A stretch of DNA of 64,000 nucleotides. Source: Minisyncoccota bacterium. Its GTDB lineage: Bacteria; Patescibacteriota; Minisyncoccia; Phycocordibacterales; UBA918. The notes beneath the pieces are model-generated. The model worked only from the letters and a program-made list of their open reading frames with translations, searched no databases and was not told where the DNA came from. Made by a program: the position numbers and the translations under genes. Below, one piece after another: positions 1-64,000 of the stretch (position 1 is its first letter; each line of letters begins with the position of its first letter). The stretch spans positions 6,553 to 70,552 of the forward strand of contig JALHRC010000003.1 in NCBI GenBank assembly GCA_022841645.1, in the 5' to 3' direction.

Positions 1-125
1 ACTCTCAGTAGTGAGTACCGTACTGCATCGACTTTAGCAATCAGGGCGTAGCGTAGTGACGCAGAGAACTCGCGTGAAAGAAGCCGTCTATTATTTCGTA
101 GTAAGCAGTATAATCCCTTCACCAC

Positions 126-650
126 ATGTCACTCACCTACTACGACGTTACCGTACCACTGTTTGTAAAGACGCTCGAAAATCTGAAGCACTTCTTTGAA
201 AAAGGAGCAGTTCACGCCAAGTCCGAGGGGCTAGCCGAGTCAACGTATCTCGCTTTGCAACTGGCGCCTGACATGTTCCCACTCTCTCGCCAGATTCAGA
301 TTTCTACCGATAACGCTAAGGGGGCAGTGGCACGCCTCTGCGGTGTTGAGCCACTGCGTATAGAAGACAAGGAGACGACGGTTGCCGAGCTCGTGGCGCG
401 TATCGATACGGTGATTTCTCATCTTAAAACCTTTACACCCGAACAACTACTTGGTGCTGCAGCATCCACCCCCACCCTACCTTATTTTCCGGGAAAGCAT
501 TTTAAAGGACACGATTATCTCATCGAGTACGCGCTGCCAAATTTCTTTTTTCATGTCAATATGGCCTACGCCATCATTCGCCACAGCGGCGTGCCGCTCG
601 GGAAGGTTGATTATGTGGGAGAGTTGACGCTTCACGACGAAGCGCATTAG
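126..650 (+). CDS. DUF1993 family protein
   Basis: 174 aa; N-terminal MSLTYYDVTVPLFVKTLENL pattern typical of DUF1993; TATAAT at 109-114 leaves a near-leaderless start. Confidence 0.55.
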   Translation: MSLTYYDVTVPLFVKTLENLKHFFEKGAVHAKSEGLAESTYLALQLAPDMFPLSRQIQISTDNAKGAVARLCGVEPLRIEDKETTVAELVARIDTVISHLKTFTPEQLLGAAASTPTLPYFPGKHFKGHDYLIEYALPNFFFHVNMAYAIIRHSGVPLGKVDYVGELTLHDEAH

Positions 651-668
651 AAGTCACGGCTCGATGGG

Positions 669-1583
669 GTGCGTTATACTGTAGGAGTTATCCTACTTCA
701 GATTTTTATGTCGACACGCACCCTTGTTTTGTTAGTAGGCTTCGCTGCTCTCTTCGGTGTACTGCTGCTTTTTGTTCTTTCCTCACAGCGTGACATCGCA
801 GATGTTGATGTGCGCCTCGACTCTCAGGGTATGCCTTCTGTTGCACACGCAGGTCTGGTAACAGAAGTGGTACGCGGCAACTTAGCAGCCGACGTGCCTG
901 CGAGCGTTCGTTTTGCAGGTAGTGATGGCGTGATGTATCAAGTTATTCTGCCGGGTATGGAACTCCCCAATTGCGCAAGCAGAGCGGCGCTCGCTCTCCC
1001 GACAGTTGTTTCGCCAGGTGATCGGGTAGAGGTGCGTGGCCAAAAAGGGGAAGACGGGGCCATTAGACCGTGTATGGACAAGGCAGATTATTTTCGCGTC
1101 ATTGGTACCGTCTCACAATCTGATGTCGGTATGGTGTTTGCTTACCGTAAAGGTCCACGAGGCTACCGCGATATGACGCCAGCGACGACACTTAGTAATC
1201 ACGAACACTTCGTACGCGGACTAGTATTAGTGTATGAAGATGACGCCGAGGTAGCTAACCGCGGCGGCGCACAGGAGGGTCCGCCAGCAATTACGGTGCG
1301 TTCTTACCGAAATCCCGAGCGATTATCCGCTGCGCTGTGGGCCGCCCAACATTCAGCTGAGTCAAATAGTAACCTCGTGCTGGGGAGTGCTACTGAAGCG
1401 GTAGTGGGTGGAGCGAACGCGGTCACCTACCGGGCAGACGGTTTGTATCCGTCAGTAGTGTATGTTGTTGCGCACGGCAGCTACGTACATGTATTCTCAG
1501 CTGCGTACCTCGATGAATCAGCGCCGCAGCCGGGTGATCTTGAAGCCATCCTCACGACCGTAACCTTTTTCCCTGAACGGTAA
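669..1583 (+). CDS. hypothetical membrane-anchored protein
   Basis: 304 aa ORF with N-terminal hydrophobic segment; no recognisable motif; true start may be internal (MSTRTL...). Confidence 0.35.
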   Translation: MRYTVGVILLQIFMSTRTLVLLVGFAALFGVLLLFVLSSQRDIADVDVRLDSQGMPSVAHAGLVTEVVRGNLAADVPASVRFAGSDGVMYQVILPGMELPNCASRAALALPTVVSPGDRVEVRGQKGEDGAIRPCMDKADYFRVIGTVSQSDVGMVFAYRKGPRGYRDMTPATTLSNHEHFVRGLVLVYEDDAEVANRGGAQEGPPAITVRSYRNPERLSAALWAAQHSAESNSNLVLGSATEAVVGGANAVTYRADGLYPSVVYVVAHGSYVHVFSAAYLDESAPQPGDLEAILTTVTFFPER

Positions 1584-1587
1584 CAGC

Positions 1588-2046
1588 ATGTCCCATTTTT
1601 CTCCTCCGTGTAAATTTGTTATCCGCTCACGTGCCATCATTGTGCACGAAGGGAAGCTCTTAGTGGTGCGACACGCGCACAACCCATCCTACGCTGCGCT
1701 ACCAGGCGGACACCTTGAACCTGGCGAAGGACCACAGGCTACCTTGATACGTGAAATTGAGGAGGAGCTTGGCGTAACGCCCACACTCGGTCGGCTTCTC
1801 TATGTCAACACCTTCACCACTACGGTGGATGGGGAGAAGGTACAGCCAGTAGAGTTTTTCTTTGCGGTTGAAAATGCCACAGACTTCCTTGATCTTAATG
1901 AGGCAGGGCAGAGTCATGGTCATGAGCTCGCTGCCACACAGTGGGTAGGGCCAGCGGAGGTTGGTCAGCTGCGGCCGGCACAAATTGCTACCGACTTTGC
2001 TGCCGGTGCACTGCTTTTGCCCGAGGTGCGTTTTATACAAAGCTAG
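1588..2046 (+). CDS. NUDIX hydrolase
   Basis: Nudix box GGHLEPGEGPQATLIREIEEELGV (GX5EX7REUXEEXGU). Confidence 0.75.
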   Translation: MSHFSPPCKFVIRSRAIIVHEGKLLVVRHAHNPSYAALPGGHLEPGEGPQATLIREIEEELGVTPTLGRLLYVNTFTTTVDGEKVQPVEFFFAVENATDFLDLNEAGQSHGHELAATQWVGPAEVGQLRPAQIATDFAAGALLLPEVRFIQS

Positions 2047-2642
2047 TACCCGGCTGATTGCCAGGTAGTAATAAACTCCAGTGGATAGATGAGGTTTATG
2101 ATATTGAGGAGAAGGCCATCGCGAATGGCATACATCACGAGTACTTCAAACACTATGATGATGAGTAGAGTTGCCCAATAGGGAAGGCGAGCGGCGAGAA
2201 AAAACCCACCGACCATCGCTAGGGTATCCGAAAGTGAATTGAGAATACTGTCGCCGGCATAGCCCGCCGCGAGCGCTTGCTGCCGGTAGTGGTCGATCAC
2301 CATCGGAGTGTTCTCGATAATCTCCCACGAGATCTCAAGAGCGACGGCCGTAAGGAGCCGCGCACTAAGTGAGCTGCGAGGCCATAGCCACGAAAAGAGG
2401 GCAAAGAAGAGGATGCCGTGGATGATATGAGACGGGGTGTACCAGTCGCTTACCTGCTGAGAATTTCCCGCACTGGCCACCTCGCCTTCCCACACTTTCA
2501 ACTCGCCACACTCACACAAAAAAGGTTGCCCAAAGGCGAGTAAGGCGGCGATCTGTACCGCCACCAGGCCGAGGGCAATCAGGAGAAGGTTTTTCTCACC
2601 TAGGGTGGGCAGAGTCATGTAATCATTATATGCTAGTGGCAC
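2043..2642 (-). CDS. integral membrane protein (possibly DUF2585/UPF0314-like)
   Basis: 199 aa, multiple TM segments, overlaps stop of upstream gene by 4 nt; family assignment from memory only. Confidence 0.35.
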   Translation of the reverse strand: MPLAYNDYMTLPTLGEKNLLLIALGLVAVQIAALLAFGQPFLCECGELKVWEGEVASAGNSQQVSDWYTPSHIIHGILFFALFSWLWPRSSLSARLLTAVALEISWEIIENTPMVIDHYRQQALAAGYAGDSILNSLSDTLAMVGGFFLAARLPYWATLLIIIVFEVLVMYAIRDGLLLNIINLIYPLEFITTWQSAGY

Positions 2643-2657
2643 TCCTCTATAGCGCCC

Positions 2658-3398
2658 ATGGAATACCTACCCGTTGTTACTCGTGTACTACAACCACCCA
2701 AGGACGACCTTTTGGCCGTTCTGGCGGCGTCGCTGCCACCGCTTCGTGAGCGCGACATTGTGGTGGTGAGCTCAAAGGTGGTCGCTATCGACGAGGGTCG
2801 GTGTGTTCCCAAGGCAGGTTTTGATAAAGCCGCTTTTTTGCGCGCCGAGGCCGAGCTCATCATCCCGCGTGACTATTGGTCAACCCCACTCACTGTTTCG
2901 CGACACGCGTTTGTGAGCGGTTGTGGCCTCGACGAAAGTAACGGGGATGGCTACCTCATACAATTACCGGTAGATGTTTTTGCCAGTGCCAAGCGACTGT
3001 ACGAGCACCTGCGGGAGCAGTCGGGGTGCGCTGAACTTGGTGTTGTCATTACTGATAGCGCGTCTGCGCCGTTTCGCTACGGCGCTCATGGTGTGGCACT
3101 TTCATGGTGGGGTTTTGAACCGTTGCAAAATCACATCGACCGAACTGACTTGTTCGGCCGTGAGATTCACTATGAACGTTCAAATCTAGTGGATGGATTG
3201 GCAGCCGGTGCGGTGGTGGTGATGGGAGAAGTAGACGAATGCACGCCGGTAGTGATCGTCCGTGGGGTGCCACGTGTGCTATTTACCGAGCGCGACACTC
3301 GCGATGAACTCCTGGCACCCTTTTCTGAGGACACCTTTAGAGTGCTGTATGAAAAGTGGCTACCAAAGGGTGCGGGGGAGTCTGACTTGCTATACTGA
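2658..3398 (+). CDS. CofE-like F420-0:gamma-glutamyl ligase family protein
   Basis: 246 aa; DIVVVSSKVVAIDEGR and DSASAPFRYGAHGVAL segments resemble CofE/FbiB N-domain. Confidence 0.55.
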   Translation: MEYLPVVTRVLQPPKDDLLAVLAASLPPLRERDIVVVSSKVVAIDEGRCVPKAGFDKAAFLRAEAELIIPRDYWSTPLTVSRHAFVSGCGLDESNGDGYLIQLPVDVFASAKRLYEHLREQSGCAELGVVITDSASAPFRYGAHGVALSWWGFEPLQNHIDRTDLFGREIHYERSNLVDGLAAGAVVVMGEVDECTPVVIVRGVPRVLFTERDTRDELLAPFSEDTFRVLYEKWLPKGAGESDLLY

Positions 3399-3403
3399 CG
3401 CAC

Positions 3404-4777
3404 ATGAAGCCATCCCCATCTCTACTAGCCGATTTTACTAAGGCTTTTAAGGAAGCTGACATTCGTGGTGTCTACCCCCGCGAGCTCGATGACGAGGTGG
3501 TGTATCTCATCGCCCGCGCGTTTGTTGAACGAGGTTCGTATAAAAAGGTAGTCGTTGGGCGCGACATGCGCCTCTCCTCGCCCGCCCTACGTGAAGCTTT
3601 TGTGCGCGGCGCGGTCGACGCTGGAGCTGGGGTGGTCGATATCGGCCTGTGCACCACACCCATGCTCTACTTCGCTTCGGCCACTCTGAAGCTTCCGGGT
3701 GTGATGATTACCGCCTCGCACAGTCCCAAGGATCACAATGGGCTCAAGCTCGTTGCCGCCGGTGCGGTGCCTTTGACTTCCAGAACTGGTCTAGACGCTA
3801 TTTTGAAATGTCTGCAGCACGGTCGTTTCCTCTCCGCCGCTCGTCGTCCGGGAAAGATTGTACATAAAGAAGTCGCGGCAGCGTTCGGTCGCTTTGTTTT
3901 AAAAAGTCACCGCACGCCTCCGGCCGCCACGCCACTACGTGTCGTCGTCGACTGCGGTAGTGGGATGGGAGCGCTGCTCCTGCCGCTGCTGCCGCGCCTC
4001 GGGCTTACGGTGACGCCGCTCTTTGCTGAACTCGATGGTACTTTTCCACATCGTGGGTCTAATCCGACGGTCCCTAAAAATCAGCAAGCTATCGTGGCTG
4101 AACTCAAAAAGGGTGGCTATGACTTTGGTATTGCTTTCGATGGCGACGCTGACCGCATTGCATTTTTTGACGAGACAGGTCATTACGTTAACTGTGGTGC
4201 TATTGGCGCGCTCATTGCTGAGCGTCTTCTCAGTACACACCCCAAAGCCACCTGCGTCGGTACGGTACTGACAAGCCGCGCCTACCGTGAAGCGGTGGTT
4301 GGCGCTGGTGGCCGCCACGCGCTTGCCAGGGTAGGGCATACCTATGTCAAAGAAGTAATGCACGCAAAAGATGCGGTATTTGGTTGCGAACACTCTGGTC
4401 ATTTTTTCTTTAAAGATTTTTTTTACACCGACTCAGTTGTGCTCACGCTGCGCTATGTTCTTGCGTCGTACCGCAGCCAGGGAGAGGGCTTCGCAAGCCT
4501 TCTTTCCCGCCATACGCACTACCACCAAACTGAAGATCTGATGGTTGCTGTGCGTGACGTGATAAAGGCAGAGCGCGGCATGGCGGAATATGCGTCGAGT
4601 GAAAACGCCCGACTAACAGTGCGGGATGGACTCACCCTCGATTATGGCGACGTGTGGGTGGTGATAAAACCATCAGTGACCGAGACGGCTCTCAACATCA
4701 TGGCGGAAGGGAAGGATAAGAAGCGTGCCATCACCCTTCGTGACCGGGCAGTTGCCAAGGCGCGTGCGCTCGCGTAA
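3404..4777 (+). CDS. phosphoglucomutase/phosphomannomutase (alpha-D-phosphohexomutase)
   Basis: active-site serine loop TASHSPKDHNGLK; metal-binding FDGDADR; 457 aa. Confidence 0.8.
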   Translation: MKPSPSLLADFTKAFKEADIRGVYPRELDDEVVYLIARAFVERGSYKKVVVGRDMRLSSPALREAFVRGAVDAGAGVVDIGLCTTPMLYFASATLKLPGVMITASHSPKDHNGLKLVAAGAVPLTSRTGLDAILKCLQHGRFLSAARRPGKIVHKEVAAAFGRFVLKSHRTPPAATPLRVVVDCGSGMGALLLPLLPRLGLTVTPLFAELDGTFPHRGSNPTVPKNQQAIVAELKKGGYDFGIAFDGDADRIAFFDETGHYVNCGAIGALIAERLLSTHPKATCVGTVLTSRAYREAVVGAGGRHALARVGHTYVKEVMHAKDAVFGCEHSGHFFFKDFFYTDSVVLTLRYVLASYRSQGEGFASLLSRHTHYHQTEDLMVAVRDVIKAERGMAEYASSENARLTVRDGLTLDYGDVWVVIKPSVTETALNIMAEGKDKKRAITLRDRAVAKARALA

Positions 4778-4793
4778 GGTGGTTTCATCATCT

Positions 4794-5618
4794 ATGAAAA
4801 AGAGCCAGGACGCTAAAGAGCGGCCGCACGGTGGCCGCCCCATAAGGAGTCGTGAGAAGCGGCCTGCTGCCCGAGTGGAGTATATTTTTGGTAAGCACGC
4901 CGTCCTCGAGGCGGCCACCGCACGGCCCGACGTTGTACGTGAACTCTACGTAGCGGCAGGCTTTAGTGACGGAGCGTATCTCGATAAACTCCTTGCGACA
5001 GGACTCCTGCCTCGCCCACTTAATGTAAAAAATCCGCCGCGGGGGGTCTCGAGTAATGCGCCTCATCAGGGAGTAGTAGCGGGCATTGCTCCGACAGCGC
5101 TCATGGTGTCATATCACGACTTTCTTGGAAGTCTCAAAGTAGACGAGCATACGGCACTCCTCCTCCTTGGTGAGGTGCAAGACCCCCACAATGTAGGAGC
5201 AGTTATCCGTAGCGCCGCCGCTTTTGGTTTTGCTGGCGTACTTATTCCACCGCATAACCAAGCGCCGGTTACGGGTACGGTAGTAAAGGTATCAGCTGGC
5301 ATGGCATTTCGGATTCCGCTCATTGCAATCGGTAACGTGAATACCACGGTGCGCGATCTTAAAGAGCGGGGCTTTTTCACCTATGGTCTTGAGGGCGGTA
5401 CCACCACTACAACAACTACGGAACAGTTTTCAAAACCATCATTGTTTCTCTTGGGCAATGAGGGGGAAGGTTTGCGCGAGAAAACTCGCCTTCTCTGCGA
5501 TACGCTAATAAGCATTCCCCTCCATCCGCGCTGCGAATCATTGAATGCTGCAGCAGCAGCAGCGGTTGTCATGGCGGCCTGGAGCGCCCAGCATCAAGCT
5601 GCCCTCGCGGTCGCCTAG
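4794..5618 (+). CDS. TrmH/SpoU-family RNA 2'-O-methyltransferase (RlmB-like)
   Basis: LLLGEVQDPHNVGAVIRSAAAFG, LFLLGNEGEGL and SLNAAAAAAVVM SPOUT motifs; ATG at 4794 preceded by AAGGTGG, chosen over ORF-track start 4725 which overlaps upstream gene. Confidence 0.75.
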   Translation: MKKSQDAKERPHGGRPIRSREKRPAARVEYIFGKHAVLEAATARPDVVRELYVAAGFSDGAYLDKLLATGLLPRPLNVKNPPRGVSSNAPHQGVVAGIAPTALMVSYHDFLGSLKVDEHTALLLLGEVQDPHNVGAVIRSAAAFGFAGVLIPPHNQAPVTGTVVKVSAGMAFRIPLIAIGNVNTTVRDLKERGFFTYGLEGGTTTTTTTEQFSKPSLFLLGNEGEGLREKTRLLCDTLISIPLHPRCESLNAAAAAAVVMAAWSAQHQAALAVA

Positions 5619-5701
5619 GCGAGTGTGGTACACTAGCGCCACGTTGTCGCAATGAGTGTATTTCTCAGAGTGAACGTTTTTTAACCAAGTAACATTTTCG
5701 T

Positions 5702-6493
5702 ATGGACGAATCGCAGTCATCACCACCCGCAGTTACAACTGCGCCAACTGGCACAAGCGCACCTTTGACTGCGCCTGGTCGCTCTGCGCGCACGACGCTC
5801 GTGTGGTATCTCTTTGCCGCTGTTGTTGTGGTACTTATTGGTATGGGATTGTGGTTCGTGCTTGAGCGCGACGGCCGTGTTTCCACCGGGGTATTTGATG
5901 CTCCCCTCGCACTTCTCAAGCAACGTCAGTCAGCGGCGGTGGTCAATGGAACATCCATCTCAGTGCATGATTTTGAATCGACCCTGCGTCAACTCACGAG
6001 TAACGTTTCGCAACAAGGCGTGGACGCGAGTGATCCAGCGGTAGCGGCCGATTTGCGCACCCAGGCACTTGATTCTTTAGTCAACACCGAAATCCTGCGC
6101 CAGAAGGCAGCGGCCGACGAAGTGGTGGTGACCGAGGAGGACATTGCTGCCCGCTACACCGATATTGAGACCGGTATTGGCGGTCCAGAAGCACTGGCTG
6201 CTCGCATGAGTGAACTTGGTGTTACCGATGCCATGCTGCGCCGTGATATCGAAAACGATATTTTGATCCAGGCGCACCTTGAGCGCATACTGGCCGACAC
6301 GACGGTAGTAGTTGAAGAAAGCGAAATCACCGCCTTCTACGAACAGGCTGTCGCCGGTAGTCCAGAAGCGCCGCCGCTTGAAGAGGTACGCGAGCAGGTA
6401 GAAGCGCAGCTGCGCTTTGAGAAGGAACAGTCGTTCGTGGCTGAGTATGTTGAGCGTCTCCGTGGCGAATCGTCGATTGAGCTTTTGATCTAG
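5702..6493 (+). CDS. SurA N-terminal-domain-like chaperone protein, membrane anchored
   Basis: 263 aa, N-terminal TM; helical SurA_N-like region without PPIase domain. Confidence 0.4.
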   Translation: MDESQSSPPAVTTAPTGTSAPLTAPGRSARTTLVWYLFAAVVVVLIGMGLWFVLERDGRVSTGVFDAPLALLKQRQSAAVVNGTSISVHDFESTLRQLTSNVSQQGVDASDPAVAADLRTQALDSLVNTEILRQKAAADEVVVTEEDIAARYTDIETGIGGPEALAARMSELGVTDAMLRRDIENDILIQAHLERILADTTVVVEESEITAFYEQAVAGSPEAPPLEEVREQVEAQLRFEKEQSFVAEYVERLRGESSIELLI

Positions 6494-6512
6494 CTACGTA
6501 CACAGAAGACAC

Positions 6513-6550
6513 ATCGGCGCGGCCCCGTACGGGGGCCGCGCCGATTTGTG
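6513..6550 (+). terminator. GC-rich hairpin terminator
   Basis: ATCGGCGCGGCCCC-GTAC-GGGGGCCGCGCCGAT followed by TTTGTG. Confidence 0.6.
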
Positions 6551-6600
6551 CGCAAGAGCGACCACTTCTCCTTCCGTCACTGTTATACTGAACGTCGAAT

Positions 6601-7854
6601 ATGCACGTTGATTTAGAAGAGAAGGCACGACAAATTACCTACAGCGCGGGGGAGCGCACGACCCTTTTTCGCGCGCTCACACTCTCGGAACAAAGTGTCG
6701 TCCTGGGGCAGCTGTCGCCACATGTGCAGCAATCATTGATCGAAAAGCTCAAGGATTACGAGTTGGTCGATATTCTCGATCACCTGGATTTACGTCAGGC
6801 CGAGAGTCTCGTCAGTAGAATCAAGAATGTGCGCCGGCGCGATCGCATCGTAGCCGCTCTCAAAGGAGCAGTGCGCGACAAGATTGACTACTTCCTGCGC
6901 TTTCACCCGAAGGCGACTGTCTCCCTGATTAATTTCAACTACCTCTTTCTTTCTGCGACGACCACTATTGGTGCCACAGCCGACGCCATCGACGAGCACT
7001 ACCAAGACACGGGGAAGTTCCCCGAGGTTTTGGTGCACGAGAAAGGCGTACTTATCGGTGACGTCTCTATGACCGACCTAGTACGCGAACGTAATACGCA
7101 AACGCTTAAGAAGTTTGTGCAACCAGTAGCCACCATCACCTATTTGGCTGAAGTGAGTGACATCATGAACGCCCTCTCCGCATCAAAAAAGAAAAAAGTG
7201 GTAGTACTCGATCATGACGATAGTGTGCTTGGTATCATCTACGCCGATGAAGCACTGGCCCTCTTTGGTAGTGCTATTGACCAGTCGCTCTATGACGTCG
7301 CGGGCGTTGACGACAGCGAGCGGCCATTTGATGGGGCACTAGTAAAATTTAGACGACGTTATCGTTGGCTCATTTTAAACCTCGCCACCTGCTTCTTGGC
7401 CGGCTCGGTCATCTACCTCTTTGAAGACACGGTCACGGCGCTTGTCATACTTACTATGTATATTCCGATTGTAGCTGGCATGGGTGGCAATGCCGCTGCG
7501 CAGACCTTTGCCGTTACTTTACGTGGCATTACGCTTGGAACAATATCACTAAAAAATTGCTGGGCAGCCGTGGGGAGAGAGACAGGTGCTGCGCTCTTAA
7601 ATGGTGTGGTGATTGGGTGTATCGTTGCGCTCATTTCGGTGGTCTGGAATGAAAGCGCACTGCTTGGACTCACCGTCGGTCTTACTATGGTGGGCGTGCA
7701 CCTCATCGCGGCGGTTGCGGGAGCGGTCATTCCACTCTTTCTCAGGTCGCTCGGGAAGGACCCAGCCGCGACGTCGTCAATTTTTATTACTACGGCGACT
7801 GACGTAGGCGGACTTCTTCTCCTCCTTAGTCTCGGTACGCTGCTTTTGATGTAG
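6601..7854 (+). CDS. mgtE: magnesium transporter MgtE
   Basis: CBS region plus MgtE membrane motif MGGNAAAQTFAVTLRGITLG; 417 aa. Confidence 0.85.
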   Translation: MHVDLEEKARQITYSAGERTTLFRALTLSEQSVVLGQLSPHVQQSLIEKLKDYELVDILDHLDLRQAESLVSRIKNVRRRDRIVAALKGAVRDKIDYFLRFHPKATVSLINFNYLFLSATTTIGATADAIDEHYQDTGKFPEVLVHEKGVLIGDVSMTDLVRERNTQTLKKFVQPVATITYLAEVSDIMNALSASKKKKVVVLDHDDSVLGIIYADEALALFGSAIDQSLYDVAGVDDSERPFDGALVKFRRRYRWLILNLATCFLAGSVIYLFEDTVTALVILTMYIPIVAGMGGNAAAQTFAVTLRGITLGTISLKNCWAAVGRETGAALLNGVVIGCIVALISVVWNESALLGLTVGLTMVGVHLIAAVAGAVIPLFLRSLGKDPAATSSIFITTATDVGGLLLLLSLGTLLLM

Positions 7855-7856
7855 TG

Positions 7857-8216
7857 CTACGAGCGGTGCGTGCTGCAGCGCCCGTGGAGCACCACCTCGA
7901 GATCGTCAACCCGAAAGCCCGGTAGACTGAATTCCTTGCGCAGCTCAGTGTCGTCGGTGGTGAAGTGCAGCACCTTGCCGCACTCGGTGCAGATCGCATG
8001 GTGATGGGGCTCTGCTTGTACCTCGTACACCGCCTCCTCGTCGGTGAGGGTGAATTTTTTCACTAGGCCAGCTTTTACCAAGTAATCGAGTACCCTGTAG
8101 ACCGTCACAAGATTAATAGATGGAAGGGCGGCGTGAACTTCGGCAGCACTACGAGTACCGCCACAGTGAGTGAGGTGGTCAAGAATTGTACGCCGGTGGG
8201 GGGTGAGATGGACCAT
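7857..8216 (-). CDS. zur: Fur-family metalloregulator, likely Zur
   Basis: 119 aa; HHHAICTECGKV metal site; divergent from ZIP transporter with two palindromic boxes in the shared intergenic region. Confidence 0.75.
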   Translation of the reverse strand: MVHLTPHRRTILDHLTHCGGTRSAAEVHAALPSINLVTVYRVLDYLVKAGLVKKFTLTDEEAVYEVQAEPHHHAICTECGKVLHFTTDDTELRKEFSLPGFRVDDLEVVLHGRCSTHRS

Positions 8217-8241
8217 GTGTACATAATACTAGCCTGCATGC

Positions 8242-8272
8242 CGCCTAAATGCAAATGACTTGCATTTAGGCG
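8242..8272. promoter_or_regulatory. Zur/Fur-box-like perfect palindrome 1
   Basis: CGCCTAAATGCAA-ATGAC-TTGCATTTAGGCG, 13-bp perfect arms. Confidence 0.6.
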
Positions 8273-8279
8273 GCGATTG

Positions 8280-8308
8280 CGTATAATGCAAATGATTTGC
8301 ATTATACG
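8280..8308. promoter_or_regulatory. Zur/Fur-box-like perfect palindrome 2 overlapping a TATAAT (8282-8287)
   Basis: CGTATAATGCAA-ATGAT-TTGCATTATACG, 12-bp perfect arms; core ATGCAAATGAnTTGCAT shared with box 1; 21 nt upstream of ZIP start. Confidence 0.6.
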
Positions 8309-8328
8309 AAATAACCGAAGAGTTTGTT

Positions 8329-9207
8329 ATGTTACTCGAAGTTTTGCTGGCAGCGCTTTTTATCATGGTGGCGTCGCTCGTGGGGGTTGTCTTTGTCACT
8401 AGCTTGGCGCAACAATTTTTAGAGCAGCGGCTGTCATTTTTGGTAGCCTTTTCAGCCGGAGTATTTTTAGTGACATCAGGTGCTCTGTCGCTTCACGTAT
8501 TTGAAATCTACGAAGGTACATTGTGGCTTGCTATCGGGCTTATTGTCGTAGGGTATGGTCTCGCCTGGATACTTGAAGTGCTCTTACCAGAAACTCATCA
8601 CCACCACGATCCGACGTGCGATCATGGTCACGGCAAGGGCGCGCGTAAGCTCATGGTCGGAGATGCCGTTCATAACATCGCTGACGGTATCATTTTGGTC
8701 CCAGCCTTTATGGTCTCACCGGCACTCGGCCTCGCGGTCACGGTATCGATTTTTATTCACGAAGCACTGCAAGAAGTCTCGGAGTTTTTTGTCCTTAAGC
8801 AAGCTGGTTACAGTACCAAGCGCGCCCTTGCGCTTAACTTTGCTATCTCCAGTACGATCCTCATCGGTGTGGGGCTTAGTTACCTAGCGCTCGCTTCACA
8901 CAACTTGGAAGGACTACTATTGGCACTTAGCGCCGGCTTTTTCCTCCACGTAGTACTGCATGACTTGTTGCCAAAACGCGGTCAGCATGAGACAGCGGGT
9001 GCTTTTCTTCGCCACGTTGTAGTAGTAGTGGTGGGGTTGCTTCTCATGGCGAGTGTCACCACCGCTCTTGGTGAGTCGCATGGTCACGGAGGTGAAGATC
9101 ATAGTGAGCACGCTGATGAGAGTGGGGTTGGTGACGTTCACCCCGACGATCACGATGATCATAGCGACCACGACGAGGAAGCGAACCACACAAACGACGA
9201 CCACTAG
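8329..9207 (+). CDS. zupT: ZIP family zinc transporter with His/Asp-rich C-terminal tail
   Basis: ZIP signature HNIADGIILVPAF, HEALQEVSEFFVL; HHHHDPTCDHGHG loop; C-terminal HGHGGEDHSEHADES...HDDHSDHDEE. Confidence 0.8.
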   Translation: MLLEVLLAALFIMVASLVGVVFVTSLAQQFLEQRLSFLVAFSAGVFLVTSGALSLHVFEIYEGTLWLAIGLIVVGYGLAWILEVLLPETHHHHDPTCDHGHGKGARKLMVGDAVHNIADGIILVPAFMVSPALGLAVTVSIFIHEALQEVSEFFVLKQAGYSTKRALALNFAISSTILIGVGLSYLALASHNLEGLLLALSAGFFLHVVLHDLLPKRGQHETAGAFLRHVVVVVVGLLLMASVTTALGESHGHGGEDHSEHADESGVGDVHPDDHDDHSDHDEEANHTNDDH

Positions 9208-9312
9208 AGGTCGCTGCTGAGTGATGAAAATAGTGCTCTCGTGCTTGTGATCCTGAGCTCATAGATGAGCTTTGTAGTATACTGCTGGTATTATCCCTTA
9301 CCACGTTCACCT

Positions 9313-10194
9313 ATGGGAATACTTTTTACTTTATTGTTACTGGTCATTCTGCTCGTACTCCTGCCGTCGATGGTCTACATTGTACGTGGCAAGACGGCGG
9401 CGATTTTGGAAACTTTTGGTCGACCGCACCGCGCTGCGGTGTTTCCTGGTCTGCGTTTTAAGTGGCCGTGGCCGATCACGAGCATCGTGGCGCGGGTGAA
9501 TTTACAGCTCCAAGAAATTCACGCTGACGTATCAGTAAAGACCAGTGACAACGCCTTCATGACACTGCCGGTGAAGGTACAGTACCGCGCGAGTGATGAT
9601 CCGGTAGGAGCGGTGAAAGCTCATTATGAATTGGAGGCCCCAGAACGACAGATTTCTTCCTACGTGCTCAACAACGTTCGGCAAACTGCCTCAGGCATGG
9701 AGATGACCGAGCTCTACGCTAATCGTGACGCTGTTGAAAGCCAAGTCCAAGCAGCGCTTTCAGAGCAATTTGCGCACTTTGGCTATATCATTGAAAACGT
9801 ACTCGTGGATGAACCGCAACCAAGCCAAGAGGTACGTGATGCCTTCAATAAGGTGATTGCGAGCAAGCGTCTTATGGAAGCGGCGCGCAACGAGGCTGAG
9901 GCCGAGCGTATTAAATTGGTCGGAGCAGCCCAGGCTGAAGCTGAAAGTAAAAAGCTACAGGGTGAAGGTATGGCGCAGATGCGTGAGGCGGTGGCGCGGG
10001 GACTTGAGGCGGCTATGGAAACCATGCAAAAAGCTGGCCTCACGCCCGACATGGCCGTTCGTTTTCTTTCCGATACGAATCGTATTGATGCGATTACGAG
10101 CGCAGCCGCACACGGCAACACCATCATCATTGACGCTAGCGGTGAGCGCAGTAGCGCCGGTACCGCCGCTATGTTGGAGGCGCTCCAGAAGTAG
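9313..10194 (+). CDS. SPFH/band-7 (stomatin/prohibitin-like) membrane protein
   Basis: N-terminal TM then PHB domain and C-terminal coiled coil (EAARNEAEAERIKLVGAAQAEAESKK). Confidence 0.75.
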   Translation: MGILFTLLLLVILLVLLPSMVYIVRGKTAAILETFGRPHRAAVFPGLRFKWPWPITSIVARVNLQLQEIHADVSVKTSDNAFMTLPVKVQYRASDDPVGAVKAHYELEAPERQISSYVLNNVRQTASGMEMTELYANRDAVESQVQAALSEQFAHFGYIIENVLVDEPQPSQEVRDAFNKVIASKRLMEAARNEAEAERIKLVGAAQAEAESKKLQGEGMAQMREAVARGLEAAMETMQKAGLTPDMAVRFLSDTNRIDAITSAAAHGNTIIIDASGERSSAGTAAMLEALQK

Positions 10195-10197
10195 GAC

Positions 10198-10809
10198 ATG
10201 ATCGGCCTACTCATCTCGCTCGCGGTCATAAGCACGCTAGTTGGTGTCGTGTATTTTAGTGACGCTACTGATAGCCCTAACGTTGTCGGGGAAATACTTC
10301 AAGAAGCACAGCCAGCAGCGCGCGAGTCAGCACAGTCAGCTGTGGAAGCTGCAAAGGATGCTGCGCGAGCACTCGAAGCGGCTAGTCGTGGCGAGAGCAG
10401 ACCAGTAGCACCGGCGACTCCTGAGTTGGGGCCACTTACGCCCATCACCATCGGTGCCACGGCGGTGAAGGCATCCATCGCCCGCACGCCAAAAGAGCGC
10501 ACGGCAGGTCTCTCTGGTGTACTGGAGTTACCAGAAGACGTAGTAAAACTCTTTGTGTTTGACGTCCTTGGTCCGCAGAGTATTTGGATGAAGGAGATGC
10601 TCTTCGCGCTTGATATCATGTGGCTCGATAAAAGTGGGGTAGTGGTACATGTAGAAACTAATGTCGCTCCTGAAACATTCCCGACGAGTTTTAGTTCGCC
10701 GGTGCCGGCTCTCTATGTCATTGAAGCGCAGGCTGGTTTTGTGGAGACTCACGGCATAAAGTTGGGGGCAGTAGCTGATCTGGCTAAAGTTGTAGAAAGT
10801 AATCTTTAG
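10198..10809 (+). CDS. DUF192 domain protein
   Basis: C-terminal region LFVFDVLGPQSIWMKEMLFALDIMWLD...ALYVIEAQAGF matches DUF192/COG1430. Confidence 0.6.
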   Translation: MIGLLISLAVISTLVGVVYFSDATDSPNVVGEILQEAQPAARESAQSAVEAAKDAARALEAASRGESRPVAPATPELGPLTPITIGATAVKASIARTPKERTAGLSGVLELPEDVVKLFVFDVLGPQSIWMKEMLFALDIMWLDKSGVVVHVETNVAPETFPTSFSSPVPALYVIEAQAGFVETHGIKLGAVADLAKVVESNL

Positions 10810-10825
10810 TTGTATAATGTTATAG

Positions 10826-11504
10826 TACGGTGATCGCCGAGCACCTTCTCTCGTTAGTATTTATGTGCGGCGCGGTTGACGAAAGGTCATTTCGTTACTG
10901 CTGGTGTGCATAAATTAAATGGTAGCGAGAGAAGGTGCTCGGAGGAAAGTCCGAACACGCCCAGCCCCAGTTTCGGTGGCGATTTATTCACTGTGGTGGA
11001 CAGCAGACCTTTTTCTGCTCCACACCTTCGTTTATAAATGGCTGTAGAAACTGGGGCTGGAGTAGGGTAGCGGGTAACCCCCGTCGTGCGCCCATAAAGC
11101 GCGAAGAGGTGCGAGCAGAGACGCTTCCACGCGAAAGTACGGAGCTCCCTACGGCATTTTGTTGTAGGAAGAGCCGCCACGGTAACGTGGCGGGTGAAAC
11201 GGCAAAATCCTTACCTGCGTGCAAGGCCGTGCCCCGCCCCAGTTTTGGCGGCTGTGTAGAGGTAACGTGTGGTGTGATGCTGTGCCCAGCATATCATTGT
11301 AAGAACCTATACGGCCACTAAAACTGGGGCGGGGAGAGCCGCTTGAGGGTGTCGGCAACGCCACTCCTAGATATATGATCACCCCGAGCACCTTCTTTGG
11401 CTGTCAGGTGGAGCATTGCGGAGTCAGTTAATCTGCTACTGTCTTGCATTAGTCCGCTTGGTTAGTAGAGAAGGTGCTCGGACAGAATTCGGCTTACGTA
11501 CACA
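10826..11504 (+). ncRNA. rnpB: RNase P RNA (bacterial type A) with large insertions
   Basis: GGAGGAAAGTCCGAAC (P4 5' strand) at 10941-10956; GGTAAC, GTGCGAGCAGAGACGC, GGGTGAAACGG, GCAAGGCC blocks; ACAGAATTCGGCTTA (P4 3' strand) at 11482-11496; TATAAT at 10813-10818; hairpin terminator 11505-11535; boundaries approximate. Confidence 0.8.
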
Positions 11505-11535
11505 CTGCGCCGCACCCCTCTGGGGTGCGGCGCAG
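11505..11535 (+). terminator. hairpin after rnpB
   Basis: CTGCGCCGCACCCC-TCT-GGGGTGCGGCGCAG. Confidence 0.55.
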
Positions 11536-11588
11536 TGCTCTATGCTACGATAGGTGTATACACGTTAATCACCAGTGGGTTTTTATCT

Positions 11589-14129
11589 ATGGATCACGTC
11601 ACTTTTTCACCCCGCTTGCGTCCCGGGGGCGACACACTTGAACGCTGGCTTATTGGCGCGGCGCAAATAGTGTTGCTGACACTCCTTGTGATACTGCCGA
11701 TTTTGTTCATCCCGCACGCACAATTGTCGCTCGGTTTTACCAAGAGCTTTGTGGCTCTGGCGGCTGTCTCGTCTGCTTTCGTGCTCTTTGGACTTTTTAT
11801 GTTGCGTATGGGATTTGTGCGCCTGGTCGGATGGTCAACTCTTTCGTTGTGGTGGCTCTGGGTTTTTATCGGAGTTGCTTCGGCACTATTGTCGGGGGAT
11901 CGGCGCGATGCCTTTTTAGGTGACGTCTTTGGATCGGGCACGGTTGGTTTTATGGCGCTCCTCGCGCTCATCATCACCGTCACTGCGCTTGTCATTGAGC
12001 AGCGCGCACGCCTCTTACGCGGACTCATGGCCTTGGCAGTAGTGTCATTTCTATTTCAACTTTGGCATGTTTTGCGAATAGTGGCCGGCCCCGAGTGGCT
12101 GTCGTTTGGCGTATTTACGGCACCGACCCTCTCGCCCTTGGGTAGCTTCAATGACGTGGCCATATTTTCGGGACTACTCATTATTGTTTCGCTGATTGCT
12201 CTCTTGCAGCTACCACTTCGCGCTTCTGCACAAGTCTTCTTTGGATTACTTACGGCGCTTTCGCTGTTTCTTTTACTCGTTATCAACTTCTTCGCAGTGT
12301 GGGTAACGGTCGGCTTCTTTGCACTCCTCGTCTTGCTCTATGCGCTCACCCGTGACCGTCTGCTAGCGCCTGTTAGTACCCCCGCCATCCCGGCAGCAGC
12401 GGCCCGCAGTGTTTCGTGGCCAGTCGTGGCTATCGTGGGTCTCGTATGCGTTACTGCCGCCACTGGTGTCTTGGGTGGTTCGGCGGTGGGCAGTAGCCTC
12501 GGGTTAGCATTCGGTGTGCAGTATGTTGAAGTGCGTCCGTCATTCACTAGCACGCTCGATATTGCGAGTGCTGCCTACCGCGATGACCAGGCGCTTTTAG
12601 GTGTTGGACCGGCTCGTTTTGAAGATGCGTGGCGACAGTATCGCGACCCAGTCATAAACACGACGCTCTTTTGGAACACTACCTTTGGCAGTGGCAGTGG
12701 CTACATTCCAACTATGTTGGTTACCCTCGGCGTGGCCGGAGTACTGGCGATGTTACTTGCACTCGGCAGCCTCGTGCTCACGGGCTACCGGACACTCGTC
12801 ACGGCTGCCGCTCAGGCCGATGCGTTTTGGTACTTTATTGCGACAACCGCCAGCGCCAGCGCCTTCTACCTGTGGGGTGTGGCCTTCATCTATGTACCAG
12901 GCGTGAGCCTTTTGCTTTTAGCGGCGTTTATGAGTGGTCTCCTCCTCGTCGCATATGGTCAGCTCCAGCCACAATCAGCACGCGTTTATACGTTTACCGA
13001 TAGCCGACCTCGGGCCTTCATACTGATTGGTATCGTAATGGCGATGGTAACGGGTGCGATGGCAGTACTGTTTGTGGTAAGTACACAATTCGTTGCTCAT
13101 GTTACCTTTGCAAACGCACTACGCGCCGCCACGACCAATCCTGATCCCGTGGCTGCCGACGCCGCACTCGCCGATGCTGACGCACTTTTTCCGAGCGACA
13201 GTTATATAGCACAGCGGGTGCAATTGCGCCTCGGTCTCATTGGTGATTTGTTGCGCACCGAAAATCCTACCGAGGCTGACGTAAGTCGCTTTAATCAGGC
13301 TGCGGCCGAGGCGCTCTCCTATGCGAGCGAGGCCGTCCGGCGTGATCCGACAAACCCCACTACCCACCTCCTCTTAGGTACGGTGCATGGCGTACTCTTT
13401 CTTAATGGCGCTACCACTACCGAGGGAGCACTCATGGCCGCTTTTGCGAAAGCAAGTGAGCTCGATCCTCAGAACCCTGAGTATGCTTTGATTGAGGCTC
13501 AAATCGCCGCTCGCGTGGGTAACCTCGCGCGCACGCGTACACTCCTACAGATGGCGCTTACGCGTAAGTCAAATTATGTCGACGCACTCTACTTACTCAC
13601 CCAGTTGGATGTGAGTGAAGGTAATACCGAAGCCGCACTTTCAAGCGCTCGTTCCCTGGTGTCGATCGAACCACAGAACCCTGTGCGCTACTTTCAGCTC
13701 GGTTCACTACTTCTTTCACGCCGCGACACCGCTGCCGCTCGTGGTGCGTTTGAAGCTGCTCTCGCGCTTGATCCCCAGTTTGCGAATGCTCGCTATTTGC
13801 TCGCCCTGGTCTATATTGAGGAGGGTCGCACCGCCGAGGCGCTGGCCGCTTTACGCACCGTCCAGTCCACCAACATGGAGAATGCTGAACTAAACGAACT
13901 GATTGCCGCTCTTGAGTCTGGTACCTCAACTATTCCAACCCTCGGTGTGACGCCGCCCGTTTCAGAATCGACCCCCGCTGTTGACGGAGAAGGTGTGACG
14001 ACCTCACCCGCCCCTTCCGACACTGATCTGATCGTTCCGGTTAATCGTTCGAGTACCCCTGATGAAGAGATTGACTCGACAGATGACCCACTACCTTCTG
14101 AGGCTACGAGCGATGAGACTCCTGATTAG
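11589..14129 (+). CDS. O-antigen-ligase-like polytopic membrane protein with C-terminal TPR repeats and acidic Pro/Ser/Thr/Asp tail
   Basis: about 10 TM helices in first 500 aa, then TPR-like repeats (LALDPQ...ARYLLALVYIEEGRTAEA); ATG 11589 preferred because ORF-track GTG at 11535 lies in the rnpB terminator. Confidence 0.5.
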   Translation: MDHVTFSPRLRPGGDTLERWLIGAAQIVLLTLLVILPILFIPHAQLSLGFTKSFVALAAVSSAFVLFGLFMLRMGFVRLVGWSTLSLWWLWVFIGVASALLSGDRRDAFLGDVFGSGTVGFMALLALIITVTALVIEQRARLLRGLMALAVVSFLFQLWHVLRIVAGPEWLSFGVFTAPTLSPLGSFNDVAIFSGLLIIVSLIALLQLPLRASAQVFFGLLTALSLFLLLVINFFAVWVTVGFFALLVLLYALTRDRLLAPVSTPAIPAAAARSVSWPVVAIVGLVCVTAATGVLGGSAVGSSLGLAFGVQYVEVRPSFTSTLDIASAAYRDDQALLGVGPARFEDAWRQYRDPVINTTLFWNTTFGSGSGYIPTMLVTLGVAGVLAMLLALGSLVLTGYRTLVTAAAQADAFWYFIATTASASAFYLWGVAFIYVPGVSLLLLAAFMSGLLLVAYGQLQPQSARVYTFTDSRPRAFILIGIVMAMVTGAMAVLFVVSTQFVAHVTFANALRAATTNPDPVAADAALADADALFPSDSYIAQRVQLRLGLIGDLLRTENPTEADVSRFNQAAAEALSYASEAVRRDPTNPTTHLLLGTVHGVLFLNGATTTEGALMAAFAKASELDPQNPEYALIEAQIAARVGNLARTRTLLQMALTRKSNYVDALYLLTQLDVSEGNTEAALSSARSLVSIEPQNPVRYFQLGSLLLSRRDTAAARGAFEAALALDPQFANARYLLALVYIEEGRTAEALAALRTVQSTNMENAELNELIAALESGTSTIPTLGVTPPVSESTPAVDGEGVTTSPAPSDTDLIVPVNRSSTPDEEIDSTDDPLPSEATSDETPD

Positions 14130-14132
14130 GTC

Positions 14133-15812
14133 ATGGTGCGACGAGCCTTCACACTGATGTATAGCGAAATACGTGGCCTTCATCAGGCTGCGTATCTCTT
14201 GGCCCTCTTTGCGTTTGGCTCGCAGCTGTTGGCGATTGTACGTGACCGCGCGCTGTCGCATACCTTTGGGGCTGGCCGCGAACTTGACCTCTACTACGCT
14301 GCCTTTCGTATTCCTGACTTGTTGTTTGTGGTGTTTGCCTCAGTGCTCTCAGTCTACGTCCTTTTGCCGTTTGTCGAGCGTGCTCGGGCTACCTCCGGAG
14401 AGGGTGCGGCGGCGCGTCTTTTGAGCCAATGTTTTACCCTCTTTCTTAGTGTCTACGCAGTAGTGGCAGTGGTGTTGTGGGTCGCCTTGCCTTATCTCAT
14501 CCCATTCCTGTTTCCTGGTTTGACCGCTGACGCCGAGATTCTCACTACCCTCACCCGTATACTGCTCCTCCAGCCATTCTTCCTTGGGCTCTCGACTCTT
14601 TTTGGGGTGGTGACGCAGGCTGAACGTCGCTTTGTGCTCTACGCATTGTCGCCACTTCTCTATAACCTCGGGATCATTATTGGTGTGGTACTTCTGTACC
14701 CACTCTACGGGCTTAATGGTGTGGTGGTGGGTGTCGTAGCGGGGGCGATCGGCCACTTGGCGGTGCAGTATCCACTGGTGCGAAAAAGCAGTCTCCGCTT
14801 TGATTTTGCCCGCAGCATCGACTGGCGAGCCATACGTGAACTTATACTAGCGGCACTCCCACGAGCCGCTACGCTTTCCGCACACCAGCTAAGCCTCTTT
14901 GTGCTCATTGCGATTGCTACCATGATGACAGTTGGCTCGGTGGCAGTTTTCCAGCTTGCTTTTAATTTACAGTCGGTACCGCTCGCAATTATTGGTATGA
15001 GTTACTCAGTGGCTGCCTTTCCGATGCTGGCTGAGTGTATGGCCAAAAATGATCGAGCCAACTTTGTCGAGCACGTGGTGTCGGCACTGCGTCACATTAT
15101 TTTTTGGTCCCTCCCGGCTATTGGCCTTATTATCGTGCTCCGTGCCCAGATGGTGCGGGCGCTCTTTGGCAGTGGAAACTTCGACTGGGATGACACGCGA
15201 CTCACAGCTGCGGTGGTCGCTCTCCTCGTCGTGTCCTTAGTGGGGCAGTCGCTCCTCCTATTGTTTGTGCGCGCCTTTTATGCCGCCGGACGCATGGCCC
15301 TACCGCTCCTGATCGCCATTGTCGGTGTTGTCGTGACGGTAGTTTCGGCGTTCTTTTTCGATTACGCTTTCACGGAGTGGCCGTTTCTTCTGGTGGCGCT
15401 CGAAGAGCTGCTTCGACTCACTGAAGTCTCTGGTACCGAAGTACTCGTCATCCCGCTTGCCTTTACGTTCGGGGTGCTGGTTGAGGCCGTACTCCTCGTT
15501 CTCATCTTTGCTCGAAATTTTGGCTTGCCGTTTGGCATTCTAGGTAAGCTCTTTTTAAAAAGTACTTTTGCGGCGCTTGCTGGTGCGGGGAGCGCCTACC
15601 TTACCCTCCAGTTTATTGTTGATGGTGTTAATCAAGAAACGCTCATCGGTATAGTGCTCCAAGGCACCGCGGCCGGGTTCGTCGGGCTCTGCGCAGTCGT
15701 GCTTGCGTATGCGGCCGTCCGTTCGCGCGAGCTGGCTGAATTGTACGCTTCCTTTAGAGCTCGCCTCTTTAAAGCCGATGTGATCGCCCCCCAGACCGAC
15801 ACCATCGCCTAG
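14133..15812 (+). CDS. murJ: lipid II flippase MurJ (MviN)
   Basis: 559 aa polytopic; N-terminal LAIVRDRALSHTFGAGRELDLYYAAFRIPDLLF typical of MurJ. Confidence 0.8.
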   Translation: MVRRAFTLMYSEIRGLHQAAYLLALFAFGSQLLAIVRDRALSHTFGAGRELDLYYAAFRIPDLLFVVFASVLSVYVLLPFVERARATSGEGAAARLLSQCFTLFLSVYAVVAVVLWVALPYLIPFLFPGLTADAEILTTLTRILLLQPFFLGLSTLFGVVTQAERRFVLYALSPLLYNLGIIIGVVLLYPLYGLNGVVVGVVAGAIGHLAVQYPLVRKSSLRFDFARSIDWRAIRELILAALPRAATLSAHQLSLFVLIAIATMMTVGSVAVFQLAFNLQSVPLAIIGMSYSVAAFPMLAECMAKNDRANFVEHVVSALRHIIFWSLPAIGLIIVLRAQMVRALFGSGNFDWDDTRLTAAVVALLVVSLVGQSLLLLFVRAFYAAGRMALPLLIAIVGVVVTVVSAFFFDYAFTEWPFLLVALEELLRLTEVSGTEVLVIPLAFTFGVLVEAVLLVLIFARNFGLPFGILGKLFLKSTFAALAGAGSAYLTLQFIVDGVNQETLIGIVLQGTAAGFVGLCAVVLAYAAVRSRELAELYASFRARLFKADVIAPQTDTIA

Positions 15813-15860
15813 GCTCGCTTTTTTCACGAGGTAGGGTAGAGTATCGCCACCACACACCGT

Positions 15861-17657
15861 ATGGCCACTCTCATTAGAAATTTCAGTATCATTGCGCACA
15901 TCGATCACGGCAAATCGACCTTGGCTGATCGTATGCTCGAGCTCACCAAAACCGTCGAGGCCCGCAAGATGAAAGACCAAATGCTCGACTCGATGGAGCT
16001 TGAGCGCGAGCGGGGCATCACCATCAAGATGCAGCCGGTGCGCATGCGCTATGAGCGGGGAGGGGTGGAATATGAACTCAATCTTATTGACACTCCTGGT
16101 CATATCGACTTTTCCTACGAAGTGTCGCGGGCACTGAAGGCCGTTGAGGGGGTACTACTCCTCGTTGACGCAACGCAGGGTATTCAAGCACAGACCCTCA
16201 CGACACTCCAGATGGCCAAGGACCAGGGCCTTACGATCATCCCAGTACTGACCAAAATTGATGTGCCGCACGCGCGGGTAGTAGATGTAAGTGGTGATGT
16301 GGTTACCTTGCTTGGCTGCGCTCCCGAGGATATTGTTTGTGTGTCAGGAAAAACTGGGGAGGGTGTACCAGAGCTTCTTTCAGTCATCTGCGATCGCATC
16401 CCACCGCCGGCGCCAAGCGAACACACTCAAGGCTTCCGTGGTCTTGTGTTTGATTTTCAATATAGCAATCACCGGGGGGTGATTGTATTTTTCCGTGTCT
16501 TTGATGGTCAGGTGAAGAAGGGCGATATGCTCCGCTTTATTGCGAGCGAGCGCACCTTTACCGCGCTTGAGGTGGGAATTGTAACGCCCGAGCAAAAAGC
16601 GGTCGAGATGCTGACCGCTGGGGAAATTGGCTATATCGTTACCGGCATCAAAGAGCCGGGGGTAACCCGCGTCGGTGACACACTTACGCTCGAGCGTTCC
16701 CCTCTGCCGGCTTTGCCTGGCTATACCGAGGCGCGACCAGTCGTATGGGCGTCGGTATTTCCGGAAAACCAGGATGATTTTACGATGCTCCGTCAGGCGC
16801 TTGATCGACTCAAGCTTTCTGATTCATCGCTCTCGTATGAGGAAGAATCGTCAGGAGTGCTGGGGCGGGGATTTCGTTGCGGCTTTCTCGGGATGCTCCA
16901 CCTCGAGATTGTGACCGAGCGCTTGCGCCGCGAATTTGACATGGAGATTATTATCACTGCTCCCTCGATTGCCTACGAGGTGACCTTTCCCAATGGAAGT
17001 GTAGAGTCTATCTACGCGGCATCACGTTTTCCCGAGCATGGCGAAAAGGTGAGTGTACGAGAGCCCTGGATCTTGGGACAGATTTTTATGCCGCCCGAGT
17101 ATATGGGAGGAGTTCTTACGCTGCTCTACGAACACGAAGCCAGTGTGCTTGATACTGAAGTCTTTCGTGACGGCCGTAATTTGCTTACGATCGAGATGCC
17201 GCTCCGGGAGCTTATGCGCAATTTCTTTGATAAGCTCAAAAATGTGAGCAGTGGCTACGCTTCACTCTCCTACGAAGTTGCTGAAGTGCGCCCGGCTGAT
17301 GTAGTACGGCTCGATATTTTGGTAGCCGAGGAATTGGTGCCGGCTTTCTCACGAGTGGTGGGAGCGCGCCGCGCTGAGTTTGATGGGCGCGCCATGATCG
17401 ATAAGCTCTACGACACGATGCCGCGCCAGCAGTTTGTCTTAAAGTTGCAGGCCAAGGTCCGAGGCAAGATTATTGCGAGCCGTTCGCTGTCGGCCCTTCG
17501 CAAAGACGTTACCGGCTACCTCTACGGCGGCGACATTACGCGTAAAATGAAACTCCTTGAGAAACAGAAGGAAGGCAAGAAAAAAGCTCTTGAGCGCGGC
17601 CGAGGCAATGTGCACATCCCGCAAGAAGTCTTCATGAAAATGGTTAAATCAGACTAA
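15861..17657 (+). CDS. lepA: elongation factor 4 (LepA)
   Basis: IRNFSIIAHIDHGKSTLADRMLELT G-domain; 598 aa; LepA C-terminal domain. Confidence 0.95.
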   Translation: MATLIRNFSIIAHIDHGKSTLADRMLELTKTVEARKMKDQMLDSMELERERGITIKMQPVRMRYERGGVEYELNLIDTPGHIDFSYEVSRALKAVEGVLLLVDATQGIQAQTLTTLQMAKDQGLTIIPVLTKIDVPHARVVDVSGDVVTLLGCAPEDIVCVSGKTGEGVPELLSVICDRIPPPAPSEHTQGFRGLVFDFQYSNHRGVIVFFRVFDGQVKKGDMLRFIASERTFTALEVGIVTPEQKAVEMLTAGEIGYIVTGIKEPGVTRVGDTLTLERSPLPALPGYTEARPVVWASVFPENQDDFTMLRQALDRLKLSDSSLSYEEESSGVLGRGFRCGFLGMLHLEIVTERLRREFDMEIIITAPSIAYEVTFPNGSVESIYAASRFPEHGEKVSVREPWILGQIFMPPEYMGGVLTLLYEHEASVLDTEVFRDGRNLLTIEMPLRELMRNFFDKLKNVSSGYASLSYEVAEVRPADVVRLDILVAEELVPAFSRVVGARRAEFDGRAMIDKLYDTMPRQQFVLKLQAKVRGKIIASRSLSALRKDVTGYLYGGDITRKMKLLEKQKEGKKKALERGRGNVHIPQEVFMKMVKSD

Positions 17658-17670
17658 ATGTCTGATTTAA
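17647..17670 (+). repeat. 24-nt hairpin element copy 1 (overlaps lepA stop)
   Basis: AATCAGACTAAATGTCTGATTTAA, 9-bp inverted repeat; identical copy at 17832-17855. Confidence 0.7.
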
Positions 17671-17831
17671 GACCTAGCCAGCTACTTTTGAGTGCGCGAA
17701 AAAAGTAGCGACAAGGTGTACTGGCGACCGTAGGGCGAAAAGTGACTAACGTCACTTTTGAGATCTTTTGAGATAGACTACGAGCGGAGCGAAGTAGTAT
17801 ATCCAAAAGGTATACTGGCACCTGTAAGCGG

Positions 17832-17855
17832 AATCAGACTAAATGTCTGATTTAA
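17832..17855 (+). repeat. 24-nt hairpin element copy 2
   Basis: identical to 17647-17670; each preceded by 27-nt motif AAGGTRTACTGGCRMC.GTARGCGRAA (17713-17739 and 17807-17833). Confidence 0.7.
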
Positions 17856-18037
17856 AACCTTGCCATCTACTGCGACGGATGGAAGAAGCGTTACTAGCGG
17901 CCACTAGGCCATGCCTAAAGTGAGGCCTATCACCATACTGGCGATGATAATAGTAGCCACGGTGATCCAGGTCCACTTAATAATCGCTTTTCCTCGTTTA
18001 TCAAACAGAAAATTCATACGTGGTAAGATAGTACCAC

Positions 18038-18364
18038 ATGTTGAGTTTCAGCCAAAAGCGCCAACTACGCCGTTTTGCCACCTCGCGGCTCATGCATATT
18101 GCGCTCCTTTTCGCCTGTGTGGCGGTGGGTGTAAGTGCCTATGGTCGCTATGAAGTAGCGCGCGAGATGGCGCAGCGACGAGCGGCGGCCGAGAGGGAAC
18201 TCGCGAGCCTCTCCGAGCGACGTGCGGCGCTCGAGGCCGAGGTGGCGTACCTCAAGAGTGAGCGAGGAATTGAAGCGGAGATGCGACGTCAGTTTGATAT
18301 TGCTCGTGAGGGCGAACAGGTGGTCATTATTCTCGACAAACCCACTACCGCTGAAACAAACTAG
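18038..18364 (+). CDS. FtsB/DivIC-like septum formation initiator
   Basis: 108 aa, single TM then coiled coil (LASLSERRAALEAEVAYLKSERGIEAEMRRQF). Confidence 0.55.
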   Translation: MLSFSQKRQLRRFATSRLMHIALLFACVAVGVSAYGRYEVAREMAQRRAAAERELASLSERRAALEAEVAYLKSERGIEAEMRRQFDIAREGEQVVIILDKPTTAETN

Positions 18365-18411
18365 CCAGCCAAGCGTACTACGCGTATACTGGTCATATTA
18401 AACACCCTTGT

Positions 18412-18648
18412 ATGTCAAAAACCGTCACCATTTACAGCACCCCGGTCTGCCATTACTGCCACACCGCCAAAGAATTTTTTAAAGAGAACAACATTGCTTA
18501 CACTGAGCACGATGTGGCGAGCGACGCCGAGAAGCGCGCTGAGATGGTCGACATGACAGGTCAGATGGGTGTGCCGGTGATTCGCATCGAAGACGAAGTG
18601 ATTGTCGGCTACGACGAAGATAAGCTCAAAGAGCTTTTAGGAGTGTAG
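18412..18648 (+). CDS. glutaredoxin-like (NrdH/YruB-type) thiol-disulfide protein
   Basis: 78 aa; CHYC active site, thioredoxin-fold pattern VPVIRIEDEVIVGYD. Confidence 0.7.
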   Translation: MSKTVTIYSTPVCHYCHTAKEFFKENNIAYTEHDVASDAEKRAEMVDMTGQMGVPVIRIEDEVIVGYDEDKLKELLGV

Positions 18649-18674
18649 CGAAGAGAGGAGGGTACGAGTGAGGC

Positions 18675-18705
18675 AAAAAAGTCGCCCTTATGGGCGACTT
18701 TTTTG
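18675..18705. terminator. bidirectional rho-independent terminator
   Basis: AAAAAAGTCGCCC-TTAT-GGGCGACTTTTTT. Confidence 0.7.
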
Positions 18706-18737
18706 CTGTCCAGAAATATGCCATACTGACGCGACTT

Positions 18738-18810
18738 GCCCCCGTAGTTCAATGGATTAGAACAGTCCCGTCCTAAGGGATAGATGTAGGTTCGATTCCT
18801 ACCGAGGGCA
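18738..18810 (+). tRNA. tRNA-Arg (anticodon CCT)
   Basis: manual cloverleaf: acceptor GCCCCCG/CGAGGGC (one C-A mismatch), D-arm GTTC/GAAC, anticodon loop GTCCTAA, T-arm GTAGG-TTCGATT-CCTAC. Confidence 0.8.
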
Positions 18811-18836
18811 CAAACACGTTATAATAAAGTGTCACC

Positions 18837-19124
18837 ATGGAAACCATCGACACGCATGATGAAATTAAGGAGCTGCTCCTTGAAAACCAGCGGCTGCTTA
18901 AAGAAAATAACGAGCTACTGTTAGGTATGCGCCGCAGTGCGCGCTGGGCGTTCGCATTTCGGGTGCTGTGGTTTGCGATGATTCTCGGTGCACCGATCGC
19001 GCTCTACTATCTTTTGCTTGAGCCAAACATTGACTCGCTTTATCGGGCGTACGGGGTCTTTGAGCGGAGCGCCACCGAGCTTACGGGCTTGCGCCAATTC
19101 CTCAATGAATCAGGCACAGAATGA
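18837..19124 (+). CDS. hypothetical small membrane protein
   Basis: 95 aa; N-terminal coiled-coil-like segment then one TM. Confidence 0.3.
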   Translation: METIDTHDEIKELLLENQRLLKENNELLLGMRRSARWAFAFRVLWFAMILGAPIALYYLLLEPNIDSLYRAYGVFERSATELTGLRQFLNESGTE

Positions 19125-19132
19125 TATATAAG

Positions 19133-19205
19133 TGCTTGGGGCCGGGCTCGAACCGGCGACCCCCTCCTCTTCAGGGAGATGCTCTACCAACTGAGCTACC
19201 CAAGC
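19133..19205 (-). tRNA. tRNA-Phe (anticodon GAA)
   Basis: reverse complement folds: acceptor GCTTGGG/CCCAAGC, D-arm GCTC-AGTTGGTA-GAGC, anticodon loop CTGAAGA, T-arm GCCGG-TTCGAGC-CCGGC. Confidence 0.9.
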
Positions 19206-19289
19206 AATTCGTGGCAAGTATACTCGATTTACACACTATTTCAACTAGAACGTCCGCAAACTTTTTATTACATTGTAGATGTAGTTTGT

Positions 19290-19329
19290 AAAAGTAAGAG
19301 CTACCTCTAGAGGTAGCTCTTACTTTTTT
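19290..19329. terminator. bidirectional terminator hairpin
   Basis: AAAAGTAAGAGCTACCTC-TAGA-GAGGTAGCTCTTACTTTTTT downstream of Hsp20 gene. Confidence 0.7.
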
Positions 19330-19344
19330 ACGCCGTAAGAATTG

Positions 19345-19848
19345 CTACTTCTGCACCACGTTGCTCTTCACCCGCAACTGCGTGCTGCGCTGCTTGTCGA
19401 GCTTGGGGAGGCGAATCTCCAGGAGACCGTGCTTCTCTTGGGCCTCAGCTTCGTCAATCACAATTTCTTCGGGAAGCAGCACTGAACGTGAGAAGCTGCC
19501 CCAAAAGAGCTCGCGGTTTTGGTAGTTGTCGTCATGAGTTTCCTGGAATTCTTCGCGGACGCCGCGGATGGTGACCATATCGCGGGTGATCGCAATATCA
19601 AGATCGGTAGGGGCAACACCAGCTACGAGCGCCCGAATCACAATGGCGTCGCTGGTCTGGTACATGTCGATGGGGAGCTCACCCTCCTGGGGGGCGCGGG
19701 TGCCTGAGGCGGCGTCGTTTTCCCACGTGTCGGCTTCTTCGTGCTCGTCGGCTTCATCACCAAAGCGGTGATTCTCATCGAGAATTTTATCATAGTCGGT
19801 ATCTGGGGCACTGCCCGTGAGTCGTTCGAGGAATGAGGGTTTTTTCAT
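19345..19848 (-). CDS. Hsp20/alpha-crystallin family small heat shock protein
   Basis: 167 aa; ACD region with C-terminal GLLEIRLPK. Confidence 0.8.
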   Translation of the reverse strand: MKKPSFLERLTGSAPDTDYDKILDENHRFGDEADEHEEADTWENDAASGTRAPQEGELPIDMYQTSDAIVIRALVAGVAPTDLDIAITRDMVTIRGVREEFQETHDDNYQNRELFWGSFSRSVLLPEEIVIDEAEAQEKHGLLEIRLPKLDKQRSTQLRVKSNVVQK

Positions 19849-20570
19849 GAGCGTGGTACCGAGTTAGTGTGGGCTGATTCGATCAATTTTACTTTTTCAA
19901 AGAGAAGAAACAGAACAATGATGCCGAGCCAGACAAACAGGAAGACCCCGAGGGTTGCCTCTCCACTTGCATCAATTATAAAAAAGTTAAAGAGCGCATG
20001 CAATACGATAGCAATGAACAACCCAACCGTGGCGTAGGCGAGGCGGACCAGCGGTGGGCGATAAAAAGCGAGCGCGAGCGCCATTCCTACGGTGCCGGAA
20101 GCGAGGACGTGCAGCAAGGTGGCACCCAAGAAGCGGAAACTGCCAAACAGCGCTGTTTCCACGAAGGCACCTTCACCGAGGGGGCGGAACATAAAGAGAG
20201 CGTTTTCGAGTGCCGCAAAGCCGAGCGCGATCACTATCAGGTAGATCACCATATCAATTGGTTCGTCGACTTCGCGGTGCCAGAGAATAACAATGAGCGC
20301 CGCCGTGTACTTGAGTACTTCCTCGATAATTACCCAGAGCGTCATGAGGTTGTCGCCAGCCGGGTAGCAGGCACCGGCCTGCAGGAGGTCGCAGGCAAAT
20401 TTTTGTAAAGGGAGCGCGAGCGGCACCACCAACATGCCGGCGATGAAGGTAATGGCAATAAGCAGGTATGGTTCCGGTCGAGCACGGTCTTCACGTAGCC
20501 AAAACCACAACCAAAACAATGCGGGAATAAGCCCGCCTAAAAAAGCAATTGCAAACGTGGTAGCGTCCAC
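19845..20570 (-). CDS. PrsW-family intramembrane metalloprotease
   Basis: EEVLKYTAAL, GFAALENALFMF, HVLASGTVGMALA motifs; 241 aa polytopic; GTG start. Confidence 0.6.
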   Translation of the reverse strand: MDATTFAIAFLGGLIPALFWLWFWLREDRARPEPYLLIAITFIAGMLVVPLALPLQKFACDLLQAGACYPAGDNLMTLWVIIEEVLKYTAALIVILWHREVDEPIDMVIYLIVIALGFAALENALFMFRPLGEGAFVETALFGSFRFLGATLLHVLASGTVGMALALAFYRPPLVRLAYATVGLFIAIVLHALFNFFIIDASGEATLGVFLFVWLGIIVLFLLFEKVKLIESAHTNSVPRS

Positions 20571-20584
20571 GAGGGTATTGTACC

Positions 20585-20616
20585 AAGCGTAGCGGCCCCC
20601 TGGGGCCGCTACGCTT
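20585..20616. repeat. palindromic hairpin containing the CGCTACGCTT 10-mer
   Basis: AAGCGTAGCGGCCCC-CT-GGGGCCGCTACGCTT; shares the recurrent CGCTACGCT block with the repeat family. Confidence 0.5.
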
Positions 20617-20648
20617 GCCTCTGTGGGGACGAAAAAGCCGCCTCTCCC

Positions 20649-20677
20649 TAAACCCTTCGGTTAACCGAAGGGTTTTT
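20649..20677. terminator. bidirectional terminator
   Basis: AAACCCTTCGG-TTAA-CCGAAGGGTTTTT. Confidence 0.65.
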
Positions 20678-20710
20678 AGGAAGTTGCAGGAAGTTTCTTG
20701 GGGAGCTTTC

Positions 20711-20790
20711 CGTGGACACTTCGCTACCATTAAGCAGAAACAAGAAGCCGTAGGCGACTATGTTTTGCTTATGCGGCCGCCTCAAACACT
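20711..20790 (+). repeat. degenerate copy (E) of the structured repeat family
   Basis: CGTGGACACTTCGCTACCATTAAG ... ATGTTTTGCTTATGCGGCCGCCTCA, compare with GTGGTCAC..TTCGCTACGCTCATAAG..ATGCCTGCGGCCGTCACC in copy C1. Confidence 0.35.
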
Positions 20791-20936
20791 ACCGTTACTT
20801 TCGTCGCTTTGATGCTCGAAAGTAACGAAGTGTTTGCCTAATCAAAATATGTTCGTGCTCCGCACTCACTATTTCTGTTCATCACTACCTTTGAACAGCA
20901 AAGTGATAAAAGTGGTGGCGGCGAGCCGCCAGTATA

Positions 20937-23162
20937 TTATTGTGGCCATTTCGCTACCATCAACATTTCCGCATCTTTCATATGTGTCGGCAACTCCTGC
21001 CAAATTGCTTCGGTCACAAACGGCATGAAAGGGTGAAGAAGCTTGAGTGAAGTGATGAGACATTCGGCCAGTACTGCTTGGCGGGCAGTCTTGGCGCCTT
21101 CGTCCGTACCATTAATTATAGGTTTTGATTCTTCAAGGATTTTGTCAGCCAGCTCATGCCAGATGTAGTGGTAGGTTTTTTCAGCGGCGAGGTGGAGCGA
21201 GAATTTTTCCAGATCGTCAGACACCTCAGCTACTACGGCGTGGAGAGTAGAAAGGATCTCCTCGTCACTGGCATTTTTTGTACCGGTGGAGCTGGGTGTA
21301 TAGCCATCGAGTGCAGTCAGGGTGAAGCGGGTGATGTTCCAGAGTTTATTGGCAAAGTGCTTGTAGCCCTTAGTCTTTTGTTCTGATAGTGGCACGTCAT
21401 TCCCTGGTGCTGCGCCAATGATAAGTGAAAGACGTACGGCGTCAGCACCATACTTGGCGATCATATCGAGAGGGTCGATGATATTGCCAAGACTCTTGCT
21501 CATTTTGCGATTCTTTTCGTCACGCACCAGGCCATGAAGATAGACGTTTTTAAAGGGCACCTGACCAGTGAGGAAGGTGGACATAAGTACCATGCGGGCT
21601 ACCCAGAAAAACAATATGTCGTAACCGGTTTCGAGGACGGTGGTGGGATGGTAGTTTTTGAGGTCGGCAGTTTCCTCTGGCCAACCGAGGGTCGAGAAAG
21701 TCCACAATCCCGAAGAGAACCAGGTGTCGAGGGTATCGAGGTCCTGCTGCCAGCCGTCGCCTGAAGGAGGTACTACATCGCAGTAAATCTCACCATTCTT
21801 ATACCAGACGGGAATGCGGTGACCATACCAAATTTGCCGCGAAATACACCAGTCGCGGAGATTCCCGATCCAGTGGTAGTACACGCGTTTAAAGCGCTCG
21901 GGGAAGATGTCGACACCACCGTGCTCGACGGCGGCGGTCATGAGCTCTTTGAGTGTTACTTCACTTCCCGAGGTAACGCCAGGAATTTCTGAGTGGGGGA
22001 GGACAAACTTCTTATTTACATCAATGAACCATTGCTCTTTGATCTGCGGTTCGATGGTGCCACCGCCACGGCTGTTGGTGGCCACGTTATGGACGTACTT
22101 CTCTTCGATTTTTTCCACTAGGCCTTTCTGCTGAAGTTTCTCGATGATAGCAGCTCGCGCTTTCTTAATGTGCTGGCCGGCAAATTCACCAGCAACCGGA
22201 AGCAACAGACCTTTTTCGTCGATTATTTGTTCTTTGTCGAGTCCGTGCCGCTCAGCAATCTCAAAGTCCGTGGCGTCATGCCACGGGGTGATAGTCATGA
22301 CACCGGTGCCGAATTCACGGTCGATTGAATCGTCCTTGATGACTGTGGCGGTAATTGGACCATTAATCCACTCGAGTTCTATCTGCTGGCCCTGGGTGTA
22401 GTCCTTATAGCGCTCATCGTCCGGATGCATTACCACGTACTTATCGCCAAACTTAGTCTCAGGCCGCGCGGTACCAATGACAAACGGCCCGTACTTAAGG
22501 TAATAGAACTGGTCGGTTTGTTCGACGTGATCAATTTCGTCATCGGAGACGGTAGTCTGCATTTTGGGATCCCAATTGACGATACGGGCGCCGCGGTAGA
22601 TGAGCCCGGCCTCAAACATTCGTTTAAAGGCAGTCATTACGGCGTGGTAGCGAGTGCCGTCAAGGGTGAAGGCATAGCGTGACCAGTCGAGACTCGAACC
22701 CATTTTTTTAGTTTGGCCGATGATGGTGTTTTTGCTTTCCTCAGCAAATTCGTAGACGAGTTTAAGAAACTCTTCGCGACCCAGGTCGTGGCGGGTTTTG
22801 CCCTCCTTCTTGTACAGTTCGCTTTCGACCTTCGATTGCGTCGCAATAGCTGCCGAGTCAGTACCGGGAATCCACAATGTGCGCTTACCTTGCATGCGGG
22901 CGTAGCGAACAAGTATGTCCTCGACGGCGAGCATGGCGGCGTGTCCCATGTGAAGGGTGCCAGTGACATTGGGAGGCGGCAGGACAATCGAGAAGGTGGG
23001 GGCGTCCGCGGCAGCAATTCCTTTCTCTATACAAACATCAGGATTGAAAAAATCGCTTTGCTCCCACATGGCGTAGAGGCGATCTTCGTGACCTGCTGGG
23101 TCGTAGGGCTTTAGAAAAACCTCGGGGATGGCGGGTGCGGCGGGTGTGGGGGTGTCACTCAT
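20937..23162 (-). CDS. valS: valine--tRNA ligase, short form lacking C-terminal coiled coil
   Basis: HMGHAAMLAVEDILVRYARMQGK (HIGH), KMSKSLGN (KMSKS); 741 aa. Confidence 0.95.
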   Translation of the reverse strand: MSDTPTPAAPAIPEVFLKPYDPAGHEDRLYAMWEQSDFFNPDVCIEKGIAAADAPTFSIVLPPPNVTGTLHMGHAAMLAVEDILVRYARMQGKRTLWIPGTDSAAIATQSKVESELYKKEGKTRHDLGREEFLKLVYEFAEESKNTIIGQTKKMGSSLDWSRYAFTLDGTRYHAVMTAFKRMFEAGLIYRGARIVNWDPKMQTTVSDDEIDHVEQTDQFYYLKYGPFVIGTARPETKFGDKYVVMHPDDERYKDYTQGQQIELEWINGPITATVIKDDSIDREFGTGVMTITPWHDATDFEIAERHGLDKEQIIDEKGLLLPVAGEFAGQHIKKARAAIIEKLQQKGLVEKIEEKYVHNVATNSRGGGTIEPQIKEQWFIDVNKKFVLPHSEIPGVTSGSEVTLKELMTAAVEHGGVDIFPERFKRVYYHWIGNLRDWCISRQIWYGHRIPVWYKNGEIYCDVVPPSGDGWQQDLDTLDTWFSSGLWTFSTLGWPEETADLKNYHPTTVLETGYDILFFWVARMVLMSTFLTGQVPFKNVYLHGLVRDEKNRKMSKSLGNIIDPLDMIAKYGADAVRLSLIIGAAPGNDVPLSEQKTKGYKHFANKLWNITRFTLTALDGYTPSSTGTKNASDEEILSTLHAVVAEVSDDLEKFSLHLAAEKTYHYIWHELADKILEESKPIINGTDEGAKTARQAVLAECLITSLKLLHPFMPFVTEAIWQELPTHMKDAEMLMVAKWPQ

Positions 23163-23224
23163 AAAGATAACGATTAGAAACGCATCGTAGCACGAAAAAG
23201 CACCGTCTTGAAGGCTCTTCGCAC

Positions 23225-24403
23225 TTACTCTGGCAATCGGTCGTGGGATGATTTGTTGCCGAAGGCGCGCATGTCGCGAGCAACCTCAGGACTCATTTTT
23301 TCTTCCAGGTGGGCGTGCCCAGCGAGTGCAATCATCACGCTGTTGTCGGTCGAGAGAGTGATCTCGGGCAGGTAGACGGCGAGGTCGGGGAAGTGAAGTG
23401 GGGTAGCGAGCGCCGCGACGCTTTCGCGGAGGCGCTGATTGGCGGCTACGCCGCCGCCCACGATGACACTTTCAGCAGCGTGCGTCTCCACCGCCTTTGC
23501 CAGTTTCGCCACCAATACTTCAATAGCAGCGTCTTCAAAATCACGCGCGAGCGCGCTTACCTCGTCGTCGGTGAGCGCACGGTCGGCAATAGTGTAACGG
23601 ACGGCGGTTTTGAGACCAGAAAAGGAAAAGTCGAGATCGGGTGAGGTGAGCATGGGGCGCGGCAGTTCGGCAAAGCGCGGAAGGTTCGCTGCGCGTGCTG
23701 CCTTGGCACGGCGACTGATCTGTGGTCCACCTGGATACGGGAGACCGAGAAGACGCGCGACTTTATCAAACGCTTCGCCCACAGCGTCGTCGCGCGTGCG
23801 ACCAAGGAGTTCGTAGTGCCCCCAGTCTTTCATAAGGAGTAGCTCCGTATGGCCACCAGAAACCAGGAGAGCAATGGTGGGGAAGGAAAGGGCCGCGAGG
23901 CGCTGTCCATCAAAGATGGAAGCTAGCACATGTCCTTCCATGTGATTTACCGCTACCACCGGCACATTCCACAGCTGAGCGAGCGCTTTGGCAAAATTTA
24001 CCCCTACCCATAGTGCCGGTTCGAGGCCGGGGCCACTCGTGACTGCAATGGCGTCGATGGGGAGCTTTCCGTGCTCGCGGTGGAAGGTGAGGAGGGTGTC
24101 CGCGAGTCCCTCTTCACGCAGGAGGAGTTCTTTGACGGCAGCTTCGTCGGCCGGGCTGTCGGGCACCTTAGTGCCCGACAGCCCGGCCTCACGGAGCGCC
24201 TTCTCAAACACCGGTACGATTGTGGCAATATGCTCGCGTTTGGCGAGCATCGGTACCACACCTCCATAGGCGCGGTGATCGTCCATTTGCGACCACAGCG
24301 CGTTTCCTAAGACCGTGTAGGTAGCGCTCGGGAAGTCGCCTACGGCCTCCACGATGCTGATCGCGGTCTCGTCGCAGCTTGTTTCGATGGAAAGCAGTAA
24401 CAT
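23225..24403 (-). CDS. tsaD: tRNA N6-adenosine threonylcarbamoyltransferase TsaD (Kae1/Gcp) with about 45-aa C-terminal extension
   Basis: MLLLSIETSCDETAISIV N-terminus, HMEGHVLA metal site, 392 aa. Confidence 0.9.
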   Translation of the reverse strand: MLLLSIETSCDETAISIVEAVGDFPSATYTVLGNALWSQMDDHRAYGGVVPMLAKREHIATIVPVFEKALREAGLSGTKVPDSPADEAAVKELLLREEGLADTLLTFHREHGKLPIDAIAVTSGPGLEPALWVGVNFAKALAQLWNVPVVAVNHMEGHVLASIFDGQRLAALSFPTIALLVSGGHTELLLMKDWGHYELLGRTRDDAVGEAFDKVARLLGLPYPGGPQISRRAKAARAANLPRFAELPRPMLTSPDLDFSFSGLKTAVRYTIADRALTDDEVSALARDFEDAAIEVLVAKLAKAVETHAAESVIVGGGVAANQRLRESVAALATPLHFPDLAVYLPEITLSTDNSVMIALAGHAHLEEKMSPEVARDMRAFGNKSSHDRLPE

Positions 24404-24414
24404 GGTGTACTAGT

Positions 24415-25287
24415 CTACATTCCAATTTTCCACGTACCCTTTTCTAAAAAGGCTTCAATGGTCTGCCGTTTTGCCTTGTTGATGAGATTGGGGTGAGAGA
24501 GCCGTTTGCTTTTTGCATAACTAGCTAACGTCACAATTTGTTTACCCTCAAGATATGCCAGGTGTCTATGGTAGCTATTACACAGTGCTCGACCGACAAT
24601 GTCTTCCATAACTCGCGTCATACCCGCACGATCATATTCTTTGAATGCCTCATAGTACTGTGTGCGCTCCATGAATTTTATATTGATGGGTACGTACCCG
24701 TCACGAATGAGAAGGTAGTTGTTCATTACACGTCCGATGCGGCCGTTGCCGTCGACAAAAGGGTGGAGGTGCTCAAACGCTAAGTGTAGTCGCGCTATGC
24801 GAGCAATGATGTGTGAGGCCGTGTCGCCCCTGTAGGTAGCGAGAATATCGTGCATGGTAGGTAGGAGCGTCTTTGGGTCGGGTGCGATGTGGGTACCGAC
24901 ACGCACGTACTCGTTAGGTTGGCGGAAACGACCGGCAATATCTTTACTGATGTTTCCGAGCAGCATTTCATGTAGTGATAGAAGAAGTGTTGTATCGAGC
25001 TCTCGAGCTGGTGCCTGCTTTTCAACATATTCCATTACTCGCGCTAAATTCTTGGCCTCAAATAATTCCCGCTCCGACACGTAGCGACTTAATTCGAGCT
25101 CGAGCAAGATTTTTTCGGTTTCTTCCAGCGTCAAGGTGCTATTTTCGATAGCGTTTGAGTTGTAAACATGGTCTGCTACTTCGGCCTCGCGCAATAGGAC
25201 GACCAAGGCCTCTTTGCCAGTTATTGCGCGGTGGTACCGAAGGCGTAGCGTGTCGACCAGCTTAGCGAGTTTCAAAAGTTTTTTCAC
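24415..25287 (-). CDS. Fic family protein
   Basis: Fic motif HPFVDGNGRIGR. Confidence 0.85.
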   Translation of the reverse strand: MKKLLKLAKLVDTLRLRYHRAITGKEALVVLLREAEVADHVYNSNAIENSTLTLEETEKILLELELSRYVSERELFEAKNLARVMEYVEKQAPARELDTTLLLSLHEMLLGNISKDIAGRFRQPNEYVRVGTHIAPDPKTLLPTMHDILATYRGDTASHIIARIARLHLAFEHLHPFVDGNGRIGRVMNNYLLIRDGYVPINIKFMERTQYYEAFKEYDRAGMTRVMEDIVGRALCNSYHRHLAYLEGKQIVTLASYAKSKRLSHPNLINKAKRQTIEAFLEKGTWKIGM

Positions 25288-25499
25288 CCACTAAGTATAG
25301 CATATCTTAACGATTTTAGCAACTCAAACCGTTAAAAACAACAAAAAAGGTGCTATTTTAACGAATTTAGTGATTTTTTCATGAAAATTTAATGGGGACA
25401 TGACATCGAGTCATAGTGTACCTACTGCTAGCAGAACGCCCTGGTACCCCCGCGTGCTACCCGGCTCTGCTCTACTGTGGGGTGAGCTCGTCAGATGTT

Positions 25500-26345
25500 T
25501 TACACAAAAGTAAATGGTAGCTCGTTAAAGTTCTCAACCCGGATGCTGGCCGCGTGCTTGTGACCACCACCACCGAACGTTTCGGCGAGCACCGCCACAT
25601 CAACTTCACCTTCGCTCCGTAGCGAAATATGCACCGCGCCACGATTACGATAGTACACGATACCCAGCGGTGTTTCTCCACTGGCAGCATTTAGTTGTGC
25701 CAGACGGTGACCAACTATTGAGCGGTGCGGCCGCGCGCAGTTCACTGCCCAGGTCTCATGGCCTGCAAAAACCACTCGCTCCCTATAGGTGAGTAGTTCT
25801 TCAACTAATTTATCTGATACCGTTGCTGCCACCTCACCTTTGGCAATAAATTCGTTGAAGAATTTAGCGTTTTCAAAGTTAGTTGCCAGCTCGTCGAAGT
25901 GAGCAAATGTCATTGGTTCAAGAGCCAGAGCGGCACCCACTTCGCGATGGTCGGGCAAGACAAATCGCCACAAGTCTTGATCTTCAATATATAACAGCAG
26001 CTTTGGTACAGGGATTGCGGGGTGAAAATATTGCCAGGCTAGTACTGCTCCAGAGTGATCAAGATCGAAGACATTTTCAGGAAATGCTGTCACCGCCGCT
26101 TCTCCACTCTGGTGATGGTCAATCACAACGACCGAGCGATTTTGTGCGCGTAGTGTGGTGAGCGTAGGGAGGTCAAAGCTGTAGTCGACGATATAGATTT
26201 CCTTATCAATTAGTCCTTTAGGCACTGAGGCTTGGGTGGTGAGGGGAATGTAAGTAGCTTCTTCACCAAACTTCTTCCAGGCTGCATAGGCAGCACCAAA
26301 GCCGTCTTGGCACTGGTCGTGGTAAATGATGACGATGGTGTTCAT
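25500..26345 (-). CDS. DHH-family phosphoesterase (NrnA-like)
   Basis: HDQCQDGFGAAYAAW, VVIDHHQSG (DHH), GGGHKHAASI (DHHA1-like). Confidence 0.65.
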   Translation of the reverse strand: MNTIVIIYHDQCQDGFGAAYAAWKKFGEEATYIPLTTQASVPKGLIDKEIYIVDYSFDLPTLTTLRAQNRSVVVIDHHQSGEAAVTAFPENVFDLDHSGAVLAWQYFHPAIPVPKLLLYIEDQDLWRFVLPDHREVGAALALEPMTFAHFDELATNFENAKFFNEFIAKGEVAATVSDKLVEELLTYRERVVFAGHETWAVNCARPHRSIVGHRLAQLNAASGETPLGIVYYRNRGAVHISLRSEGEVDVAVLAETFGGGGHKHAASIRVENFNELPFTFV

Positions 26346-26411
26346 GTTCCAAAGCGTACTGCCTTGGTGAAGCTATGGCAACAGGGTGCCAGAGGCCCGG
26401 ACCTAGGAACC

Positions 26412-26825
26412 TCATTTCCCCGCCCAGTAGCCACGGAATATTTGGATAAGTGAGCCGAGGGTGAAAACTCCATACACGAGACCGAGTGCTACAAACTCAA
26501 ACAACGCATCAATGTCTCCAATGTATGAGGCGCTGTCGTCACGGAGTACACCAAAGTTGACTGCTGCCACCAGTAGAAATGAAATGGGTAACGCGTATTT
26601 TGCAAATCGCCACCAGTACTGAAAAGATGTGTGAGATCGCAATGTAATGAGGCAGAGCATCAAAACTAATGGAAAAAAATAAAATATGTGTTCAATTGTG
26701 TCATAGGTTGTTCGGCAATCAATTTGTGGAGCATCACACAAACCGAAACTAACTGAATTACGTGACACCAAAGCAATCAAAGTTCCTAAAAGAGATAGTC
26801 CGATTACGGTTTTTTGTAACAACAT
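26412..26825 (-). CDS. hypothetical membrane protein
   Basis: 137 aa, about 4 TM, AT-richer codon usage. Confidence 0.3.
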   Translation of the reverse strand: MLLQKTVIGLSLLGTLIALVSRNSVSFGLCDAPQIDCRTTYDTIEHIFYFFPLVLMLCLITLRSHTSFQYWWRFAKYALPISFLLVAAVNFGVLRDDSASYIGDIDALFEFVALGLVYGVFTLGSLIQIFRGYWAGK

Positions 26826-26833
26826 ATTTAAAA

Positions 26834-29524
26834 TTATATTTCGCTTAATAATACATCAACCATACGGATTGCTTCCTGCGACAAGTCTGGGGCCAATAGT
26901 CCACTGTCTCTGTAGGATATGACGAGGAGACGGAAGGCAGTAAGCACATTACGCTCCTGAAGGCGAGCAAAAGTAGGCTGGAGGGACCGTCGTTGTCGAT
27001 TGTATTCACCTAATCTCAGCGTACTAACAAGTCTATTCTTTTCTAGTGTCGGCAAGGTAAGGGTATTTACGAACGCCAGCGCGACAGGATAGGTCACTAC
27101 CACCCCGTTAGTGTTGTAGTGGCGATCAGTGACGCCATTTCCATCATAATCTACCGAAAGTACCACTGGCGACAGACCGGGGGAGATCGCGGCTATTACC
27201 ACGGTGTTGGTGGCCGAGGGAACCCCCGAAAAAGTTTGCCGCTTTTTAAGTTCATTACCTTCGTGTAGTTCAATATCAAGCGTAAATGAACCTTGGGCGT
27301 AACCACGGAGCTCAAGGATGATATCAGGTATGTCGGCCGGTAATGATATGTACTGCAATTCACCAAAACGACGATAAGTAGCATTTGGGATGTCGACAGT
27401 AGAACTACTCACCTCACCTTCACTAGTTACAATCGACAAATCTAGTGGGGAGTGGAGCTGGAAAGTAAGGCGTGAAAATCCTGTAAAATCAGGTTGTGTT
27501 TTGGTGAGGTAATTGTATGTTTCATCAAAACTAGCACTATTAATAGTATTTTCTACGAAACTTATAAGGTCGACCACTTCAAGAATATTTGAATGCTTTC
27601 TGTTTGGTGCATTGTCGTCGTTATACTCAAAGAGATTCAACCACCATCTCTCGACATTATTACCAGTTAATGCAAGTGCACTCGGAGTAACTACTGTCTC
27701 GTCGCCATCGATCACTGTTCGTATTTGAGGCCGGACCTCCCATAGGTACTGAATACAAGTGCCAGAAATAAACTTCGCGCAAACTCGTACTGTAGTGTAC
27801 GTAATTTTAGCCGGTGTCGATAGTCCTACCCCAGCAATTTGGTAGACTTCTAATGTCTGCGGTGGCTGCCAAGCAGCTTGTTTTTCTTCAATTTCCCGTG
27901 CATAGGCCAAAAGCTCATCGTTTAATAGCTGCGGTGTAACCAGGTCTTGGTCTAGTGCCCGAGAACGACCACTGCTGCTACCAAGAAAACGATGGAGAGT
28001 AGATCGGTCAGTAATGTCACCGTAGTCGTCACGCCAGGCAGTGGTAGATGCTCCTGCCTCAAAGTCTATAACCGGAGTGGAAACGCTGCCACCCTGACCA
28101 TCAAAATATTCCTGATTAGGAAGTAAATGATACCCCATTGGCATGTTAGTGAGGAGCCGGCGTGACATTTCTTCATCGAGTACAAAACCGAGACCAAGAT
28201 CAGTGCCGTGAAGAAGAGATATTAGAGCTTCCGGCGTCCCCACCTGTGGTACGGCAACAAGAATCAGATTATCAATCTTGGCAAGCAGCGGATCATTCGC
28301 TTCTTCAAGTTCAATCAAAAACTGCTTTGCCACCAATCCCCCGTTTGAATGTGCCACCAGGGTTACCTTGCTTGAGAGCGATGTGGATGCTAAAGCGGCC
28401 AAGGTTTTATAGAGATGTTGCTCGCGGAGCGGCAAGTCTCGCCGCGACAATAGTTGGTCAGTGGTGGCTGCGCGCCATGATAGCAATGTGTCCGATAACT
28501 TGAGGCGCCAATCGTACGGCACAATAGCGTAATCAGCGATTATACCTTCACCTCGCCAGTCATCAAGCGAATTGACGAAGGATTTATAGTAATTAAGTGT
28601 GTAGGCTTCGTCCACGAGTCCCCGCCGCCCGACATACGTGTACAGAGGGTTAATTGATTCTCCCGCACTGCTCATCGACATTCGTGCCTGGAAACATTCG
28701 TTGCTATCTACCCAAACTTCGTGTTCTTCCCCATCGGCTGCGCAGGCGTTGGTTACCTCAAACAACCGCGACCCCATTACGCCTGGCAAAAACAGCACAC
28801 TCGACGCACCGGTCGGCGAGGGCTCTTCGGGCGCCAAAGTGAAAGTAAGCGTAGTTACCCTGTTTGGTAGGTGCCCATGAGCGTGAGCAGTAGCGACAAG
28901 CCACTCCCACCAAGGCCGTCTATGCTCGACGTTGTAAATCATCGATTCAACAACAACCATTGTGTAGGTGCCAGCAAGTAGTGGCGGTTGAGGGTGGGTG
29001 AGGCTGTAGAGGTAATCGAGTAAATCGCCATAGCGGTTGGAACTTTCTTCGTCGTCAGGAAACGGCTCACTGTCATTGTTAAGAAAGGCTTCAATGTACG
29101 GAGTAACATCAATTTCTGGCGGAAAAAAGTCGTCTGCAGCAGCGCGGTATTCGGCTTCGGTGTAGGATGGTGGATTCAGCGAAACATAGGTGTAGCTGTT
29201 ACCATCATGTCGGTACACATGGGGCTCAGCAAATGAGTAGGTGGTGTCACTATCGAACTGAAATGCTGTCGTCCCCAACGGAGGAATGAGTACCGTGGCG
29301 CCCTCTTCAACCACCGTTCCCTCAATGCGCAAAACGCCGGGCACCCCTTCATCGGTCACGCCAAACGGATTTTGGCAGTCGGTAATTGGATAGGTGAAAA
29401 TAGCATCTGCGCTAAGGTGGAATTGTGGACCTGTGATAGTGCCACACCCCTCTGCGTGGACGTACGAAACTGGTCCTACAAAAATGAGGAAGATGAGAAC
29501 CGCGACGAAGCGCCAGGTGCTCAT
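26834..29524 (-). CDS. secreted multidomain protein with lipase/esterase-like alpha/beta-hydrolase domain
   Basis: signal peptide; LFLPGVMGSRLFEV (LCAT/PGAP1-like) and nucleophile elbow LVAHSNGGLVA (AHSxG as in Bacillus LipA); 896 aa. Confidence 0.5.
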   Translation of the reverse strand: MSTWRFVAVLIFLIFVGPVSYVHAEGCGTITGPQFHLSADAIFTYPITDCQNPFGVTDEGVPGVLRIEGTVVEEGATVLIPPLGTTAFQFDSDTTYSFAEPHVYRHDGNSYTYVSLNPPSYTEAEYRAAADDFFPPEIDVTPYIEAFLNNDSEPFPDDEESSNRYGDLLDYLYSLTHPQPPLLAGTYTMVVVESMIYNVEHRRPWWEWLVATAHAHGHLPNRVTTLTFTLAPEEPSPTGASSVLFLPGVMGSRLFEVTNACAADGEEHEVWVDSNECFQARMSMSSAGESINPLYTYVGRRGLVDEAYTLNYYKSFVNSLDDWRGEGIIADYAIVPYDWRLKLSDTLLSWRAATTDQLLSRRDLPLREQHLYKTLAALASTSLSSKVTLVAHSNGGLVAKQFLIELEEANDPLLAKIDNLILVAVPQVGTPEALISLLHGTDLGLGFVLDEEMSRRLLTNMPMGYHLLPNQEYFDGQGGSVSTPVIDFEAGASTTAWRDDYGDITDRSTLHRFLGSSSGRSRALDQDLVTPQLLNDELLAYAREIEEKQAAWQPPQTLEVYQIAGVGLSTPAKITYTTVRVCAKFISGTCIQYLWEVRPQIRTVIDGDETVVTPSALALTGNNVERWWLNLFEYNDDNAPNRKHSNILEVVDLISFVENTINSASFDETYNYLTKTQPDFTGFSRLTFQLHSPLDLSIVTSEGEVSSSTVDIPNATYRRFGELQYISLPADIPDIILELRGYAQGSFTLDIELHEGNELKKRQTFSGVPSATNTVVIAAISPGLSPVVLSVDYDGNGVTDRHYNTNGVVVTYPVALAFVNTLTLPTLEKNRLVSTLRLGEYNRQRRSLQPTFARLQERNVLTAFRLLVISYRDSGLLAPDLSQEAIRMVDVLLSEI

Positions 29525-29668
29525 GGAGGTACTTCTAGCGTAACGCCGCCCTACCCGAGCGCAAGGGTAAGTGTGTGGGTAACTTTTTGACTAGACTACT
29601 TTCATAGGTACTGGGAGCAACGTCACTGTCGTGCGACCCTGTGGAAAAGGCTTGATTTATAGTTACTT

Positions 29669-29883
29669 TTATGTAAGAATGATTAAGAAATCGCCCGCGC
29701 CTCCCTCAAAAGAGTGTGCGGGCTTTTCGTTGTGTGGGGTATAATTTTCACGAACAACAATGAGTACTGGAGCTTGCCAACTCTGGCAAATGTCCATGAG
29801 AGCAAAGGTGCCCTCGTACGCGGGCCCGCACCAAAACCAGGTAGAGAAGTCCGGTGCAGGACTTGACCCAGAATCACGGATTT
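29669..29883 (-). pseudogene. decayed fragment of an EEP (exonuclease III-like) gene paralogous to 44434-45162
   Basis: minus-strand translation ...APDFSTWFWCGPAYEGTFALMDICQSWQ... aligns with APEQLAVPLSKLGYQTTFAPMDIRQSGQ of the EEP protein; nucleotide block 29778-29812 about 85% identical to 44980-45015; no start codon. Confidence 0.4.
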
Positions 29884-29990
29884 TTATTTCGTCTGCGACT
29901 CATAAAAATGCTCGTGTTCTTGGTCGGCCCCTCGCGTAGGTTGCTCCTTAGTGGTCGCAACCTACATGCGCCGGGGCTTCAAGTCCTGAC
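29851..29990 (+). repeat. repeat module A1: partial tRNA-Val 3'-end copy + AGAATCACGG + covarying hairpin
   Basis: CCGGTGCAGGACTTGACCC (29851-29869) repeats tRNA-Val 3' part; hairpin GTAGGTTGC...GCAACCTAC 29937-29966; homologous to module B1 at 45212-45350. Confidence 0.6.
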
Positions 29991-30044
29991 ACAACGCCCG
30001 CAGGGGCGTTGTTCACCACGCACCGTCGTCGCTATGCTCCTCAA

Positions 30045-30140
30045 GTGGGGTCAAGTTTCTAATTCGCTACGCTTATAAGAACTTGCTCCCCTGGCTCGCC
30101 TGTTTTCTGCTGTAGGGACGGAGCAGAAAACATGGCTCCG
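30045..30140 (+). repeat. repeat module A2 of structured repeat family
   Basis: GTGGGGTCAAGTTTCTAATTCGCTACGCTTATAAG...hairpin GTTTTCTGC..GCAGAAAAC (30102-30131)...CATGGCTCCGCCTCGCAC; aligns with C1/C2/D. Confidence 0.65.
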
Positions 30141-30182
30141 CCTCGCACTCGAGCCCGCACGCAAAACTGTTTGCGTGCTATA

Positions 30183-30220
30183 CCAAAAAACAATACCCAC
30201 TAGGGGGTATTGTTTTTTGG
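30183..30220. terminator. terminator hairpin 3' of tRNA-Val
   Basis: CCAAAAAACAATACCC-ACTAG-GGGGTATTGTTTTTTGG. Confidence 0.65.
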
Positions 30221-30230
30221 TATGCTCAAG

Positions 30231-30303
30231 TGCGCGGTGCAGGACTTGAACCTACGACCCCCACAATGTCAATGTGGTGCTCTACCAGCTGAGCTAACCG
30301 CGC
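30231..30303 (-). tRNA. tRNA-Val (anticodon GAC)
   Basis: reverse complement: acceptor GCGCGGT/ACCGCGC, D-arm GCTC-AGCTGGTA-GAGC, anticodon loop TTGACAT, T-arm GTAGG-TTCAAGT-CCTGC. Confidence 0.9.
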
Positions 30304-30479
30304 GTGAGTCGAAAGATGGTACCACGCGCCACAAAAATGTGAAATGCAGGTTTTGCTCGGGGGGCTTTTTTGAAGGTAAACCGCTGTTTTTTGGTGGCGG
30401 CGTAACCGTTCCGGGCTAAATGAGAATTAGTGAATTGTTCCAAAATTGCACCGGGTACTCTAGCGGGGAGGTGGTTTGT

Positions 30480-31648
30480 AGCCACGAGTAGGCAACTTTC
30501 ATGGCTTCAAATAAGTCTTATTTACAAACTGTGCATGAGAGCTAATGCACAAGTTCACAAACATTTGAGACTCCTTAGCAATAAGGAAACCATGAGAATA
30601 CGGAGCACGTTGAGAGGAGTGAAGGGGTTTGTGGTGGCGTGGGAGCGTCTGGTACGGTTCCGCTATATGATTAGCGACAAAGCCAAGGAACGGTGCCGGA
30701 TCCTCGCCTTCTGGGAACGACATGGTCTTGACGCCACGAGAGAAGCCTTCGGTGTCTCGCGGGCCACACTCTTCCGCTGGCAACAAGCGCTCCAAAAGAG
30801 ACAAGGGAAACTAGAAGGACTGAATGCCAAGAGCACGGCTCCGAGGCGAAGGCGACAGCGCACCATTCCTGACGCGGTCCGGAACCTCATCTTGAGCGAA
30901 CGCCTCATGGATCCTCGCCTCGGCAAAGACAAGCTGGCTCAGTTAATCAAAGACGACGGCCTCGGCACGTATAGTGCCTCGACCGTGGGGCGGATGCTTA
31001 AGGATCTGCAGCGACAGGGGGTACTCCCTGATCCACGACCGCTGTCCTTTCATGGGAAGACCGGCAGACACCACGAGAAGCACCAGTCATACAAGCCCAA
31101 GCAGCGCAGCACGCACCACGAAGGTGCCCTGGCGAAAGCCGATACGGTGGTGCGGTTTATCGATGGTCTAAAACGATACATCGTCACCGGTATCGATACT
31201 GAGACCAAGTTCGCGTTTGCCTATGCCTATCCGAGCCACTCGTCAGCGGCCGCCGCCGACTTCATGCGTCTCTTTAAAGCGGTGGCACCCGTCTCCATCA
31301 CCCACGTGCAGACTGACAACGGTTCGGAGTTCGCCTGTCACTTCGAAGCCACCTTGGGTGCATATGGGATAACTCACTTCCATACGTACCCGCGCTCTCC
31401 TAAACAGAATGCCGAGATCGAACGCTTTAACCGCACCCTCTGGGAAGCCTTTGCTCGGTACCGCAAGACCACCCTGGCTCATGACCTCTCGGCCTTTAAT
31501 CGAGAGCTGATGGAGTGGCTCCTCTGGTACAACACGAGGCGACCCCACCAGACGCTTGGCCAAGTATCACCGCTAGGGTACATTGTGTCGACGTTATCAG
31601 AGGTGGAGTCTCAAAGGTGCTGGACGAGTACAAGCTATTGACAAAACA
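30480..31648 (+). mobile_element. IS481-like insertion sequence (right end defined, left end uncertain)
   Basis: right terminus TACAAGCTATTGACAAAACA (31629-31648) resembles IS481 terminal repeat ...TACAACCTATTGACAGTTCACA (from memory); no matching left inverted repeat found. Confidence 0.4.
30592..31641 (+). CDS. IS481-family DDE transposase
   Basis: N-terminal HTH (GVSRATLFRWQQ), rve core with YNTRRPHQTLG; ATG 30592 with AAGGA RBS (ORF track extends to 30430); stop lies within a terminal repeat-like sequence. Confidence 0.8.
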   Translation: MRIRSTLRGVKGFVVAWERLVRFRYMISDKAKERCRILAFWERHGLDATREAFGVSRATLFRWQQALQKRQGKLEGLNAKSTAPRRRRQRTIPDAVRNLILSERLMDPRLGKDKLAQLIKDDGLGTYSASTVGRMLKDLQRQGVLPDPRPLSFHGKTGRHHEKHQSYKPKQRSTHHEGALAKADTVVRFIDGLKRYIVTGIDTETKFAFAYAYPSHSSAAAADFMRLFKAVAPVSITHVQTDNGSEFACHFEATLGAYGITHFHTYPRSPKQNAEIERFNRTLWEAFARYRKTTLAHDLSAFNRELMEWLLWYNTRRPHQTLGQVSPLGYIVSTLSEVESQRCWTSTSY

Positions 31649-31716
31649 AGCAAAAGGTGCATTATTGAAGATGGACTACAACGCAACAGCTGCAAAACCC
31701 AAGGAGGATCGCAGCC

Positions 31717-32214
31717 ATGTCCTTTTTCACCACCCGCCGCCTGCTCGTCATCGCCGCGCTCGGCTTCGTCGTCGCCTGTGGGCCCGACAACCGCCCGCAG
31801 CCCGTCGCTTCGGCGCAGTCCGGCGCCCAGCCGGCCTTCGCGGTCATGCCGTCCACGGCCACGCCGCCGGCGCCCACCCAGGTCGCCATGCCGCTGACGG
31901 CCTCGGCCATCTCCGGCCGGTGGAGTCGCTCTGCGCAGTTCCTGGAGCGGAATCCGCAGATCGCCGATGCTCGTGTCGACTTCCAGGACGGTGTCATGAC
32001 CATCTATGATGCCCAAGGTGCTGTGCGCAATCGTGCTACCAGGGTCTCCGGCCAGTTCAATACCTATACGGAGTTCAGTGCCCAGACCATGACCCGGATC
32101 ACCTGGAGGTGCGATACCGTCTCCGAGGGCGCCGCGATTGCCTGCAATGCCGAGGCACTGTACCTCAACACCGGGAATACCAATCGTTGGACGTCCCGCT
32201 ACAGCAGAATCTGA
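31717..32214 (+). CDS. lipoprotein of high-GC (foreign) composition
   Basis: 165 aa; lipobox VVAC; about 68% GC versus about 53% host; followed by two strong terminators. Confidence 0.5.
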   Translation: MSFFTTRRLLVIAALGFVVACGPDNRPQPVASAQSGAQPAFAVMPSTATPPAPTQVAMPLTASAISGRWSRSAQFLERNPQIADARVDFQDGVMTIYDAQGAVRNRATRVSGQFNTYTEFSAQTMTRITWRCDTVSEGAAIACNAEALYLNTGNTNRWTSRYSRI

Positions 32215-32220
32215 GTCCAC

Positions 32221-32258
32221 AGGCCCTCTCCGCAGAAAACTTTCTGCGGAGAGGGCCT
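32221..32258 (+). terminator. perfect 18-bp-stem hairpin terminator
   Basis: AGGCCCTCTCCGCAGAAA-AC-TTTCTGCGGAGAGGGCCT; second hairpin GCGCCGGT-AACATGA-CCGGCGC at 32292-32314. Confidence 0.65.
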
Positions 32259-32351
32259 ACTAAAATTGGTGTACAATAAATAAGTTGCGTTTATGCGCCG
32301 GTAACATGACCGGCGCTTTTCCTTAGGTATAATTAGTCTACAATACTAGCC

Positions 32352-34310
32352 ATGTCCTACTCAGTCGTTGTACCTACTTACTGTCGTCCGGCGAAACTCA
32401 ATCAGTGTCTATGCACTTTGCTTGAACAATCTATCTTACCGGGGGAGGTTCTAGTTGTTGATGATGATTCCCCTGGGCAGGCCACACATCAAGTGTGTCT
32501 AGATTTGGATAATCTATTTCAGCAAAAAAATATCAACCTTAGGTACCTAAAACACAGTAAAAATCGCGGTCCTGCTGCGGCACGGAATACTGGGTTGCGA
32601 AGTGCCGTGTTTGAAACTGTCTTCTTTACAGATGATGACTGCATCTTGCCAACTGAGTGGGCTAGTAATCATATACGAACACATGAATGTCATGTCGACG
32701 CCGCTGCGGTCCATGGGTGGTACACTCCAAAGGCAGGTAAGAATATATATGACGAATACGAAGAGGTTTCTTTAAATCTTTTGCTTCCAGATTTTTTTAC
32801 GTCAGAAATATACGGAGACAGTCCCTTGGTCCCTCTTGCTAATACAGCAAATCTCTCAGTCAAAAAGAGTATTTTAGAGAAAGCCCAGGTATATTTTGAT
32901 GAAAGTATTGTTTTTACCGGTAATGAAGATTTTGAATTCTCCTTGAGTATAAATCAAAAAGGACTTAGTCGTGTCCATATCCCATTTTGTGTTATTCATG
33001 ACAGGGTGTGGGATCTCAGGAGCTACATCAAAGCTGGTGTTTTGCGAGGAAGAGGTCATGACTATTGCGTTCAGAAGTATTTTTTTGGAAGAGGACGAAA
33101 GAGTCTTTTTGCTTTTGTGTCAGTAGCATTGTTTAAGTCGTTTGAGTATGGTTCAAGAAGGTTGCATTTGGTTTTTCTTCTTACGTACTTAAGTCACTGG
33201 TTGGGCAAGACAGTCAACGTTGTAGCGAATTTCAAGCCGCCCCAACCGCTCACATTTGGTATAAGGGTTTCAAGCATGGCTTGGAAAAAAGAAGGTTTAA
33301 TTATCAGGAAACACGAGTGGCATCCCTTTTATGCGGCACATCGATACTCTAATAGGCCACCAAGCACAGGTAATACTTTTTGCTCAGTTATAGTGCCCAC
33401 TTATGATCGTTCGAGTTTATTAAAACTTCAACTTCCATATATTTTAAATCAGAGTATCAGCGCTGAACGTTATGAAATTATTATTGTTGATGACGGGTCA
33501 ACCGATGATACTGAAGAGGTTGTTTCGGATCTTGTTAAACGCAACCCAACTCATACTATTAGGTACATCTATCAAAAAAACCACGGTGCAGCAGCTGCTC
33601 GTAATGCTGGAGCAAAAATAAGTAAGGGCGACCTATTAATTTTTATTGATAGTGATGTGGTTCCTGACCGGCACTGGATTAGTGACCATGTATATGCACA
33701 TAGCTTATTTCCAGAAATATCAGCCGCCGGTGGAGGTCAAATTGTTGAAGCAGAAAACGCGACCATTTTTGACAAGCACAGAAATTCACTTTTTTGTAAT
33801 CAGTTTGCAAAAAGGTACCCTTATTCAACTCTAATTACTAACAATACCTTTCAGCGAGTTCATGCTTTTGACACAGGGAATTTGTCTATTAAAAAAAACG
33901 CCCTTGAATCCCTGGGCGGCTTTGATGAAGATCTATTAAGGCATCAAGATATGGAATTTGGTTTTAGACTACAGAACAGCGGTCGACTGGTTGCTTTGTT
34001 ACCAATTACGGTAAAATCGATAAGATCGACCACTTTCAGGGATTTTATAGATCTTGTCAGAAAACAGGCAATTTCGTACCCAATCCTTTTTCAAAAAATA
34101 AAGCCCTTACCGAAAGAATCATTGAGAATAAAAAACTCAATAGAGAACTACGGCATTTTAATGGCTTTGTTAAATTTTTTATTCAACATTAGCACCTTTG
34201 GCAGGGTTTATTTAATAGAGTGGTTTGTTTTAAAAAAGTACTACAAAACAGTACAGAGTCGTGAAGGCTCAAATTCAAATAATCACGATAGTTCGTTGTC
34301 CTCCGTTTAA
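32352..34310 (+). CDS. tandem family-2 glycosyltransferase (two GT-A domains)
   Basis: two copies of VVPTY..D(D)(D) and GxAAARNxG motifs (aa about 1-110 and about 335-440); AT-rich. Confidence 0.75.
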   Translation: MSYSVVVPTYCRPAKLNQCLCTLLEQSILPGEVLVVDDDSPGQATHQVCLDLDNLFQQKNINLRYLKHSKNRGPAAARNTGLRSAVFETVFFTDDDCILPTEWASNHIRTHECHVDAAAVHGWYTPKAGKNIYDEYEEVSLNLLLPDFFTSEIYGDSPLVPLANTANLSVKKSILEKAQVYFDESIVFTGNEDFEFSLSINQKGLSRVHIPFCVIHDRVWDLRSYIKAGVLRGRGHDYCVQKYFFGRGRKSLFAFVSVALFKSFEYGSRRLHLVFLLTYLSHWLGKTVNVVANFKPPQPLTFGIRVSSMAWKKEGLIIRKHEWHPFYAAHRYSNRPPSTGNTFCSVIVPTYDRSSLLKLQLPYILNQSISAERYEIIIVDDGSTDDTEEVVSDLVKRNPTHTIRYIYQKNHGAAAARNAGAKISKGDLLIFIDSDVVPDRHWISDHVYAHSLFPEISAAGGGQIVEAENATIFDKHRNSLFCNQFAKRYPYSTLITNNTFQRVHAFDTGNLSIKKNALESLGGFDEDLLRHQDMEFGFRLQNSGRLVALLPITVKSIRSTTFRDFIDLVRKQAISYPILFQKIKPLPKESLRIKNSIENYGILMALLNFLFNISTFGRVYLIEWFVLKKYYKTVQSREGSNSNNHDSSLSSV

Positions 34311-34324
34311 AAGCAACTCAATAT

Positions 34325-35851
34325 ATGGAATTAGACTCAGGGATATCAGATTTTACCACTCATGGTTCTGCAGAAAGACGTTTAATGTCTGAGGTTATTA
34401 AAGACTGCATATCTCACCCATTTACTCCGTTTAAGCCACTGCCAAGGAGCATTAAAGCCCTGGTTCTTTTTTGTTTATCCTGCGTTTGGTTTGTAGAGCT
34501 GCTTGGCAGGCGTAGATTCTTTACTGAAAGTAGTTTGGGCAATTTTTCAAATATTGATTCAAGAGTTCGGCGTGTTCTGGGTGAATTAGTCACACAGAAA
34601 GTGATTAAAATGTGGTACGTTTTTGCTACAAAATTATCGGGTGGGTCATCGGTGGTACAAGCGCTTATACAAATTGCTCCATACCAGGCTCCGAACGGCC
34701 TAATTTTTCCTTGGCCTGGTGGTTTAGCCTCTGGTGTAAGTATGAATCTGCACGACGCCATGTGCATAGCACTTGCCGAAACCGTCGAGCGCCACGCCTT
34801 GTACGCTTGGTCGTCAGAACGTAAATTTGAAGCTAGCTATAGAGAAGTTTTTAAAAAAGCTCTTCCGCTGCATGAGTTCAAACCTTACTCAGAGACACAA
34901 CTGTCAACACCGGATTTTTGGAACTGGTCTCTTAGGAATACTGATCAAAAGATGCTCTGGATGTGGTCAAATGAGTTTGTTTCTGGACTCCCCGTGTTAC
35001 TCCCCGCTCAACTCGTCTATTGTAACTATAACCAGGTTCGTCCCGACGAACAGCAGCTTTTAGAGGTTACTTCTAATGGCGTTGCAGCATCAACAAACCT
35101 TAAACTGGCGAGGCATAAAGCAATTTTGGAGGCAATTGAAAGGGACGCCTTTTTACTACATTGGCTTAACGAGACTCCACCCACATGCCTAGATATAGGT
35201 TCTATTGATGACGTTGAGATCCTGGGTCTGCTAGAAATTGTTAAAAAACATGACTACGAAATCACAATTCTCGATTTCCCCAATGATATACAGATACCCG
35301 TCATGGGAGCGCTCATGTTTGGTCCTTCTGGAAAAAGAGCCGTTACCATACAATTGGCTGCTGGCTTTGATGTAAGAGAAACCCTAAGGAAGGTAATTTT
35401 AGATTGCACTCGCTCGCTCCGCGTAGCTAATAGTGAAGTTTCGAAAAGCTTTTCCTACCAAGACATTATTAATAATCCCCAGTTAATTACAAATATAAAC
35501 AGCCGTCGCGAATTATGGCAACATCCAGAAATGATCCCCCATGTAAGTTTCTTAAAGAAAGGACAGGTCATTGGATGGCAGCAATATAAACATAACTATA
35601 GTCTACATTGCAGCATGTCTTTAAATGGTAAGGAGGAATGGGTGCGGACGCGTTTGCGATCACTAGGATATCAATGTTATGTAGCAAATATCACATCCAT
35701 CACAGCAAGACGTTATGGTCTGCATGTTACAAGAGCCTTTTTACCACAGCTCATACCAATGTATTTTGATGAGAAACGCGTCCCGCTCGGCATAATTAGA
35801 TTGAACAAAATGAGAGGCGGATTAAACACTGTTCCACACCCCTTCTTATAA
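34325..35851 (+). CDS. YcaO-domain protein
   Basis: GVSMNLHDAMCIALAETVERHALYAW and TSNGVAASTNLKLARHKAILEAIERDAFLLHWLN match the two hallmark YcaO ATP-binding motifs; about 130-aa N-terminal extension. Confidence 0.7.
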   Translation: MELDSGISDFTTHGSAERRLMSEVIKDCISHPFTPFKPLPRSIKALVLFCLSCVWFVELLGRRRFFTESSLGNFSNIDSRVRRVLGELVTQKVIKMWYVFATKLSGGSSVVQALIQIAPYQAPNGLIFPWPGGLASGVSMNLHDAMCIALAETVERHALYAWSSERKFEASYREVFKKALPLHEFKPYSETQLSTPDFWNWSLRNTDQKMLWMWSNEFVSGLPVLLPAQLVYCNYNQVRPDEQQLLEVTSNGVAASTNLKLARHKAILEAIERDAFLLHWLNETPPTCLDIGSIDDVEILGLLEIVKKHDYEITILDFPNDIQIPVMGALMFGPSGKRAVTIQLAAGFDVRETLRKVILDCTRSLRVANSEVSKSFSYQDIINNPQLITNINSRRELWQHPEMIPHVSFLKKGQVIGWQQYKHNYSLHCSMSLNGKEEWVRTRLRSLGYQCYVANITSITARRYGLHVTRAFLPQLIPMYFDEKRVPLGIIRLNKMRGGLNTVPHPFL

Positions 35852-35970
35852 ATTAAATCATTATTTTTTTGAATTTTACCTTTGCTTTATGAGAAAGGTG
35901 CAAGTAAAGTAGTGACCGTATGGTGTGCATAGACAGATTGCCTGCTTCTTGATCTGCTATAATAAATCCT

Positions 35971-37524
35971 ATGAGTTTTTCGTGGAAAACTAGCCTGGTC
36001 AAACTTTCTGAGAATCGCCCTCTCTGGCTTGTTGGGATGATGGTGCTGGTGTGGTTTGTTTTTGAGCCTGACTTCTTGGAGACAATATTTCAGTTTTTTG
36101 TAGTATTGTCGCAGGCTGCCGATGGTACGCCGTCAGGACAAGATTGCTCGTGCTGTGGAAATGCCCAAAATGGAGGGGAAAACTTCAACACATCAACACC
36201 TTTCTTGTGTGTTTATAAAAATGGTTCCTATGAAATTGACAATGATCTGATGTATGGCAAGAAGACAACTTTTTTTTCCAACTTTGAATTAGGAAGGCGT
36301 GTTTATGAAGAAGGAAGTCTCGTCCCTGAAATTTACAAAATCTCGACAAATCCTGATTTGATAGATGGAAAAATCAAACTACAGCTTATTGAGCTAGAAC
36401 CCGAGGATTCGTACATTGATACGGTTAAGTTATCAAAAATCATTTATCCTGCTACTGCTGAGTTGGTTGTTGATGCGTCTTTTAGCGGTATGTACGCGGT
36501 AAAACGTGACGACATTATTAACCGGGTGGGAGTTTCCGGGGTCAGCCTCACTCCGCAGTTTTTGGGCAATCGGCGATCAACTTCTCCTGAAATTAGTATT
36601 GAAAGATTATCTTCTGAACAACAATTCAATTCTCTTTGCCAAAAGAATCAGCCTGGCATACGCTTCGAAGACGGTGATGTCCTAGAAGTCACCGCTAAAG
36701 TTGAATCGCTTGAGGCCGATAAACTCCTTTTGTTTGTCGGGGCAAACTATCGAGACTGGCTGCTTTCTTCGGATGCGACACCGCGTACAGCACGGAAGAT
36801 CTTGAAGCGAACAGCTCTACTTAGTCCATTTTGGTCTAGTGCTGCTCGCGTTGCAATCATGATATTCATGCTTTTCCCGGTCTGGGTTGTTAGCTCGCTG
36901 CTGTCCACAAGCCGTCAGACAGCAAATGATGGTAGTGAAATGGACTTTATGCGAGCCTTTGGCATCCCCGCAACTAGTGCTGACGTTCCTTCTCGAACAC
37001 CGAAGTGTTTCAATGTGGAATATTGGGACGGTTCACATTTTGTGCCAATAACTTTTATTCAGCCACGATACTGTCACAGCACACTCGAGGCTGTGTCCGT
37101 ACCATGGGAAGCGGTGGACGGACAGGGTCTTCTTAAATTGAGACTAATCGCAACCAATACACACAATCTCTCTTATATCTCACTGGCCGCACCTTCGTCG
37201 TTGATGTTGTATAAATCAGCTGATCTCTCGCTCAGTTCGGCCCACTGCAATCGTGCTGGTGGTGACTCTACCGACGTACTCAGCTCGGAAAAAAATGCTT
37301 CATACGTTCATGTTATTCCTGCCGACACAATTGAGCTCGAGTTTACAGAACCAGGCAATTTTATTGCCAAAGAAGGCGAAAAGGAGTCCTACGTGATTAG
37401 TGTCCGCGGCTTTTACACTAGCCTTTCTGAGGAAAGTAAAGTAATTGCTGGAGACTGGGAATCAAGATTAAGTGAAGAGTCGGCTAACTGGCTGCAAGAA
37501 ATGGTTGCCATGGGACGACGCTAA
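35971..37524 (+). CDS. hypothetical membrane protein (517 aa)
   Basis: N-terminal and central TM segments; CSCCGNAQNGGE cysteine cluster; no known domain. Confidence 0.35.
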   Translation: MSFSWKTSLVKLSENRPLWLVGMMVLVWFVFEPDFLETIFQFFVVLSQAADGTPSGQDCSCCGNAQNGGENFNTSTPFLCVYKNGSYEIDNDLMYGKKTTFFSNFELGRRVYEEGSLVPEIYKISTNPDLIDGKIKLQLIELEPEDSYIDTVKLSKIIYPATAELVVDASFSGMYAVKRDDIINRVGVSGVSLTPQFLGNRRSTSPEISIERLSSEQQFNSLCQKNQPGIRFEDGDVLEVTAKVESLEADKLLLFVGANYRDWLLSSDATPRTARKILKRTALLSPFWSSAARVAIMIFMLFPVWVVSSLLSTSRQTANDGSEMDFMRAFGIPATSADVPSRTPKCFNVEYWDGSHFVPITFIQPRYCHSTLEAVSVPWEAVDGQGLLKLRLIATNTHNLSYISLAAPSSLMLYKSADLSLSSAHCNRAGGDSTDVLSSEKNASYVHVIPADTIELEFTEPGNFIAKEGEKESYVISVRGFYTSLSEESKVIAGDWESRLSEESANWLQEMVAMGRR

Positions 37525-37555
37525 TTTTTGAGCTAGTAATCTGAGCTAGTAATCT

Positions 37556-38668
37556 ATGAATAAAAAATTCATTCTAGGCGTCGTCGTAGCAGGTATTTTT
37601 CTGATAGGCATAATTTTTACAGTCTTCCTTTTTAACTCAAGTACTGAGCCTGCCGTAGAGCCTGGAAACGATTACACTACGGTGCCTGCCGTGACAGAGT
37701 CAGTACCAAAAGGAAAAATCTACCTGTCTCTTCGTACCCTGGGGACCAATCGGGTGGATTTATTCGCTTACGACTTCGAGAAGAAATCAATTGATCCGGT
37801 GCTGTCAACTGAGCCTGAAAAAATTCGCCATACAGGCGTTTTTAATGCTGAGGGCTCTCGCTTCGCCTACTTTGAGCTTTCGGAGTATAAGGAAGTCTAT
37901 GATTTTGGAACCTCTGGAGAAGACAATGAAATCCCTTGGAACCTTAAGGTCCGTGACTTTTCAAAGAAAAAAGCAACAACAGTATTCGATGTTATCTACA
38001 CTCTGAACACCCCTAGGTCACCGACATGGTCGCCTGATGGAACAAAGATTGCTTTTTCCTGGTGGTTAACTCAATCTGACATGGATGAGAAGTTCCGTGA
38101 TCTAAATAACTGGAGAATAAGCTGGCTTGAGCTTAACGACAAGTCTCAGTATAAAAATACAATTTCGCCATACTTCATTGGGACATCGCCTTTTTGGTCG
38201 CCCGATGGTAGCAGTATCATTTTTCAGAAGGCTGACGGCATATATCAAAAGTCGGTTGACACTCTTGAGGAGCAGCTTGTCCTCCCGCATCCGACAGGCA
38301 GTAGTACCAATCTTTTTTCTAAAATTGGTCTTTCGCCAGACAAGTCACTCTTTGCTTGGACATTTGTAGATTTTATTGAACATAATGCAGCTTCACTCGT
38401 TCTCTATCGGGTTGATTCATGGAGTCCATTCTCCGCACGCGCCGCTATTCGTCTTGAGGCCACTAACCCAGGATATCGTTATTACTGGCCGGTCTTTTCG
38501 CCAGATAACAAATACGTTACTGTACAGCGTATTATCCGTGACGCAGATAATAAGGCAGTGAGTTCTTCATTATGGGTATATGACGTTGAAACCGGAGAAA
38601 AGCAAGAAATTATTGACTTAATGGCCTACGACCCCGATGCCTTATTCATTTCTGATTGGAGATGGTAG
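37556..38668 (+). CDS. PD40/TolB-like beta-propeller repeat protein, membrane anchored
   Basis: repeated WSPDGTKIAFSW, WSPDGSSIIFQ, FSPDNKYVTVQ blades; N-terminal TM. Confidence 0.6.
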   Translation: MNKKFILGVVVAGIFLIGIIFTVFLFNSSTEPAVEPGNDYTTVPAVTESVPKGKIYLSLRTLGTNRVDLFAYDFEKKSIDPVLSTEPEKIRHTGVFNAEGSRFAYFELSEYKEVYDFGTSGEDNEIPWNLKVRDFSKKKATTVFDVIYTLNTPRSPTWSPDGTKIAFSWWLTQSDMDEKFRDLNNWRISWLELNDKSQYKNTISPYFIGTSPFWSPDGSSIIFQKADGIYQKSVDTLEEQLVLPHPTGSSTNLFSKIGLSPDKSLFAWTFVDFIEHNAASLVLYRVDSWSPFSARAAIRLEATNPGYRYYWPVFSPDNKYVTVQRIIRDADNKAVSSSLWVYDVETGEKQEIIDLMAYDPDALFISDWRW

Positions 38669-38680
38669 TTGCTTTCTTAG

Positions 38681-39478
38681 ATGAGTACACCCATTAGAGG
38701 CGGTTATTCTTTACTACTAGGCGGCACACTTCTTATGCTGTTTCTAGCCGCCTCTGGAAGTTTTTTCCATTTCGAAAACACAGCGCAGCTCTCGTTGTTG
38801 TACAGGGAAGACAAGCTGGGTCTTGCGAGCATATTTTTCTCCCGCGGGAATTATTACTTTGGGAAACAACCAGAGACCTATGACATCGAAAAAGCGGAGT
38901 GGAATTTCAAAACTGCCCTGCGTTTTGAAAATGTCCACAACGCACCCATTCATTATCAGTTAGGACGGGTGGCGTTTATCAAAGGTGACCTGCGTTTAGC
39001 TCTGGTGCACTTTAATGCACAACTCGAGGCCGATCCGACCTTTAACCGCAGCTACTACATGCGCGGCCTCACCTACGGTTATCTTAATAATTTTGCCAAG
39101 GCCGAAGAGGACTTTGCCGCCTACCTCGAGCGGGTCCCCGAGAGCTGGGCCGCGCACAACGACATCGTGTGGGTATATTTCCGTTCCGGACAATTCGCCA
39201 AAGCTGAAGAGTACGCCCGCAAAGGTCTAGCGGTCGCACCCGACAACGCCTGGCTTTCCAATGCCTTAGGAGGAATTTTGGTGAGTACTGGACGATACGA
39301 TGAAGCAGAGCCCTATTTACGTACTGCCCGTGAAGAATTTGAACTCATTGGTCCTGAAGGGTGGGGAAGGGCCTACCCAGGTAATGATCCTGCCATCTAC
39401 GAAATGGGATTTGAGGCCTCTCTAGCATCGGTTGACCACAATCTGTCCCTAGTAGCCAAAGCACAAAGTCGTGAATAA
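38681..39478 (+). CDS. TPR repeat protein with N-terminal TM anchor
   Basis: TPR-like 34-mer periodicity (AEEDFAAYLERVPESWAAHNDIVWVYFRSGQFAKAEEYARKGL). Confidence 0.6.
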   Translation: MSTPIRGGYSLLLGGTLLMLFLAASGSFFHFENTAQLSLLYREDKLGLASIFFSRGNYYFGKQPETYDIEKAEWNFKTALRFENVHNAPIHYQLGRVAFIKGDLRLALVHFNAQLEADPTFNRSYYMRGLTYGYLNNFAKAEEDFAAYLERVPESWAAHNDIVWVYFRSGQFAKAEEYARKGLAVAPDNAWLSNALGGILVSTGRYDEAEPYLRTAREEFELIGPEGWGRAYPGNDPAIYEMGFEASLASVDHNLSLVAKAQSRE

Positions 39479-39519
39479 CTCCCGTTTTGTCATTTTGAGA
39501 GGAGTATTATTACCATAAA

Positions 39520-41652
39520 GTGGACTACACTTTCATGTTCCCGCGCACTCTCTTGAGGCTCTCATACTGGCGTCTACTCGTAGTAGCTGTCGTCATGGCA
39601 ATAATTGCTGTTGCGTGGTGGACAGACGTTTTTGCCATCCAATCGGTGCCAGATAATGCGGCAACTGCTTACGACGCCGAGCTTTCGTTTGCAGCACATT
39701 CACCGCTTGGAAGTGACGGTGGTTCTGTTATCCCCGCGTCGTGTGATTCTGGTGTACTGCACTGGCCTGGCGATCTCGACGCCTGTCCAAGTGGCTGGGT
39801 GACGTATTGTTCAGGTGCGCTTCCTGGTGATCCTAACGGTCAGAACTGGCAGTGGTGGCGCTACTACGACAGTGCCGGGGGAAGAATTCATCGCTTCGTC
39901 AGTGAGGGCTATGGTACGTGCACTCCCGACGCTCCGTCGTCAATCAGCTACGAATGTTCACCTGATGGTCTTACTGCCACTACCACGTGGACCGCTTCCT
40001 ACGCAGCTGAAGCCTACTATCCGCGCATACAAGGCATCACTGTAGCGCAGTGTAGTGCCATGGGGTGGAATTGGTGGACCGATGGTGCAGGCACCAACAT
40101 TTGTTACAAAGATGCTTGGAATGCAACCTCAATGTTTACCTACGTTGGTAGTGGTTTTAATCGAGTGTATGTCCACTCTGGTCCGCCAGTCAATTGGAAC
40201 AAATTTGCTGATACTGGTTGGTTCCAGTGCCCAACAGCAACAGCCCTTCCTGCTCCCACACCCACCTACAGTTGCTCTGGTGATGGTACGCAGGTAACGG
40301 TGAATTGGAATGAGGTAGCTGGTGCGACCGAATACCATCCCCGCCTTTTGGGTATTACAGAAGCGCAGTGCAATGCTATCAGTGGCGGTGTTGGGTGGTT
40401 CTTTGATGCCAGTTCTAATTCCTGTGCATACAACAATCTTCCTGCAAGTTGGGGTACGCCACCGCGACAGCTTACCTTCAATCTTCGCCCCGGGGGGTAT
40501 CAGCACGCTTTTTGGGTACATGCAAGTAGGGATGCGATTCCCGAGACTACTAGTCCAGCTGGATCAACTGGATACTTCTCCTGCCTTCCCGCCCCCACCA
40601 ACCTAAGTGGTTCGTGTAGTGCCGATGGTACCGAAGGAACTATCACCTGGACAGCACCCGCGGGCTACACTACTTTCTACACACGCGCTAGTGCCGTGGC
40701 TCAGGGTAGGAATGACCTCGTTGGTGTACCCAACACAACAGATGATCCGTGGGATGATAATGTGGTTGGCACCTCGAAGTCATTTACTACCGATCCTGGC
40801 GAAACCTACTACGTCTGGATACACACTAAAAATACTACTAATGGAACGTGGAGTGATCCTGCAAGAACGCAGTTCACCTGCCCCGATTCGCTTGCCGGAA
40901 CACCTCCTCCGTCACCGCGGTTAAACTCCGCTATCTGTAGACCTGATCCGAGCGATCCGTCAGTTGGTCTGGTCACGCTTAGTTGGGAACGCGAAGCACG
41001 TGCTACCAGTTACGATGTACGGGCGCGCTGGATCAATCCTTCAACGGAAACCAACCCAGCAGAAGCTTGCCCTAATGGTAAGTACAGTACGCAGGAGCGG
41101 TGGTGTTGGAATTCGGTTGGACAAAGTTTCACTACGGGCTACTCTCAAACCAATGACACAGCGAGTTTCTCTTTCAGTGGCTTGCCGCTTGATAATAATA
41201 AGAATTATACGTGGTGGGTACACTCTAGAAACGCTGCCGGGTCAAGTAACCCTCCATCACACGCGAATAGCAATATAACGTTTACCTGTGCCGTGGGTAC
41301 TCCACCGGAGGCTGGTGACCCGCCAGCGGTCCTTGCCCTCACTGCTACTCCCAGCCTTATTCTTCCCGGACGCACGACTACCCTCAACTATCGCATAGAG
41401 GCACCGTATGACATGGACTGTACGATAACCGGCGGTGACAGCAGTTATCCTGAAATTAACTACCGGCCAACGCCGTCCCTACCAGTAACTGGTGCTGGTA
41501 TTCCGTATCTAGAGGACACTATTTCTTCAGCACCGATAGTTGCCACCACTAACTTTGTACTTAGTTGCGATCCGGTACCTAATATAAACCCGCCTGGTGA
41601 ACGAGAAGCCAGTGTCCGTGTGGAGATCGTACCAACATTTGAAGAACGGTAG
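39520..41652 (+). CDS. secreted/membrane-anchored repeat protein, paralog family member 1 (710 aa)
   Basis: signal anchor; CPSGWVTYCSG...NWQWWRY module; repeated FN3-like segments; shares RWxxxSTxxxPxxxCPNGKYSTQERWC block with 43109-44428. Confidence 0.45.
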   Translation: MDYTFMFPRTLLRLSYWRLLVVAVVMAIIAVAWWTDVFAIQSVPDNAATAYDAELSFAAHSPLGSDGGSVIPASCDSGVLHWPGDLDACPSGWVTYCSGALPGDPNGQNWQWWRYYDSAGGRIHRFVSEGYGTCTPDAPSSISYECSPDGLTATTTWTASYAAEAYYPRIQGITVAQCSAMGWNWWTDGAGTNICYKDAWNATSMFTYVGSGFNRVYVHSGPPVNWNKFADTGWFQCPTATALPAPTPTYSCSGDGTQVTVNWNEVAGATEYHPRLLGITEAQCNAISGGVGWFFDASSNSCAYNNLPASWGTPPRQLTFNLRPGGYQHAFWVHASRDAIPETTSPAGSTGYFSCLPAPTNLSGSCSADGTEGTITWTAPAGYTTFYTRASAVAQGRNDLVGVPNTTDDPWDDNVVGTSKSFTTDPGETYYVWIHTKNTTNGTWSDPARTQFTCPDSLAGTPPPSPRLNSAICRPDPSDPSVGLVTLSWEREARATSYDVRARWINPSTETNPAEACPNGKYSTQERWCWNSVGQSFTTGYSQTNDTASFSFSGLPLDNNKNYTWWVHSRNAAGSSNPPSHANSNITFTCAVGTPPEAGDPPAVLALTATPSLILPGRTTTLNYRIEAPYDMDCTITGGDSSYPEINYRPTPSLPVTGAGIPYLEDTISSAPIVATTNFVLSCDPVPNINPPGEREASVRVEIVPTFEER

Positions 41653-41707
41653 TAAGTGTTGTTTGAGAACCTCGTGCTAACATTGTAGGAGCAGAAAGAT
41701 TTATTCT

Positions 41708-42130
41708 ATGTACCCTTGGCTACAAAAAATACATACAAATGTGGTCAAAAGACCGCTAGCGATGTTATTAATCGCGGTCTGTATTGCACAGCTAGTTTTT
41801 GTTATCGCACCAGCTTTTTCGTTCGTGGAAGAGATTGTGCGTGTAACAACAGCTGCCTCGGCTACCACGGTAGAGGCACAGGATAAGGTGCCGCCACACG
41901 CCGGTATTTTGCGGCGCACCTGGGTGCCTCCCGTATTTGAAGATCGTTGTGAGCAGGCGTGTGGCCACGATGACAATGGTTCTTTTTGCTGGAATGATTG
42001 TGGACCAAAGTATGCTGGTGGTGGGTACTTTACCGAAAGCTGTGACCCCGGCTACTACCTGACCCGCTACTATCTCAATCTAGTCAACGACGCCAACGCT
42101 ATTTGGTGGCAGTGTAATAGCCTTGAATAA
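41708..42130 (+). CDS. small secreted Cys/Trp-motif protein, paralog family member 2
   Basis: 140 aa; N-terminal TM; C-terminal CDPGYYLTRYYLNLVNDANAIWWQCNS. Confidence 0.4.
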   Translation: MYPWLQKIHTNVVKRPLAMLLIAVCIAQLVFVIAPAFSFVEEIVRVTTAASATTVEAQDKVPPHAGILRRTWVPPVFEDRCEQACGHDDNGSFCWNDCGPKYAGGGYFTESCDPGYYLTRYYLNLVNDANAIWWQCNSLE

Positions 42131-42132
42131 GT

Positions 42133-42459
42133 ATGACAAACACATCTCTTACCCTCTACTACGTACGTGATGCCATGGCGTCACTCGCAGTTCTGGTCGT
42201 GGTGGTGCTGGCGACGTTTGTCACCTTGCTGGAAGCGCGGGTGCTGCCAGCGTCGCTGGTGTCGAGCGTCATAGTGACCCAGAGTGCGCAAGCAGCTACC
42301 TGGGAAGCACGTGTCGGGCGGCTTCACTGGAACGGCAATCCCTATCCAGGTGCACAAGTGTGGTGGTGTGATCCCGGTTATTGGCTCACGTCAAATTACC
42401 TCGCCGTAGATAATACCAACAATACCATCTGGTATAACTGTGTCACCGGTGCCTGGTAG
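42133..42459 (+). CDS. small secreted Cys/Trp-motif protein, paralog family member 3
   Basis: 108 aa; C-terminal WCDPGYWLTSNYLAVDNTNNTIWYNCVTGAW parallels member 2. Confidence 0.4.
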   Translation: MTNTSLTLYYVRDAMASLAVLVVVVLATFVTLLEARVLPASLVSSVIVTQSAQAATWEARVGRLHWNGNPYPGAQVWWCDPGYWLTSNYLAVDNTNNTIWYNCVTGAW

Positions 42460-42496
42460 CTTTACTTTCGTCTGTAGTACATCACATCATTGCGCT

Positions 42497-43099
42497 ATGA
42501 ATCCACCACTAACACCACTAACACCGTCCACTACTCCGGTTCCTTCGCCTACCTACGCACGTGTGCGCACCGCAGTGGGTGTGATAGCGGTGCTGTACCT
42601 AGCGGCTCTTCTGGGAGTGTACACTTGGCACGCCTACCGAGGCGCTGTTGCACAGGCACCAGAACTACCGGTATTTGTGACTGATGTGAAGGCTCTCACT
42701 GGTGTCGTGGGAGAGATACGTGATAATGAATTTGTCTTACACCTCGACACATTACCCCCCGACATGCCAGTCGCGCTGGCTGAGCGCACTGTTTTGCTAA
42801 GTGACACAACGACATTTAAAGCTCGGCAACCAAAAGATCCTGCGGTGTTTGCGCAAGAACTTACCACCTACCACCGAGAAAACACCTACTATGGTTTTGG
42901 GCGAGCCACTGATACAGCTGAGACGGCTCGTGAGGTAGCTGACCTACCCCCGCTTCCCCCTGAACCATTTACCTATGAGGAGGTCGGGCGCGAGCAACTT
43001 CAAAGTGGGGCGGTGGTGACGGTACTAGCCCAGGAAAATATCTATGAGGCATCTCGAATTATTCCCACTGAGGTGATGGTGCAGCAACTACCAAATTAG
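42497..43099 (+). CDS. hypothetical membrane-anchored protein
   Basis: ATG at 42497 (MNPPLTPL) then TM; Pro/Thr-rich linker. Confidence 0.35.
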   Translation: MNPPLTPLTPSTTPVPSPTYARVRTAVGVIAVLYLAALLGVYTWHAYRGAVAQAPELPVFVTDVKALTGVVGEIRDNEFVLHLDTLPPDMPVALAERTVLLSDTTTFKARQPKDPAVFAQELTTYHRENTYYGFGRATDTAETAREVADLPPLPPEPFTYEEVGREQLQSGAVVTVLAQENIYEASRIIPTEVMVQQLPN

Positions 43100-43108
43100 T
43101 CACTCGCT

Positions 43109-44428
43109 ATGTTTCGTTCTTTTTTAAGCTCATGGTCACTTACTGCTGGATTGTCGGTGCTGAGTGTCCCCGTAGCGATGGTGGCCTGGTTTGTGGTGGT
43201 GCCACTCCTTCTAGGACAAGCCTTTACACCCACCACAGAGGCTCAGGGTGGGGTATGTTTTCCAAGAACGGCTGTTGCTCCTTATGCTGCTTGGTACGGC
43301 GGCTTCTACTGCGCGCCCGGCTACACACTTGTCTATCACTACTACCAGCCTGGTGGTCGGGAAAATAGCAACTGGTATGAGTGTGTCAGTGAGCAGTGTG
43401 CTAACCCAAAACCACCAGGGCCCGAGGTGGTCTGGACTGAATATTGTACTGGTGAAGGAAACACCAATCCGACCGTCGATTGGCAATGGTGGCGCTATTC
43501 AAATGAGGTGTCACCACGCTACGAGCGGGTGCGTGCCGGTGATGGTACCTGCACCCCGCCCCCTCCGGCCGAAATAGTGTGGACCCAATATTGTACTCGC
43601 GACCTGCAGTCTGACCCTACCCGCAATTGGCAGTGGTGGCGTGTTTCCAACGAAACACCAGCGCGTCATGAATTTGTGCGTGCTGGTGATGGCCTGTGCG
43701 CACCGCCGACGAGCGTTACCCTCAACCCACCCCGTCTCCTCTCAGCGACGTGTGAAGTCGACCCTGCTAACCCTACGACGGGAAGAGTAGAGCTGCGCTG
43801 GGAGGAGGTGTCGGGTGCGACGGGCTATGATCTGCGAGTACGTTGGGACGACGCCTCAACCCGCGACGCCCCAGTTGGTGAACGTTGTCCGAATGGTAAG
43901 TACAGTACGCAGGAGCGCTGGTGCTTTAACAATCAGCCAGGAAATGGTGGGTCATTCGTTCTTACCGGTCTTCCCCTCAGTACGGAAAAGCGCTACGTCT
44001 GGTGGCTACACTCACGCACTGGTAACAACACGAGCGTTCAGACCCATTCGACGTTGGACACCTCGTTTAAGTGCTTACCTGACGACACCATAAATCCAGA
44101 TGATAGTGACCCTCTTCCAGTAGCGCCAGTAGTCACTATGGGTGCTCGTTCGTGGCTGGTCCAAGCGGGTACACCGGCTCAACTCTATTGGAGTGTGGTG
44201 GCCACCTATCCTGTACGTTGTGAGCTGACGGGAGGTACCACACGCCGTACTTTCTCTTATCTAGCAGGTGGTGGCACGGTGTCTGTTGATGCCCCCTTTG
44301 TTACTGATCCGGTTGTTGGCACGACCCGTTTTGGTTTGGTGTGTCAGCCTGATCCGTCTATAGACGGCGTAGCTTCAGGTAATGCGGTAACGGTGATAGA
44401 TGTCACAGCAACGGTTGACCCGTTGTAG
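43109..44428 (+). CDS. secreted repeat protein, paralog family member 4 (439 aa)
   Basis: YCAPGYTLVYHYYQPGGRENSNWYECVSEQC module; duplicated NWQWWR repeats; CPNGKYSTQERWCF block shared with member 1. Confidence 0.45.
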   Translation: MFRSFLSSWSLTAGLSVLSVPVAMVAWFVVVPLLLGQAFTPTTEAQGGVCFPRTAVAPYAAWYGGFYCAPGYTLVYHYYQPGGRENSNWYECVSEQCANPKPPGPEVVWTEYCTGEGNTNPTVDWQWWRYSNEVSPRYERVRAGDGTCTPPPPAEIVWTQYCTRDLQSDPTRNWQWWRVSNETPARHEFVRAGDGLCAPPTSVTLNPPRLLSATCEVDPANPTTGRVELRWEEVSGATGYDLRVRWDDASTRDAPVGERCPNGKYSTQERWCFNNQPGNGGSFVLTGLPLSTEKRYVWWLHSRTGNNTSVQTHSTLDTSFKCLPDDTINPDDSDPLPVAPVVTMGARSWLVQAGTPAQLYWSVVATYPVRCELTGGTTRRTFSYLAGGGTVSVDAPFVTDPVVGTTRFGLVCQPDPSIDGVASGNAVTVIDVTATVDPL

Positions 44429-44433
44429 CAACG

Positions 44434-45162
44434 TTAGATCTGCTTTGTTAGGTGGGCGATAACCGCGGCATGATCGCTGATCCCAAAGCGTAAGGTGACG
44501 TTCTTGGCACTATAGGGTCCCTTGGTAAATAGGTAGTCCACCATGAATGAGTCAAAGAGGAATTTTAGCTCTGGGTTTTTACCGTGGCGGTGGAGCGAGG
44601 CATCAAGGCTGCTTTTATACTGTGCTGGTATAGTGTCGGTGTAGTGCTCCGTGAGGTTTGTGTAGAGGGGATTGTGCTGGCGGGGAATGTTAAAGTCGCC
44701 ACAGAGGATGTGTGGTGGTAGGGGAGCTAGTGTCTCTAAAAGCGCTGCCATGTTCGCCTGCTGTTCGGGACTGGCGATCTCACCTCGTGGCGACCAGGTG
44801 AAATGCGTGGTAGCGATAGTGTAGTCGCCGACGCTCGCGATAATGACTGCCCGCGCCACGGTCCCTGGCACGTTGGTGACATCAATCGGAACAATCGCCT
44901 CGGTGGGGCGGTGGTAGTACTCACTCCGTGCAGAGGAAGGGAGCCGACTGGCAAGTAATATGCCTTCGGTAAAGGCCTCTTGACCACTCTGGCGAATGTC
45001 CATAGGAGCGAAGGTGGTCTGGTATCCAAGTTTACTAAGCGGCACTGCCAATTGCTCGGGGGCCTCCTGAAGGCAGAGAACGTCCGCCCTCTCGGTCTCT
45101 AGAAAGGGAAGTACTTTATCGAGGTGAGTGATGCCTTCAACATTGAGCGAGATGAGTTTCAT
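44434..45162 (-). CDS. endonuclease/exonuclease/phosphatase (EEP) family protein, exonuclease III-like
   Basis: MKLISLNVEG...LCLQE N-terminus and C-terminal SDH motif typical of EEP fold. Confidence 0.7.
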   Translation of the reverse strand: MKLISLNVEGITHLDKVLPFLETERADVLCLQEAPEQLAVPLSKLGYQTTFAPMDIRQSGQEAFTEGILLASRLPSSARSEYYHRPTEAIVPIDVTNVPGTVARAVIIASVGDYTIATTHFTWSPRGEIASPEQQANMAALLETLAPLPPHILCGDFNIPRQHNPLYTNLTEHYTDTIPAQYKSSLDASLHRHGKNPELKFLFDSFMVDYLFTKGPYSAKNVTLRFGISDHAAVIAHLTKQI

Positions 45163-45211
45163 TGGAGCACTGTAGCAAAAAAATACTGGCTAGCCAATTA
45201 TGGAAACGCAA

Positions 45212-45350
45212 GGAAGCGGAGAGATTTGACCCAGAATCGCGGCTCTTTTACTTCGCTACGCTTGTAAAAGTGACTCGCGTTCTCGGTCGACACCTCGCGT
45301 GTTTTACTCTTTGACGTCGCAAAACACAAGCTCCGGTGCTTCAAATCCCT
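45212..45350 (+). repeat. repeat module B1: partial tRNA-Ser 3'-end copy + AGAATCGCGG + covarying hairpin
   Basis: GGAAGCGGAGAGATTTGACCC (45212-45232) repeats tRNA-Ser 3' part; TTCGCTACGCTTGTAAAAG 45252-45270; hairpin GTGTTTTAC...GCAAAACAC 45299-45327; T-loop-like GGTGCTTCAAATCCCT 45335-45350. Confidence 0.6.
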
Positions 45351-45387
45351 ACGTACCGTGCGCAGGCACGGTACTCCGCTTCCGCGA

Positions 45388-45421
45388 ACAAAATATGCGT
45401 CCACAAGGGACGCTATTTTGT
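45388..45421. terminator. terminator hairpin 3' of tRNA-Ser, nested in a 13-bp inverted repeat with the tRNA 3' end
   Basis: ACAAAATATGCGTCC-ACAA-GGGACGCTATTTTGT; outer CTCCGCTTCCGCG (45375-45387) complements CGCGGAAGCGGAG (45426-45438). Confidence 0.6.
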
Positions 45422-45426
45422 ACTCG

Positions 45427-45513
45427 CGGAAGCGGAGGGATTTGAACCCTCGATAGAGTTTCCCCTATGCCGGTTTTCGAAACCGGTACCTTCAACCACT
45501 CAGCCACGCTTCC
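45427..45513 (-). tRNA. tRNA-Ser (anticodon CGA), type II with long variable arm
   Basis: reverse complement: acceptor GGAAGCG/CGCTTCC, discriminator G, anticodon stem CCGGT/ACCGG loop TTCGAAA, T-arm GAGGG-TTCAAAT-CCCTC. Confidence 0.85.
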
Positions 45514-45562
45514 AGTGGGAACGGTGCTATACTAGCACCGTTATTCAGTAAGTTTCAAATGT

Positions 45563-45916
45563 ATGACTACACAAGAAATTGCCGATCGCCTAGTAGTACT
45601 TAATCGTGCTAACGATCATGAGACTGCGTACGCCGAACTGTACTCACCGGATGTTCGTAGCGTTGAGACTTGGAATGGCACGACGACAGCCTACCAAGGT
45701 ATGGCTGGTCTTAAGAAAAAGGCTGAGGAATGGCTTGCTAACGTGGTGGAGATGCATGAGACAAAAGTAAGCGATCCGCTGGTCAGCGACCAGAGTTTTG
45801 CAGTAACATTTTATATGGATGTGACGTATAAAGATCGTGGTCGAGAGGCTATGACCGAACTGGCAGTGTATACGGTTGTGGATGGGAAGATTATCCGCGA
45901 GGAGTTTCAAGCCTAA
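45563..45916 (+). CDS. SnoaL-like/NTF2-fold protein
   Basis: 117 aa; size and alternating hydrophobic pattern of SnoaL_2 proteins; weak. Confidence 0.45.
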   Translation: MTTQEIADRLVVLNRANDHETAYAELYSPDVRSVETWNGTTTAYQGMAGLKKKAEEWLANVVEMHETKVSDPLVSDQSFAVTFYMDVTYKDRGREAMTELAVYTVVDGKIIREEFQA

Positions 45917-45929
45917 CCAGCTGTCGCCT

Positions 45930-46430
45930 ATGCTTAAAATTGGACGCAAAGCCCCGCTGTTTAAACTGGCCGATCAGGATGGAAAACTGCACGCCCTTAA
46001 AGACTACGCTGGGCAGTGGGTGCTGCTTTATTTTTACCCTAAAGACGATACGCCAGGCTGCACCAAAGAAGCCTGCATGATTGCCGAAGTGTACAAGGAT
46101 TTTAAGCGTATGGGCGTGACGGTCATTGGCGTGAGTAAAGACTCCGTAAAGTCACACAAAAAGTTTGCGGAAAAATACTCGCTACCGTTTACGCTTCTGT
46201 CTGATGAATCAACTGAAATGATCCAGAAGTATGGGGCCTGGGGTGAGAAAACTATGCGCGGAAAGAAGTATATGGGCACTTTTCGAGTGTCGTACCTTAT
46301 CGGGCCTGACGGCACGATTGCCAAGGTATATCCGAGTGTTGATCCAGCCAACCATGCTCTAGAGCTTCTTGCTGACATCAAGGCTATCCACAAAGAGGAA
46401 AAGAAGGCGGCCAAGGCCGCTACTGTGTAG
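45930..46430 (+). CDS. bcp: peroxiredoxin Bcp (PrxQ)
   Basis: FYPKDDTPGCTKEAC peroxidatic Cys motif; ATG 45930 (ORF-track start 45876 overlaps upstream gene). Confidence 0.85.
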   Translation: MLKIGRKAPLFKLADQDGKLHALKDYAGQWVLLYFYPKDDTPGCTKEACMIAEVYKDFKRMGVTVIGVSKDSVKSHKKFAEKYSLPFTLLSDESTEMIQKYGAWGEKTMRGKKYMGTFRVSYLIGPDGTIAKVYPSVDPANHALELLADIKAIHKEEKKAAKAATV

Positions 46431-46444
46431 CAGTGAAGCACAAG

Positions 46445-46482
46445 CACGTACTACATTAAATACGTATTTAATGTAGTACGTG
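46445..46482. repeat. perfect 38-bp palindrome
   Basis: CACGTACTACATTAAATAC|GTATTTAATGTAGTACGTG, no mismatches. Confidence 0.9.
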
Positions 46483-46491
46483 AAAAACGAA

Positions 46492-46523
46492 GAAGGGCCG
46501 GCGCGCTTGCGCGCCGGCCCTTC
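46492..46523. terminator. GC-rich bidirectional terminator between convergent bcp and DUF305 genes
   Basis: GAAGGGCCGGCGCGC-TTG-CGCGCCGGCCCTTC. Confidence 0.65.
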
Positions 46524-46527
46524 ACGT

Positions 46528-47154
46528 CTAGAAGTCAGCCAGCAGCCGCTGCATCGTAGCAATTTCTTCTGATTGGGTGCGTACAATATTCTCAGTCAGG
46601 GTGCGCATTTCTGCGTGTTCGATCGAGCGCTCGACACTACGTGCCATCATAATAGCGCCCATATGGTGGTGAATCATGTCCTCCAGAAACACCTTATCGA
46701 GTTCAGTTCCAGAGAGGGCAGTGAGATCACGCATCATTGGACGATAGGTACCAGTTGCGATATACGGACTACCGTACCACGCTGCATACCAAGTCTTCAT
46801 GTCAGCGATTTCTTTTTCTTGCGCGGTGATGATGGCTTCGGCCAATGCCCGTACTTCAGGGGTTGTGCCGCCTCGTGCCAGCACTTCTTTCGCTGTCATG
46901 ACTGCTTCCTCGTGATGAGGGATCATATGTTCGATAAACTCGCGTTCGCTCCCCACCATCATGTCTGCATGCATACCATGCTCATTCATGTTACTACCGT
47001 CACGCATGGTGTTACCTGCTGGTATTTCTCTCTTATGGTCGTAGCTGCGATTATCCCACCGCTTACCGTCCTTACCTACGTGCGCTACTGTAAACCCTCC
47101 AATGCCGCCAACTATCAACGCCAATAAAACTCCTAGCACAAGTGTGTTATTCAT
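46528..47154 (-). CDS. DUF305 family protein (predicted lipoprotein/periplasmic)
   Basis: two HH-containing repeats (MIPHHEEAVMTAKEV; MIHHHMGAIMMARSV) characteristic of DUF305. Confidence 0.65.
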   Translation of the reverse strand: MNNTLVLGVLLALIVGGIGGFTVAHVGKDGKRWDNRSYDHKREIPAGNTMRDGSNMNEHGMHADMMVGSEREFIEHMIPHHEEAVMTAKEVLARGGTTPEVRALAEAIITAQEKEIADMKTWYAAWYGSPYIATGTYRPMMRDLTALSGTELDKVFLEDMIHHHMGAIMMARSVERSIEHAEMRTLTENIVRTQSEEIATMQRLLADF

Positions 47155-47204
47155 ATGCCAGTTATTACGCTAGTTCACGGTATTTATTTCTGCGCTAGAA
47201 TAGA

Positions 47205-48056
47205 ATGATGAAAAGTGTAGTGGGCGCTGGGGCAGTCATCTTAATAACACTCATCGTTATTGTGATGGTGGGTGCATTGGACCGACCGTCACCAGAAAGT
47301 GAGCAGCCACTACAAGCAGGCAGGGAGGCTGCTGCCACCGCCACCCCAGATACTGCTGACAGTGCGAACGCAGTGGAGGTGGGGTCAGAGTCCGCTGCAC
47401 CCATCAGCTCTCCGCAAAGCCAGTACCCCGTAGTGGCGGTCATAGACGGTGACACGATTGATGTGGAGATTGATGGCGAAGTGAAGCGGGTACGCTACAT
47501 CGGTATCAATACTCCCGAAACAGTGCATCCGACGCGCGACGTAGAGTGCTTTGGGGAAGAGGCAAGTGCGCGCAATAAGACACTGGTCTTGGATATGAAG
47601 GTGGGCCTCGAGAAAGACGTGAGCGAAACCGATAAATACGGGCGACTCCTTCGCTACGTCTACGTGGGCGGCGTAATGGTGAACGAGACGCTGGTGCGTG
47701 AAGGGTATGCCAGTGTTTCTACCTACCCGCCTGATGTGCGTCATACCGAGCGGTTCCTGATAGCAGAGACAGCGGCCCGCACGGAGGGTAGGGGGCTGTG
47801 GGGAGCCGGGTGCGAGCCGTACGCTTCCGGCGCCAAGGACGTAGGGGAGGTCGAAGCCGAAGGGAGTGCCAGCGCCTGCCTTATCAAAGGCAATATTGCT
47901 ATCGAGAGTGGTGAGCACATTTATCATCTTCCGGGGTGTGAGTACTATGAGGCGACCCGTATAAATGAAGAGAAGGGTGAGCGATGGTTTTGTAGCGAGG
48001 AGGAGGCACTGGCGGCAGGCTGGCGCCGGGCGCTTAATTGCCCGGCCTACCCCTAA
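47205..48056 (+). CDS. thermonuclease (SNase-like) with C-terminal Cys-rich domain
   Basis: VIDGDTIDVEIDGEVKRVRYIGINTPET and DKYGRLLRYVYV SNase motifs; C-terminal CLIKGN...HLPGCEYY...WFCSEEEA. Confidence 0.75.
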   Translation: MMKSVVGAGAVILITLIVIVMVGALDRPSPESEQPLQAGREAAATATPDTADSANAVEVGSESAAPISSPQSQYPVVAVIDGDTIDVEIDGEVKRVRYIGINTPETVHPTRDVECFGEEASARNKTLVLDMKVGLEKDVSETDKYGRLLRYVYVGGVMVNETLVREGYASVSTYPPDVRHTERFLIAETAARTEGRGLWGAGCEPYASGAKDVGEVEAEGSASACLIKGNIAIESGEHIYHLPGCEYYEATRINEEKGERWFCSEEEALAAGWRRALNCPAYP

Positions 48057-48087
48057 GGTTTACGCATAGTAGTGGTAGTATTTTTAT

Positions 48088-48846
48088 ATGGAGAGACTGA
48101 CACTAAAAGATGAAGCCACCACAAAAATAAGAGAAATGATCGAAGGGGAGCCAGAGGTATTTTTTATTTTAGTGGGAGCAATGAAGTTTAGTCAGCAAAA
48201 GGGTCGCTATGAAAATGGCTCATTTGGTGACGCCGATGAGAACTCGCTCAGGTCGACGGGCGTGCCGCTCGCAACTGGAGGAAAAGATCGGATGCTGGCG
48301 GCAGAAGCCCTCAATCAAGTCTTCCCCCGTTCCCTCATCGTCCCTATGAGTCGTACACGTAACGAAGACAAGCCCACCTATGCGTCGGTTACCAAAGAAG
48401 AGTTGTTACGCAAGGGTGTACCAGACGAGATTATTGCTCTCGAAGAAGTTTCTGTCAGCACAATCACCGAATTTAAAGAGGCAGCCAAAATGTGGCACCA
48501 AGAGCGCTGGACTAACCTGGCGTTTATTACCAGTAATTGGCATTTGCCTCGCAGTGAGCGACTGTTTAATCGTTTAGAAAATTTCGCTGACGACGAAACT
48601 GAAACAGAAATACTGTCAGCATTTGCTGAAGCAGTTCGAAACGGCAGTGTGCGCATACAGTTTGTAGGTGCGAGTGACGTACTTACAGCCAAAAGCAAGC
48701 ACTATGAGACGTTATTTAAAGCAGTAGACAATGACGAGGGAGTGCGGGAGCGAAAGCGGGTTGAGGCAGGGGGCATAGCTCAAATTGAGGCAGGTGAGTA
48801 CGGTGGTCGGAAATTACCAAAAAAAATTTGGGAAGATAGGCCGTAG
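48088..48846 (+). CDS. DUF218 (YdcF/ElyC-like) family protein
   Basis: 252 aa; FITSNWHLPRS resembles DUF218 core; weak. Confidence 0.4.
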   Translation: MERLTLKDEATTKIREMIEGEPEVFFILVGAMKFSQQKGRYENGSFGDADENSLRSTGVPLATGGKDRMLAAEALNQVFPRSLIVPMSRTRNEDKPTYASVTKEELLRKGVPDEIIALEEVSVSTITEFKEAAKMWHQERWTNLAFITSNWHLPRSERLFNRLENFADDETETEILSAFAEAVRNGSVRIQFVGASDVLTAKSKHYETLFKAVDNDEGVRERKRVEAGGIAQIEAGEYGGRKLPKKIWEDRP

Positions 48847-48933
48847 TTGGTGGCGCTCACCGCGCGGTGTAAATAGGCTCCTAGTTATAGTCCGCTTTTT
48901 ACGGTATAGTGAAGGTCGAAAGGAGGTGATCTT

Positions 48934-49158
48934 TTGCGCATACATCTGATTCTGATTACCGCGATCGCGCTGCTCGGGCTCTTGCCTGGATGTGTCGTGA
49001 CACTGAATCGTCCGCCCATCTACCATGACCCGCGTCCTTTCTACTACCCGCCAGTACGCCCGCACTACCACGCGCCACCGCCGCGGCACTGGCAGCGAGC
49101 GCCACCACGCCACCACTTTGAGCCTCGCTATCGAGACCGGAGACATTGGCGCAGGTGA
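48934..49158 (+). CDS. small His/Pro/Arg/Tyr-rich lipoprotein
   Basis: TTG start 8 nt after AGGAGG; signal with LLPGC lipobox-like site; mature part RPPIYHDPRPFYYPPVRPHYHAPPPRHWQRAPPRHHFEPRYRDRRHWRR; hairpin terminator 49187-49215. Confidence 0.4.
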   Translation: MRIHLILITAIALLGLLPGCVVTLNRPPIYHDPRPFYYPPVRPHYHAPPPRHWQRAPPRHHFEPRYRDRRHWRR

Positions 49159-49281
49159 GCACACTCGCTATGACGGCGAAGTCGACAGCCCTGGCGTGCC
49201 TGCACGCCAGGGCTGAAGTTTTACTAGTTTGTCCGCAATGCACCGCCCTGCTCTGCCGGAGCGTGAGCAGGGCGGATGTTT

Positions 49282-49674
49282 TTACGAGGTGTACAGGCTC
49301 TCGCGCACTTTCTTTACAATTTCGTCGAGGCTGTTGTGAGCTTTGATGATGTAACTCGTTATGTCACCGTCGTAGGCGCCGGCAATATTGCCAGCGTCGT
49401 CCATCGCACTTAAAACTACGACGCGGGCCTGCTTTCCCCACGGATCCTGGCGAAGTTTTTCTAGCACAGTATGGCCATCGTATCCGGGCATAATGAGATC
49501 AAGTAAAATGATGTCAGGATGTTCTTGGAGCGCCTGTGCGAGTCCATCCATCCCATTGGTGGCCGTACCGACTTTAAAACCAGCGTCAGTGAGTGCTTCT
49601 GCCACTGCTTCGCGGATGTCTTTTTCGTCCTCGATAAGTAGGACTGTTTTTTCCATATACCACAATTTTACCAC
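49282..49674 (-). CDS. single-domain response regulator (CheY-like receiver)
   Basis: LLIEDEKDIREAV...ILLDLIMPGYDG...K receiver motifs; 130 aa. Confidence 0.8.
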   Translation of the reverse strand: MVKLWYMEKTVLLIEDEKDIREAVAEALTDAGFKVGTATNGMDGLAQALQEHPDIILLDLIMPGYDGHTVLEKLRQDPWGKQARVVVLSAMDDAGNIAGAYDGDITSYIIKAHNSLDEIVKKVRESLYTS

Positions 49675-49698
49675 ATTCCTATCATCGCCACCCTGGTC

Positions 49699-50985
49699 GT
49701 GACTACAAGCTGGTACTATAGAGATATGAAAACAGCCACGCGGATTAGGGCATGGAATCGGGTGAGTTATCTCTTCCTCGCGCTTTTTCTTTCTCTGGCG
49801 ATAGGATTAGTGTTCTTTCACACTGATTTAGAACTCAACCAACTACAGCGCATTGGAGGGGGTGTGATAGCAATTATACTCATGCTGGGATGGGTGTTGG
49901 TACAGCGGAAGCGCGATCGTTGGCTGACTGCCACGCTGGAGCGCATCCAACTTTCTGATGAAGAGTCATTTTACTTGCTTTTCAGTAACAGCCCAGTAGC
50001 ACATATTATTCTTGATCGATCTGGCAAGATTGCTAATTTTAATCCAGCGACAGCCCAGCTCTTAAAGACGAAACTACATGCACTCAGTGGTCGTTCGTTC
50101 GTGACACTGTGCGCTCCTGAATTTGATACGTCTATCTTAGCTCAAAAACTACGCGCTGGAATCACTATTAATGAACTGGAGCTTCCTCTGATCACTGATG
50201 AAGGGATGCTCGTGTGGACACTCTTGTCGGTGAGTTCATTGTTGTGGGAAGAAAAGCTGTTAATTACGATGGTTGATATTACCGATCAGAAAAAAGTAGA
50301 CACTGCCAAGTCAGAATTTGTGGCGCTTGCCACCCACCAGTTGCGTACCCCAATTGCCGCTATCCGCTACGCGACCGAGCTGCTGGGCCGACGGCTCGCC
50401 GATGGAGCAACTGAACGGAATGCTGCGTACATTGATAAGATCGACCGCAATGTGGTGCGTATGCTCTCACTCATTGACGACTTTCTCAATGTTTCAAAAC
50501 TTGAAATGGGTACCTTTGCCACCGAGCCAAGCCGTCTTAACATGAGTGAATTTGTGACGGGTGTACTCGATGAACTTGGTGATCGTATGCTAAAGCAGCG
50601 TATCACTGCAACTCGAAGTGATACGCCAACTGATCTTTGGTTTATCACCGACCCACGTCTCCTTAACATTATTCTCACTAATCTCATTTCCAACGCGGTT
50701 AAATACACTCCCGAAGGCGGCAAGATCCACGTAGCGTTCACTGGTACCAGCTCTTCGTTGCGATTTGAAATCAGTGATTCAGGTATCGGTATTCCGGCCG
50801 CCGAAATTCCCCAGCTGTTTAGTAAATTCTTTAGGGCAAGTAACGCTCGAACGATTCAGACCGAAGGAACTGGCCTGGGGCTATACATTGTGGCGCAGGC
50901 CTTACAAAAGTTAGGTGGCACGATTGAGGTTGACTCGCGTGTTGGTGAGGGGACCAGTTTTGTGGTCACCATTGCGTCTTTGTGA
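49699..50985 (+). CDS. sensor histidine kinase with PAS-like domain
   Basis: H-box HQLRTPIAAIRYATELL, N/G boxes ...NLISNAVKYT, GTGLGLYIV; two N-terminal TM. Confidence 0.8.
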   Translation: MTTSWYYRDMKTATRIRAWNRVSYLFLALFLSLAIGLVFFHTDLELNQLQRIGGGVIAIILMLGWVLVQRKRDRWLTATLERIQLSDEESFYLLFSNSPVAHIILDRSGKIANFNPATAQLLKTKLHALSGRSFVTLCAPEFDTSILAQKLRAGITINELELPLITDEGMLVWTLLSVSSLLWEEKLLITMVDITDQKKVDTAKSEFVALATHQLRTPIAAIRYATELLGRRLADGATERNAAYIDKIDRNVVRMLSLIDDFLNVSKLEMGTFATEPSRLNMSEFVTGVLDELGDRMLKQRITATRSDTPTDLWFITDPRLLNIILTNLISNAVKYTPEGGKIHVAFTGTSSSLRFEISDSGIGIPAAEIPQLFSKFFRASNARTIQTEGTGLGLYIVAQALQKLGGTIEVDSRVGEGTSFVVTIASL

Positions 50986-51044
50986 GTCGAGTAAGTGGAA
51001 TAGGGGCGTTCATACCAGTGTCGCAAGCCAGCCTGGTTATGTGT

Positions 51045-51147
51045 GTGGTCACGAGTTACTAATTCGCTACGCTCATAAGTACTCTCGACCCCGGCTCGGC
51101 CGTTTTAGCTTTAGGAAAAAGCTGAAAACATGCCTGCGGCCGTCACC
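51045..51147 (+). repeat. structured repeat family copy C1
   Basis: GTGGTCACGAGTTACTAATTCGCTACGCTCATAAGTACTCTCGACCCCGGCTCGGCC-hairpin GTTTTAGCTTT..AAAGCTGAAAAC-ATGCCTGCGGCCGTCACC. Confidence 0.7.
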
Positions 51148-51176
51148 GCGACACGTCAGCGACATTAGTCGCTCTT

Positions 51177-51296
51177 GTGGTCACCAGTCACTAAGCGTAT
51201 TTGTTCACTACGTTCCAAATCCGCTAAGTGCTGTCGACCCCGCCTCGCGGTTTCCGCCGCTTTGACGGCGACGGAAACATCGCTGCGGCCGTCACA
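51177..51296 (+). repeat. structured repeat family copy C2 (tandem to C1)
   Basis: GTGGTCACCAGTCACTAAGCG...CCGCTAAGTGCTGTCGACCCCGCCTCGCG-hairpin GTTTCCGCCGC..GCGACGGAAAC-ATCGCTGCGGCCGTCACA. Confidence 0.7.
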
Positions 51297-51325
51297 CGAG
51301 CCGAAACTGAAAGCTTTCAGTTTCT

Positions 51326-51370
51326 AAAACGAAACAGCCTTCTTTGGATGAAGAAGGCGGTTTCGTTTTT
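51326..51370. terminator. terminator hairpin 3' of tRNA-Glu
   Basis: AAAACGAAACAGCCTTCTT-TGGATG-AAGAAGGCGGTTTCGTTTTT; additional hairpin GAAACTGAAAGCTTTCAGTTTC 51303-51324. Confidence 0.6.
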
Positions 51371-51376
51371 GTCGTG

Positions 51377-51448
51377 TGACCCCACCGGGAGTCGAACCCG
51401 GCTTTAAAGCTTGAAAAGCTTTCGTCCTAACCGATAGACGATGGGGCC
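51377..51448 (-). tRNA. tRNA-Glu (anticodon TTC)
   Basis: reverse complement: acceptor GGCCCCA/TGGGGTC, anticodon stem AAAGC/GCTTT loop TTTTCAA, T-arm CCGGG-TTCGACT-CCCGG. Confidence 0.8.
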
Positions 51449-51491
51449 AAATTGGTGCGCCTCATGATACCAAAAAGGTAATAAAAAGCTA

Positions 51492-53513
51492 GTGGTAGCA
51501 GGGCTGAGGTGGCGTTCGATGCGGTACCCGATGTACGAATATATGCGGTATAATCAGCGACAATTATTCTCTGAATATACTAAGTCTATGAGCAAAACCA
51601 CCCACCGCATTCTGGAAGAAATTGCCGAAGAAAGGGGAGAGCTGCGAGAGCGGGCGCTGCTGACTATCCTTACGGGTATCGGCCTAGTAACCGGGGTTTT
51701 GGGCCAGTGGCTTGATTGGCCTACGTCGGTCGTGGTGGTGGCATTCGTCGCGGCTTATTTGGGGGGTGGTATACCAGCTGCTCGAGAAGCAATTTCCTCC
51801 TTGTTTAAAGGTCATCTCAACATTGACCTCCTCATGGTACTGGCGGCACTGGCCGCTGCTGGGGTAGGTGAGGTGCGTGATGGAGCGATTCTACTCTTTC
51901 TCTTTAGCCTCGCGGGTACCTTAGAAAAATACGCTATGGGTAATACCAAGCGGTCAGTAGCTGCCCTCATGGACTTGCGGCCCGACGAAGCTAACAGAAA
52001 GTTGTCTGACGGGACCACCGAGCGCGTGCGGGTGGAGGAACTGCAGGTGGGTGATGATATCCTGGTTCGACCTGGTGAACGGATTCCAATTGATGGCGTG
52101 ATTGTCGCCGGCGCAGGTGCCGTTGATCAGTCAACAATCACCGGTGAATCTGTGCCTCTCGATAAGGGGATAAACGACAAGGTATTTGCTGGGTCAATGA
52201 ATCAGAACGCTTTATTGACGATTTCTGTTACCGCGACAGCTGCACATTCCACTCTCGCGCGGATGATCGATTTGGTGACTGAGGCACAGGAAAAGCGGTC
52301 ACCTAGTGAAAGTTTTAGTGACTGGTTTGGTGAGCGTTATACGGTGGTGGTACTCGTGGGTAGTGTGATCGCACTCGGCGTTTTTCTCCTTGTTGGTATA
52401 CCGACTGATTTAGCTTTTTATAAAGCCGCGACGTTGCTTGTGGTGGCAAGTCCCTGTGCAATTGTGATCAGTGTGCCGGCGGCGGTACTGTCGGCACTAG
52501 CATCTGCCGCGCGACATGGTGTTTTGTTTAAAGGTGGTGCAGCACTCGAGAACTTTGGTAACGTATCGGTGCTGGCGCTTGATAAGACCGGCACTCTTAC
52601 CACGGGTGCTATGGAAGTGGTCAGGGTAATAGCATTTTCTGAATCTGAAGAGAGTGTCCTGGCGCTCGCTGCCTCGCTTGAGACGCACTCTGATCACCCC
52701 CTGGCACGCAGTATCGTGCGTTATGCACAAAGTAATGGGGTGCGTAGTTTAGAAGCTGAAGGAGCGGCAGCGGTTCCCGGGAAAGGGGTGCTTGCCCAGG
52801 TGCACGGTCAGATAGCTTGGGCAGGTAATCGAGCCCTTCTTAAAGAACGGGGTGTGACGTTATCATCAGAGCAAGACGCACAGATAGCGGCGCGCGAAGT
52901 TGAAGGTGAGACACCGATAGTGATCGGTAGTGGCAGCACCCTGTGGGGTGTGGTAACACTCGCTGATACACCGCGTGCTACGGCACAGGCGGCGCTTCAT
53001 GGGCTGCGACAATCAGGGGTAAAAAGTATCGTCATGCTCACTGGTGATAGTGTGGCGGTAGCTCAAACGATCGGACGTCGGCTTGGCTTTTCTCCCGAGA
53101 CAATCTATGGAGGACTGCTTCCCGAAGATAAGGTGGTGCAGATAGAACAACTAGCCGGCAAGGGCCTGGTAGCGTTTGTTGGTGATGGGGTGAACGATGC
53201 AGCAGCGCTGGCGACGGCGCGGGTAGGGGTGGCGATGGGTGTAGCAGGTACCGACGCAGCACTTGAGGCAGCTGATGTAGCACTTCTATCTGACGACTTG
53301 CGACAGCTCACCTACGCCCATACCTTAGCCAAGAAGGCGAATCGCATCATCAAGCAAAACCTGATCTTTGCTTGCGGCATTATGGCTCTTATGGTGGTAA
53401 CGACGCTCTTCTTCCACTTACCGCTGCCACTTGGCGTTATTGGCCACGAAGGAGGAACGCTTCTTGTGGTAGCGAATGGTTTACGACTCCTTCTGAGTCG
53501 TTCAGAGAAGTAG
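51492..53513 (+). CDS. heavy-metal P1B-type ATPase (SPC-motif subtype, no N-terminal metal-binding domain)
   Basis: VVASPCAIVISVP, DKTGTLT, GDGVNDAAAL, TGES motifs; 673 aa (true start may be internal). Confidence 0.85.
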   Translation: MVAGLRWRSMRYPMYEYMRYNQRQLFSEYTKSMSKTTHRILEEIAEERGELRERALLTILTGIGLVTGVLGQWLDWPTSVVVVAFVAAYLGGGIPAAREAISSLFKGHLNIDLLMVLAALAAAGVGEVRDGAILLFLFSLAGTLEKYAMGNTKRSVAALMDLRPDEANRKLSDGTTERVRVEELQVGDDILVRPGERIPIDGVIVAGAGAVDQSTITGESVPLDKGINDKVFAGSMNQNALLTISVTATAAHSTLARMIDLVTEAQEKRSPSESFSDWFGERYTVVVLVGSVIALGVFLLVGIPTDLAFYKAATLLVVASPCAIVISVPAAVLSALASAARHGVLFKGGAALENFGNVSVLALDKTGTLTTGAMEVVRVIAFSESEESVLALAASLETHSDHPLARSIVRYAQSNGVRSLEAEGAAAVPGKGVLAQVHGQIAWAGNRALLKERGVTLSSEQDAQIAAREVEGETPIVIGSGSTLWGVVTLADTPRATAQAALHGLRQSGVKSIVMLTGDSVAVAQTIGRRLGFSPETIYGGLLPEDKVVQIEQLAGKGLVAFVGDGVNDAAALATARVGVAMGVAGTDAALEAADVALLSDDLRQLTYAHTLAKKANRIIKQNLIFACGIMALMVVTTLFFHLPLPLGVIGHEGGTLLVVANGLRLLLSRSEK

Positions 53514-53743
53514 TGCGCGTGCAAGTACCAATCTACAGGCTTTCCCACGGCCTTCTACAGTGGTATTCCACCGACTTTTCCACCGGTTATACCCAGTCTA
53601 CGGTAAAATAACGGTCTTTAGGGGCGATTGACTGTAGAGGTGGGTATGCGACTATACACACAGGTTTGCACGGTGGTGAGTATTACATACTTAATGTCCG
53701 AGGCTACGGGCAACGCGTGCAGACCTACATCTCTACGTTGTAC

Positions 53744-53780
53744 AAAACAAAGCACCCTCGTCGCGGGGGTGTTTTGTTTT
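53744..53780. terminator. bidirectional terminator between convergent ATPase and trxB genes
   Basis: AAAACAAAGCACCC-TCGTCGC-GGGGGTGTTTTGTTTT. Confidence 0.6.
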
Positions 53781-53808
53781 GCTCAAATTTTTCTTCTGAG
53801 GAAGGTGA

Positions 53809-54729
53809 CTATTTGGTGCGGAGCGTGACGTAGATGTCCTCGAGCGCCCGCACACCGTCGCCAGCAGAAATATTGTTCTGGTGGTACTTCACGTTGGTAC
53901 AATCACCGGCGGCCCAGATGCCTGGGGTAGTGGTCTTCTGCGTCCAGGGGTCAATTTCGATGCGGCCATAGGTGTCGAGTGCGACTACATTTTTGGCAAA
54001 GTCGGTGTTGGGGAGCATGCCGATCTCGATAAAGATTCCCGTGACGGGTAGTTCGACAATTTCACCAGTCTGGTTGCGGTAGCGGAGGCCACTCACAAAC
54101 TTCTCACCAAATACTTCGGTAGTATTGGCCTCGGTAATCCCGCGCATGTTGGGGTGGGCTAGTACCTTTGCAACCGTCACCGGATCAGCCTTAAACGTTG
54201 GGCCATGCTGAAGGAGGGTGACACTCTTGGTGTACGCCAGGAGCTGGGCGGCTGTTTCAAAACCAGCGTTACCGCCACCAATTACCGCAACATCTTGTCC
54301 GGCAAATAGCGGACCATCGCAGGAGGCGCAGTACGTGAGGCCTTTATGTTCAAAGATGTCAGCTCCGCTAGCGGAAAGCTGGCGGCGTCGGCTGCCACTG
54401 GCTATCAGGATGGATAGGGTGTCGTGAGTGGTACCATTTTCTAGCGTCACACGAAAGCCACCGTCATTTTTTTCAATATTGGTAGCGAGGGCTTTATCAC
54501 TGATGTCGACAAAGCCGTCGGCGTAGGTATGCAAGTGGGCTTTTAGGGTATCCGCCAAGGCAGCGCCAGAAAGAGAAGGCGTGCCAATCCAGTTTTGAAT
54601 GTCAGGTGAAACTGTGCTCTGCCCACCCCACTCTTTAGTAATAAAGAGAGTTTTCAGTTGCTTTCGTGAGGCGTAGACACCAGCGGCTATGCCTGCCGGC
54701 CCGCCACCAATAATGATGAGTTCGTACAT
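53809..54729 (-). CDS. trxB: thioredoxin-disulfide reductase
   Basis: IIGGGPAGIAAGVYASR FAD site, redox CASCDG, VIGGGNAG NADPH site. Confidence 0.8.
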   Translation of the reverse strand: MYELIIIGGGPAGIAAGVYASRKQLKTLFITKEWGGQSTVSPDIQNWIGTPSLSGAALADTLKAHLHTYADGFVDISDKALATNIEKNDGGFRVTLENGTTHDTLSILIASGSRRRQLSASGADIFEHKGLTYCASCDGPLFAGQDVAVIGGGNAGFETAAQLLAYTKSVTLLQHGPTFKADPVTVAKVLAHPNMRGITEANTTEVFGEKFVSGLRYRNQTGEIVELPVTGIFIEIGMLPNTDFAKNVVALDTYGRIEIDPWTQKTTTPGIWAAGDCTNVKYHQNNISAGDGVRALEDIYVTLRTK

Positions 54730-54790
54730 AAGTAATCAGTGAAAATGAAGTGCACACCAGCATAGCATGATGAGGAAGCGGTGGCACGGG

Positions 54791-54828
54791 GAAACCCGGC
54801 CGGTCCCTTTAGGGACCGGCCGGGTTTC
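54791..54828. other. strong GC hairpin upstream of trxB
   Basis: GAAACCCGGCCGGTCCC-TTTA-GGGACCGGCCGGGTTTC. Confidence 0.6.
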
Positions 54829-54855
54829 GTACGTGTGGTGCGTGGTTTAAGAGTT

Positions 54856-55003
54856 GGCACCGGTCACAAGTCACTAACTATAATTGGCCGCTACGCTCCA
54901 ATTCTAGTAAGTGCTCGCGACCCGTGAAAAGCAATATTGAATTGCTTTTCACCGCGGCCCGTTTGTCCCCAAAGACAAACGGGCAACGCTGCGGCCGGCA
55001 GTG
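54856..55003 (+). repeat. structured repeat family copy D (not tRNA-linked; 3' of ftsZ)
   Basis: CGGTCACAAGTCACTAACTATAATTGGCCGCTACGCTCCAATTCTAGTAAGTGCTCGCGACCC-hairpin GTGAAAAGCAAT..ATTGCTTTTCAC-second hairpin GCCCGTTTGTC..GACAAACGGGC-AACGCTGCGGCCGGCAGTG. Confidence 0.65.
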
Positions 55004-55151
55004 CCTGCTATTTCAGCTTGCTTCGCCGCAGAAATGCAGGTACTGCCTCTTACAGAGGCAGTCCACTCATTGGTCTTTTTGCTTCGTGGGAAGCTTGCAA
55101 AAATACTCAATGAGTCCGCCGTGCCCTCGCTGCGTCGCTCACTGCGCTCAA

Positions 55152-56423
55152 TTACTTGAGCTTGGATCGACGCAGGAAAGCGGGCACGGCGCCCCAGTCG
55201 TCATCGCTATCTTCGTCGATTGGGTCAACTGGCTTCGGGTCGCGCTTTGGCAAGTCTGCCGGGCGCGGTGTCGGTGCTGCAATGGGCGTCTCGTTCACTA
55301 CCGGCTCTGGCTCACGGCGGGGCATTGATAGTGAATTAAAAATCTTGCCGCGGGACTCAACGCGTTCATCGCGGTCTTCAAAATCATCGTGGCGCTGACC
55401 GATTATGGGCGTTGGGGCTGGTGTAGCCATTGGAGCACGGCGCGCAATCGGATGGCTGACCATCGTCTCCTCCGGGAAGCCGGTTGCAATCACGGTCACT
55501 TTGATTTCGTTCTTCTTCAATTTATCATCGCGGATAGCACCGAATATCACCTTGGCATGGGGATCGATCGATTCAGTAATGACCCGCGCTGCGTCTTGTA
55601 CTTCCAGCATACCGAGGTCGTCGCCACCAGCAATCGCAAAGAGCACTCCCTTGGCTCCTGTGATCGATACTTCAAGGAGAGGTGAATTAATAGCCATCCG
55701 AGCAGCTTCTTCGGCGCGCTTTTCGCCGGAAGAGACACCCACGCCCATGAGCGCTGAGCCGGCGTTTTCCATCACGCTACGGATGTCAGCAAAGTCGACG
55801 TTAATGATACCTGGCATGGTGATGAGGTCAGAGATACCTTCGACGGCTTGCTTCAAAACATTGTCGCACTGTTCAAAGGCGCTGCGCACAGTGGTTTCCT
55901 TATCGACAATCGCGAGGAGGCGATCATTGGGGATGGTGATGAGTGCGTCTACTTCTTTCTTAAGCTCCTCGATGCCTTGGAGTGCTAGGCGCATACGTTC
56001 TTGACCCTCAAAGAGAAACGGCTTAGTGACCACGCCGACGGTGAGAGCACCACTTTCACGAGCGATCTTGGCGATCACCGGTGCAGCACCAGTACCGGTA
56101 CCGCCCCCCATACCGCCCGTGATGAAGATCATGTCCGAGCCTTTGATGGCGTTTGCGATCTCTTCCCTGGTTTCTTCGGCAGCGCGGCGACCCATGTCGG
56201 GGTTGCCACCAGCACCAAGACCACGGGTCAGGTTTTTACCGATGTGGATTTTTTTCTTGGCAAGTGAGTTATGAAGATCTTGTGCGTCACTGTTGACCGC
56301 AATGAACTCCACACCCTTCACCTTCGCCCCGACCATGTAGTTGACGGCATTGCCACCAGATCCACCAGCACCGACAACGCGGATGCGCGCGAACGATTCA
56401 ACGTCAGACCGTATCTGTTCCAT
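55152..56423 (-). CDS. ftsZ: cell division GTPase FtsZ
   Basis: [16 protein letters not shown] tubulin signature; disordered C-terminal tail. Confidence 0.95.
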
Positions 56424-56571
56424 ATAATGTGTGTATAACTAGTTACGCCTCACCCCGCACCCCCACCAAGGAATGCGAAACAGCAGGTAGCACTATCATA
56501 GCGCGTAGCGCTGTGCCTGTCACCATATTGACTTTATTGCTTATCGTGTGTTTGACAGTACTCAACTATTG

Positions 56572-57744
56572 TTATGGTAAAAATTGTTGCAGCCACGACC
56601 AAAGTCCACGCTTGGTTTGCTTCACGACGCCGATGGCACTCGACTCTTCACGGTCGGCTGCTCCCCACATGCAAAGTCCATACGCAACTGCCCAGGCTGA
56701 GTCTTTGATCTTAGTGTGCTTATTGCCGAGCTCAAGCGTGGCAGTACGAGCGGGAAGTAGCAGCACTCGCTTGGCAACATCGGTGATGCGCGGCACACCT
56801 GAGCCACCGCCGGTTAAGATGGCACCAGCTGGTAAAAGTCCATCCCGCTTAATTTTTTTAAGGTGAGCGTCGATGAGGGTAAAGAGGGTAGCGAGGCGAC
56901 CGTCGATGATGTCGTCGAGATGCTTCTTGGTGTACGAGACTGATGTCATACCGCCGCACTTAATTTTCTCAGCCTCCTCGAGGGGGATCTTGAGCCCAAG
57001 TGCGATGTCGTTGGTGAGATCAGCCGAACCCATGGGAAAGATCTTGAGTGAAATTGGCGTGGAGTCTTCAAACACTACCATGGATGTAGTTTCGGCACCG
57101 ATATTTATAAGTATGCACCCCGCGCGCTTTTGGGCTTTGGCGAGCATCACAAAACTGGCCGCTAATGGGGAAGCGATCACGTCTTCCACGAATACCCCAG
57201 CGGCTTCAACTGCACTCACGAGATCGCTGACGTGTTGCTCGTACGTAGTAATAAAGAGCGTGTCCACTTCAAGCTTGGTGCCGCGCAAACCTTGTGGCCG
57301 ACCTAATACCTCAGCGCCGTCGACAGTGTAGTGTAAGGGGATGCTGTGTAGGACGGCGCGGTTCGGAATACGATCAGCGATGCGCTCTTCACTGTCGGTG
57401 GTGGCTTTTTCAACGTCACTGTCGGTGATCTCGGAGTCGGCCCGTGCGGGGATAACTTCGCCCCTTGAGTAGAGTTCATCGAGTCCAATTGAACCAAGTG
57501 CTACGTGCGCTCGCTTGACCGTCACTCCCGCTTGCTTCTCGGCCTGCGTGAGGGCACTCTTCACGCTCCGCGCCACATCGGCGGTTTGGAGGATGTAACC
57601 GCTCTTAAGACCGCGACTCTCCGCATAGCCGGTGCCGATGATTTCGGGCACCGCCCGTTCCCTGGCCCCCTTTTGTACACGGGCAATTGCCACCTTCACG
57701 TGGTAGGTGCCAATATCAATGCCGGTGATGAGGTGGTCTTTCAT
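56572..57744 (-). CDS. ftsA: cell division protein FtsA
   Basis: actin-fold MKDHLITGIDIGTYHVKVAIA; located immediately upstream of ftsZ. Confidence 0.85.
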   Translation of the reverse strand: MKDHLITGIDIGTYHVKVAIARVQKGARERAVPEIIGTGYAESRGLKSGYILQTADVARSVKSALTQAEKQAGVTVKRAHVALGSIGLDELYSRGEVIPARADSEITDSDVEKATTDSEERIADRIPNRAVLHSIPLHYTVDGAEVLGRPQGLRGTKLEVDTLFITTYEQHVSDLVSAVEAAGVFVEDVIASPLAASFVMLAKAQKRAGCILINIGAETTSMVVFEDSTPISLKIFPMGSADLTNDIALGLKIPLEEAEKIKCGGMTSVSYTKKHLDDIIDGRLATLFTLIDAHLKKIKRDGLLPAGAILTGGGSGVPRITDVAKRVLLLPARTATLELGNKHTKIKDSAWAVAYGLCMWGAADREESSAIGVVKQTKRGLWSWLQQFLP

Positions 57745-58148
57745 GATGTACTGGCCTCCACATGCGCCGAATACTTCCGCCGGTAGCGCTGTTCGAGTGA
57801 CTCCATTGTAGCCCCGTGGTCGTAACCCTTCAAATGTAAGAGTGCGTGGATAAATAAAAAGAGCACATGTTCGGCATAGGAGTGCTGGTAGCGTGGCGCT
57901 TCGCGCTTGGCGACGGTGGTGCAGATATATATTTCACCCGCCTCCTTTCCGAGGGGAAAGGAGAGAACGTTGGGGACGTACTCTTTGTGGCGGTAGGTTT
58001 GGTTGAGGCGGCGGGCCCTAGCTTCTCCAATGAAGGTGAGTGTGAGTTCGTAGCGTGCACCAAGGATGCCCTGCGCAATCATGGCGTAGGGGAGAGCGGG
58101 ATACTCAGCAACAGTAGCCGCGGTGGTGACACGGGTAGCGGTCGTCAT
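57741..58148 (-). CDS. ybeY: rRNA maturation endoribonuclease YbeY
   Basis: HALLHLKGYDH zinc-binding motif. Confidence 0.8.
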   Translation of the reverse strand: MTTATRVTTAATVAEYPALPYAMIAQGILGARYELTLTFIGEARARRLNQTYRHKEYVPNVLSFPLGKEAGEIYICTTVAKREAPRYQHSYAEHVLFLFIHALLHLKGYDHGATMESLEQRYRRKYSAHVEASTS

Positions 58149-58181
58149 AAAGCTCAGTATGACACGGAAGCAGACAACGCA

Positions 58182-58211
58182 ACAGCGCGCCGTATGTGTA
58201 CGGCGCGCTGT
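58182..58211 (-). terminator. hairpin between rpsU and ybeY
   Basis: ACAGCGCGCCGTA-TGTG-TACGGCGCGCTGT. Confidence 0.5.
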
Positions 58212-58229
58212 GTTCTGCAGAATTTATTT

Positions 58230-58484
58230 TTATGAGCGGCGGCCTGGCCGTGTCGGTGTCTCAGAGATTTTACCGAGCTTTAGAAGTTTTTCATAAGTTA
58301 CTTTCTTGACCAACTTCTTGAGACGGGCAGTGCGCTGGACGTTACGACTCTTGACACGACTGTGGTAGCGGCCCTTGCGGACGCGCGGAATAATGCCAGC
58401 TCCCTGGACGCGCTTTTGAAAGCGACGGATAACGTTGGCGCTACTTTCGTTGGTGTGTTTATCGACTTGGACATTGGTTGCCAT
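58230..58484 (-). CDS. rpsU: 30S ribosomal protein S21
   Basis: ATG at 58484 (MATNVQV...); IRRFQKR...basic C-terminal RTARLKKLVKK pattern of S21; ORF-track start 58619 is an upstream extension. Confidence 0.7.
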   Translation of the reverse strand: MATNVQVDKHTNESSANVIRRFQKRVQGAGIIPRVRKGRYHSRVKSRNVQRTARLKKLVKKVTYEKLLKLGKISETPTRPGRRS

Positions 58485-58584
58485 AGTGGCCACGAGAATA
58501 CCATGGGAGGCGCGTGAGCGCAACCGTCTTAGTAGTGTGAAAATATGGGGGCCGGCGATGAAGTCGCCGGCCCCCCCACATCTC

Positions 58585-59327
58585 TCAGGTGATCTCCGCG
58601 ACGTTTCTGCTGACCTCAAGGAAACACCTGATGTGGGTAATTCCCTCGAGAAGGACGAGGGCCTGGACGCGTCGCTTTTCGGTGCCCGCTTGTCCTATTT
58701 CACCGAGCTGCCAGTTGATCTCGTTCGCGAGAGCCTGCTGTTCTGCCGGCGAGCGTGTCTGGCTGCGAGGTACCACCAAGTTCAGTCCATACTGTTCGCG
58801 GTAGTAATTATCGAGTGCTCCTGCACACACCTCTACTCGGGGCGGCAGTCGGCGAAGAAATTCGGTCCAGCCTACCGACTGATGGAGTGTGCTCAGGAAG
58901 GCTGCCCCAGCGGCTGTCGCCTCATTCTCTACGAATTCGCGGAGTGAGCCGATACCGTGATAAGCGTCGCCGACGGCCAGAAGTTCGCTTACGCAGTCGT
59001 ACACCAGGATACTGCCCTCGTCTGCCGTCCGCCGTGCCTCGTAGGCGACGCTTCGTTCCTGTCGGCTCGCCTCGAGAATCTTTTCGGAGAACCGATATTT
59101 CTCGATGAGCTCGACAAACATCCTGTTGTGGCCCCGCTTCGCCACCTCATAGAGGAGATAGTATAGTTCGTGCCCCCCATCCACGATCGAATACCCCAGA
59201 AGACTTGTATATCAGTAGGACTCACCTGTGAACTCGCGACAGCGTTAGCAAAGGCGACGGTGTCGCCAGCCAGCGCCGCTTCGATCAGATCGTGCACGTC
59301 AACGTCATGGCTCCAGTACTCGCGCAT
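58585..59327 (-). pseudogene. hypothetical protein gene interrupted by +1/-1 frameshift in a G6 (C6 on + strand) homopolymer
   Basis: ORFs 58989-59327 and 58585-59184 are contiguous in adjacent frames; junction at CCCCCC 59173-59178; a 7th G would fuse them into about 247 aa. Confidence 0.45.
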
Positions 59328-59434
59328 CGTTCATCTCCCAAAAGGACTGTACTAACCGGAGTATAGAAGAAGCCCGATTAAAATACAATCAGCCACCCAC
59401 AACAGGTTTTTCGGTAAGGTGGCTAACGTCAGTG

Positions 59435-60604
59435 TTACGCCACCTGGGCCACAACGGCGTTGTGTCGCTTGAGCTTTTTGATGAGGGCGTCTTCGCTTAC
59501 GTGCTCTTGGGTGCGCGCGCTCATGTCGCGCAGGATGACATTGCGCTCCACAAACTCCTTTTGCCCCACAATAATGGTGTAGCGGACGCCGCGCGCCTCG
59601 GCGTCACGCAGCTGGGTAGAGAGCGAGTCGCTCATGAGGCTGTGGGTCACCGGCACGCCGGCCTTGCGTAGGGTATCAATAAGAAGGAGGCTTCGTACCT
59701 TGGGTCCAAACCCAAGCTGTACAACATAGACCGACGGCAGCTGGTCCTTGAGCCGCGGTGGACGAGCGGGGAGGCGCGCACCGTGAAGTATCATGACCGC
59801 ACCCACACTCGGCGTGCGGCTCTTGGTAGCCCGGAAGAGGAGCTCGTTCATGCGACCGCCGCGAACAGTTAAGGGCGAGGGTTCACTGCCACTGACGTCG
59901 ATAGAAAACAACGCGTCGCTGTAGCACTCGTGGTGACCGAGCATTTTTGGATCAATTTCGTAGGGTGTTTCGCTCATGTCGAGATATTCGACGATTTCGC
60001 GGAAATGCTTGCGGCTTTGGTCGGAGAGGTACTCGAGCGGGTTGGGGCTGCGGGCCGCTAGTTCGTGCCCAGTAGCAATCAGGTGGCCAAGGGCAGAGAG
60101 CGGGTGTTCCTTCATGAGTTCGCGGGCCTCACTCGGGAGGGTATCGAGGCGGCGCTTGAGGAAGTTGCTAATTTCTCGGCCATAACGGGTGACCGATTCT
60201 TGGTCACCGAGGGAGTTGATGCGGACAAAATGTTCGTGGTGACCAAGTTCAGACAAGAGTGAGCGCGTAGCCTGAATAAGAATGGCTTCAGCAATACTTT
60301 TATCAACGTTAAAAATGGAGAAGCTTACCGCCACATCACCCTGTTCCGGGAGGTCGTGATGGTGGTAGAGAAGGACTGGCTCGGCAAGGGCGTGGAGGTT
60401 GTCGTCGCAGTAGGTAGCGACGCTATCGGAAAGAAGCGCGCCGTAGGTGTCAAAGCGCTTGCGTAGTTCCGCTACAGAATGGGGAAGAGTGATGGTGCAG
60501 TCGCGGCAGGCCGGGGATTTTTTCAGCTGCTCGGTGGTACGAAAGCCGTAGTGTTCGGCGGTTTTGGTTGCAGTCTTGAGAAAATCGGTGGGAGAGGTGG
60601 CCAT
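59435..60604 (-). CDS. hisS: histidine--tRNA ligase-like class II aaRS (divergent)
   Basis: C-terminal anticodon-binding fold (YVVQLG...RDAEARGVRYTIIVGQKEF...ILRDM) and motif-3-like GGRMNELLFRATKSRTPSVGAVMILHG; ATG 60604 chosen to avoid overlap with lepB. Confidence 0.55.
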   Translation of the reverse strand: MATSPTDFLKTATKTAEHYGFRTTEQLKKSPACRDCTITLPHSVAELRKRFDTYGALLSDSVATYCDDNLHALAEPVLLYHHHDLPEQGDVAVSFSIFNVDKSIAEAILIQATRSLLSELGHHEHFVRINSLGDQESVTRYGREISNFLKRRLDTLPSEARELMKEHPLSALGHLIATGHELAARSPNPLEYLSDQSRKHFREIVEYLDMSETPYEIDPKMLGHHECYSDALFSIDVSGSEPSPLTVRGGRMNELLFRATKSRTPSVGAVMILHGARLPARPPRLKDQLPSVYVVQLGFGPKVRSLLLIDTLRKAGVPVTHSLMSDSLSTQLRDAEARGVRYTIIVGQKEFVERNVILRDMSARTQEHVSEDALIKKLKRHNAVVAQVA

Positions 60605-60620
60605 AGAGGAGATTACACGA

Positions 60621-61247
60621 TTAATCGTTCGATGCTTCGAGCCTTCCTGGCATGATGTCGATGGTACTCGGTGGGAAGAGGCGCAGGAAGGCGCGACCAA
60701 TGATGTTTTCTTGCTGGAGGACTCCCCATACACGGGAGTCAGAGCTTTGGTCACGATTGTCGCCCATCACAAAGTACTCGCGTTCCCCCAATTCTTGGAT
60801 AACGGTGGGGCCTGGCTTCATGGCGTCGACATACGGTTCGTCGAGTACGATACCAGCTACGTGATCATTATTTGCAATACTGACTGTCGCTCCTTCGATC
60901 GTGACGGTGTCGCCCGGGACGCCAATCACGCGCTTAATAAAGTACTTTGAGGGGTCGCGTGGGTAGCGAAATACGACGACATCCCCCCGCTCAGGCGAGT
61001 GGAGGTAGTAGGAAATTTGATCGACAATCAGATATTGGCCATCGTGAAAGGTGTCTTCCATCGAAGCGCCCGAGACAATGAAGGGTTGCGCAATGAAAAG
61101 GCGTATCGGCACTACAATAATGAGCGCGATAATGGAGAAGCGAATTATTTCCAGGACGGGGTGTGGCTCGGAAGAGGTGTCGATTGTTTCTGATGACGGA
61201 GAAACCGGTGTAGTAGACGATGGTGAAGAACGAGAGAAAAGATTCAT
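60621..61247 (-). CDS. lepB: signal peptidase I
   Basis: SGASMEDT (Ser box), KRVIGVPGDTV, GDNRDQSSDSRVWG motifs. Confidence 0.85.
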   Translation of the reverse strand: MNLFSRSSPSSTTPVSPSSETIDTSSEPHPVLEIIRFSIIALIIVVPIRLFIAQPFIVSGASMEDTFHDGQYLIVDQISYYLHSPERGDVVVFRYPRDPSKYFIKRVIGVPGDTVTIEGATVSIANNDHVAGIVLDEPYVDAMKPGPTVIQELGEREYFVMGDNRDQSSDSRVWGVLQQENIIGRAFLRLFPPSTIDIMPGRLEASND

Positions 61248-61383
61248 AGCACTACGTTGTATGAAGAGACTTCATTATACTCGCGTCGTCGCATTGTGAC
61301 AAACGTTTTGCCGTGGTGCACTCGAGTGCGCTACACATTTTTTTACGCGTGTGTTTCTGTGGCGTCAGTGCTATAGTTTTTCC

Positions 61384-61950
61384 ATGCATTACATCGTTGC
61401 TCTCGGAAATCCTGGTACTCGTTACGACAAGACGCGACACAATATTGGCTGGGCGCTCGCTGATCGACTGGTAGAGAGGGCACAGCTGCCTTTGCCGCAC
61501 GCTAGTAGTCGCTATCGTGGCCGACTGTGTGAAGGAGTGTACGAAGGCGCTGCTCTACAGCTGCTTTATCCTGATACATATATGAATAAAAGCGGGGAAG
61601 CCGCCGCGGCGCTCGTGCCGCGTGACCGTATAGAACAGCTTATTGTCCTACATGACGACATCGCACTCCCTTTAGGAAAGGTGCGAGTGTCGGTTGGGAG
61701 CGGGGCGGCGGGGCACAATGGGGTCGCGTCGGTGATCGATGCTCTTTCTACCACTGAGTTTACCCGCGTACGCCTGGGGGTGGGTGCCCCGCCGCCCCTA
61801 CTTCCCCTGGAACAGTACGTTCTCCAGCCTTTTTTGCCGGAGGAGGCCGAGGCAGTGGAGGCGCTCATGACACAAGGTTTTTCTGCCCTCGAACTCATTC
61901 TCACTGAAGGCGTCGAAATGGCCATGAATAAGGTTAACGGCGGCAACTAG
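61384..61950 (+). CDS. pth: peptidyl-tRNA hydrolase
   Basis: MHYIVALGNPGTRYDKTRHNIGW N-terminus; ATG 61384. Confidence 0.9.
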   Translation: MHYIVALGNPGTRYDKTRHNIGWALADRLVERAQLPLPHASSRYRGRLCEGVYEGAALQLLYPDTYMNKSGEAAAALVPRDRIEQLIVLHDDIALPLGKVRVSVGSGAAGHNGVASVIDALSTTEFTRVRLGVGAPPPLLPLEQYVLQPFLPEEAEAVEALMTQGFSALELILTEGVEMAMNKVNGGN

Positions 61951-61959
61951 TCTGATAGT

Positions 61960-62367
61960 ATGTATTTAGTAAAAACAAAAATCGGACCTTCAGCTGCCCA
62001 TGGCGATGGCGTGTTTGTCGATGAAACGATTCTGGCAGGAGAAGTAGTGTGGCGCTTTGTCGCCGGTCATGACTGCACGCTTTCTAAGGAAGAATTTGCT
62101 GCGCTCGGTGACGACGAAAAAAAGGCGCTCTCGCACGTAGCCTACCTATCGCGCGCTACCGAGCGTTGGGTATTTCCTCCAGAAGGGGACCCAGCGCGCT
62201 TCACGAACCATAGCGATACTCCAAATTTAACGGTGGTCGTAAATTCAGCCGTCTCACCCGAGCCACTATTTGTTGCACGAATAGCGATTCCTAAAGGAGA
62301 GGAACTCACCGTTGACTACCGAACTTTCGATAGCTCGCTTGTTGAACGGAAGTTAGGTTGGCAGTAA
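61960..62367 (+). CDS. SET-domain protein (putative lysine methyltransferase)
   Basis: GDGVFVDETILAGEVV, RFTNHSDTPN (NHS/CxPN-like), IPKGEELTVDY motifs. Confidence 0.65.
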   Translation: MYLVKTKIGPSAAHGDGVFVDETILAGEVVWRFVAGHDCTLSKEEFAALGDDEKKALSHVAYLSRATERWVFPPEGDPARFTNHSDTPNLTVVVNSAVSPEPLFVARIAIPKGEELTVDYRTFDSSLVERKLGWQ

Positions 62368-62374
62368 GCACAGA

Positions 62375-62414
62375 ACAACAGCGCCGCGCCCCCAAAGGGG
62401 CGCGGCGCTGTTGT
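62375..62414. terminator. bidirectional terminator with 18-bp perfect stem
   Basis: ACAACAGCGCCGCGCCCC-CAAA-GGGGCGCGGCGCTGTTGT between convergent SET gene and rpsA. Confidence 0.7.
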
Positions 62415-62556
62415 GTTCACTACTGAGATGGCTCTAAAGTTAATCCAGCACTGTCACACTTATCGTTGTCGGTTCCCTCGTCCCGGTCCTCGCTCCAAGT
62501 ATCGTCGCTGCGGGGGACTCGTCCACCAACAACGACAAGTGTACGCTGGTAGAGAG

Positions 62557-63654
62557 TTATTTCTTCGGATTAGCTTCCTTGTATGAGAGGGTCATGCGCT
62601 GCTCAGCTGGCTCAAACAGCATGATCTTGAACTTATAGACGTTCCCGAGCGAAAGCGTAGCTCGCAGTGCCGCTTCGTTTTCAAAGTCAGACACATGCAC
62701 GAGACCAGCCACACCCTCTTGAATCGAGGCCAAAGCACCGTGCTTGTTGTACTTGATTACTACTGCGTCTACCAACTGTTCTTTCTTGTAGGTACGGCCA
62801 GCTTCGGTCCAAGGATTTTCTTTTAGTTGCTTGATCGAGAGGGAAATCTTGTCATCCTTGACCTCAATCACCTTCACCTTGACGCGGTCACCGACCTTAT
62901 AAAGGGCGCGAGTGTCTTCCACGAGACCCCAGTCGAGCTCAGAAATGTGCACGAGGCCCTCAAGACCTTGCTCAATTTTCACAAACACACCGAAGTCAAC
63001 CGCGCCCGTTACTTCACCTTCGACGGTCTCGCCGACTTGGTAGCGGCCCACTTTCTCTTCCTTCTCTTCCTTTTCCTGGAGACCCTTCTCCGAGAAGATA
63101 AGCTTGTGCTCCTTCTGATCAGCCGTGATCATAATGACCGAGAGATGCTTGCCGACAAGTCCACCGAGAGCGGTAAGAATCTTGTCCTTGTCGCCATCAG
63201 CTACGCGTGGGTAGTGTTCACTTGAAAGCTGGGATGCGGGGAGAAAGCCCTGGATACCCTGCCAGTCAATAATAAGACCACCCTTGTTGGCTTCCTTTAC
63301 CTCGAGACTCATCACCGTACCGCGCTTCACTGCTTCCTCAGCGTCAGCCCAGATGAGTGCCTGACGCGCCTCCTTAAGCGAAAGCTCGATGTAGCCGTCC
63401 TCGTTTTCTGGAGTTACGACCTTAGCACCGATGGTGTCGCCGACCGATACCTTGCGCAGGACGTCGCGCGCGTTCATATATTCACGGCCGTAGATGAGAC
63501 CCGTTCCAAACGGGAAGAGATCGACATAGACCCGCGCGCGGCCGATCGCCGAAACGGTACCTTCTACTAAATGGCCTTCTTTTGGTGCCTCGGGCGTTTG
63601 CTCGAGGAGCGGAGGCATGACGCCACTTTTGGCGTCAATAGTTGCTTCTGACAT
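62557..63654 (-). CDS. rpsA: 30S ribosomal protein S1 (short, about 4 S1 domains)
   Basis: repeated S1 OB-fold motifs (GEVTGAVDFGVFVKIEQGLEGLVHISEL; GKHLSVIMITADQ...). Confidence 0.85.
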   Translation of the reverse strand: MSEATIDAKSGVMPPLLEQTPEAPKEGHLVEGTVSAIGRARVYVDLFPFGTGLIYGREYMNARDVLRKVSVGDTIGAKVVTPENEDGYIELSLKEARQALIWADAEEAVKRGTVMSLEVKEANKGGLIIDWQGIQGFLPASQLSSEHYPRVADGDKDKILTALGGLVGKHLSVIMITADQKEHKLIFSEKGLQEKEEKEEKVGRYQVGETVEGEVTGAVDFGVFVKIEQGLEGLVHISELDWGLVEDTRALYKVGDRVKVKVIEVKDDKISLSIKQLKENPWTEAGRTYKKEQLVDAVVIKYNKHGALASIQEGVAGLVHVSDFENEAALRATLSLGNVYKFKIMLFEPAEQRMTLSYKEANPKK

Positions 63655-63794
63655 TGTTATTTATGATTAATTCCGACGACACGCGTCCGGACAACTGTTA
63701 CTCGTGGCCATGTCCATGAGTCCGGGGTTAACGTGTGCCGCTAGGAACTGCTAATACCTCAACGAGGTGGCAGAAATATACCAGAATGTATCAA

Positions 63795-63908
63795 AAAAAC
63801 AAGGATTAGGAACGAGAGTTAAAAGAGAAGAGTGAAGAGGGAAAAGAGAAACAGGAAGAGGAAACAAAAACGCCACCGACTCGCGGGGAGGGGTGGAAAA
63901 AAAGAAAA
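63795..63908. repeat. about 110-nt purine-rich (+ strand) / polypyrimidine (- strand) low-complexity tract upstream of rpsA
   Basis: AAAAAAACAAGGATTAGGAACGAGAGTTAAAAGAGAAGAGTGAAGAGGGAAAAGAGAAACAGGAAGAGGAAACAAAAACG...GGGGAGGGGTGGAAAAAAAGAAAA. Confidence 0.8.
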
Positions 63909-64000
63909 CTCGCCGGTATGCCAACTGGGCAAATACCGGCGAGTGGAGCTTGGAAGAGGATCAGGTTTGGCTACGTGTAGCTCCACCATCACAGTCTCCC

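What the first reader, a model, noticed from the sequence alone, without database searches (positions are those of the whole stretch)
45212..45513. Locus B: tRNA-Ser(CGA) with mirrored architecture to locus A, including an intact EEP gene
GGAAGCGGAGAGATTTGACCC-AGAATCGCGG (45212-45242) duplicates the tRNA-Ser 3' end (CGGAAGCGGAGGGATTTGAACCC at 45427-45449) about 190 bp downstream of the gene. Module B1, with TTCGCTACGCTTGTAAAAG and a covarying hairpin, lies between them. A further CTCCGCTTCCGCG (45375-45387) forms a 13-bp inverted repeat with the tRNA acceptor end around the terminator hairpin. The flanking gene is a complete EEP nuclease (44434-45162), whose decayed paralog flanks locus A. So the unit [EEP gene]-[partial tRNA copy + AGAATCRCGG]-[module]-[tRNA] is present twice, with different tRNAs, and each partial copy matches its own tRNA.
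Basis: seen in the sequence. Interest (0 to 1): 0.55.

Follow-up and report, generated by a model that had tools for sequence, protein, structure and literature searches.

The report
Host-mirroring palindromic module behind tRNA genes
The stretch behind tRNA-Ser is one copy of a widespread, apparently undescribed family of small structured non-coding modules in ultra-small (Patescibacteria) bacteria that sit behind tRNA and some protein genes and carry a mirror-image copy of their host gene's own end; the neighbouring nuclease gene is a bystander.

Summary
The sequence features are real. GGAAGCGGAG occurs three times in 64 kb, all within 45212-45437 (0.12 expected). Loci A and B align over about 150 nt (E 1e-15).

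The interpretation needs correcting. The EEP gene is intact, but locus A holds only a 46-nt EEP-like relic. EEP homologs in five other loci (three genomic contexts) have no tRNA or module nearby.

The region belongs to a module family with six copies in this window, all in tRNA sense. Many more occur in Saccharibacteria, Paceibacteria and Nomurabacteria. Of 153 detected copies, 75 lie within 600 nt behind a same-strand tRNA (more than 18 tRNA species) and one lies behind an opposite-strand tRNA. Others follow protein genes such as clpP.

The layout is: host 3' end (X), terminator, inverted copy X', a covarying core of two long hairpins, and often a direct copy of X.
- X' matches its own host in 33 of 35 loci.
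- A direct copy of X is present in 21 of 35.
- No enzyme gene travels with the module.
- There is no Rfam match and I found no paper describing it.

My best reading is a non-autonomous, host-copying insertion cassette that acts as a folded single strand. A cis-acting 3'-trailer RNA is the main rival. The mechanism is inferred, not shown.

The parts
45426..45513 (-). tRNA-Ser(CGA), no encoded CCA. Its last ~20 nt plus trailer form host segment X (proximal copy).
   Evidence: ARAGORN; Rfam tRNA 56.4 bits; promoter-like site 45558-45529.
45388..45425 (.). Trailer plus bidirectional terminator-like hairpin (GC stem-loop 45397-45413, A-tract and T-tract arms). This is the centre of the long palindrome.
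   Evidence: Scored as a terminator on both strands; sequence.
45375..45387 (-). X' part a: inverted copy of the tRNA acceptor 3' strand plus trailer (plus strand CTCCGCTTCCGCG).
   Evidence: In the minus-strand fold it pairs with 45212-45220.
45353..45374 (-). 'hp': 9-bp hairpin with a CUGC loop that splits X'. It is semi-conserved across the family.
   Evidence: Fold. The same hairpin and loop appear in L126, L157, L187, L105, L140 and L144.
45340..45352 (-). X' part b: inverted copy of the T-loop and T-stem 3' strand (plus strand TTCAAATCCCTAC).
   Evidence: Sequence. Pairs with 45221-45227 in the fold.
45290..45339 (-). Core hairpin P2: outer stem, conserved purine internal loop (GGA/GAG in the family consensus) and a variable apical hairpin.
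   Evidence: CM alignment of B.
45228..45288 (-). Core hairpin P1: long irregular hairpin with cap AAGC-GUA-GCGAA (plus strand TTCGCTACGCTT at 45252-45263).
45212..45229 (-). Distal direct partial copy of the tRNA-Ser 3' end (X), from the T-loop to the acceptor end.
   Evidence: General in the family: direct copy in 40/54 and 21/35 loci.
44434..45162 (-). EEP (PF03372) gene. A bystander, not part of the module.
29867..29987 (-). Module A1 (same subfamily as B), with a partial tRNA-Val copy at 29851-29866.
   Evidence: 14 bits.
30042..30154 (-). Module A2 (canonical subfamily), lying between A1 and tRNA-Val (30230-30303).
   Evidence: 96 bits.
29773..29818 (-). 46-nt EEP-like relic, 80% identical to EEP codons 45-61.
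51042..51301 (-). Modules C1 (51042-51152) and C2 (51174-51301) behind tRNA-Glu (51376-51448).
   Evidence: 99 and 50 bits. An orthologous tRNA-Glu locus in L253 has no module behind the tRNA.
54857..54963 (-). Module E, not next to a tRNA. It lies behind the ftsZ-like gene 55152-56423.
   Evidence: 13 bits. Conserved at the same position in L252 and L253.

Best explanation
SHOWN. 45212-45425 is a divergent copy of a Patescibacteria-wide family of ~110-200-nt non-coding modules. The modules lie directly behind the 3' end of genes, about half of them tRNA genes, always in the same orientation as the host gene.

Read in tRNA sense, the layout is: host 3' end X, trailer/terminator hairpin, X' (reverse complement of that host's own 3' end, often split or preceded by a small CUGC-loop hairpin), a core of two long covarying hairpins (P2 with a conserved GGA/GAG purine loop; P1 capped by UAUGAGC-GUA-GCGAAUUA), and in about 60% of copies a direct repeat of X (18-66 nt, starting in the T-loop).

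'Module B1' is the core. EEP is an unrelated neighbour.

INFERRED (about 0.45 of my belief). The module is a non-autonomous insertion cassette that works at the DNA level.
- It lands behind the terminator or 3' end of a gene.
- Its host-matching arms are copied from the target, for example by fold-back or template-switch synthesis around the terminator hairpin, or by integration of a folded single strand whose X/X' stem mimics the target duplex, as with CTX phage attP or integron attC.
- The gene end is regenerated when the junction falls inside the gene.
- The tRNA-sense strand, folded as a single strand, is the active form.
- Enzymes are supplied in trans by the host or by an unlinked gene.
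For: Family membership and layout:
- The CM built from 31 copies finds exactly six copies in the window, all on the minus strand, including B at E 0.002.
- nhmmer finds relatives only in Patescibacteria among 120 genome hits.
- 52 of 120 metagenome loci have a tRNA to the right on the opposite strand and none in the other orientation.
- Of 153 copies, 75 have a same-strand tRNA upstream and 1 has an opposite-strand tRNA.

Host mirroring:
- An inverted copy of the locus's own tRNA end or trailer lies within 45 nt 5' of the core in 33/35 loci (mean score 11.1 against 6.1 for non-cognate tRNAs).
- A direct copy is present in 21/35 loci.
- The same X-X'-core-X layout occurs at the clpP stop codon.

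Structure:
- 89% of cells are paired against 71% in shuffles (0/500 reach the observed value); 135 double-change cells against 45; slid controls give 29-41%.
- B folds at -80.6 kcal/mol, z -5.8.

Mobility:
- Modules of different subfamilies are stacked behind one tRNA (A1/A2 and C1/C2).
- Module content differs at the orthologous tRNA-Glu/ATPase locus: 2 in the window, at least 2 in L251, 0 in L253. L252 has a relic with Glu-type arms but no tRNA.
- A perfect 66-nt direct repeat flanks the module in L105.
- A 97-nt core is 100% identical behind tRNA-Leu and tRNA-Arg in metagenome contigs from the same accession series, while X' matches each host.

DNA level rather than RNA level:
- A terminator-like hairpin separates the tRNA from the module in 29/39 loci.
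- No promoter-like site for the module at loci A or B.
- G-U counts are symmetric on the two strands.
- The GNA triloop cap and the purine loops occur on one strand only.

Non-autonomous: no recurrent neighbouring protein family and only one hit in the viral contigs.
Against: - No transposase or recombinase is identified.
- No filled/empty pair with identical flanks was found, so the exact insertion junctions are not defined.
- The direct repeat varies from 0 to 66 nt, unlike any known transposase footprint.
- Conserved loops with covarying stems, retention of module E at one locus across genomes whose flanking P-type ATPase orthologs are ~80% identical, and the orientation lock are all equally typical of a functional RNA.
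- The identical cores at two tRNAs could result from gene conversion rather than recent movement.
- The GNA-triloop argument for single-stranded DNA rests on my own knowledge, not on a test.
Confidence: 0.5

Rival explanations
1. The module is a cis-acting structured RNA in the 3' trailer or 3' UTR. It is transcribed with, or by read-through from, the host gene. X' pairs with the host RNA's own 3' end (or alternatively with the distal X), and the conserved core binds a protein or acts in 3'-end processing, decay of read-through transcripts, or stabilisation.
For: - Covarying stems with invariant loops, including a non-palindromic GGA/GAG purine internal loop.
- Strict co-orientation with the host gene.
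- X' complementary to the host 3' end in 33/35 loci.
- In 6-10 of 39 loci there is no terminator before the module, and in 18 there is one after it, so the module can lie inside the tRNA transcription unit, as in L210 and L206.
- Module E is retained at one locus in diverged genomes, with compensatory changes.
- The purine-rich loops lie on the sense strand.
Against: - 29/39 loci, including locus B, have a canonical terminator between the gene and the module.
- No promoter-like site for the module at loci A or B.
- No excess of G-U pairs on either strand.
- Hosts are unrelated in function (tRNAs, clpP, ftsZ).
- Stacked copies of different subfamilies and differing module content between relatives look like insertion.
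- No Rfam family matches.
Confidence: 0.3
2. The modules are miniaturised integrative elements, or att-site remnants, of tRNA-targeting islands. A tyrosine integrase encoded elsewhere recombines at the T-loop. The element carries a replacement 3' end (proximal X), and the displaced original end is the distal X.
For: - A direct repeat starting in the T-loop and running through the tRNA end is the classical signature of integrase-mediated tRNA integration (my own knowledge). It is seen here.
- At clpP the distal copy differs from the proximal one mostly at third codon positions, as if the two ends came from different alleles.
Against: - No integrase is linked to the modules in 120 loci.
- Only one hit in 2.9 million viral contigs.
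- 14/35 copies have no direct repeat.
- The model gives X' no role.
- More than 18 tRNA species would need as many specificities while keeping one conserved core.
- Identical cores with different host-specific arms argue that the arms are not carried by the element.
Confidence: 0.1
3. One reading: a duplicated unit [EEP gene]-[partial tRNA]-[module]-[tRNA], with the EEP nuclease functionally tied to, or mobilising, the repeat.
For: A 46-nt EEP-like relic lies on the same side and in the same orientation at locus A. B and A1 are each other's closest relatives.
Against: - Only 46 nt remain, and they lie outside the distal tRNA-Val copy.
- EEP homologs elsewhere have no tRNA or module nearby.
- No EEP recurs at 120 module loci.
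- Four other modules in this window have no EEP next to them.
Confidence: 0.03
4. Purely local events. Tandem duplication of the tRNA 3' end plus spacer, as in the E. coli tyrT 178-bp repeats, and palindrome extension arose independently at each locus, with no mobility and no function.
For: - Partial tRNA copies at the ends of repeats behind tyrT are a known precedent (my own knowledge).
- Palindrome arms can be homogenised by template switching.
Against: A conserved ~100-nt core with a 21-nt invariant cap is shared by hundreds of loci in different classes of Patescibacteria and behind unrelated genes. That cannot arise independently.
Confidence: 0.02

Closest known systems
tRNA-targeting integrative elements (tyrosine-integrase att sites at the T-loop)
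   Same: A direct repeat of the tRNA 3' end, beginning in the T-loop, flanks the insert. The gene stays intact because its 3' end is regenerated.
   Different: The insert is ~150-200 bp with no integrase. There is an extra inverted copy of the target. One conserved core is found behind more than 18 tRNA species and behind protein genes. About 40% of copies have no direct repeat.
Folded single-strand recombination sites (CTX phage attP(+) hairpin with XerCD; integron attC)
   Same: After integration those sites give the order target site, loop, inverted copy, element, target site. That is the X-loop-X'-core-X order seen here. Structure is conserved more than sequence, there are strand-specific unpaired bases, the orientation is fixed, and the units are non-autonomous.
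   Different: No dif-like or GTTRRRY core site and no IntI or Xer link was found. Here the stem sequence changes with each host gene. This is a resemblance recalled from my own knowledge, not a tested membership.
REP/BIME and MITE-type intergenic repeats
   Same: Small, multi-copy, palindromic and non-coding. They sit behind genes near terminators, with mosaic stacking of subfamilies.
   Different: The termini are not fixed inverted repeats but copies of the local host gene end. No RAYT or parent IS is evident. The core has non-palindromic conserved purine loops.
E. coli tyrT downstream 178-bp repeats / RtT RNA
   Same: Repeats directly behind a tRNA gene, each ending in a partial copy of that tRNA's 3' end.
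   Different: The Rfam scans, whose library should include RtT, returned no match. The tyrT repeats belong to one locus, whereas this family is dispersed over many tRNAs and genomes and carries an inverted copy as well.

Membership tests
tRNA-targeting integrative element (tyrosine integrase) | Direct repeat of the tRNA 3' end at both junctions | tested here: met
   At locus B: 45212-45229 against 45428-45446. In the family: 40/54 and 21/35 loci.
tRNA-targeting integrative element (tyrosine integrase) | Integrase gene inside or adjacent to the element | tested here: not met
   The insert is ~200 nt with no ORF. No recurrent neighbouring protein family in 120 loci. The rve gene at 30430-31641 lies on the 5' side of tRNA-Val and is a DDE type.
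MITE | Small, non-autonomous, multi-copy | tested here: met
   Six copies in 64 kb and 153 copies in 136 loci.
MITE | Conserved terminal inverted repeats shared by all copies, and a short target duplication of fixed length | tested here: not met
   The arms differ at every locus and match the host gene. The direct repeat is 0-66 nt.
REP/BIME | Extragenic palindromes behind genes, in mosaic arrays | tested here: met
REP/BIME | Cognate RAYT (Y1 HUH) gene flanked by the repeats, and a conserved 5' GT[AG]G foot | not tested
   Only 64 kb of this genome is held. No recurrent neighbouring gene in 120 loci.
Any Rfam 15 RNA family (including RtT, tmRNA, YrlA, ribozymes) | Covariance-model score at or above the gathering threshold | tested here: not met
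   Only the five tRNAs pass. Nothing credible at E up to 10 in loci B and C. Five loci that hold the cap motif in other contexts (L146, L151, L198, L207, L229) give no match either.
Folded ssDNA att site (attC / CTX attP) | Integrated order: target, loop, inverted copy, element, target | tested here: met
Folded ssDNA att site (attC / CTX attP) | Recombinase core motif (GTTRRRY or dif-like 11-6-11) and a cognate IntI or XerCD dependence | tested here: inconclusive
   By eye, no such motif in P1 or at the junctions. No recombinase data are available. This was not tested rigorously.
   0 of 5 EEP-homolog loci (3 contexts) have a tRNA or module within 3 kb. Locus A has only a 46-nt relic.

The most novel reading that the evidence does not exclude
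The conserved core may be a new kind of mobile cassette, or RNA device, whose internal 'arm' is rewritten at each site to the reverse complement of the host gene's 3' end. That would mean target-templated fold-back synthesis at a terminator hairpin, or integration of a folded strand that mimics its target. Such a cassette could colonise the end of any gene without its own enzyme and without destroying the gene. This would be a previously unrecognised way for selfish or regulatory DNA to spread in the streamlined genomes of Patescibacteria.
Probability: 0.35. Interest if true: 0.85.

Novelty: new variant of a known kind. Interest (0 to 1): 0.62.

Why it matters
Patescibacteria have roughly 1-Mb genomes that shed non-functional DNA, yet this window devotes six loci (about 1.5% of its bases) to one module family. 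The family also marks about half of the tRNA 3' flanks I sampled in relatives.

- If the modules are mobile, they show a target-copying insertion route with no linked enzyme. That would be new for bacterial repeats.
- If they are RNAs, they form a large unannotated class of tRNA-trailer and 3'-UTR elements in a phylum where almost no non-coding RNAs are known.
- In practice, the long palindromes break assemblies at tRNA genes: the Logan contigs I fetched that carry the EEP gene all end inside this one. The partial tRNA copies could also mislead scans for integrated elements.
- The model R1 and the 21-nt cap give a direct handle for a census and for experiments in cultivable Saccharibacteria.

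Tried and rejected
- tmRNA, permuted tmRNA or another tRNA-like RNA gene: ARAGORN and Rfam find nothing.
- Small ORF in the core: the reading frame is not conserved because P2 varies in length, and there is an early stop in C1 (read).
- Hammerhead-like core: the cap resembles CUGAUGA...GAAA, but G5 and A15.1 are replaced and the flanking arms pair with each other, so it does not fit.
- boxA-like or 23S-like (I-CeuI site) resemblance of the cap: judged coincidental.
- EEP paralog at locus A: the family HMM finds nothing beyond 46 nt.
- Linked enzyme: all-against-all clustering of ORFs within 4 kb of 120 modules gives no family in more than 8 loci.
- Strand choice by G-U counting: symmetric, so uninformative.
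- Filled/empty pairs among the fetched loci: none with both flanks orthologous.
- Recombination tract around the clpP module: the identity block extends 1.5 kb downstream, so it is not specific to the module.
- Phage origin: one hit in the viral contigs, of a different type.
- Literature: sequence strings and keyword searches returned nothing relevant.

Full report
**Observation.**
- The window carries five tRNA genes. tRNA-Ser(CGA) is at 45426-45513 on the minus strand.
- GGAAGCGGAG occurs three times in 64 kb: at 45212 (+), 45428 (+) and 45374 (-). The expectation is 0.12, and no shuffle reaches three.
- So the tRNA 3' end is present as a direct partial copy 197 nt behind the gene and as an inverted copy just past a hairpin that scores as a terminator on both strands.
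TTCAAATCCCT (45342-45352) continues it on the other side of a 22-nt hairpin (45353-45374). The whole last ~20 nt of the tRNA plus its trailer are therefore mirrored.
- Locus A (tRNA-Val) and locus B align at E 1e-15 over about 153 nt.

**The EEP gene.**
- 44434-45162 encodes an intact PF03372 protein with hundreds of homologs in Patescibacteria and other phyla.
- At locus A, tblastn, blastn and a family HMM find only a 46-nt stretch (29773-29818, 37/46 identical), and it lies outside the distal tRNA-Val copy.
- EEP homologs in five other loci (three genomic contexts) lie next to glmS, with no tRNA and no module within 3 kb.
- EEP is a neighbour, not part of the unit. The relic remains unexplained.

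**A family, not two loci.**
- nhmmer links B to A1. It links a second module at tRNA-Val (A2) to two modules behind tRNA-Glu (C1, C2) and to one behind an ftsZ-like gene (E).
- A covariance model built from 31 copies from other genomes ranks exactly these six first, all on the minus strand. B scores 21 bits (E 0.002). Everything below them is noise.
- A genome-collection scan for the loop motif, followed by nhmmer, found relatives only in Saccharibacteria, Paceibacteria, Nomurabacteria and unclassified Patescibacteria. Almost all lie directly behind a tRNA gene in the same relative orientation.
In 52 of them a tRNA lies 10-430 nt away on the opposite strand to the cap as searched, and never the other way round. 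More than 18 tRNA species are involved.
- Over all sequence held, 153 copies were detected. Of these, 75 lie within 600 nt behind a same-strand tRNA and one lies behind an opposite-strand tRNA. Among 21 copies not ascertained by the exact pattern, 11 are tRNA-linked.

**Anatomy (tRNA sense).**
- The order is: host 3' end X; trailer and usually a terminator-like hairpin; X', the reverse complement of X; a small hairpin with a CUGC loop that precedes or splits X'; the core; and often a direct copy of X.
- Within 45 nt 5' of the core, an inverted copy of the locus's own tRNA end or trailer is present in 33 of 35 unique single-module loci. The mean score is 11.1, against 6.1 for non-cognate tRNAs.
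- The direct copy is present in 21 of 35 loci.
- Two junction classes exist. In one, the junction is in the T-loop and the repeat is 18-66 nt, including a perfect 66-nt repeat that contains the terminator in L105. In the other, the junction is at the tRNA end and there is no real repeat.
- X' always mirrors the proximal, functional copy of X.
- The same layout occurs at a protein gene. The last 25 nt of clpP, including the stop codon, are followed by their inverted copy, then the core, then a diverged direct copy whose differences fall mostly on third codon positions.

**Structure.**
- The core has a stem G-N-C/G-N'-C, a conserved GGA/GAG purine internal loop, a second stem and a variable hairpin (P2).
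- It then has a long hairpin (P1) with a bulged A, purine internal loops and an invariant cap, UAUGAGC-GUA-GCGAAUUA.
- On 31 sequences, 89.3% of cells pair, against 70.7% in shuffles (0/500 reach the observed value). There are 135 double-change cells against 45. Slid controls give 29-41%.
- Module B folds into this architecture, closed by X'/X, at -80.6 kcal/mol (z -5.8) on the minus strand and at -70.4 kcal/mol on the plus strand.
- G-U counts are equal on the two strands. The purine loops and the GNA triloop exist only on the tRNA-sense strand.

**Is it mobile?**
- Different subfamilies are stacked behind one tRNA (A1 with A2, C1 with C2). That argues for separate arrivals rather than tandem duplication.
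- At the orthologous tRNA-Glu/P-type ATPase locus, the window has two modules. One relative (82% ATPase identity) has at least two. Another (82%) has none within the 146 nt before the next gene. A third (80%) keeps a module with Glu-type arms but has no tRNA-Glu.
- Two contigs from the same metagenome accession series carry a 97-nt core that is 100% identical, one behind tRNA-Leu and one behind tRNA-Arg. Their terminators are unrelated, and the 10-12 nt just 5' of the core is the exact complement of each host's own end.
- No protein family recurs near the modules. The cap is virtually absent from viral contigs.

**DNA or RNA?**
- A terminator-like hairpin lies between the tRNA and the module in 29 of 39 loci, including locus B.
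- No promoter-like site for the module was seen at loci A and B.
- This disfavours a dedicated transcript. However, 6-10 of the 39 loci lack such a terminator, and 18 have one after the module.
- The conserved loops, the covariation and the retention of module E with compensatory changes in diverged genomes fit a functional RNA as well as they fit a protein-recognised single-stranded DNA.
- I therefore put about 0.5 on a non-autonomous, host-copying insertion cassette. About 0.3 goes to a cis-acting trailer or 3'-UTR RNA and about 0.1 to miniaturised integrase-dependent elements. The EEP-unit and purely local-duplication readings get very little.

**Comparison with known systems.**
- No Rfam 15 family matches.
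- I found no paper that describes the element.
- The closest known things are tRNA att-site duplications, the integrated form of folded single-strand att sites (CTX phage, integron attC), REP/BIME repeats and the E. coli tyrT/RtT repeats. Each shares some features and fails on others, as set out in the membership table.
- The distinctive trait is an internal segment that is complementary to whichever gene the module sits behind.

**Verdict.**
- The real object is larger and more general than the finding suggested, and it is probably undescribed. Its mechanism is still inferred.

Noticed in passing
L006-L125, e.g. L016, L046, L085, L093, L119, L045, L111: The 12-nt cap core TTCGCTACGCTC also sits in hairpins of many non-Patescibacteria genomes. 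A frequent form is CGAAGCAATC-loop-GATT[GA]C TTCGCTACGCTCG TAATGAC (Fibrobacteraceae, Bacteroidales, Proteobacteria, Gracilibacteria). It may be a far wider hairpin-repeat superfamily, or it may be convergence.
   Followed up: partly
It is sometimes followed by a second hairpin with a GAGCG[TG]AGCGA loop.
   Followed up: no
L207: A ~37-nt insert carrying the cap lies between two overlapping or adjacent genes. It is flanked by a perfect 19-nt direct repeat (GCGACATTTTTTACTTATG) and contains an 8-nt inverted copy of the flank. This is the same X-cap-X'-X signature in miniature.
   Followed up: partly
L140 vs L144/L191: A 97-nt module core is 100% identical behind tRNA-Leu(TAG) and tRNA-Arg(TCT) in contigs from the same metagenome accession series. 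The terminators are unrelated and each X' matches its own host.
   Followed up: yes
L252:2200-2345: A module whose arms match the tRNA-Glu 3' end, but no tRNA-Glu gene is present in 6.9 kb. This looks like an orphan left behind after loss or rearrangement of the tRNA.
   Followed up: partly
window 30430-31641 (+): An rve/HTH DDE transposase (IS481/IS3-like by its Pfam domains) lies immediately on the 5' side of tRNA-Val.
   Followed up: partly
window 32000-38000: A low-GC block (0.40-0.44, against about 0.53 elsewhere) lies just downstream of the transposase. It may be a horizontally acquired island.
   Followed up: no
L001-L005: The five Logan contigs shown that carry the EEP gene, from five different runs, all end 220-290 nt upstream of it. 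That is inside the tRNA-Ser/terminator palindrome, so the palindrome breaks assemblies.
   Followed up: partly
window 18738-18811 and 19132-19205: tRNA-Arg(CCT) and tRNA-Phe have no module. Both are followed at once by a coding region, with no terminator.
   Followed up: partly
L127, L129, L200, L084: In one subfamily the P2 apical loop itself carries GAGCG[AT]AGCGA, a second copy of the cap motif that includes the GCGAAGC mini-hairpin.
   Followed up: no

What the first reader, a model, noticed from the sequence alone, without database searches (positions are those of the whole stretch)
51045..51296. Same-orientation family of about 100-150 nt structured non-coding repeats (4 clear + up to 3 degenerate copies) with a covarying hairpin
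Copies at 30045-30140 (A2), 51045-51147 (C1), 51177-51296 (C2) and 54856-55003 (D) share ordered blocks GTGGTCAC.AGT.ACTAA .. (T)TCGCTACGCT(C/T) .. TAAGT.CT.TCGACCCC .. (hairpin) .. AT.C.TGCGGCCGTCAC. More diverged copies lie at 45212-45350 (B1), 29851-29990 (A1) and 20711-20790 (E). The central hairpin sits at the same position but its stem sequence differs by compensatory changes: GTTTTCTGC/GCAGAAAAC (A2), GTTTTAGCTTT/AAAGCTGAAAAC (C1), GTTTCCGCCG/CGGCGACGGAAAC (C2), GTGAAAAGCAA/TTGCTTTTCAC (D), GTGTTTTAC/GCAAAACAC (B1) and GTAGGTTGC/GCAACCTAC (A1). That pattern implies selection on RNA or DNA secondary structure rather than on sequence. All copies lie on the + strand in intergenic regions immediately 3' of minus-strand genes: tRNA-Val, tRNA-Ser, tRNA-Glu, ftsZ and valS. 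The 10-mer CGCTACGCTT alone occurs four times in 64 kb against about 0.1 expected by chance. This could be a REP/MITE-like element, a 3'-UTR or tRNA-trailer structured RNA, or a small-RNA gene family. I am not aware of a described family with this consensus.
Basis: seen in the sequence. Interest (0 to 1): 0.8.

Follow-up and report, generated by a model that had tools for sequence, protein, structure and literature searches.

The report
tRNA-tail hairpin elements of CPR bacteria
The repeats are real members of a widespread, apparently undescribed family of folded 130-200-base elements that sit just after tRNA genes in Patescibacteria (CPR) and carry sense and antisense copies of that tRNA's 3' end; they look like small integrating elements, though a tRNA-trailer RNA is not excluded.

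Summary
Six of the seven reported copies are real. A covariance model built only from other genomes finds exactly C1, A2, C2, B1, A1 and D, all on the minus strand; copy E is not found. The strand that folds is the minus strand, which is the sense strand of the neighbouring tRNAs, not the plus strand.

The family is widespread in Patescibacteria. Across 64 loci plus the window there are 96 copies, and 28 of 31 base pairs show compensatory changes. Of the 96, 58 lie 18-100 nt after a same-strand tRNA gene, beyond a terminator-like hairpin.

Each copy has conserved hairpins (hp, P1, P2). P2 is capped by GAGC-GNA-GCGA. These hairpins are interleaved with an antisense copy (B') and a direct copy (B) of the 3' end of that tRNA, starting in the T-loop. 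Tandem arrays, decaying distal B copies and near-identical cores beside different tRNAs in different classes point to small integrating or recombining elements. No enzyme was identified, and a trailer RNA remains a live rival.

The cap also occurs in plasmid pC194 beside its replication nick site, in ssDNA phages, and in other bacterial phyla. No Rfam family matches.

The parts
30230..30303 (-). tRNA-Val(GAC), the gene that A2 and A1 follow
   Evidence: ARAGORN; Rfam tRNA model, 68.8 bits
30180..30223 (-). X: A-tract / hairpin / T-tract palindrome directly after tRNA-Val (terminator-like by eye)
   Evidence: Sequence. Not flagged by the simple terminator scan.
30157..30178 (-). hp: conserved branch hairpin GCACGCAAAC-AGT-TTTGCGTGC, family consensus GCAAGCAAACUGCUUUGCUUGC
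30026..30162 (-). Copy A2. B' is CTCGAGTG (30146-30153), P1 is 30093-30142, P2 with cap AAGCGTAGCGAA is 30047-30091, and B is CACTTGAG..CAT (30034-30047). B copies the tRNA-Val end plus trailer CAC|TTGAGCAT.
   Evidence: R1 85.4 bits; coordinates; sequence
29844..30023 (-). Copy A1. B'-acceptor part is GTGCGTGGTG (30014-30023), hp is 29992-30011, B'-T part is TCAGGACTTGAA (29978-29989), P1 is 29928-29976, P2 with cap GAGTC-GCA-GACGA is 29865-29925, and B is TCAAGTCCTGCACCG (29852-29866). B is a 15-nt exact copy of the tRNA-Val 3' end starting in the T-loop.
   Evidence: R1 18.7-24.2 bits
45426..45513 (-). tRNA-Ser(CGA), the gene that B1 follows
45388..45421 (-). X: bidirectional terminator-like hairpin after tRNA-Ser
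   Evidence: Terminator scan hit 45413-45397 on both strands
45207..45386 (-). Copy B1. B'-acceptor part is CGCGGAAGCGGAG (45374-45386), a perfect 13-nt antisense of the tRNA-Ser end. hp is 45354-45373, B'-T part is TAGGGATTTGAA (45340-45351), P1 is 45291-45338, P2 with cap AAGCGTAGCGAA is 45228-45288, and B is TCAAATCTCTCCGCTTCC (45212-45229).
   Evidence: R1 20.8 bits
51376..51448 (-). tRNA-Glu(TTC), the gene that C2 and C1 follow
51326..51370 (-). X: bidirectional terminator-like hairpin after tRNA-Glu
   Evidence: Terminator scan hit 51358-51337 on both strands
51303..51324 (-). hp: branch hairpin GAAACTGAAAGCTTTCAGTTTC
51163..51307 (-). Copy C2. B' is CTCGTGTGAC (51291-51300), antisense of the tRNA-Glu end plus trailer GTCACACGA. 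P1 is 51242-51289. P2 (51179-51239) is lengthened and carries cap GAAC-GTA-GTGA.
   Evidence: R1 39.8 bits; z -4.74
51026..51160 (-). Copy C1. P1 is 51093-51141; P2 with the canonical cap TTATGAGCGTAGCGAATTA is 51047-51090.
   Evidence: R1 88.8 bits; z -3.15 on minus versus -1.41 on plus
54841..55010 (-). Copy D, after the ftsZ terminator and not next to a tRNA. P0 is GGCAC/GTGCC (54989-55005 with 54856-54861). The variable hairpin is 54957-54984, an extra hairpin is 54924-54952, and P2 with cap GAGC-GTA-GCGG is 54862-54922. Upstream lies the inverted repeat CAGTACCTGCAT .. ATAGCAGGCACTG.
   Evidence: R1 17.9 bits
20711..20790 (-). Reported copy E. Not confirmed; at most a degenerate remnant (GGTAGCGAAG, GCGGCCGCAT).
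   Evidence: No R1 hit at E<=10; sequence

Best explanation
These are members of a Patescibacteria-wide family of small (about 130-200 nt), strand-specific, non-coding insertion elements that settle at the 3' end of tRNA genes.

On the sense strand of the tRNA the order is: tRNA, then a terminator-like hairpin X, then B', hp, P1, P2 and B.
- B' is an antisense copy of the last ~10-25 nt of that tRNA. It is often split by the conserved branch hairpin hp.
- P1 has a conserved GGA/GA internal loop and a variable hairpin.
- P2 is a long hairpin capped by GAGC-GNA-GCGA.
- B is a direct copy of the tRNA 3' end that begins inside the T-loop.

Shown here: the anatomy, the covariation, the link to tRNA genes, the tRNA-derived arms, the tandem arrays and the sharing of modules between taxa.

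Inferred, not shown: the unit (B-X-B'-M, where M is hp+P1+P2) enters by recombination between its own copy of the tRNA 3' end and the T-loop or 3' end of the gene. This would rebuild the tRNA and push the old 3' end downstream. The single-stranded fold, in which B' pairs with B to imitate the double-stranded target, would be the recombination substrate. This is the logic of integron attC sites and of the CTX-phage attP hairpin. The recombinase is unknown and acts in trans. The capped hairpins are the part shared with rolling-circle replicons.
For: 1. Real family with selected structure.
- R1, built without any window sequence, finds six copies on one strand only.
- On 33 independently aligned copies, 87.1% of cells pair against 71.2% when shuffled and 30-41% when the partner is slid. 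21 of 31 pairs have changes on both sides.
- On 96 copies, 87.6% pair against 66.7% shuffled, and 28 of 31 pairs have changes on both sides.

2. Target association.
- 58 of 96 copies have a same-strand tRNA ending 18-100 nt upstream (median 51). 12 more lie 121-450 nt downstream of a tRNA in arrays. Only 2 lie near an opposite-strand tRNA.
- 68 of 120 tRNAs in these loci are followed by a copy, and any isotype can be.

3. Direct repeats typical of integration at tRNA genes.
- The copy ends with up to 19-20 nt identical to the tRNA 3' end, starting at T-loop position -19/-20.
- In L106, L146 and L054 the repeat runs on into the trailer, for 37 to ~59 nt.

4. Accretion.
- Tandem arrays occur in which the distal B copy is the most decayed (L053, L052).
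- In L146 an ORF-bearing ~650-nt island lies between a second and a third copy of the tRNA-Phe end.

5. Signs of movement or recombination.
- Element cores are 92-95% identical between Saccharibacteria and Nomura-, Yonath- or Paceibacteria MAGs, beside different tRNAs (Leu vs His, Arg vs Leu). The median cross-class identity is 43%, and copies within the window are 19-73% alike.
- In L053 the proximal copy carries a B' that fits a different tRNA end.
- A1 and B1 share the core (76% over 126 nt) and a remnant of the same downstream gene, but have Val- and Ser-specific arms.

6. Hints that single-stranded DNA is the relevant form.
- The 12-nt cap is identical to the loop of a hairpin 11 nt 5' of the pC194 nick site, on the nicked strand.
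- The cap lies in the intergenic region just upstream of the rep gene in a gokushovirus, and in small Rep-encoding replicons, on the coding strand.
- The caps are GNA triloops such as GCGAAGC and GCGTAGC, which from my own knowledge (Hirao et al.) are unusually stable in DNA.
- The elements lie beyond terminator-like hairpins, and no sigma-70-like promoter lies in front of them.
Against: - No recombinase, Rep or transposase is associated. The only nearby Y1 transposase (L137) is not linked in general: 2 of 80 related TnpA loci carry the element.
- No empty site or presence/absence polymorphism was obtained.
- B' differs for each tRNA, and a simple hopping element does not explain that. It needs templated correction or separate lineages.
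- B' fits the real tRNA end better than the downstream B copy (-30.1 vs -21.6 kcal/mol; 26 vs 4 loci). So the P0 'target mimic' is often imperfect.
- Copies within one genome are old and diverged yet keep their structure, as a functional RNA would.
- More than half of the sampled tRNAs carry a copy. This suits a host function too, although the sample is biased towards loci that contain the element.
- G.U exceeds A.C clearly only in P1 (19:0) and P0 (59:26), not in P2 once one conserved G.U column is left out (29:49).
- Taxon labels of MAGs may be wrong.
Confidence: 0.45

Rival explanations
1. It is a structured tRNA-trailer RNA. By read-through of X, or after RNase Z cleavage, the trailer would fold into the three-way junction and act at the RNA level, for example in processing, stability or quality control of the upstream tRNA. 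B' would switch between pairing with the 3' third of the tRNA and pairing with the decoy copy B. P1 and P2 would be a binding platform.
For: - The orientation is always sense relative to the tRNA: 70 of 96 copies follow a same-strand tRNA, against 2 near an opposite-strand one.
- In viral contigs the cap hairpins are co-oriented with flanking genes (18:2 and 19:2).
- In Robertmurraya the cap hairpins lie inside a tRNA operon spacer.
- Compensatory changes and G.U pairs are present.
- B' stays near-perfect against the real tRNA while the B copy decays.
- Diverged copies within one genome keep the fold.
- One cap variant has a GTAA (GNRA) tetraloop.
Against: - The elements lie after bidirectional terminator-like hairpins, with no promoter-like site in between.
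- A ~45-bp-arm near-perfect palindrome (tRNA end, X, B') looks templated at the DNA level rather than selected in RNA.
- Triloop caps are poor RNA hairpin caps (own knowledge).
- Tandem arrays with decaying B copies, and near-identical cores beside different tRNAs in different classes, are not expected for a vertically inherited RNA.
- There are no expression data.
Confidence: 0.3
2. They are by-products of DNA-level palindrome growth and local duplication at tRNA terminators, through template switching at quasi-palindromes. On this view they have no function and no mobility of their own.
For: - The tRNA end, X and B' form one long near-perfect palindrome.
- Perfect hairpins of unrelated sequence sit at the same position.
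- Template switching can copy a change from one arm of a hairpin to the other without any selection (own knowledge).
Against: - It does not explain the conserved, non-palindromic sequence modules: the cap, the GGA/GA loop, the GAAAG junction and the hp consensus. These are shared across classes and phyla.
- It does not explain copies at non-tRNA sites (D).
- It does not explain 92-95% identical cores in distant taxa.
Confidence: 0.1
3. They are single-strand replication signals (sso-like or priming sites), left by or serving rolling-circle replicons. The cap loop would act like the CS-6 element of ssoA origins.
For: - The cap contains TAGCGA, which matches the CS-6 consensus TAGCG(A/T) (PMC10378824).
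- An identical 12-nt loop lies next to the pC194 double-strand origin, on the displaced strand.
- The cap is present in a gokushovirus and in Rep-encoding small replicons, on the coding strand.
Against: - The pC194 cap hairpin is not its palA/ssoA. That origin, with RSB and its own CS-6, lies about 1.1 kb away.
- There is no RSB, and no wider similarity to pT181 or pC194 palA.
- The whole-element model matches only the cap in plasmid and viral loci.
- A chromosome with about one copy per tRNA gene has no obvious need for such origins.
- The folding strand is the one inferred to be the leading-strand template, from positive GC skew on the plus strand. That strand is not the one exposed at replication forks.
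Confidence: 0.05
4. One reading: a family of small RNAs or 3'-UTR structures on the plus strand.
For: C1 and C2 lie downstream of a plus-strand histidine kinase gene. The plus strand also folds moderately well for A2 and C2.
Against: - R1 gives no plus-strand hit.
- The minus strand folds better in every copy.
- In 70 of 96 copies elsewhere, the folding strand is the sense strand of an upstream tRNA.
- The GNA triloop and the G.U pairs exist only on the minus strand.
Confidence: 0.02

Closest known systems
Folded single-strand recombination sites: integron attC sites and the CTX-phage attP(+) hairpin (own knowledge)
   Same: One strand folds into an imperfect hairpin whose two arms rebuild a double-strand-like copy of the target. 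Structure is conserved more than sequence. Orientation is fixed and insertions are serial.
   Different: - The target here is a tRNA 3' end or T-loop, and the arms differ for each tRNA.
- There are no RYYYAAC/GTTRRRY core sites, no integrase nearby and no ORF-attC cassette array.
- The 'loop' is a conserved three-way junction.
Genomic islands and cis-mobilizable elements integrated at tRNA genes, with crossover in the T-loop (Williams 2002 classification; own knowledge)
   Same: A direct repeat of the tRNA 3' end starts in the T-loop. The intact tRNA lies on the proximal side. Elements accrete in tandem. In L146 an island lies between repeats.
   Different: The unit is only ~150-250 nt, encodes nothing, and carries an extra antisense copy of the tRNA end plus conserved single-strand hairpins.
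REP/BIME extragenic palindromes mobilised by RAYT, and IS200/IS605-derived MITEs (PATEs)
   Same: - They are multi-copy, strand-specific, extragenic hairpins that often lie after genes.
- A conserved short motif (here including GTAG) sits next to or within a variable stem.
- Pairing between a guide and a flanking site resembles GL/CL and GR/CR pairing in IS608.
   Different: - These elements are much larger and branched.
- They are tied to tRNA ends.
- There is no Y1 transposase in the window, and no cis link to the one family found.
The hairpin AAAGGATTT-GAGCGTAGCGAA-AAATCCTTT beside the pC194 double-strand origin, and ssoA/palA origins
   Same: The 12-nt cap is identical. It contains the CS-6 hexamer. 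It lies on the strand that becomes single-stranded.
   Different: In pC194 it is a simple hairpin whose role is unknown to me, and it is distinct from palA. The CPR elements add P0, P1, hp and the tRNA-derived arms.
tRNA 3'-trailer RNAs and tRNA-like structures (3'ETS sponges, mascRNA-type processing mimics)
   Same: It lies directly after tRNAs on the same strand. The P0 stem repeats acceptor and T-stem sequence.
   Different: The Rfam tRNA model does not match it. It lies after a terminator-like hairpin. The antisense arm would unfold the tRNA rather than mimic it.

Membership tests
Any Rfam 15 family | Match to a curated covariance model | tested here: not met
   Only the five tRNAs pass the gathering threshold. 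At E<=10, over 50980-51380 and 29800-30235, the matches were weak (E 0.0006 to 10), mostly to hairpin-shaped families such as plastid psbA 3'UTR and miRNA precursors and mostly on the terminator-like hairpins. None is a credible family match.
tRNA / tRNA-like (RF00005) | Cloverleaf recognised by the tRNA model | tested here: not met
   No RF00005 hit on A1 or A2 at E<=10. ARAGORN finds only the five true tRNAs.
tRNA-integrated island (attL/attR) | Direct repeat of the tRNA 3' end flanking the insert, with the intact tRNA on one side | tested here: met
   In the window: TCAAGTCCTGCACCG (A1) and TCAAATCTCTCCGCTTCC (B1). Elsewhere: up to 20 nt, starting at T-loop position -19/-20, among 43 tRNA-element pairs.
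tRNA-integrated island (attL/attR) | An integrase encoded within the element | tested here: not met
   The inserts are 150-400 nt and non-coding. The ORFs flanking the window copies are a lipase, a DDE transposase (on the far side of tRNA-Val), a histidine kinase, a P-type ATPase, Exo_endo_phos and FtsZ.
Integron attC | R''/R' core sites RYYYAAC / GTTRRRY at the ends of the hairpin | tested here: not met
   The arms end in ..YTYGAA(CC) and (GGTT)CRAAYCC, which is T-loop sequence with C at core position 4.
Integron attC | An array of ORF-attC cassettes next to intI | tested here: not met
   The copies follow tRNAs and housekeeping genes. There is no cassette array in the window. Presence of intI was not searched genome-wide.
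ssoA (palA) single-strand origin | CS-6 TAGCG(A/T) in an apical loop | tested here: met
   The cap GAGCGTAGCGAA contains TAGCGA.
ssoA (palA) single-strand origin | The RSB sequence, and residence on a rolling-circle replicon | tested here: not met
   There is no TTTATGCCGAGAAAA-like RSB. pT181 and pC194 palA share nothing beyond the hexamer. The setting here is chromosomal.
IS200/IS605-derived MITE (PATE) / REP-RAYT | A Y1 HUH transposase of the same family in the genome, linked to the repeats | tested here: not met
The only clear hits are L137 and L161. Of 80 loci with relatives of that TnpA, 2 carry the element.
IS200/IS605-derived MITE (PATE) / REP-RAYT | Strand-specific subterminal hairpins, and no target-site duplication of fixed length | tested here: inconclusive
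   The hairpins are strand-specific. The repeats vary from 12 to ~59 nt and are target-derived.
Classical MITE | Element-encoded terminal inverted repeats plus a short target-site duplication of fixed length | tested here: not met
   The inverted arms (B'/B) are copies of the local tRNA end and differ at each locus. The direct repeat varies in length.
Intrinsic terminator | A G+C-rich hairpin followed by a T-run | tested here: not met
   Only the X hairpins in front of the elements fit. P1 and P2 are not followed by T-runs.

The most novel reading that the evidence does not exclude
This could be a new class of target-templated hairpin element. A conserved single-strand scaffold (hp, P1, P2) would carry, or acquire at each insertion, both an antisense and a sense copy of the 3' end of the gene it lands behind. 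The scaffold would then either (a) guide site-specific integration into tRNA T-loops through a nucleic-acid 'target mimic', without an element-encoded enzyme, or (b) act as a 3'-located switch that controls maturation of the upstream tRNA.
Probability: 0.2. Interest if true: 0.9.

Novelty: new variant of a known kind. Interest (0 to 1): 0.75.

Why it matters
- CPR/Patescibacteria make up a large share of bacterial diversity, have tiny genomes and few known mobile elements or regulatory RNAs. An element that follows roughly half of the tRNA genes in the sampled loci, with clear covariation and no Rfam entry, is a substantial unannotated feature of these genomes.
- Its architecture interleaves conserved hairpins with sense and antisense copies of the target. 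I know of no described element built this way.
- It offers a testable model for nucleic-acid-guided integration at tRNA genes, or for control of tRNA maturation from the 3' side.
- The GAGC-GNA-GCGA cap links it to rolling-circle plasmids and ssDNA phages. That also raises the question of what the long-known but unexplained pC194 hairpin does.
- Practically, the elements break short-read assemblies at tRNA loci, and annotation pipelines should mask or annotate them.

Tried and rejected
- **Rfam:** the gathering-threshold and E-value searches gave nothing relevant.
- **ssoA identity:** the CS-6 hexamer is present, but the palA origins of pT181 and pC194 are otherwise unrelated. The pC194 cap hairpin is a separate structure.
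- **IS200/IS605 in cis:** a TnpA lies between tRNA-Leu and an element in L137. Among 80 loci with relatives of that TnpA, only 2 have the element, so this was rejected as a general association.
- **Whole element in phages or plasmids:** R1 matches only the cap there.
- **tRNA adjacency of the viral cap hairpins:** none was found.
- **Orthologous loci for presence/absence.** All four attempts gave no empty site:
  - The metagenome scan with the 896-aa ORF found no relatives.
  - The nearest homologue (67% identity) is not on record.
  - The histidine kinase is not on record.
  - Contigs carrying the Exo_endo_phos gene all end inside the tRNA-Ser/B1 region.
- **Cargo:** Exo_endo_phos is not generally next to elements. 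The L146 island ORF has no Pfam match.
- **Structural motifs considered by eye and dropped:** hammerhead-type or other ribozyme cores, a kink-turn, the 11-nt tetraloop receptor, similarity to 5S rRNA, box C/D or H/ACA guides, bridge RNA and TIGR arrays. None has the defining features or the matching neighbours.
- **Literature:** four searches found no description of this family.
Full report
**1. Observation**

The repeat finder pairs A2 with C1 (77% over 62 nt) and C2 with D (76% over 62 nt), and links A2, B1 and C1 through the TTCGCTACGCT block.

I built a covariance model, R1, from 33 copies taken from other genomes (alignment A2; model). No window sequence went into it. Searched over the window with filters off, it returns six hits with E<=2e-4, all on the minus strand:
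- C1, 88.8 bits
- A2, 85.4 bits
- C2, 39.8 bits
- B1, 20.8 bits
- A1, 18.7 bits
- D, 17.9 bits

The next hit has E=1.6. Copy E is not recovered.

The 10-mer CGCTACGCTT occurs 5 times against 0.17 expected. Only two of these occurrences belong to the family.

**2. Which strand folds**

The minus strand folds more stably in every copy. It also gives better z-scores, minus versus plus:
- C1: -3.15 / -1.41
- C2: -4.74 / -3.77
- A2: -3.40 / -3.35
- B1: -2.87 / -1.05

The minus strand is the sense strand of tRNA-Val, tRNA-Ser and tRNA-Glu. On that strand the elements lie downstream of those genes.

**3. Anatomy on the minus strand**

- **P0** is a closing stem.
- **P1** consists of helix P1a, an internal loop (GGA opposite GA), helix P1b, a WU bulge, and a hairpin of variable sequence.
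- **P2** is a long irregular hairpin with a conserved cap, YUUAYGAGC-GUA-GCGAARUAR. The cap is two sheared-type G.A positions, two G-C pairs and a GNA triloop.
- Cap variants keep this shape: GAAC-GUA-GUGA in C2 and GAGUC-GCA-GACGA in A1.
- Many copies elsewhere have a second cap of the same type in P1, such as GAGC-GAA-GCGAG or GUCGC-GAA-GCGAC.
- Upstream lies **hp**, a conserved branch hairpin with consensus GCAAGCAAACUGCUUUGCUUGC.

**4. The family outside the window**

An exact-pattern scan of one genome per species returned more than 117 loci, against about 17 expected by chance. Patescibacteria dominate: Paceibacteria, Saccharibacteria, and Yonath-, Kaiser- and Nomurabacteria.

R1 finds 96 copies in 64 such loci plus the window.

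Covariation is strong.
- On the MAFFT alignment of 33 copies, 87.1% of cells pair. The shuffled control gives 71.2% and the slid controls 30-41%. 21 of 31 pairs have changes on both sides.
- On the 96 model-aligned copies, 87.6% pair against 66.7% shuffled. 28 of 31 pairs have changes on both sides, in 555 cells against 156. This alignment is fitted to the model and so leans towards the structure.

G.U pairs outnumber A.C pairs 150 to 77 overall, and 19 to 0 in P1.

No Rfam family matches. Four literature searches found no description of the family.

**5. Link to tRNA genes**

- 58 of the 96 copies have a tRNA gene on the same strand ending 18-100 nt upstream (median 51).
- 12 more follow a tRNA at 121-450 nt, in tandem arrays.
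- 6 lie at a locus edge, so nothing can be said.
- 20 have no tRNA upstream.
- Only 2 lie near an opposite-strand tRNA.
- 68 of the 120 tRNAs in these loci are followed by a copy, and any isotype can be.

This sample is biased, because every locus was chosen for containing the element. In the window, three of the five tRNAs carry copies. The other two abut coding sequence.

**6. The arms are copies of the tRNA 3' end**

Directly after P2 comes **B**, a direct copy of the tRNA 3' end. It begins inside the T-loop at position -19/-20. In L152 it is CGAATCCCTCCGGGAGCAC, matching 19 of 19.

In front of P1 lies **B'**, an antisense copy of the same region. It is often split by hp at the boundary between the acceptor stem and the T-stem.

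In the window:
- A1 has GTGCGTGGTG, hp, then TCAGGACTTGAA on the 5' side, and TCAAGTCCTGCACCG on the 3' side (tRNA-Val).
- B1 has CGCGGAAGCGGAG (a perfect 13-nt antisense), hp, then TAGGGATTTGAA, and TCAAATCTCTCCGCTTCC on the 3' side (tRNA-Ser).
- A2 and C2 have shorter arms, antisense to the last 3-5 nt of the tRNA plus its trailer.

B' includes the antisense of the T-loop itself. At the U.G pair of the tRNA-Val T-stem it also matches the complement of the 3' strand. It is therefore a true inverted copy, not the tRNA's own 5' strands.

B' fits the real tRNA end better than the downstream copy B. Mean duplex energy is -30.1 against -21.6 kcal/mol, with 26 loci favouring the tRNA end and 4 favouring B. 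The 3' third of the tRNA, the trailer with the terminator-like hairpin X, and B' together form one long near-perfect palindrome. B is partly decayed.

The X hairpins after tRNA-Ser and tRNA-Glu score as bidirectional terminators. No promoter-like site lies between X and the elements.

Copy D follows the ftsZ terminator, not a tRNA. It shows the same logic with local sequence: CAGTACCTGCAT .. ATAGCAGGCACTG.

**7. Signs of insertion and exchange**

- In L106, L146 and L054 the direct repeat runs beyond the tRNA into the trailer, for 37 to ~59 nt.
- Arrays of two to four units follow a single tRNA in L052, L053, L110 and L136, and in the window at tRNA-Val and tRNA-Glu. In L053 the middle B copy is perfect and the distal one is decayed. 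The proximal unit there carries a B' that fits a different tRNA end.
- In L146 an ORF-bearing island of ~650 nt lies between the second copy and a third, degenerate copy of the tRNA-Phe end.
- Element cores (P1 through P2) are 92-95% identical between MAGs labelled Saccharibacteria and Nomura-, Yonath- or Paceibacteria, in some cases next to different tRNAs. The median cross-class identity is 43%, and the copies within the window are 19-73% alike.
- A1 and B1 share the core (76% over 126 nt). They also share a short remnant of the same downstream Exo_endo_phos-type gene (84% over 38 nt). Their arms, however, are Val-specific and Ser-specific.

**8. The cap module is much more widespread than the element**

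The same 17-21 nt cap on unrelated stems occurs in several settings:
- 43 viral contigs, including a gokushovirus (L015), where it lies in the intergenic region just upstream of rep;
- small Rep-encoding replicons (L001, L022, L025);
- a set of 90-160-kb phage contigs;
- a phage contig with four copies (L007).

In all the cases I examined, the folding strand is the coding strand.

In genomes the cap also occurs in:
- different multi-copy repeats of Alphaproteobacteria;
- long hairpins of Bacteroidales;
- a site directly after tRNA-Gln in Rhizomicrobium;
- a tRNA operon spacer of Robertmurraya.

A full-text search for the 12-mer led to plasmid pC194. There the hairpin AAAGGATTT-GAGCGTAGCGAA-AAATCCTTT lies 11 nt 5' of the nick site CTTGATA, on the nicked strand.

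The cap contains the CS-6 hexamer of ssoA origins. However, the palA origin of pC194, with RSB and its own CS-6, is a different structure about 1.1 kb away. The palA of pT181 shows no wider similarity either.

R1 matches only the cap in viral and plasmid loci. The full architecture is therefore specific to CPR.

From my own knowledge, C-GNA-G triloops such as d(GCGAAGC) are unusually stable in DNA and less so in RNA.

**9. Mechanism**

Shown:
- a structured, strand-specific family;
- its placement at tRNA ends;
- tRNA-derived sense and antisense arms;
- tandem accretion;
- sharing of modules across taxa.

Inferred: the unit B-X-B'-(hp, P1, P2) integrates by recombination within the tRNA 3' end or T-loop. 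This rebuilds the tRNA and displaces the old end. The single-strand fold is the form recognised, in the manner of attC sites or the CTX-phage attP hairpin. I give this 0.45.

What remains unexplained under this model:
- how B' comes to match each tRNA, for which templated correction within the palindrome is a candidate;
- which enzyme acts.

The main rival, at 0.3, is a trailer RNA in which B' switches between the tRNA and the decoy copy B. The two readings do not exclude each other, because REP elements are both mobile DNA and RNA structures.

Lesser rivals:
- neutral palindrome growth (0.1);
- sso-like replication signals (0.05);

**10. Dead ends**

- A Y1 transposase sits inside one such locus (L137). 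Only 2 of 80 loci with its relatives carry the element.
- All attempts to obtain orthologous empty sites failed.

**11. Verdict**

The family appears undescribed and has an unusual, target-derived architecture. Its mode of action is still open.

Noticed in passing
window 30430-31641 (+): A 403-aa ORF with HTH_32, rve and rve_3 domains (a DDE transposase of IS481/IS3 type) lies directly upstream of tRNA-Val, on the other strand.
   Followed up: partly
window 20585-20616: A perfect palindrome, AAGCGTAGCGGCCCC-CTG-GGGGCCGCTACGCTT, carries the GCGTAGCG cap sequence in its stem. It lies between the class I aaRS gene and a PrsW-protease gene, next to the unconfirmed copy E.
   Followed up: no
window 26834-29524 (-): The 896-aa ORF after A1 is an LCAT-like lipase/acyltransferase (PF02450), not an aaRS. 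Its source is an NCBI contig of 72,977 nt. The closest homologue is 67% identical, and further ones (~41%) include Kaiserbacteria.
   Followed up: partly
window 29773-29810 versus 44979-45016: Downstream of A1 lies a 38-nt remnant, 84% identical (TFALMDICQSWQ against TFAPMDIRQSGQ), of the Exo_endo_phos gene that follows B1. The two loci therefore share more than the element itself.
   Followed up: partly
window 17647-17686 and 17832-17871: A 40-nt direct repeat, 93% identical (AATCAGACTAAATGTCTGATTTAA..), unrelated to the family.
   Followed up: no
window 41062-41105 and 43880-43923: A 44-nt repeat, 89% identical, lies inside two different plus-strand ORFs (39520-41652 and 43109-44428).
   Followed up: no
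window, whole: GC skew is positive on the plus strand in 13 of 16 4-kb bins. Yet four of the five tRNA genes and all six elements are on the minus strand, so they would be head-on to replication if the skew is read in the usual way.
   Followed up: no
L051, L057, L061, L063, L066, L068, L070, L074-L076, L095, L116, L128, L134, L141, L142, L151, L153, L159: Alphaproteobacteria (Sphingomonadales, Bauldia and others) carry a different multi-copy repeat. A CCCTCTCCC..GGGAGAGGG hairpin is followed by a hairpin with the same cap and then GGTGAGGGG..CCCCTCACC. Several copies occur per genome.
   Followed up: no
L067, L107, L124, L127, L129, L133, L138, L140: Rhizobiales-type loci have GGCCTAGCTTTT-cap-GAAAAGCTGGCC, and in several of them (for example L067, L124, L133, L138) this is followed by a second hairpin capped GAGCGAAGCGAG. 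The two cap types recur together outside CPR.
   Followed up: no
L117 (Robertmurraya kyonggiensis), about 1170-1260 on the folding strand: Two cap hairpins (GAGCGTAGCGAAG and GAGCTTAGCGAG) lie in the spacer between tRNA-Phe and tRNA-Gly, inside a nine-tRNA operon of a cultured Bacillaceae strain.
   Followed up: no
L007 (IMG/VR contig, 16.5 kb): Four related intergenic hairpins (ACGCTAGCACCTCTTA..AGCGTAGCGA..TTAGAGGTGCTGCGC) all lie on one strand of a phage contig.
   Followed up: partly
L137 3300-5700 (Paceibacterota MAG): Three tRNAs each have an element within 2.3 kb. An IS200/IS605-type TnpA ORF (3801-4250) sits between tRNA-Leu and its element, flanked by two similar terminator-like hairpins. 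Cap variants here are GAGC-GTAA-GCGA (a tetraloop) and GAGTC-GAA-GACGA.
   Followed up: partly
L245-L249 (Logan assemblies of SRR28154523-29): All short-read contigs that carry the exact Exo_endo_phos protein end 223-293 nt upstream of the gene, inside the B1/tRNA-Ser region. This suggests that these repeats break assemblies.
   Followed up: no
window 55100-55150 (-), end of ftsZ: The 3' end of ftsZ contains GAGCGCAGTGAGCGACGCAGCGAGG, a run of cap-like GAGCG-N-GCGAG motifs inside coding sequence.
   Followed up: no
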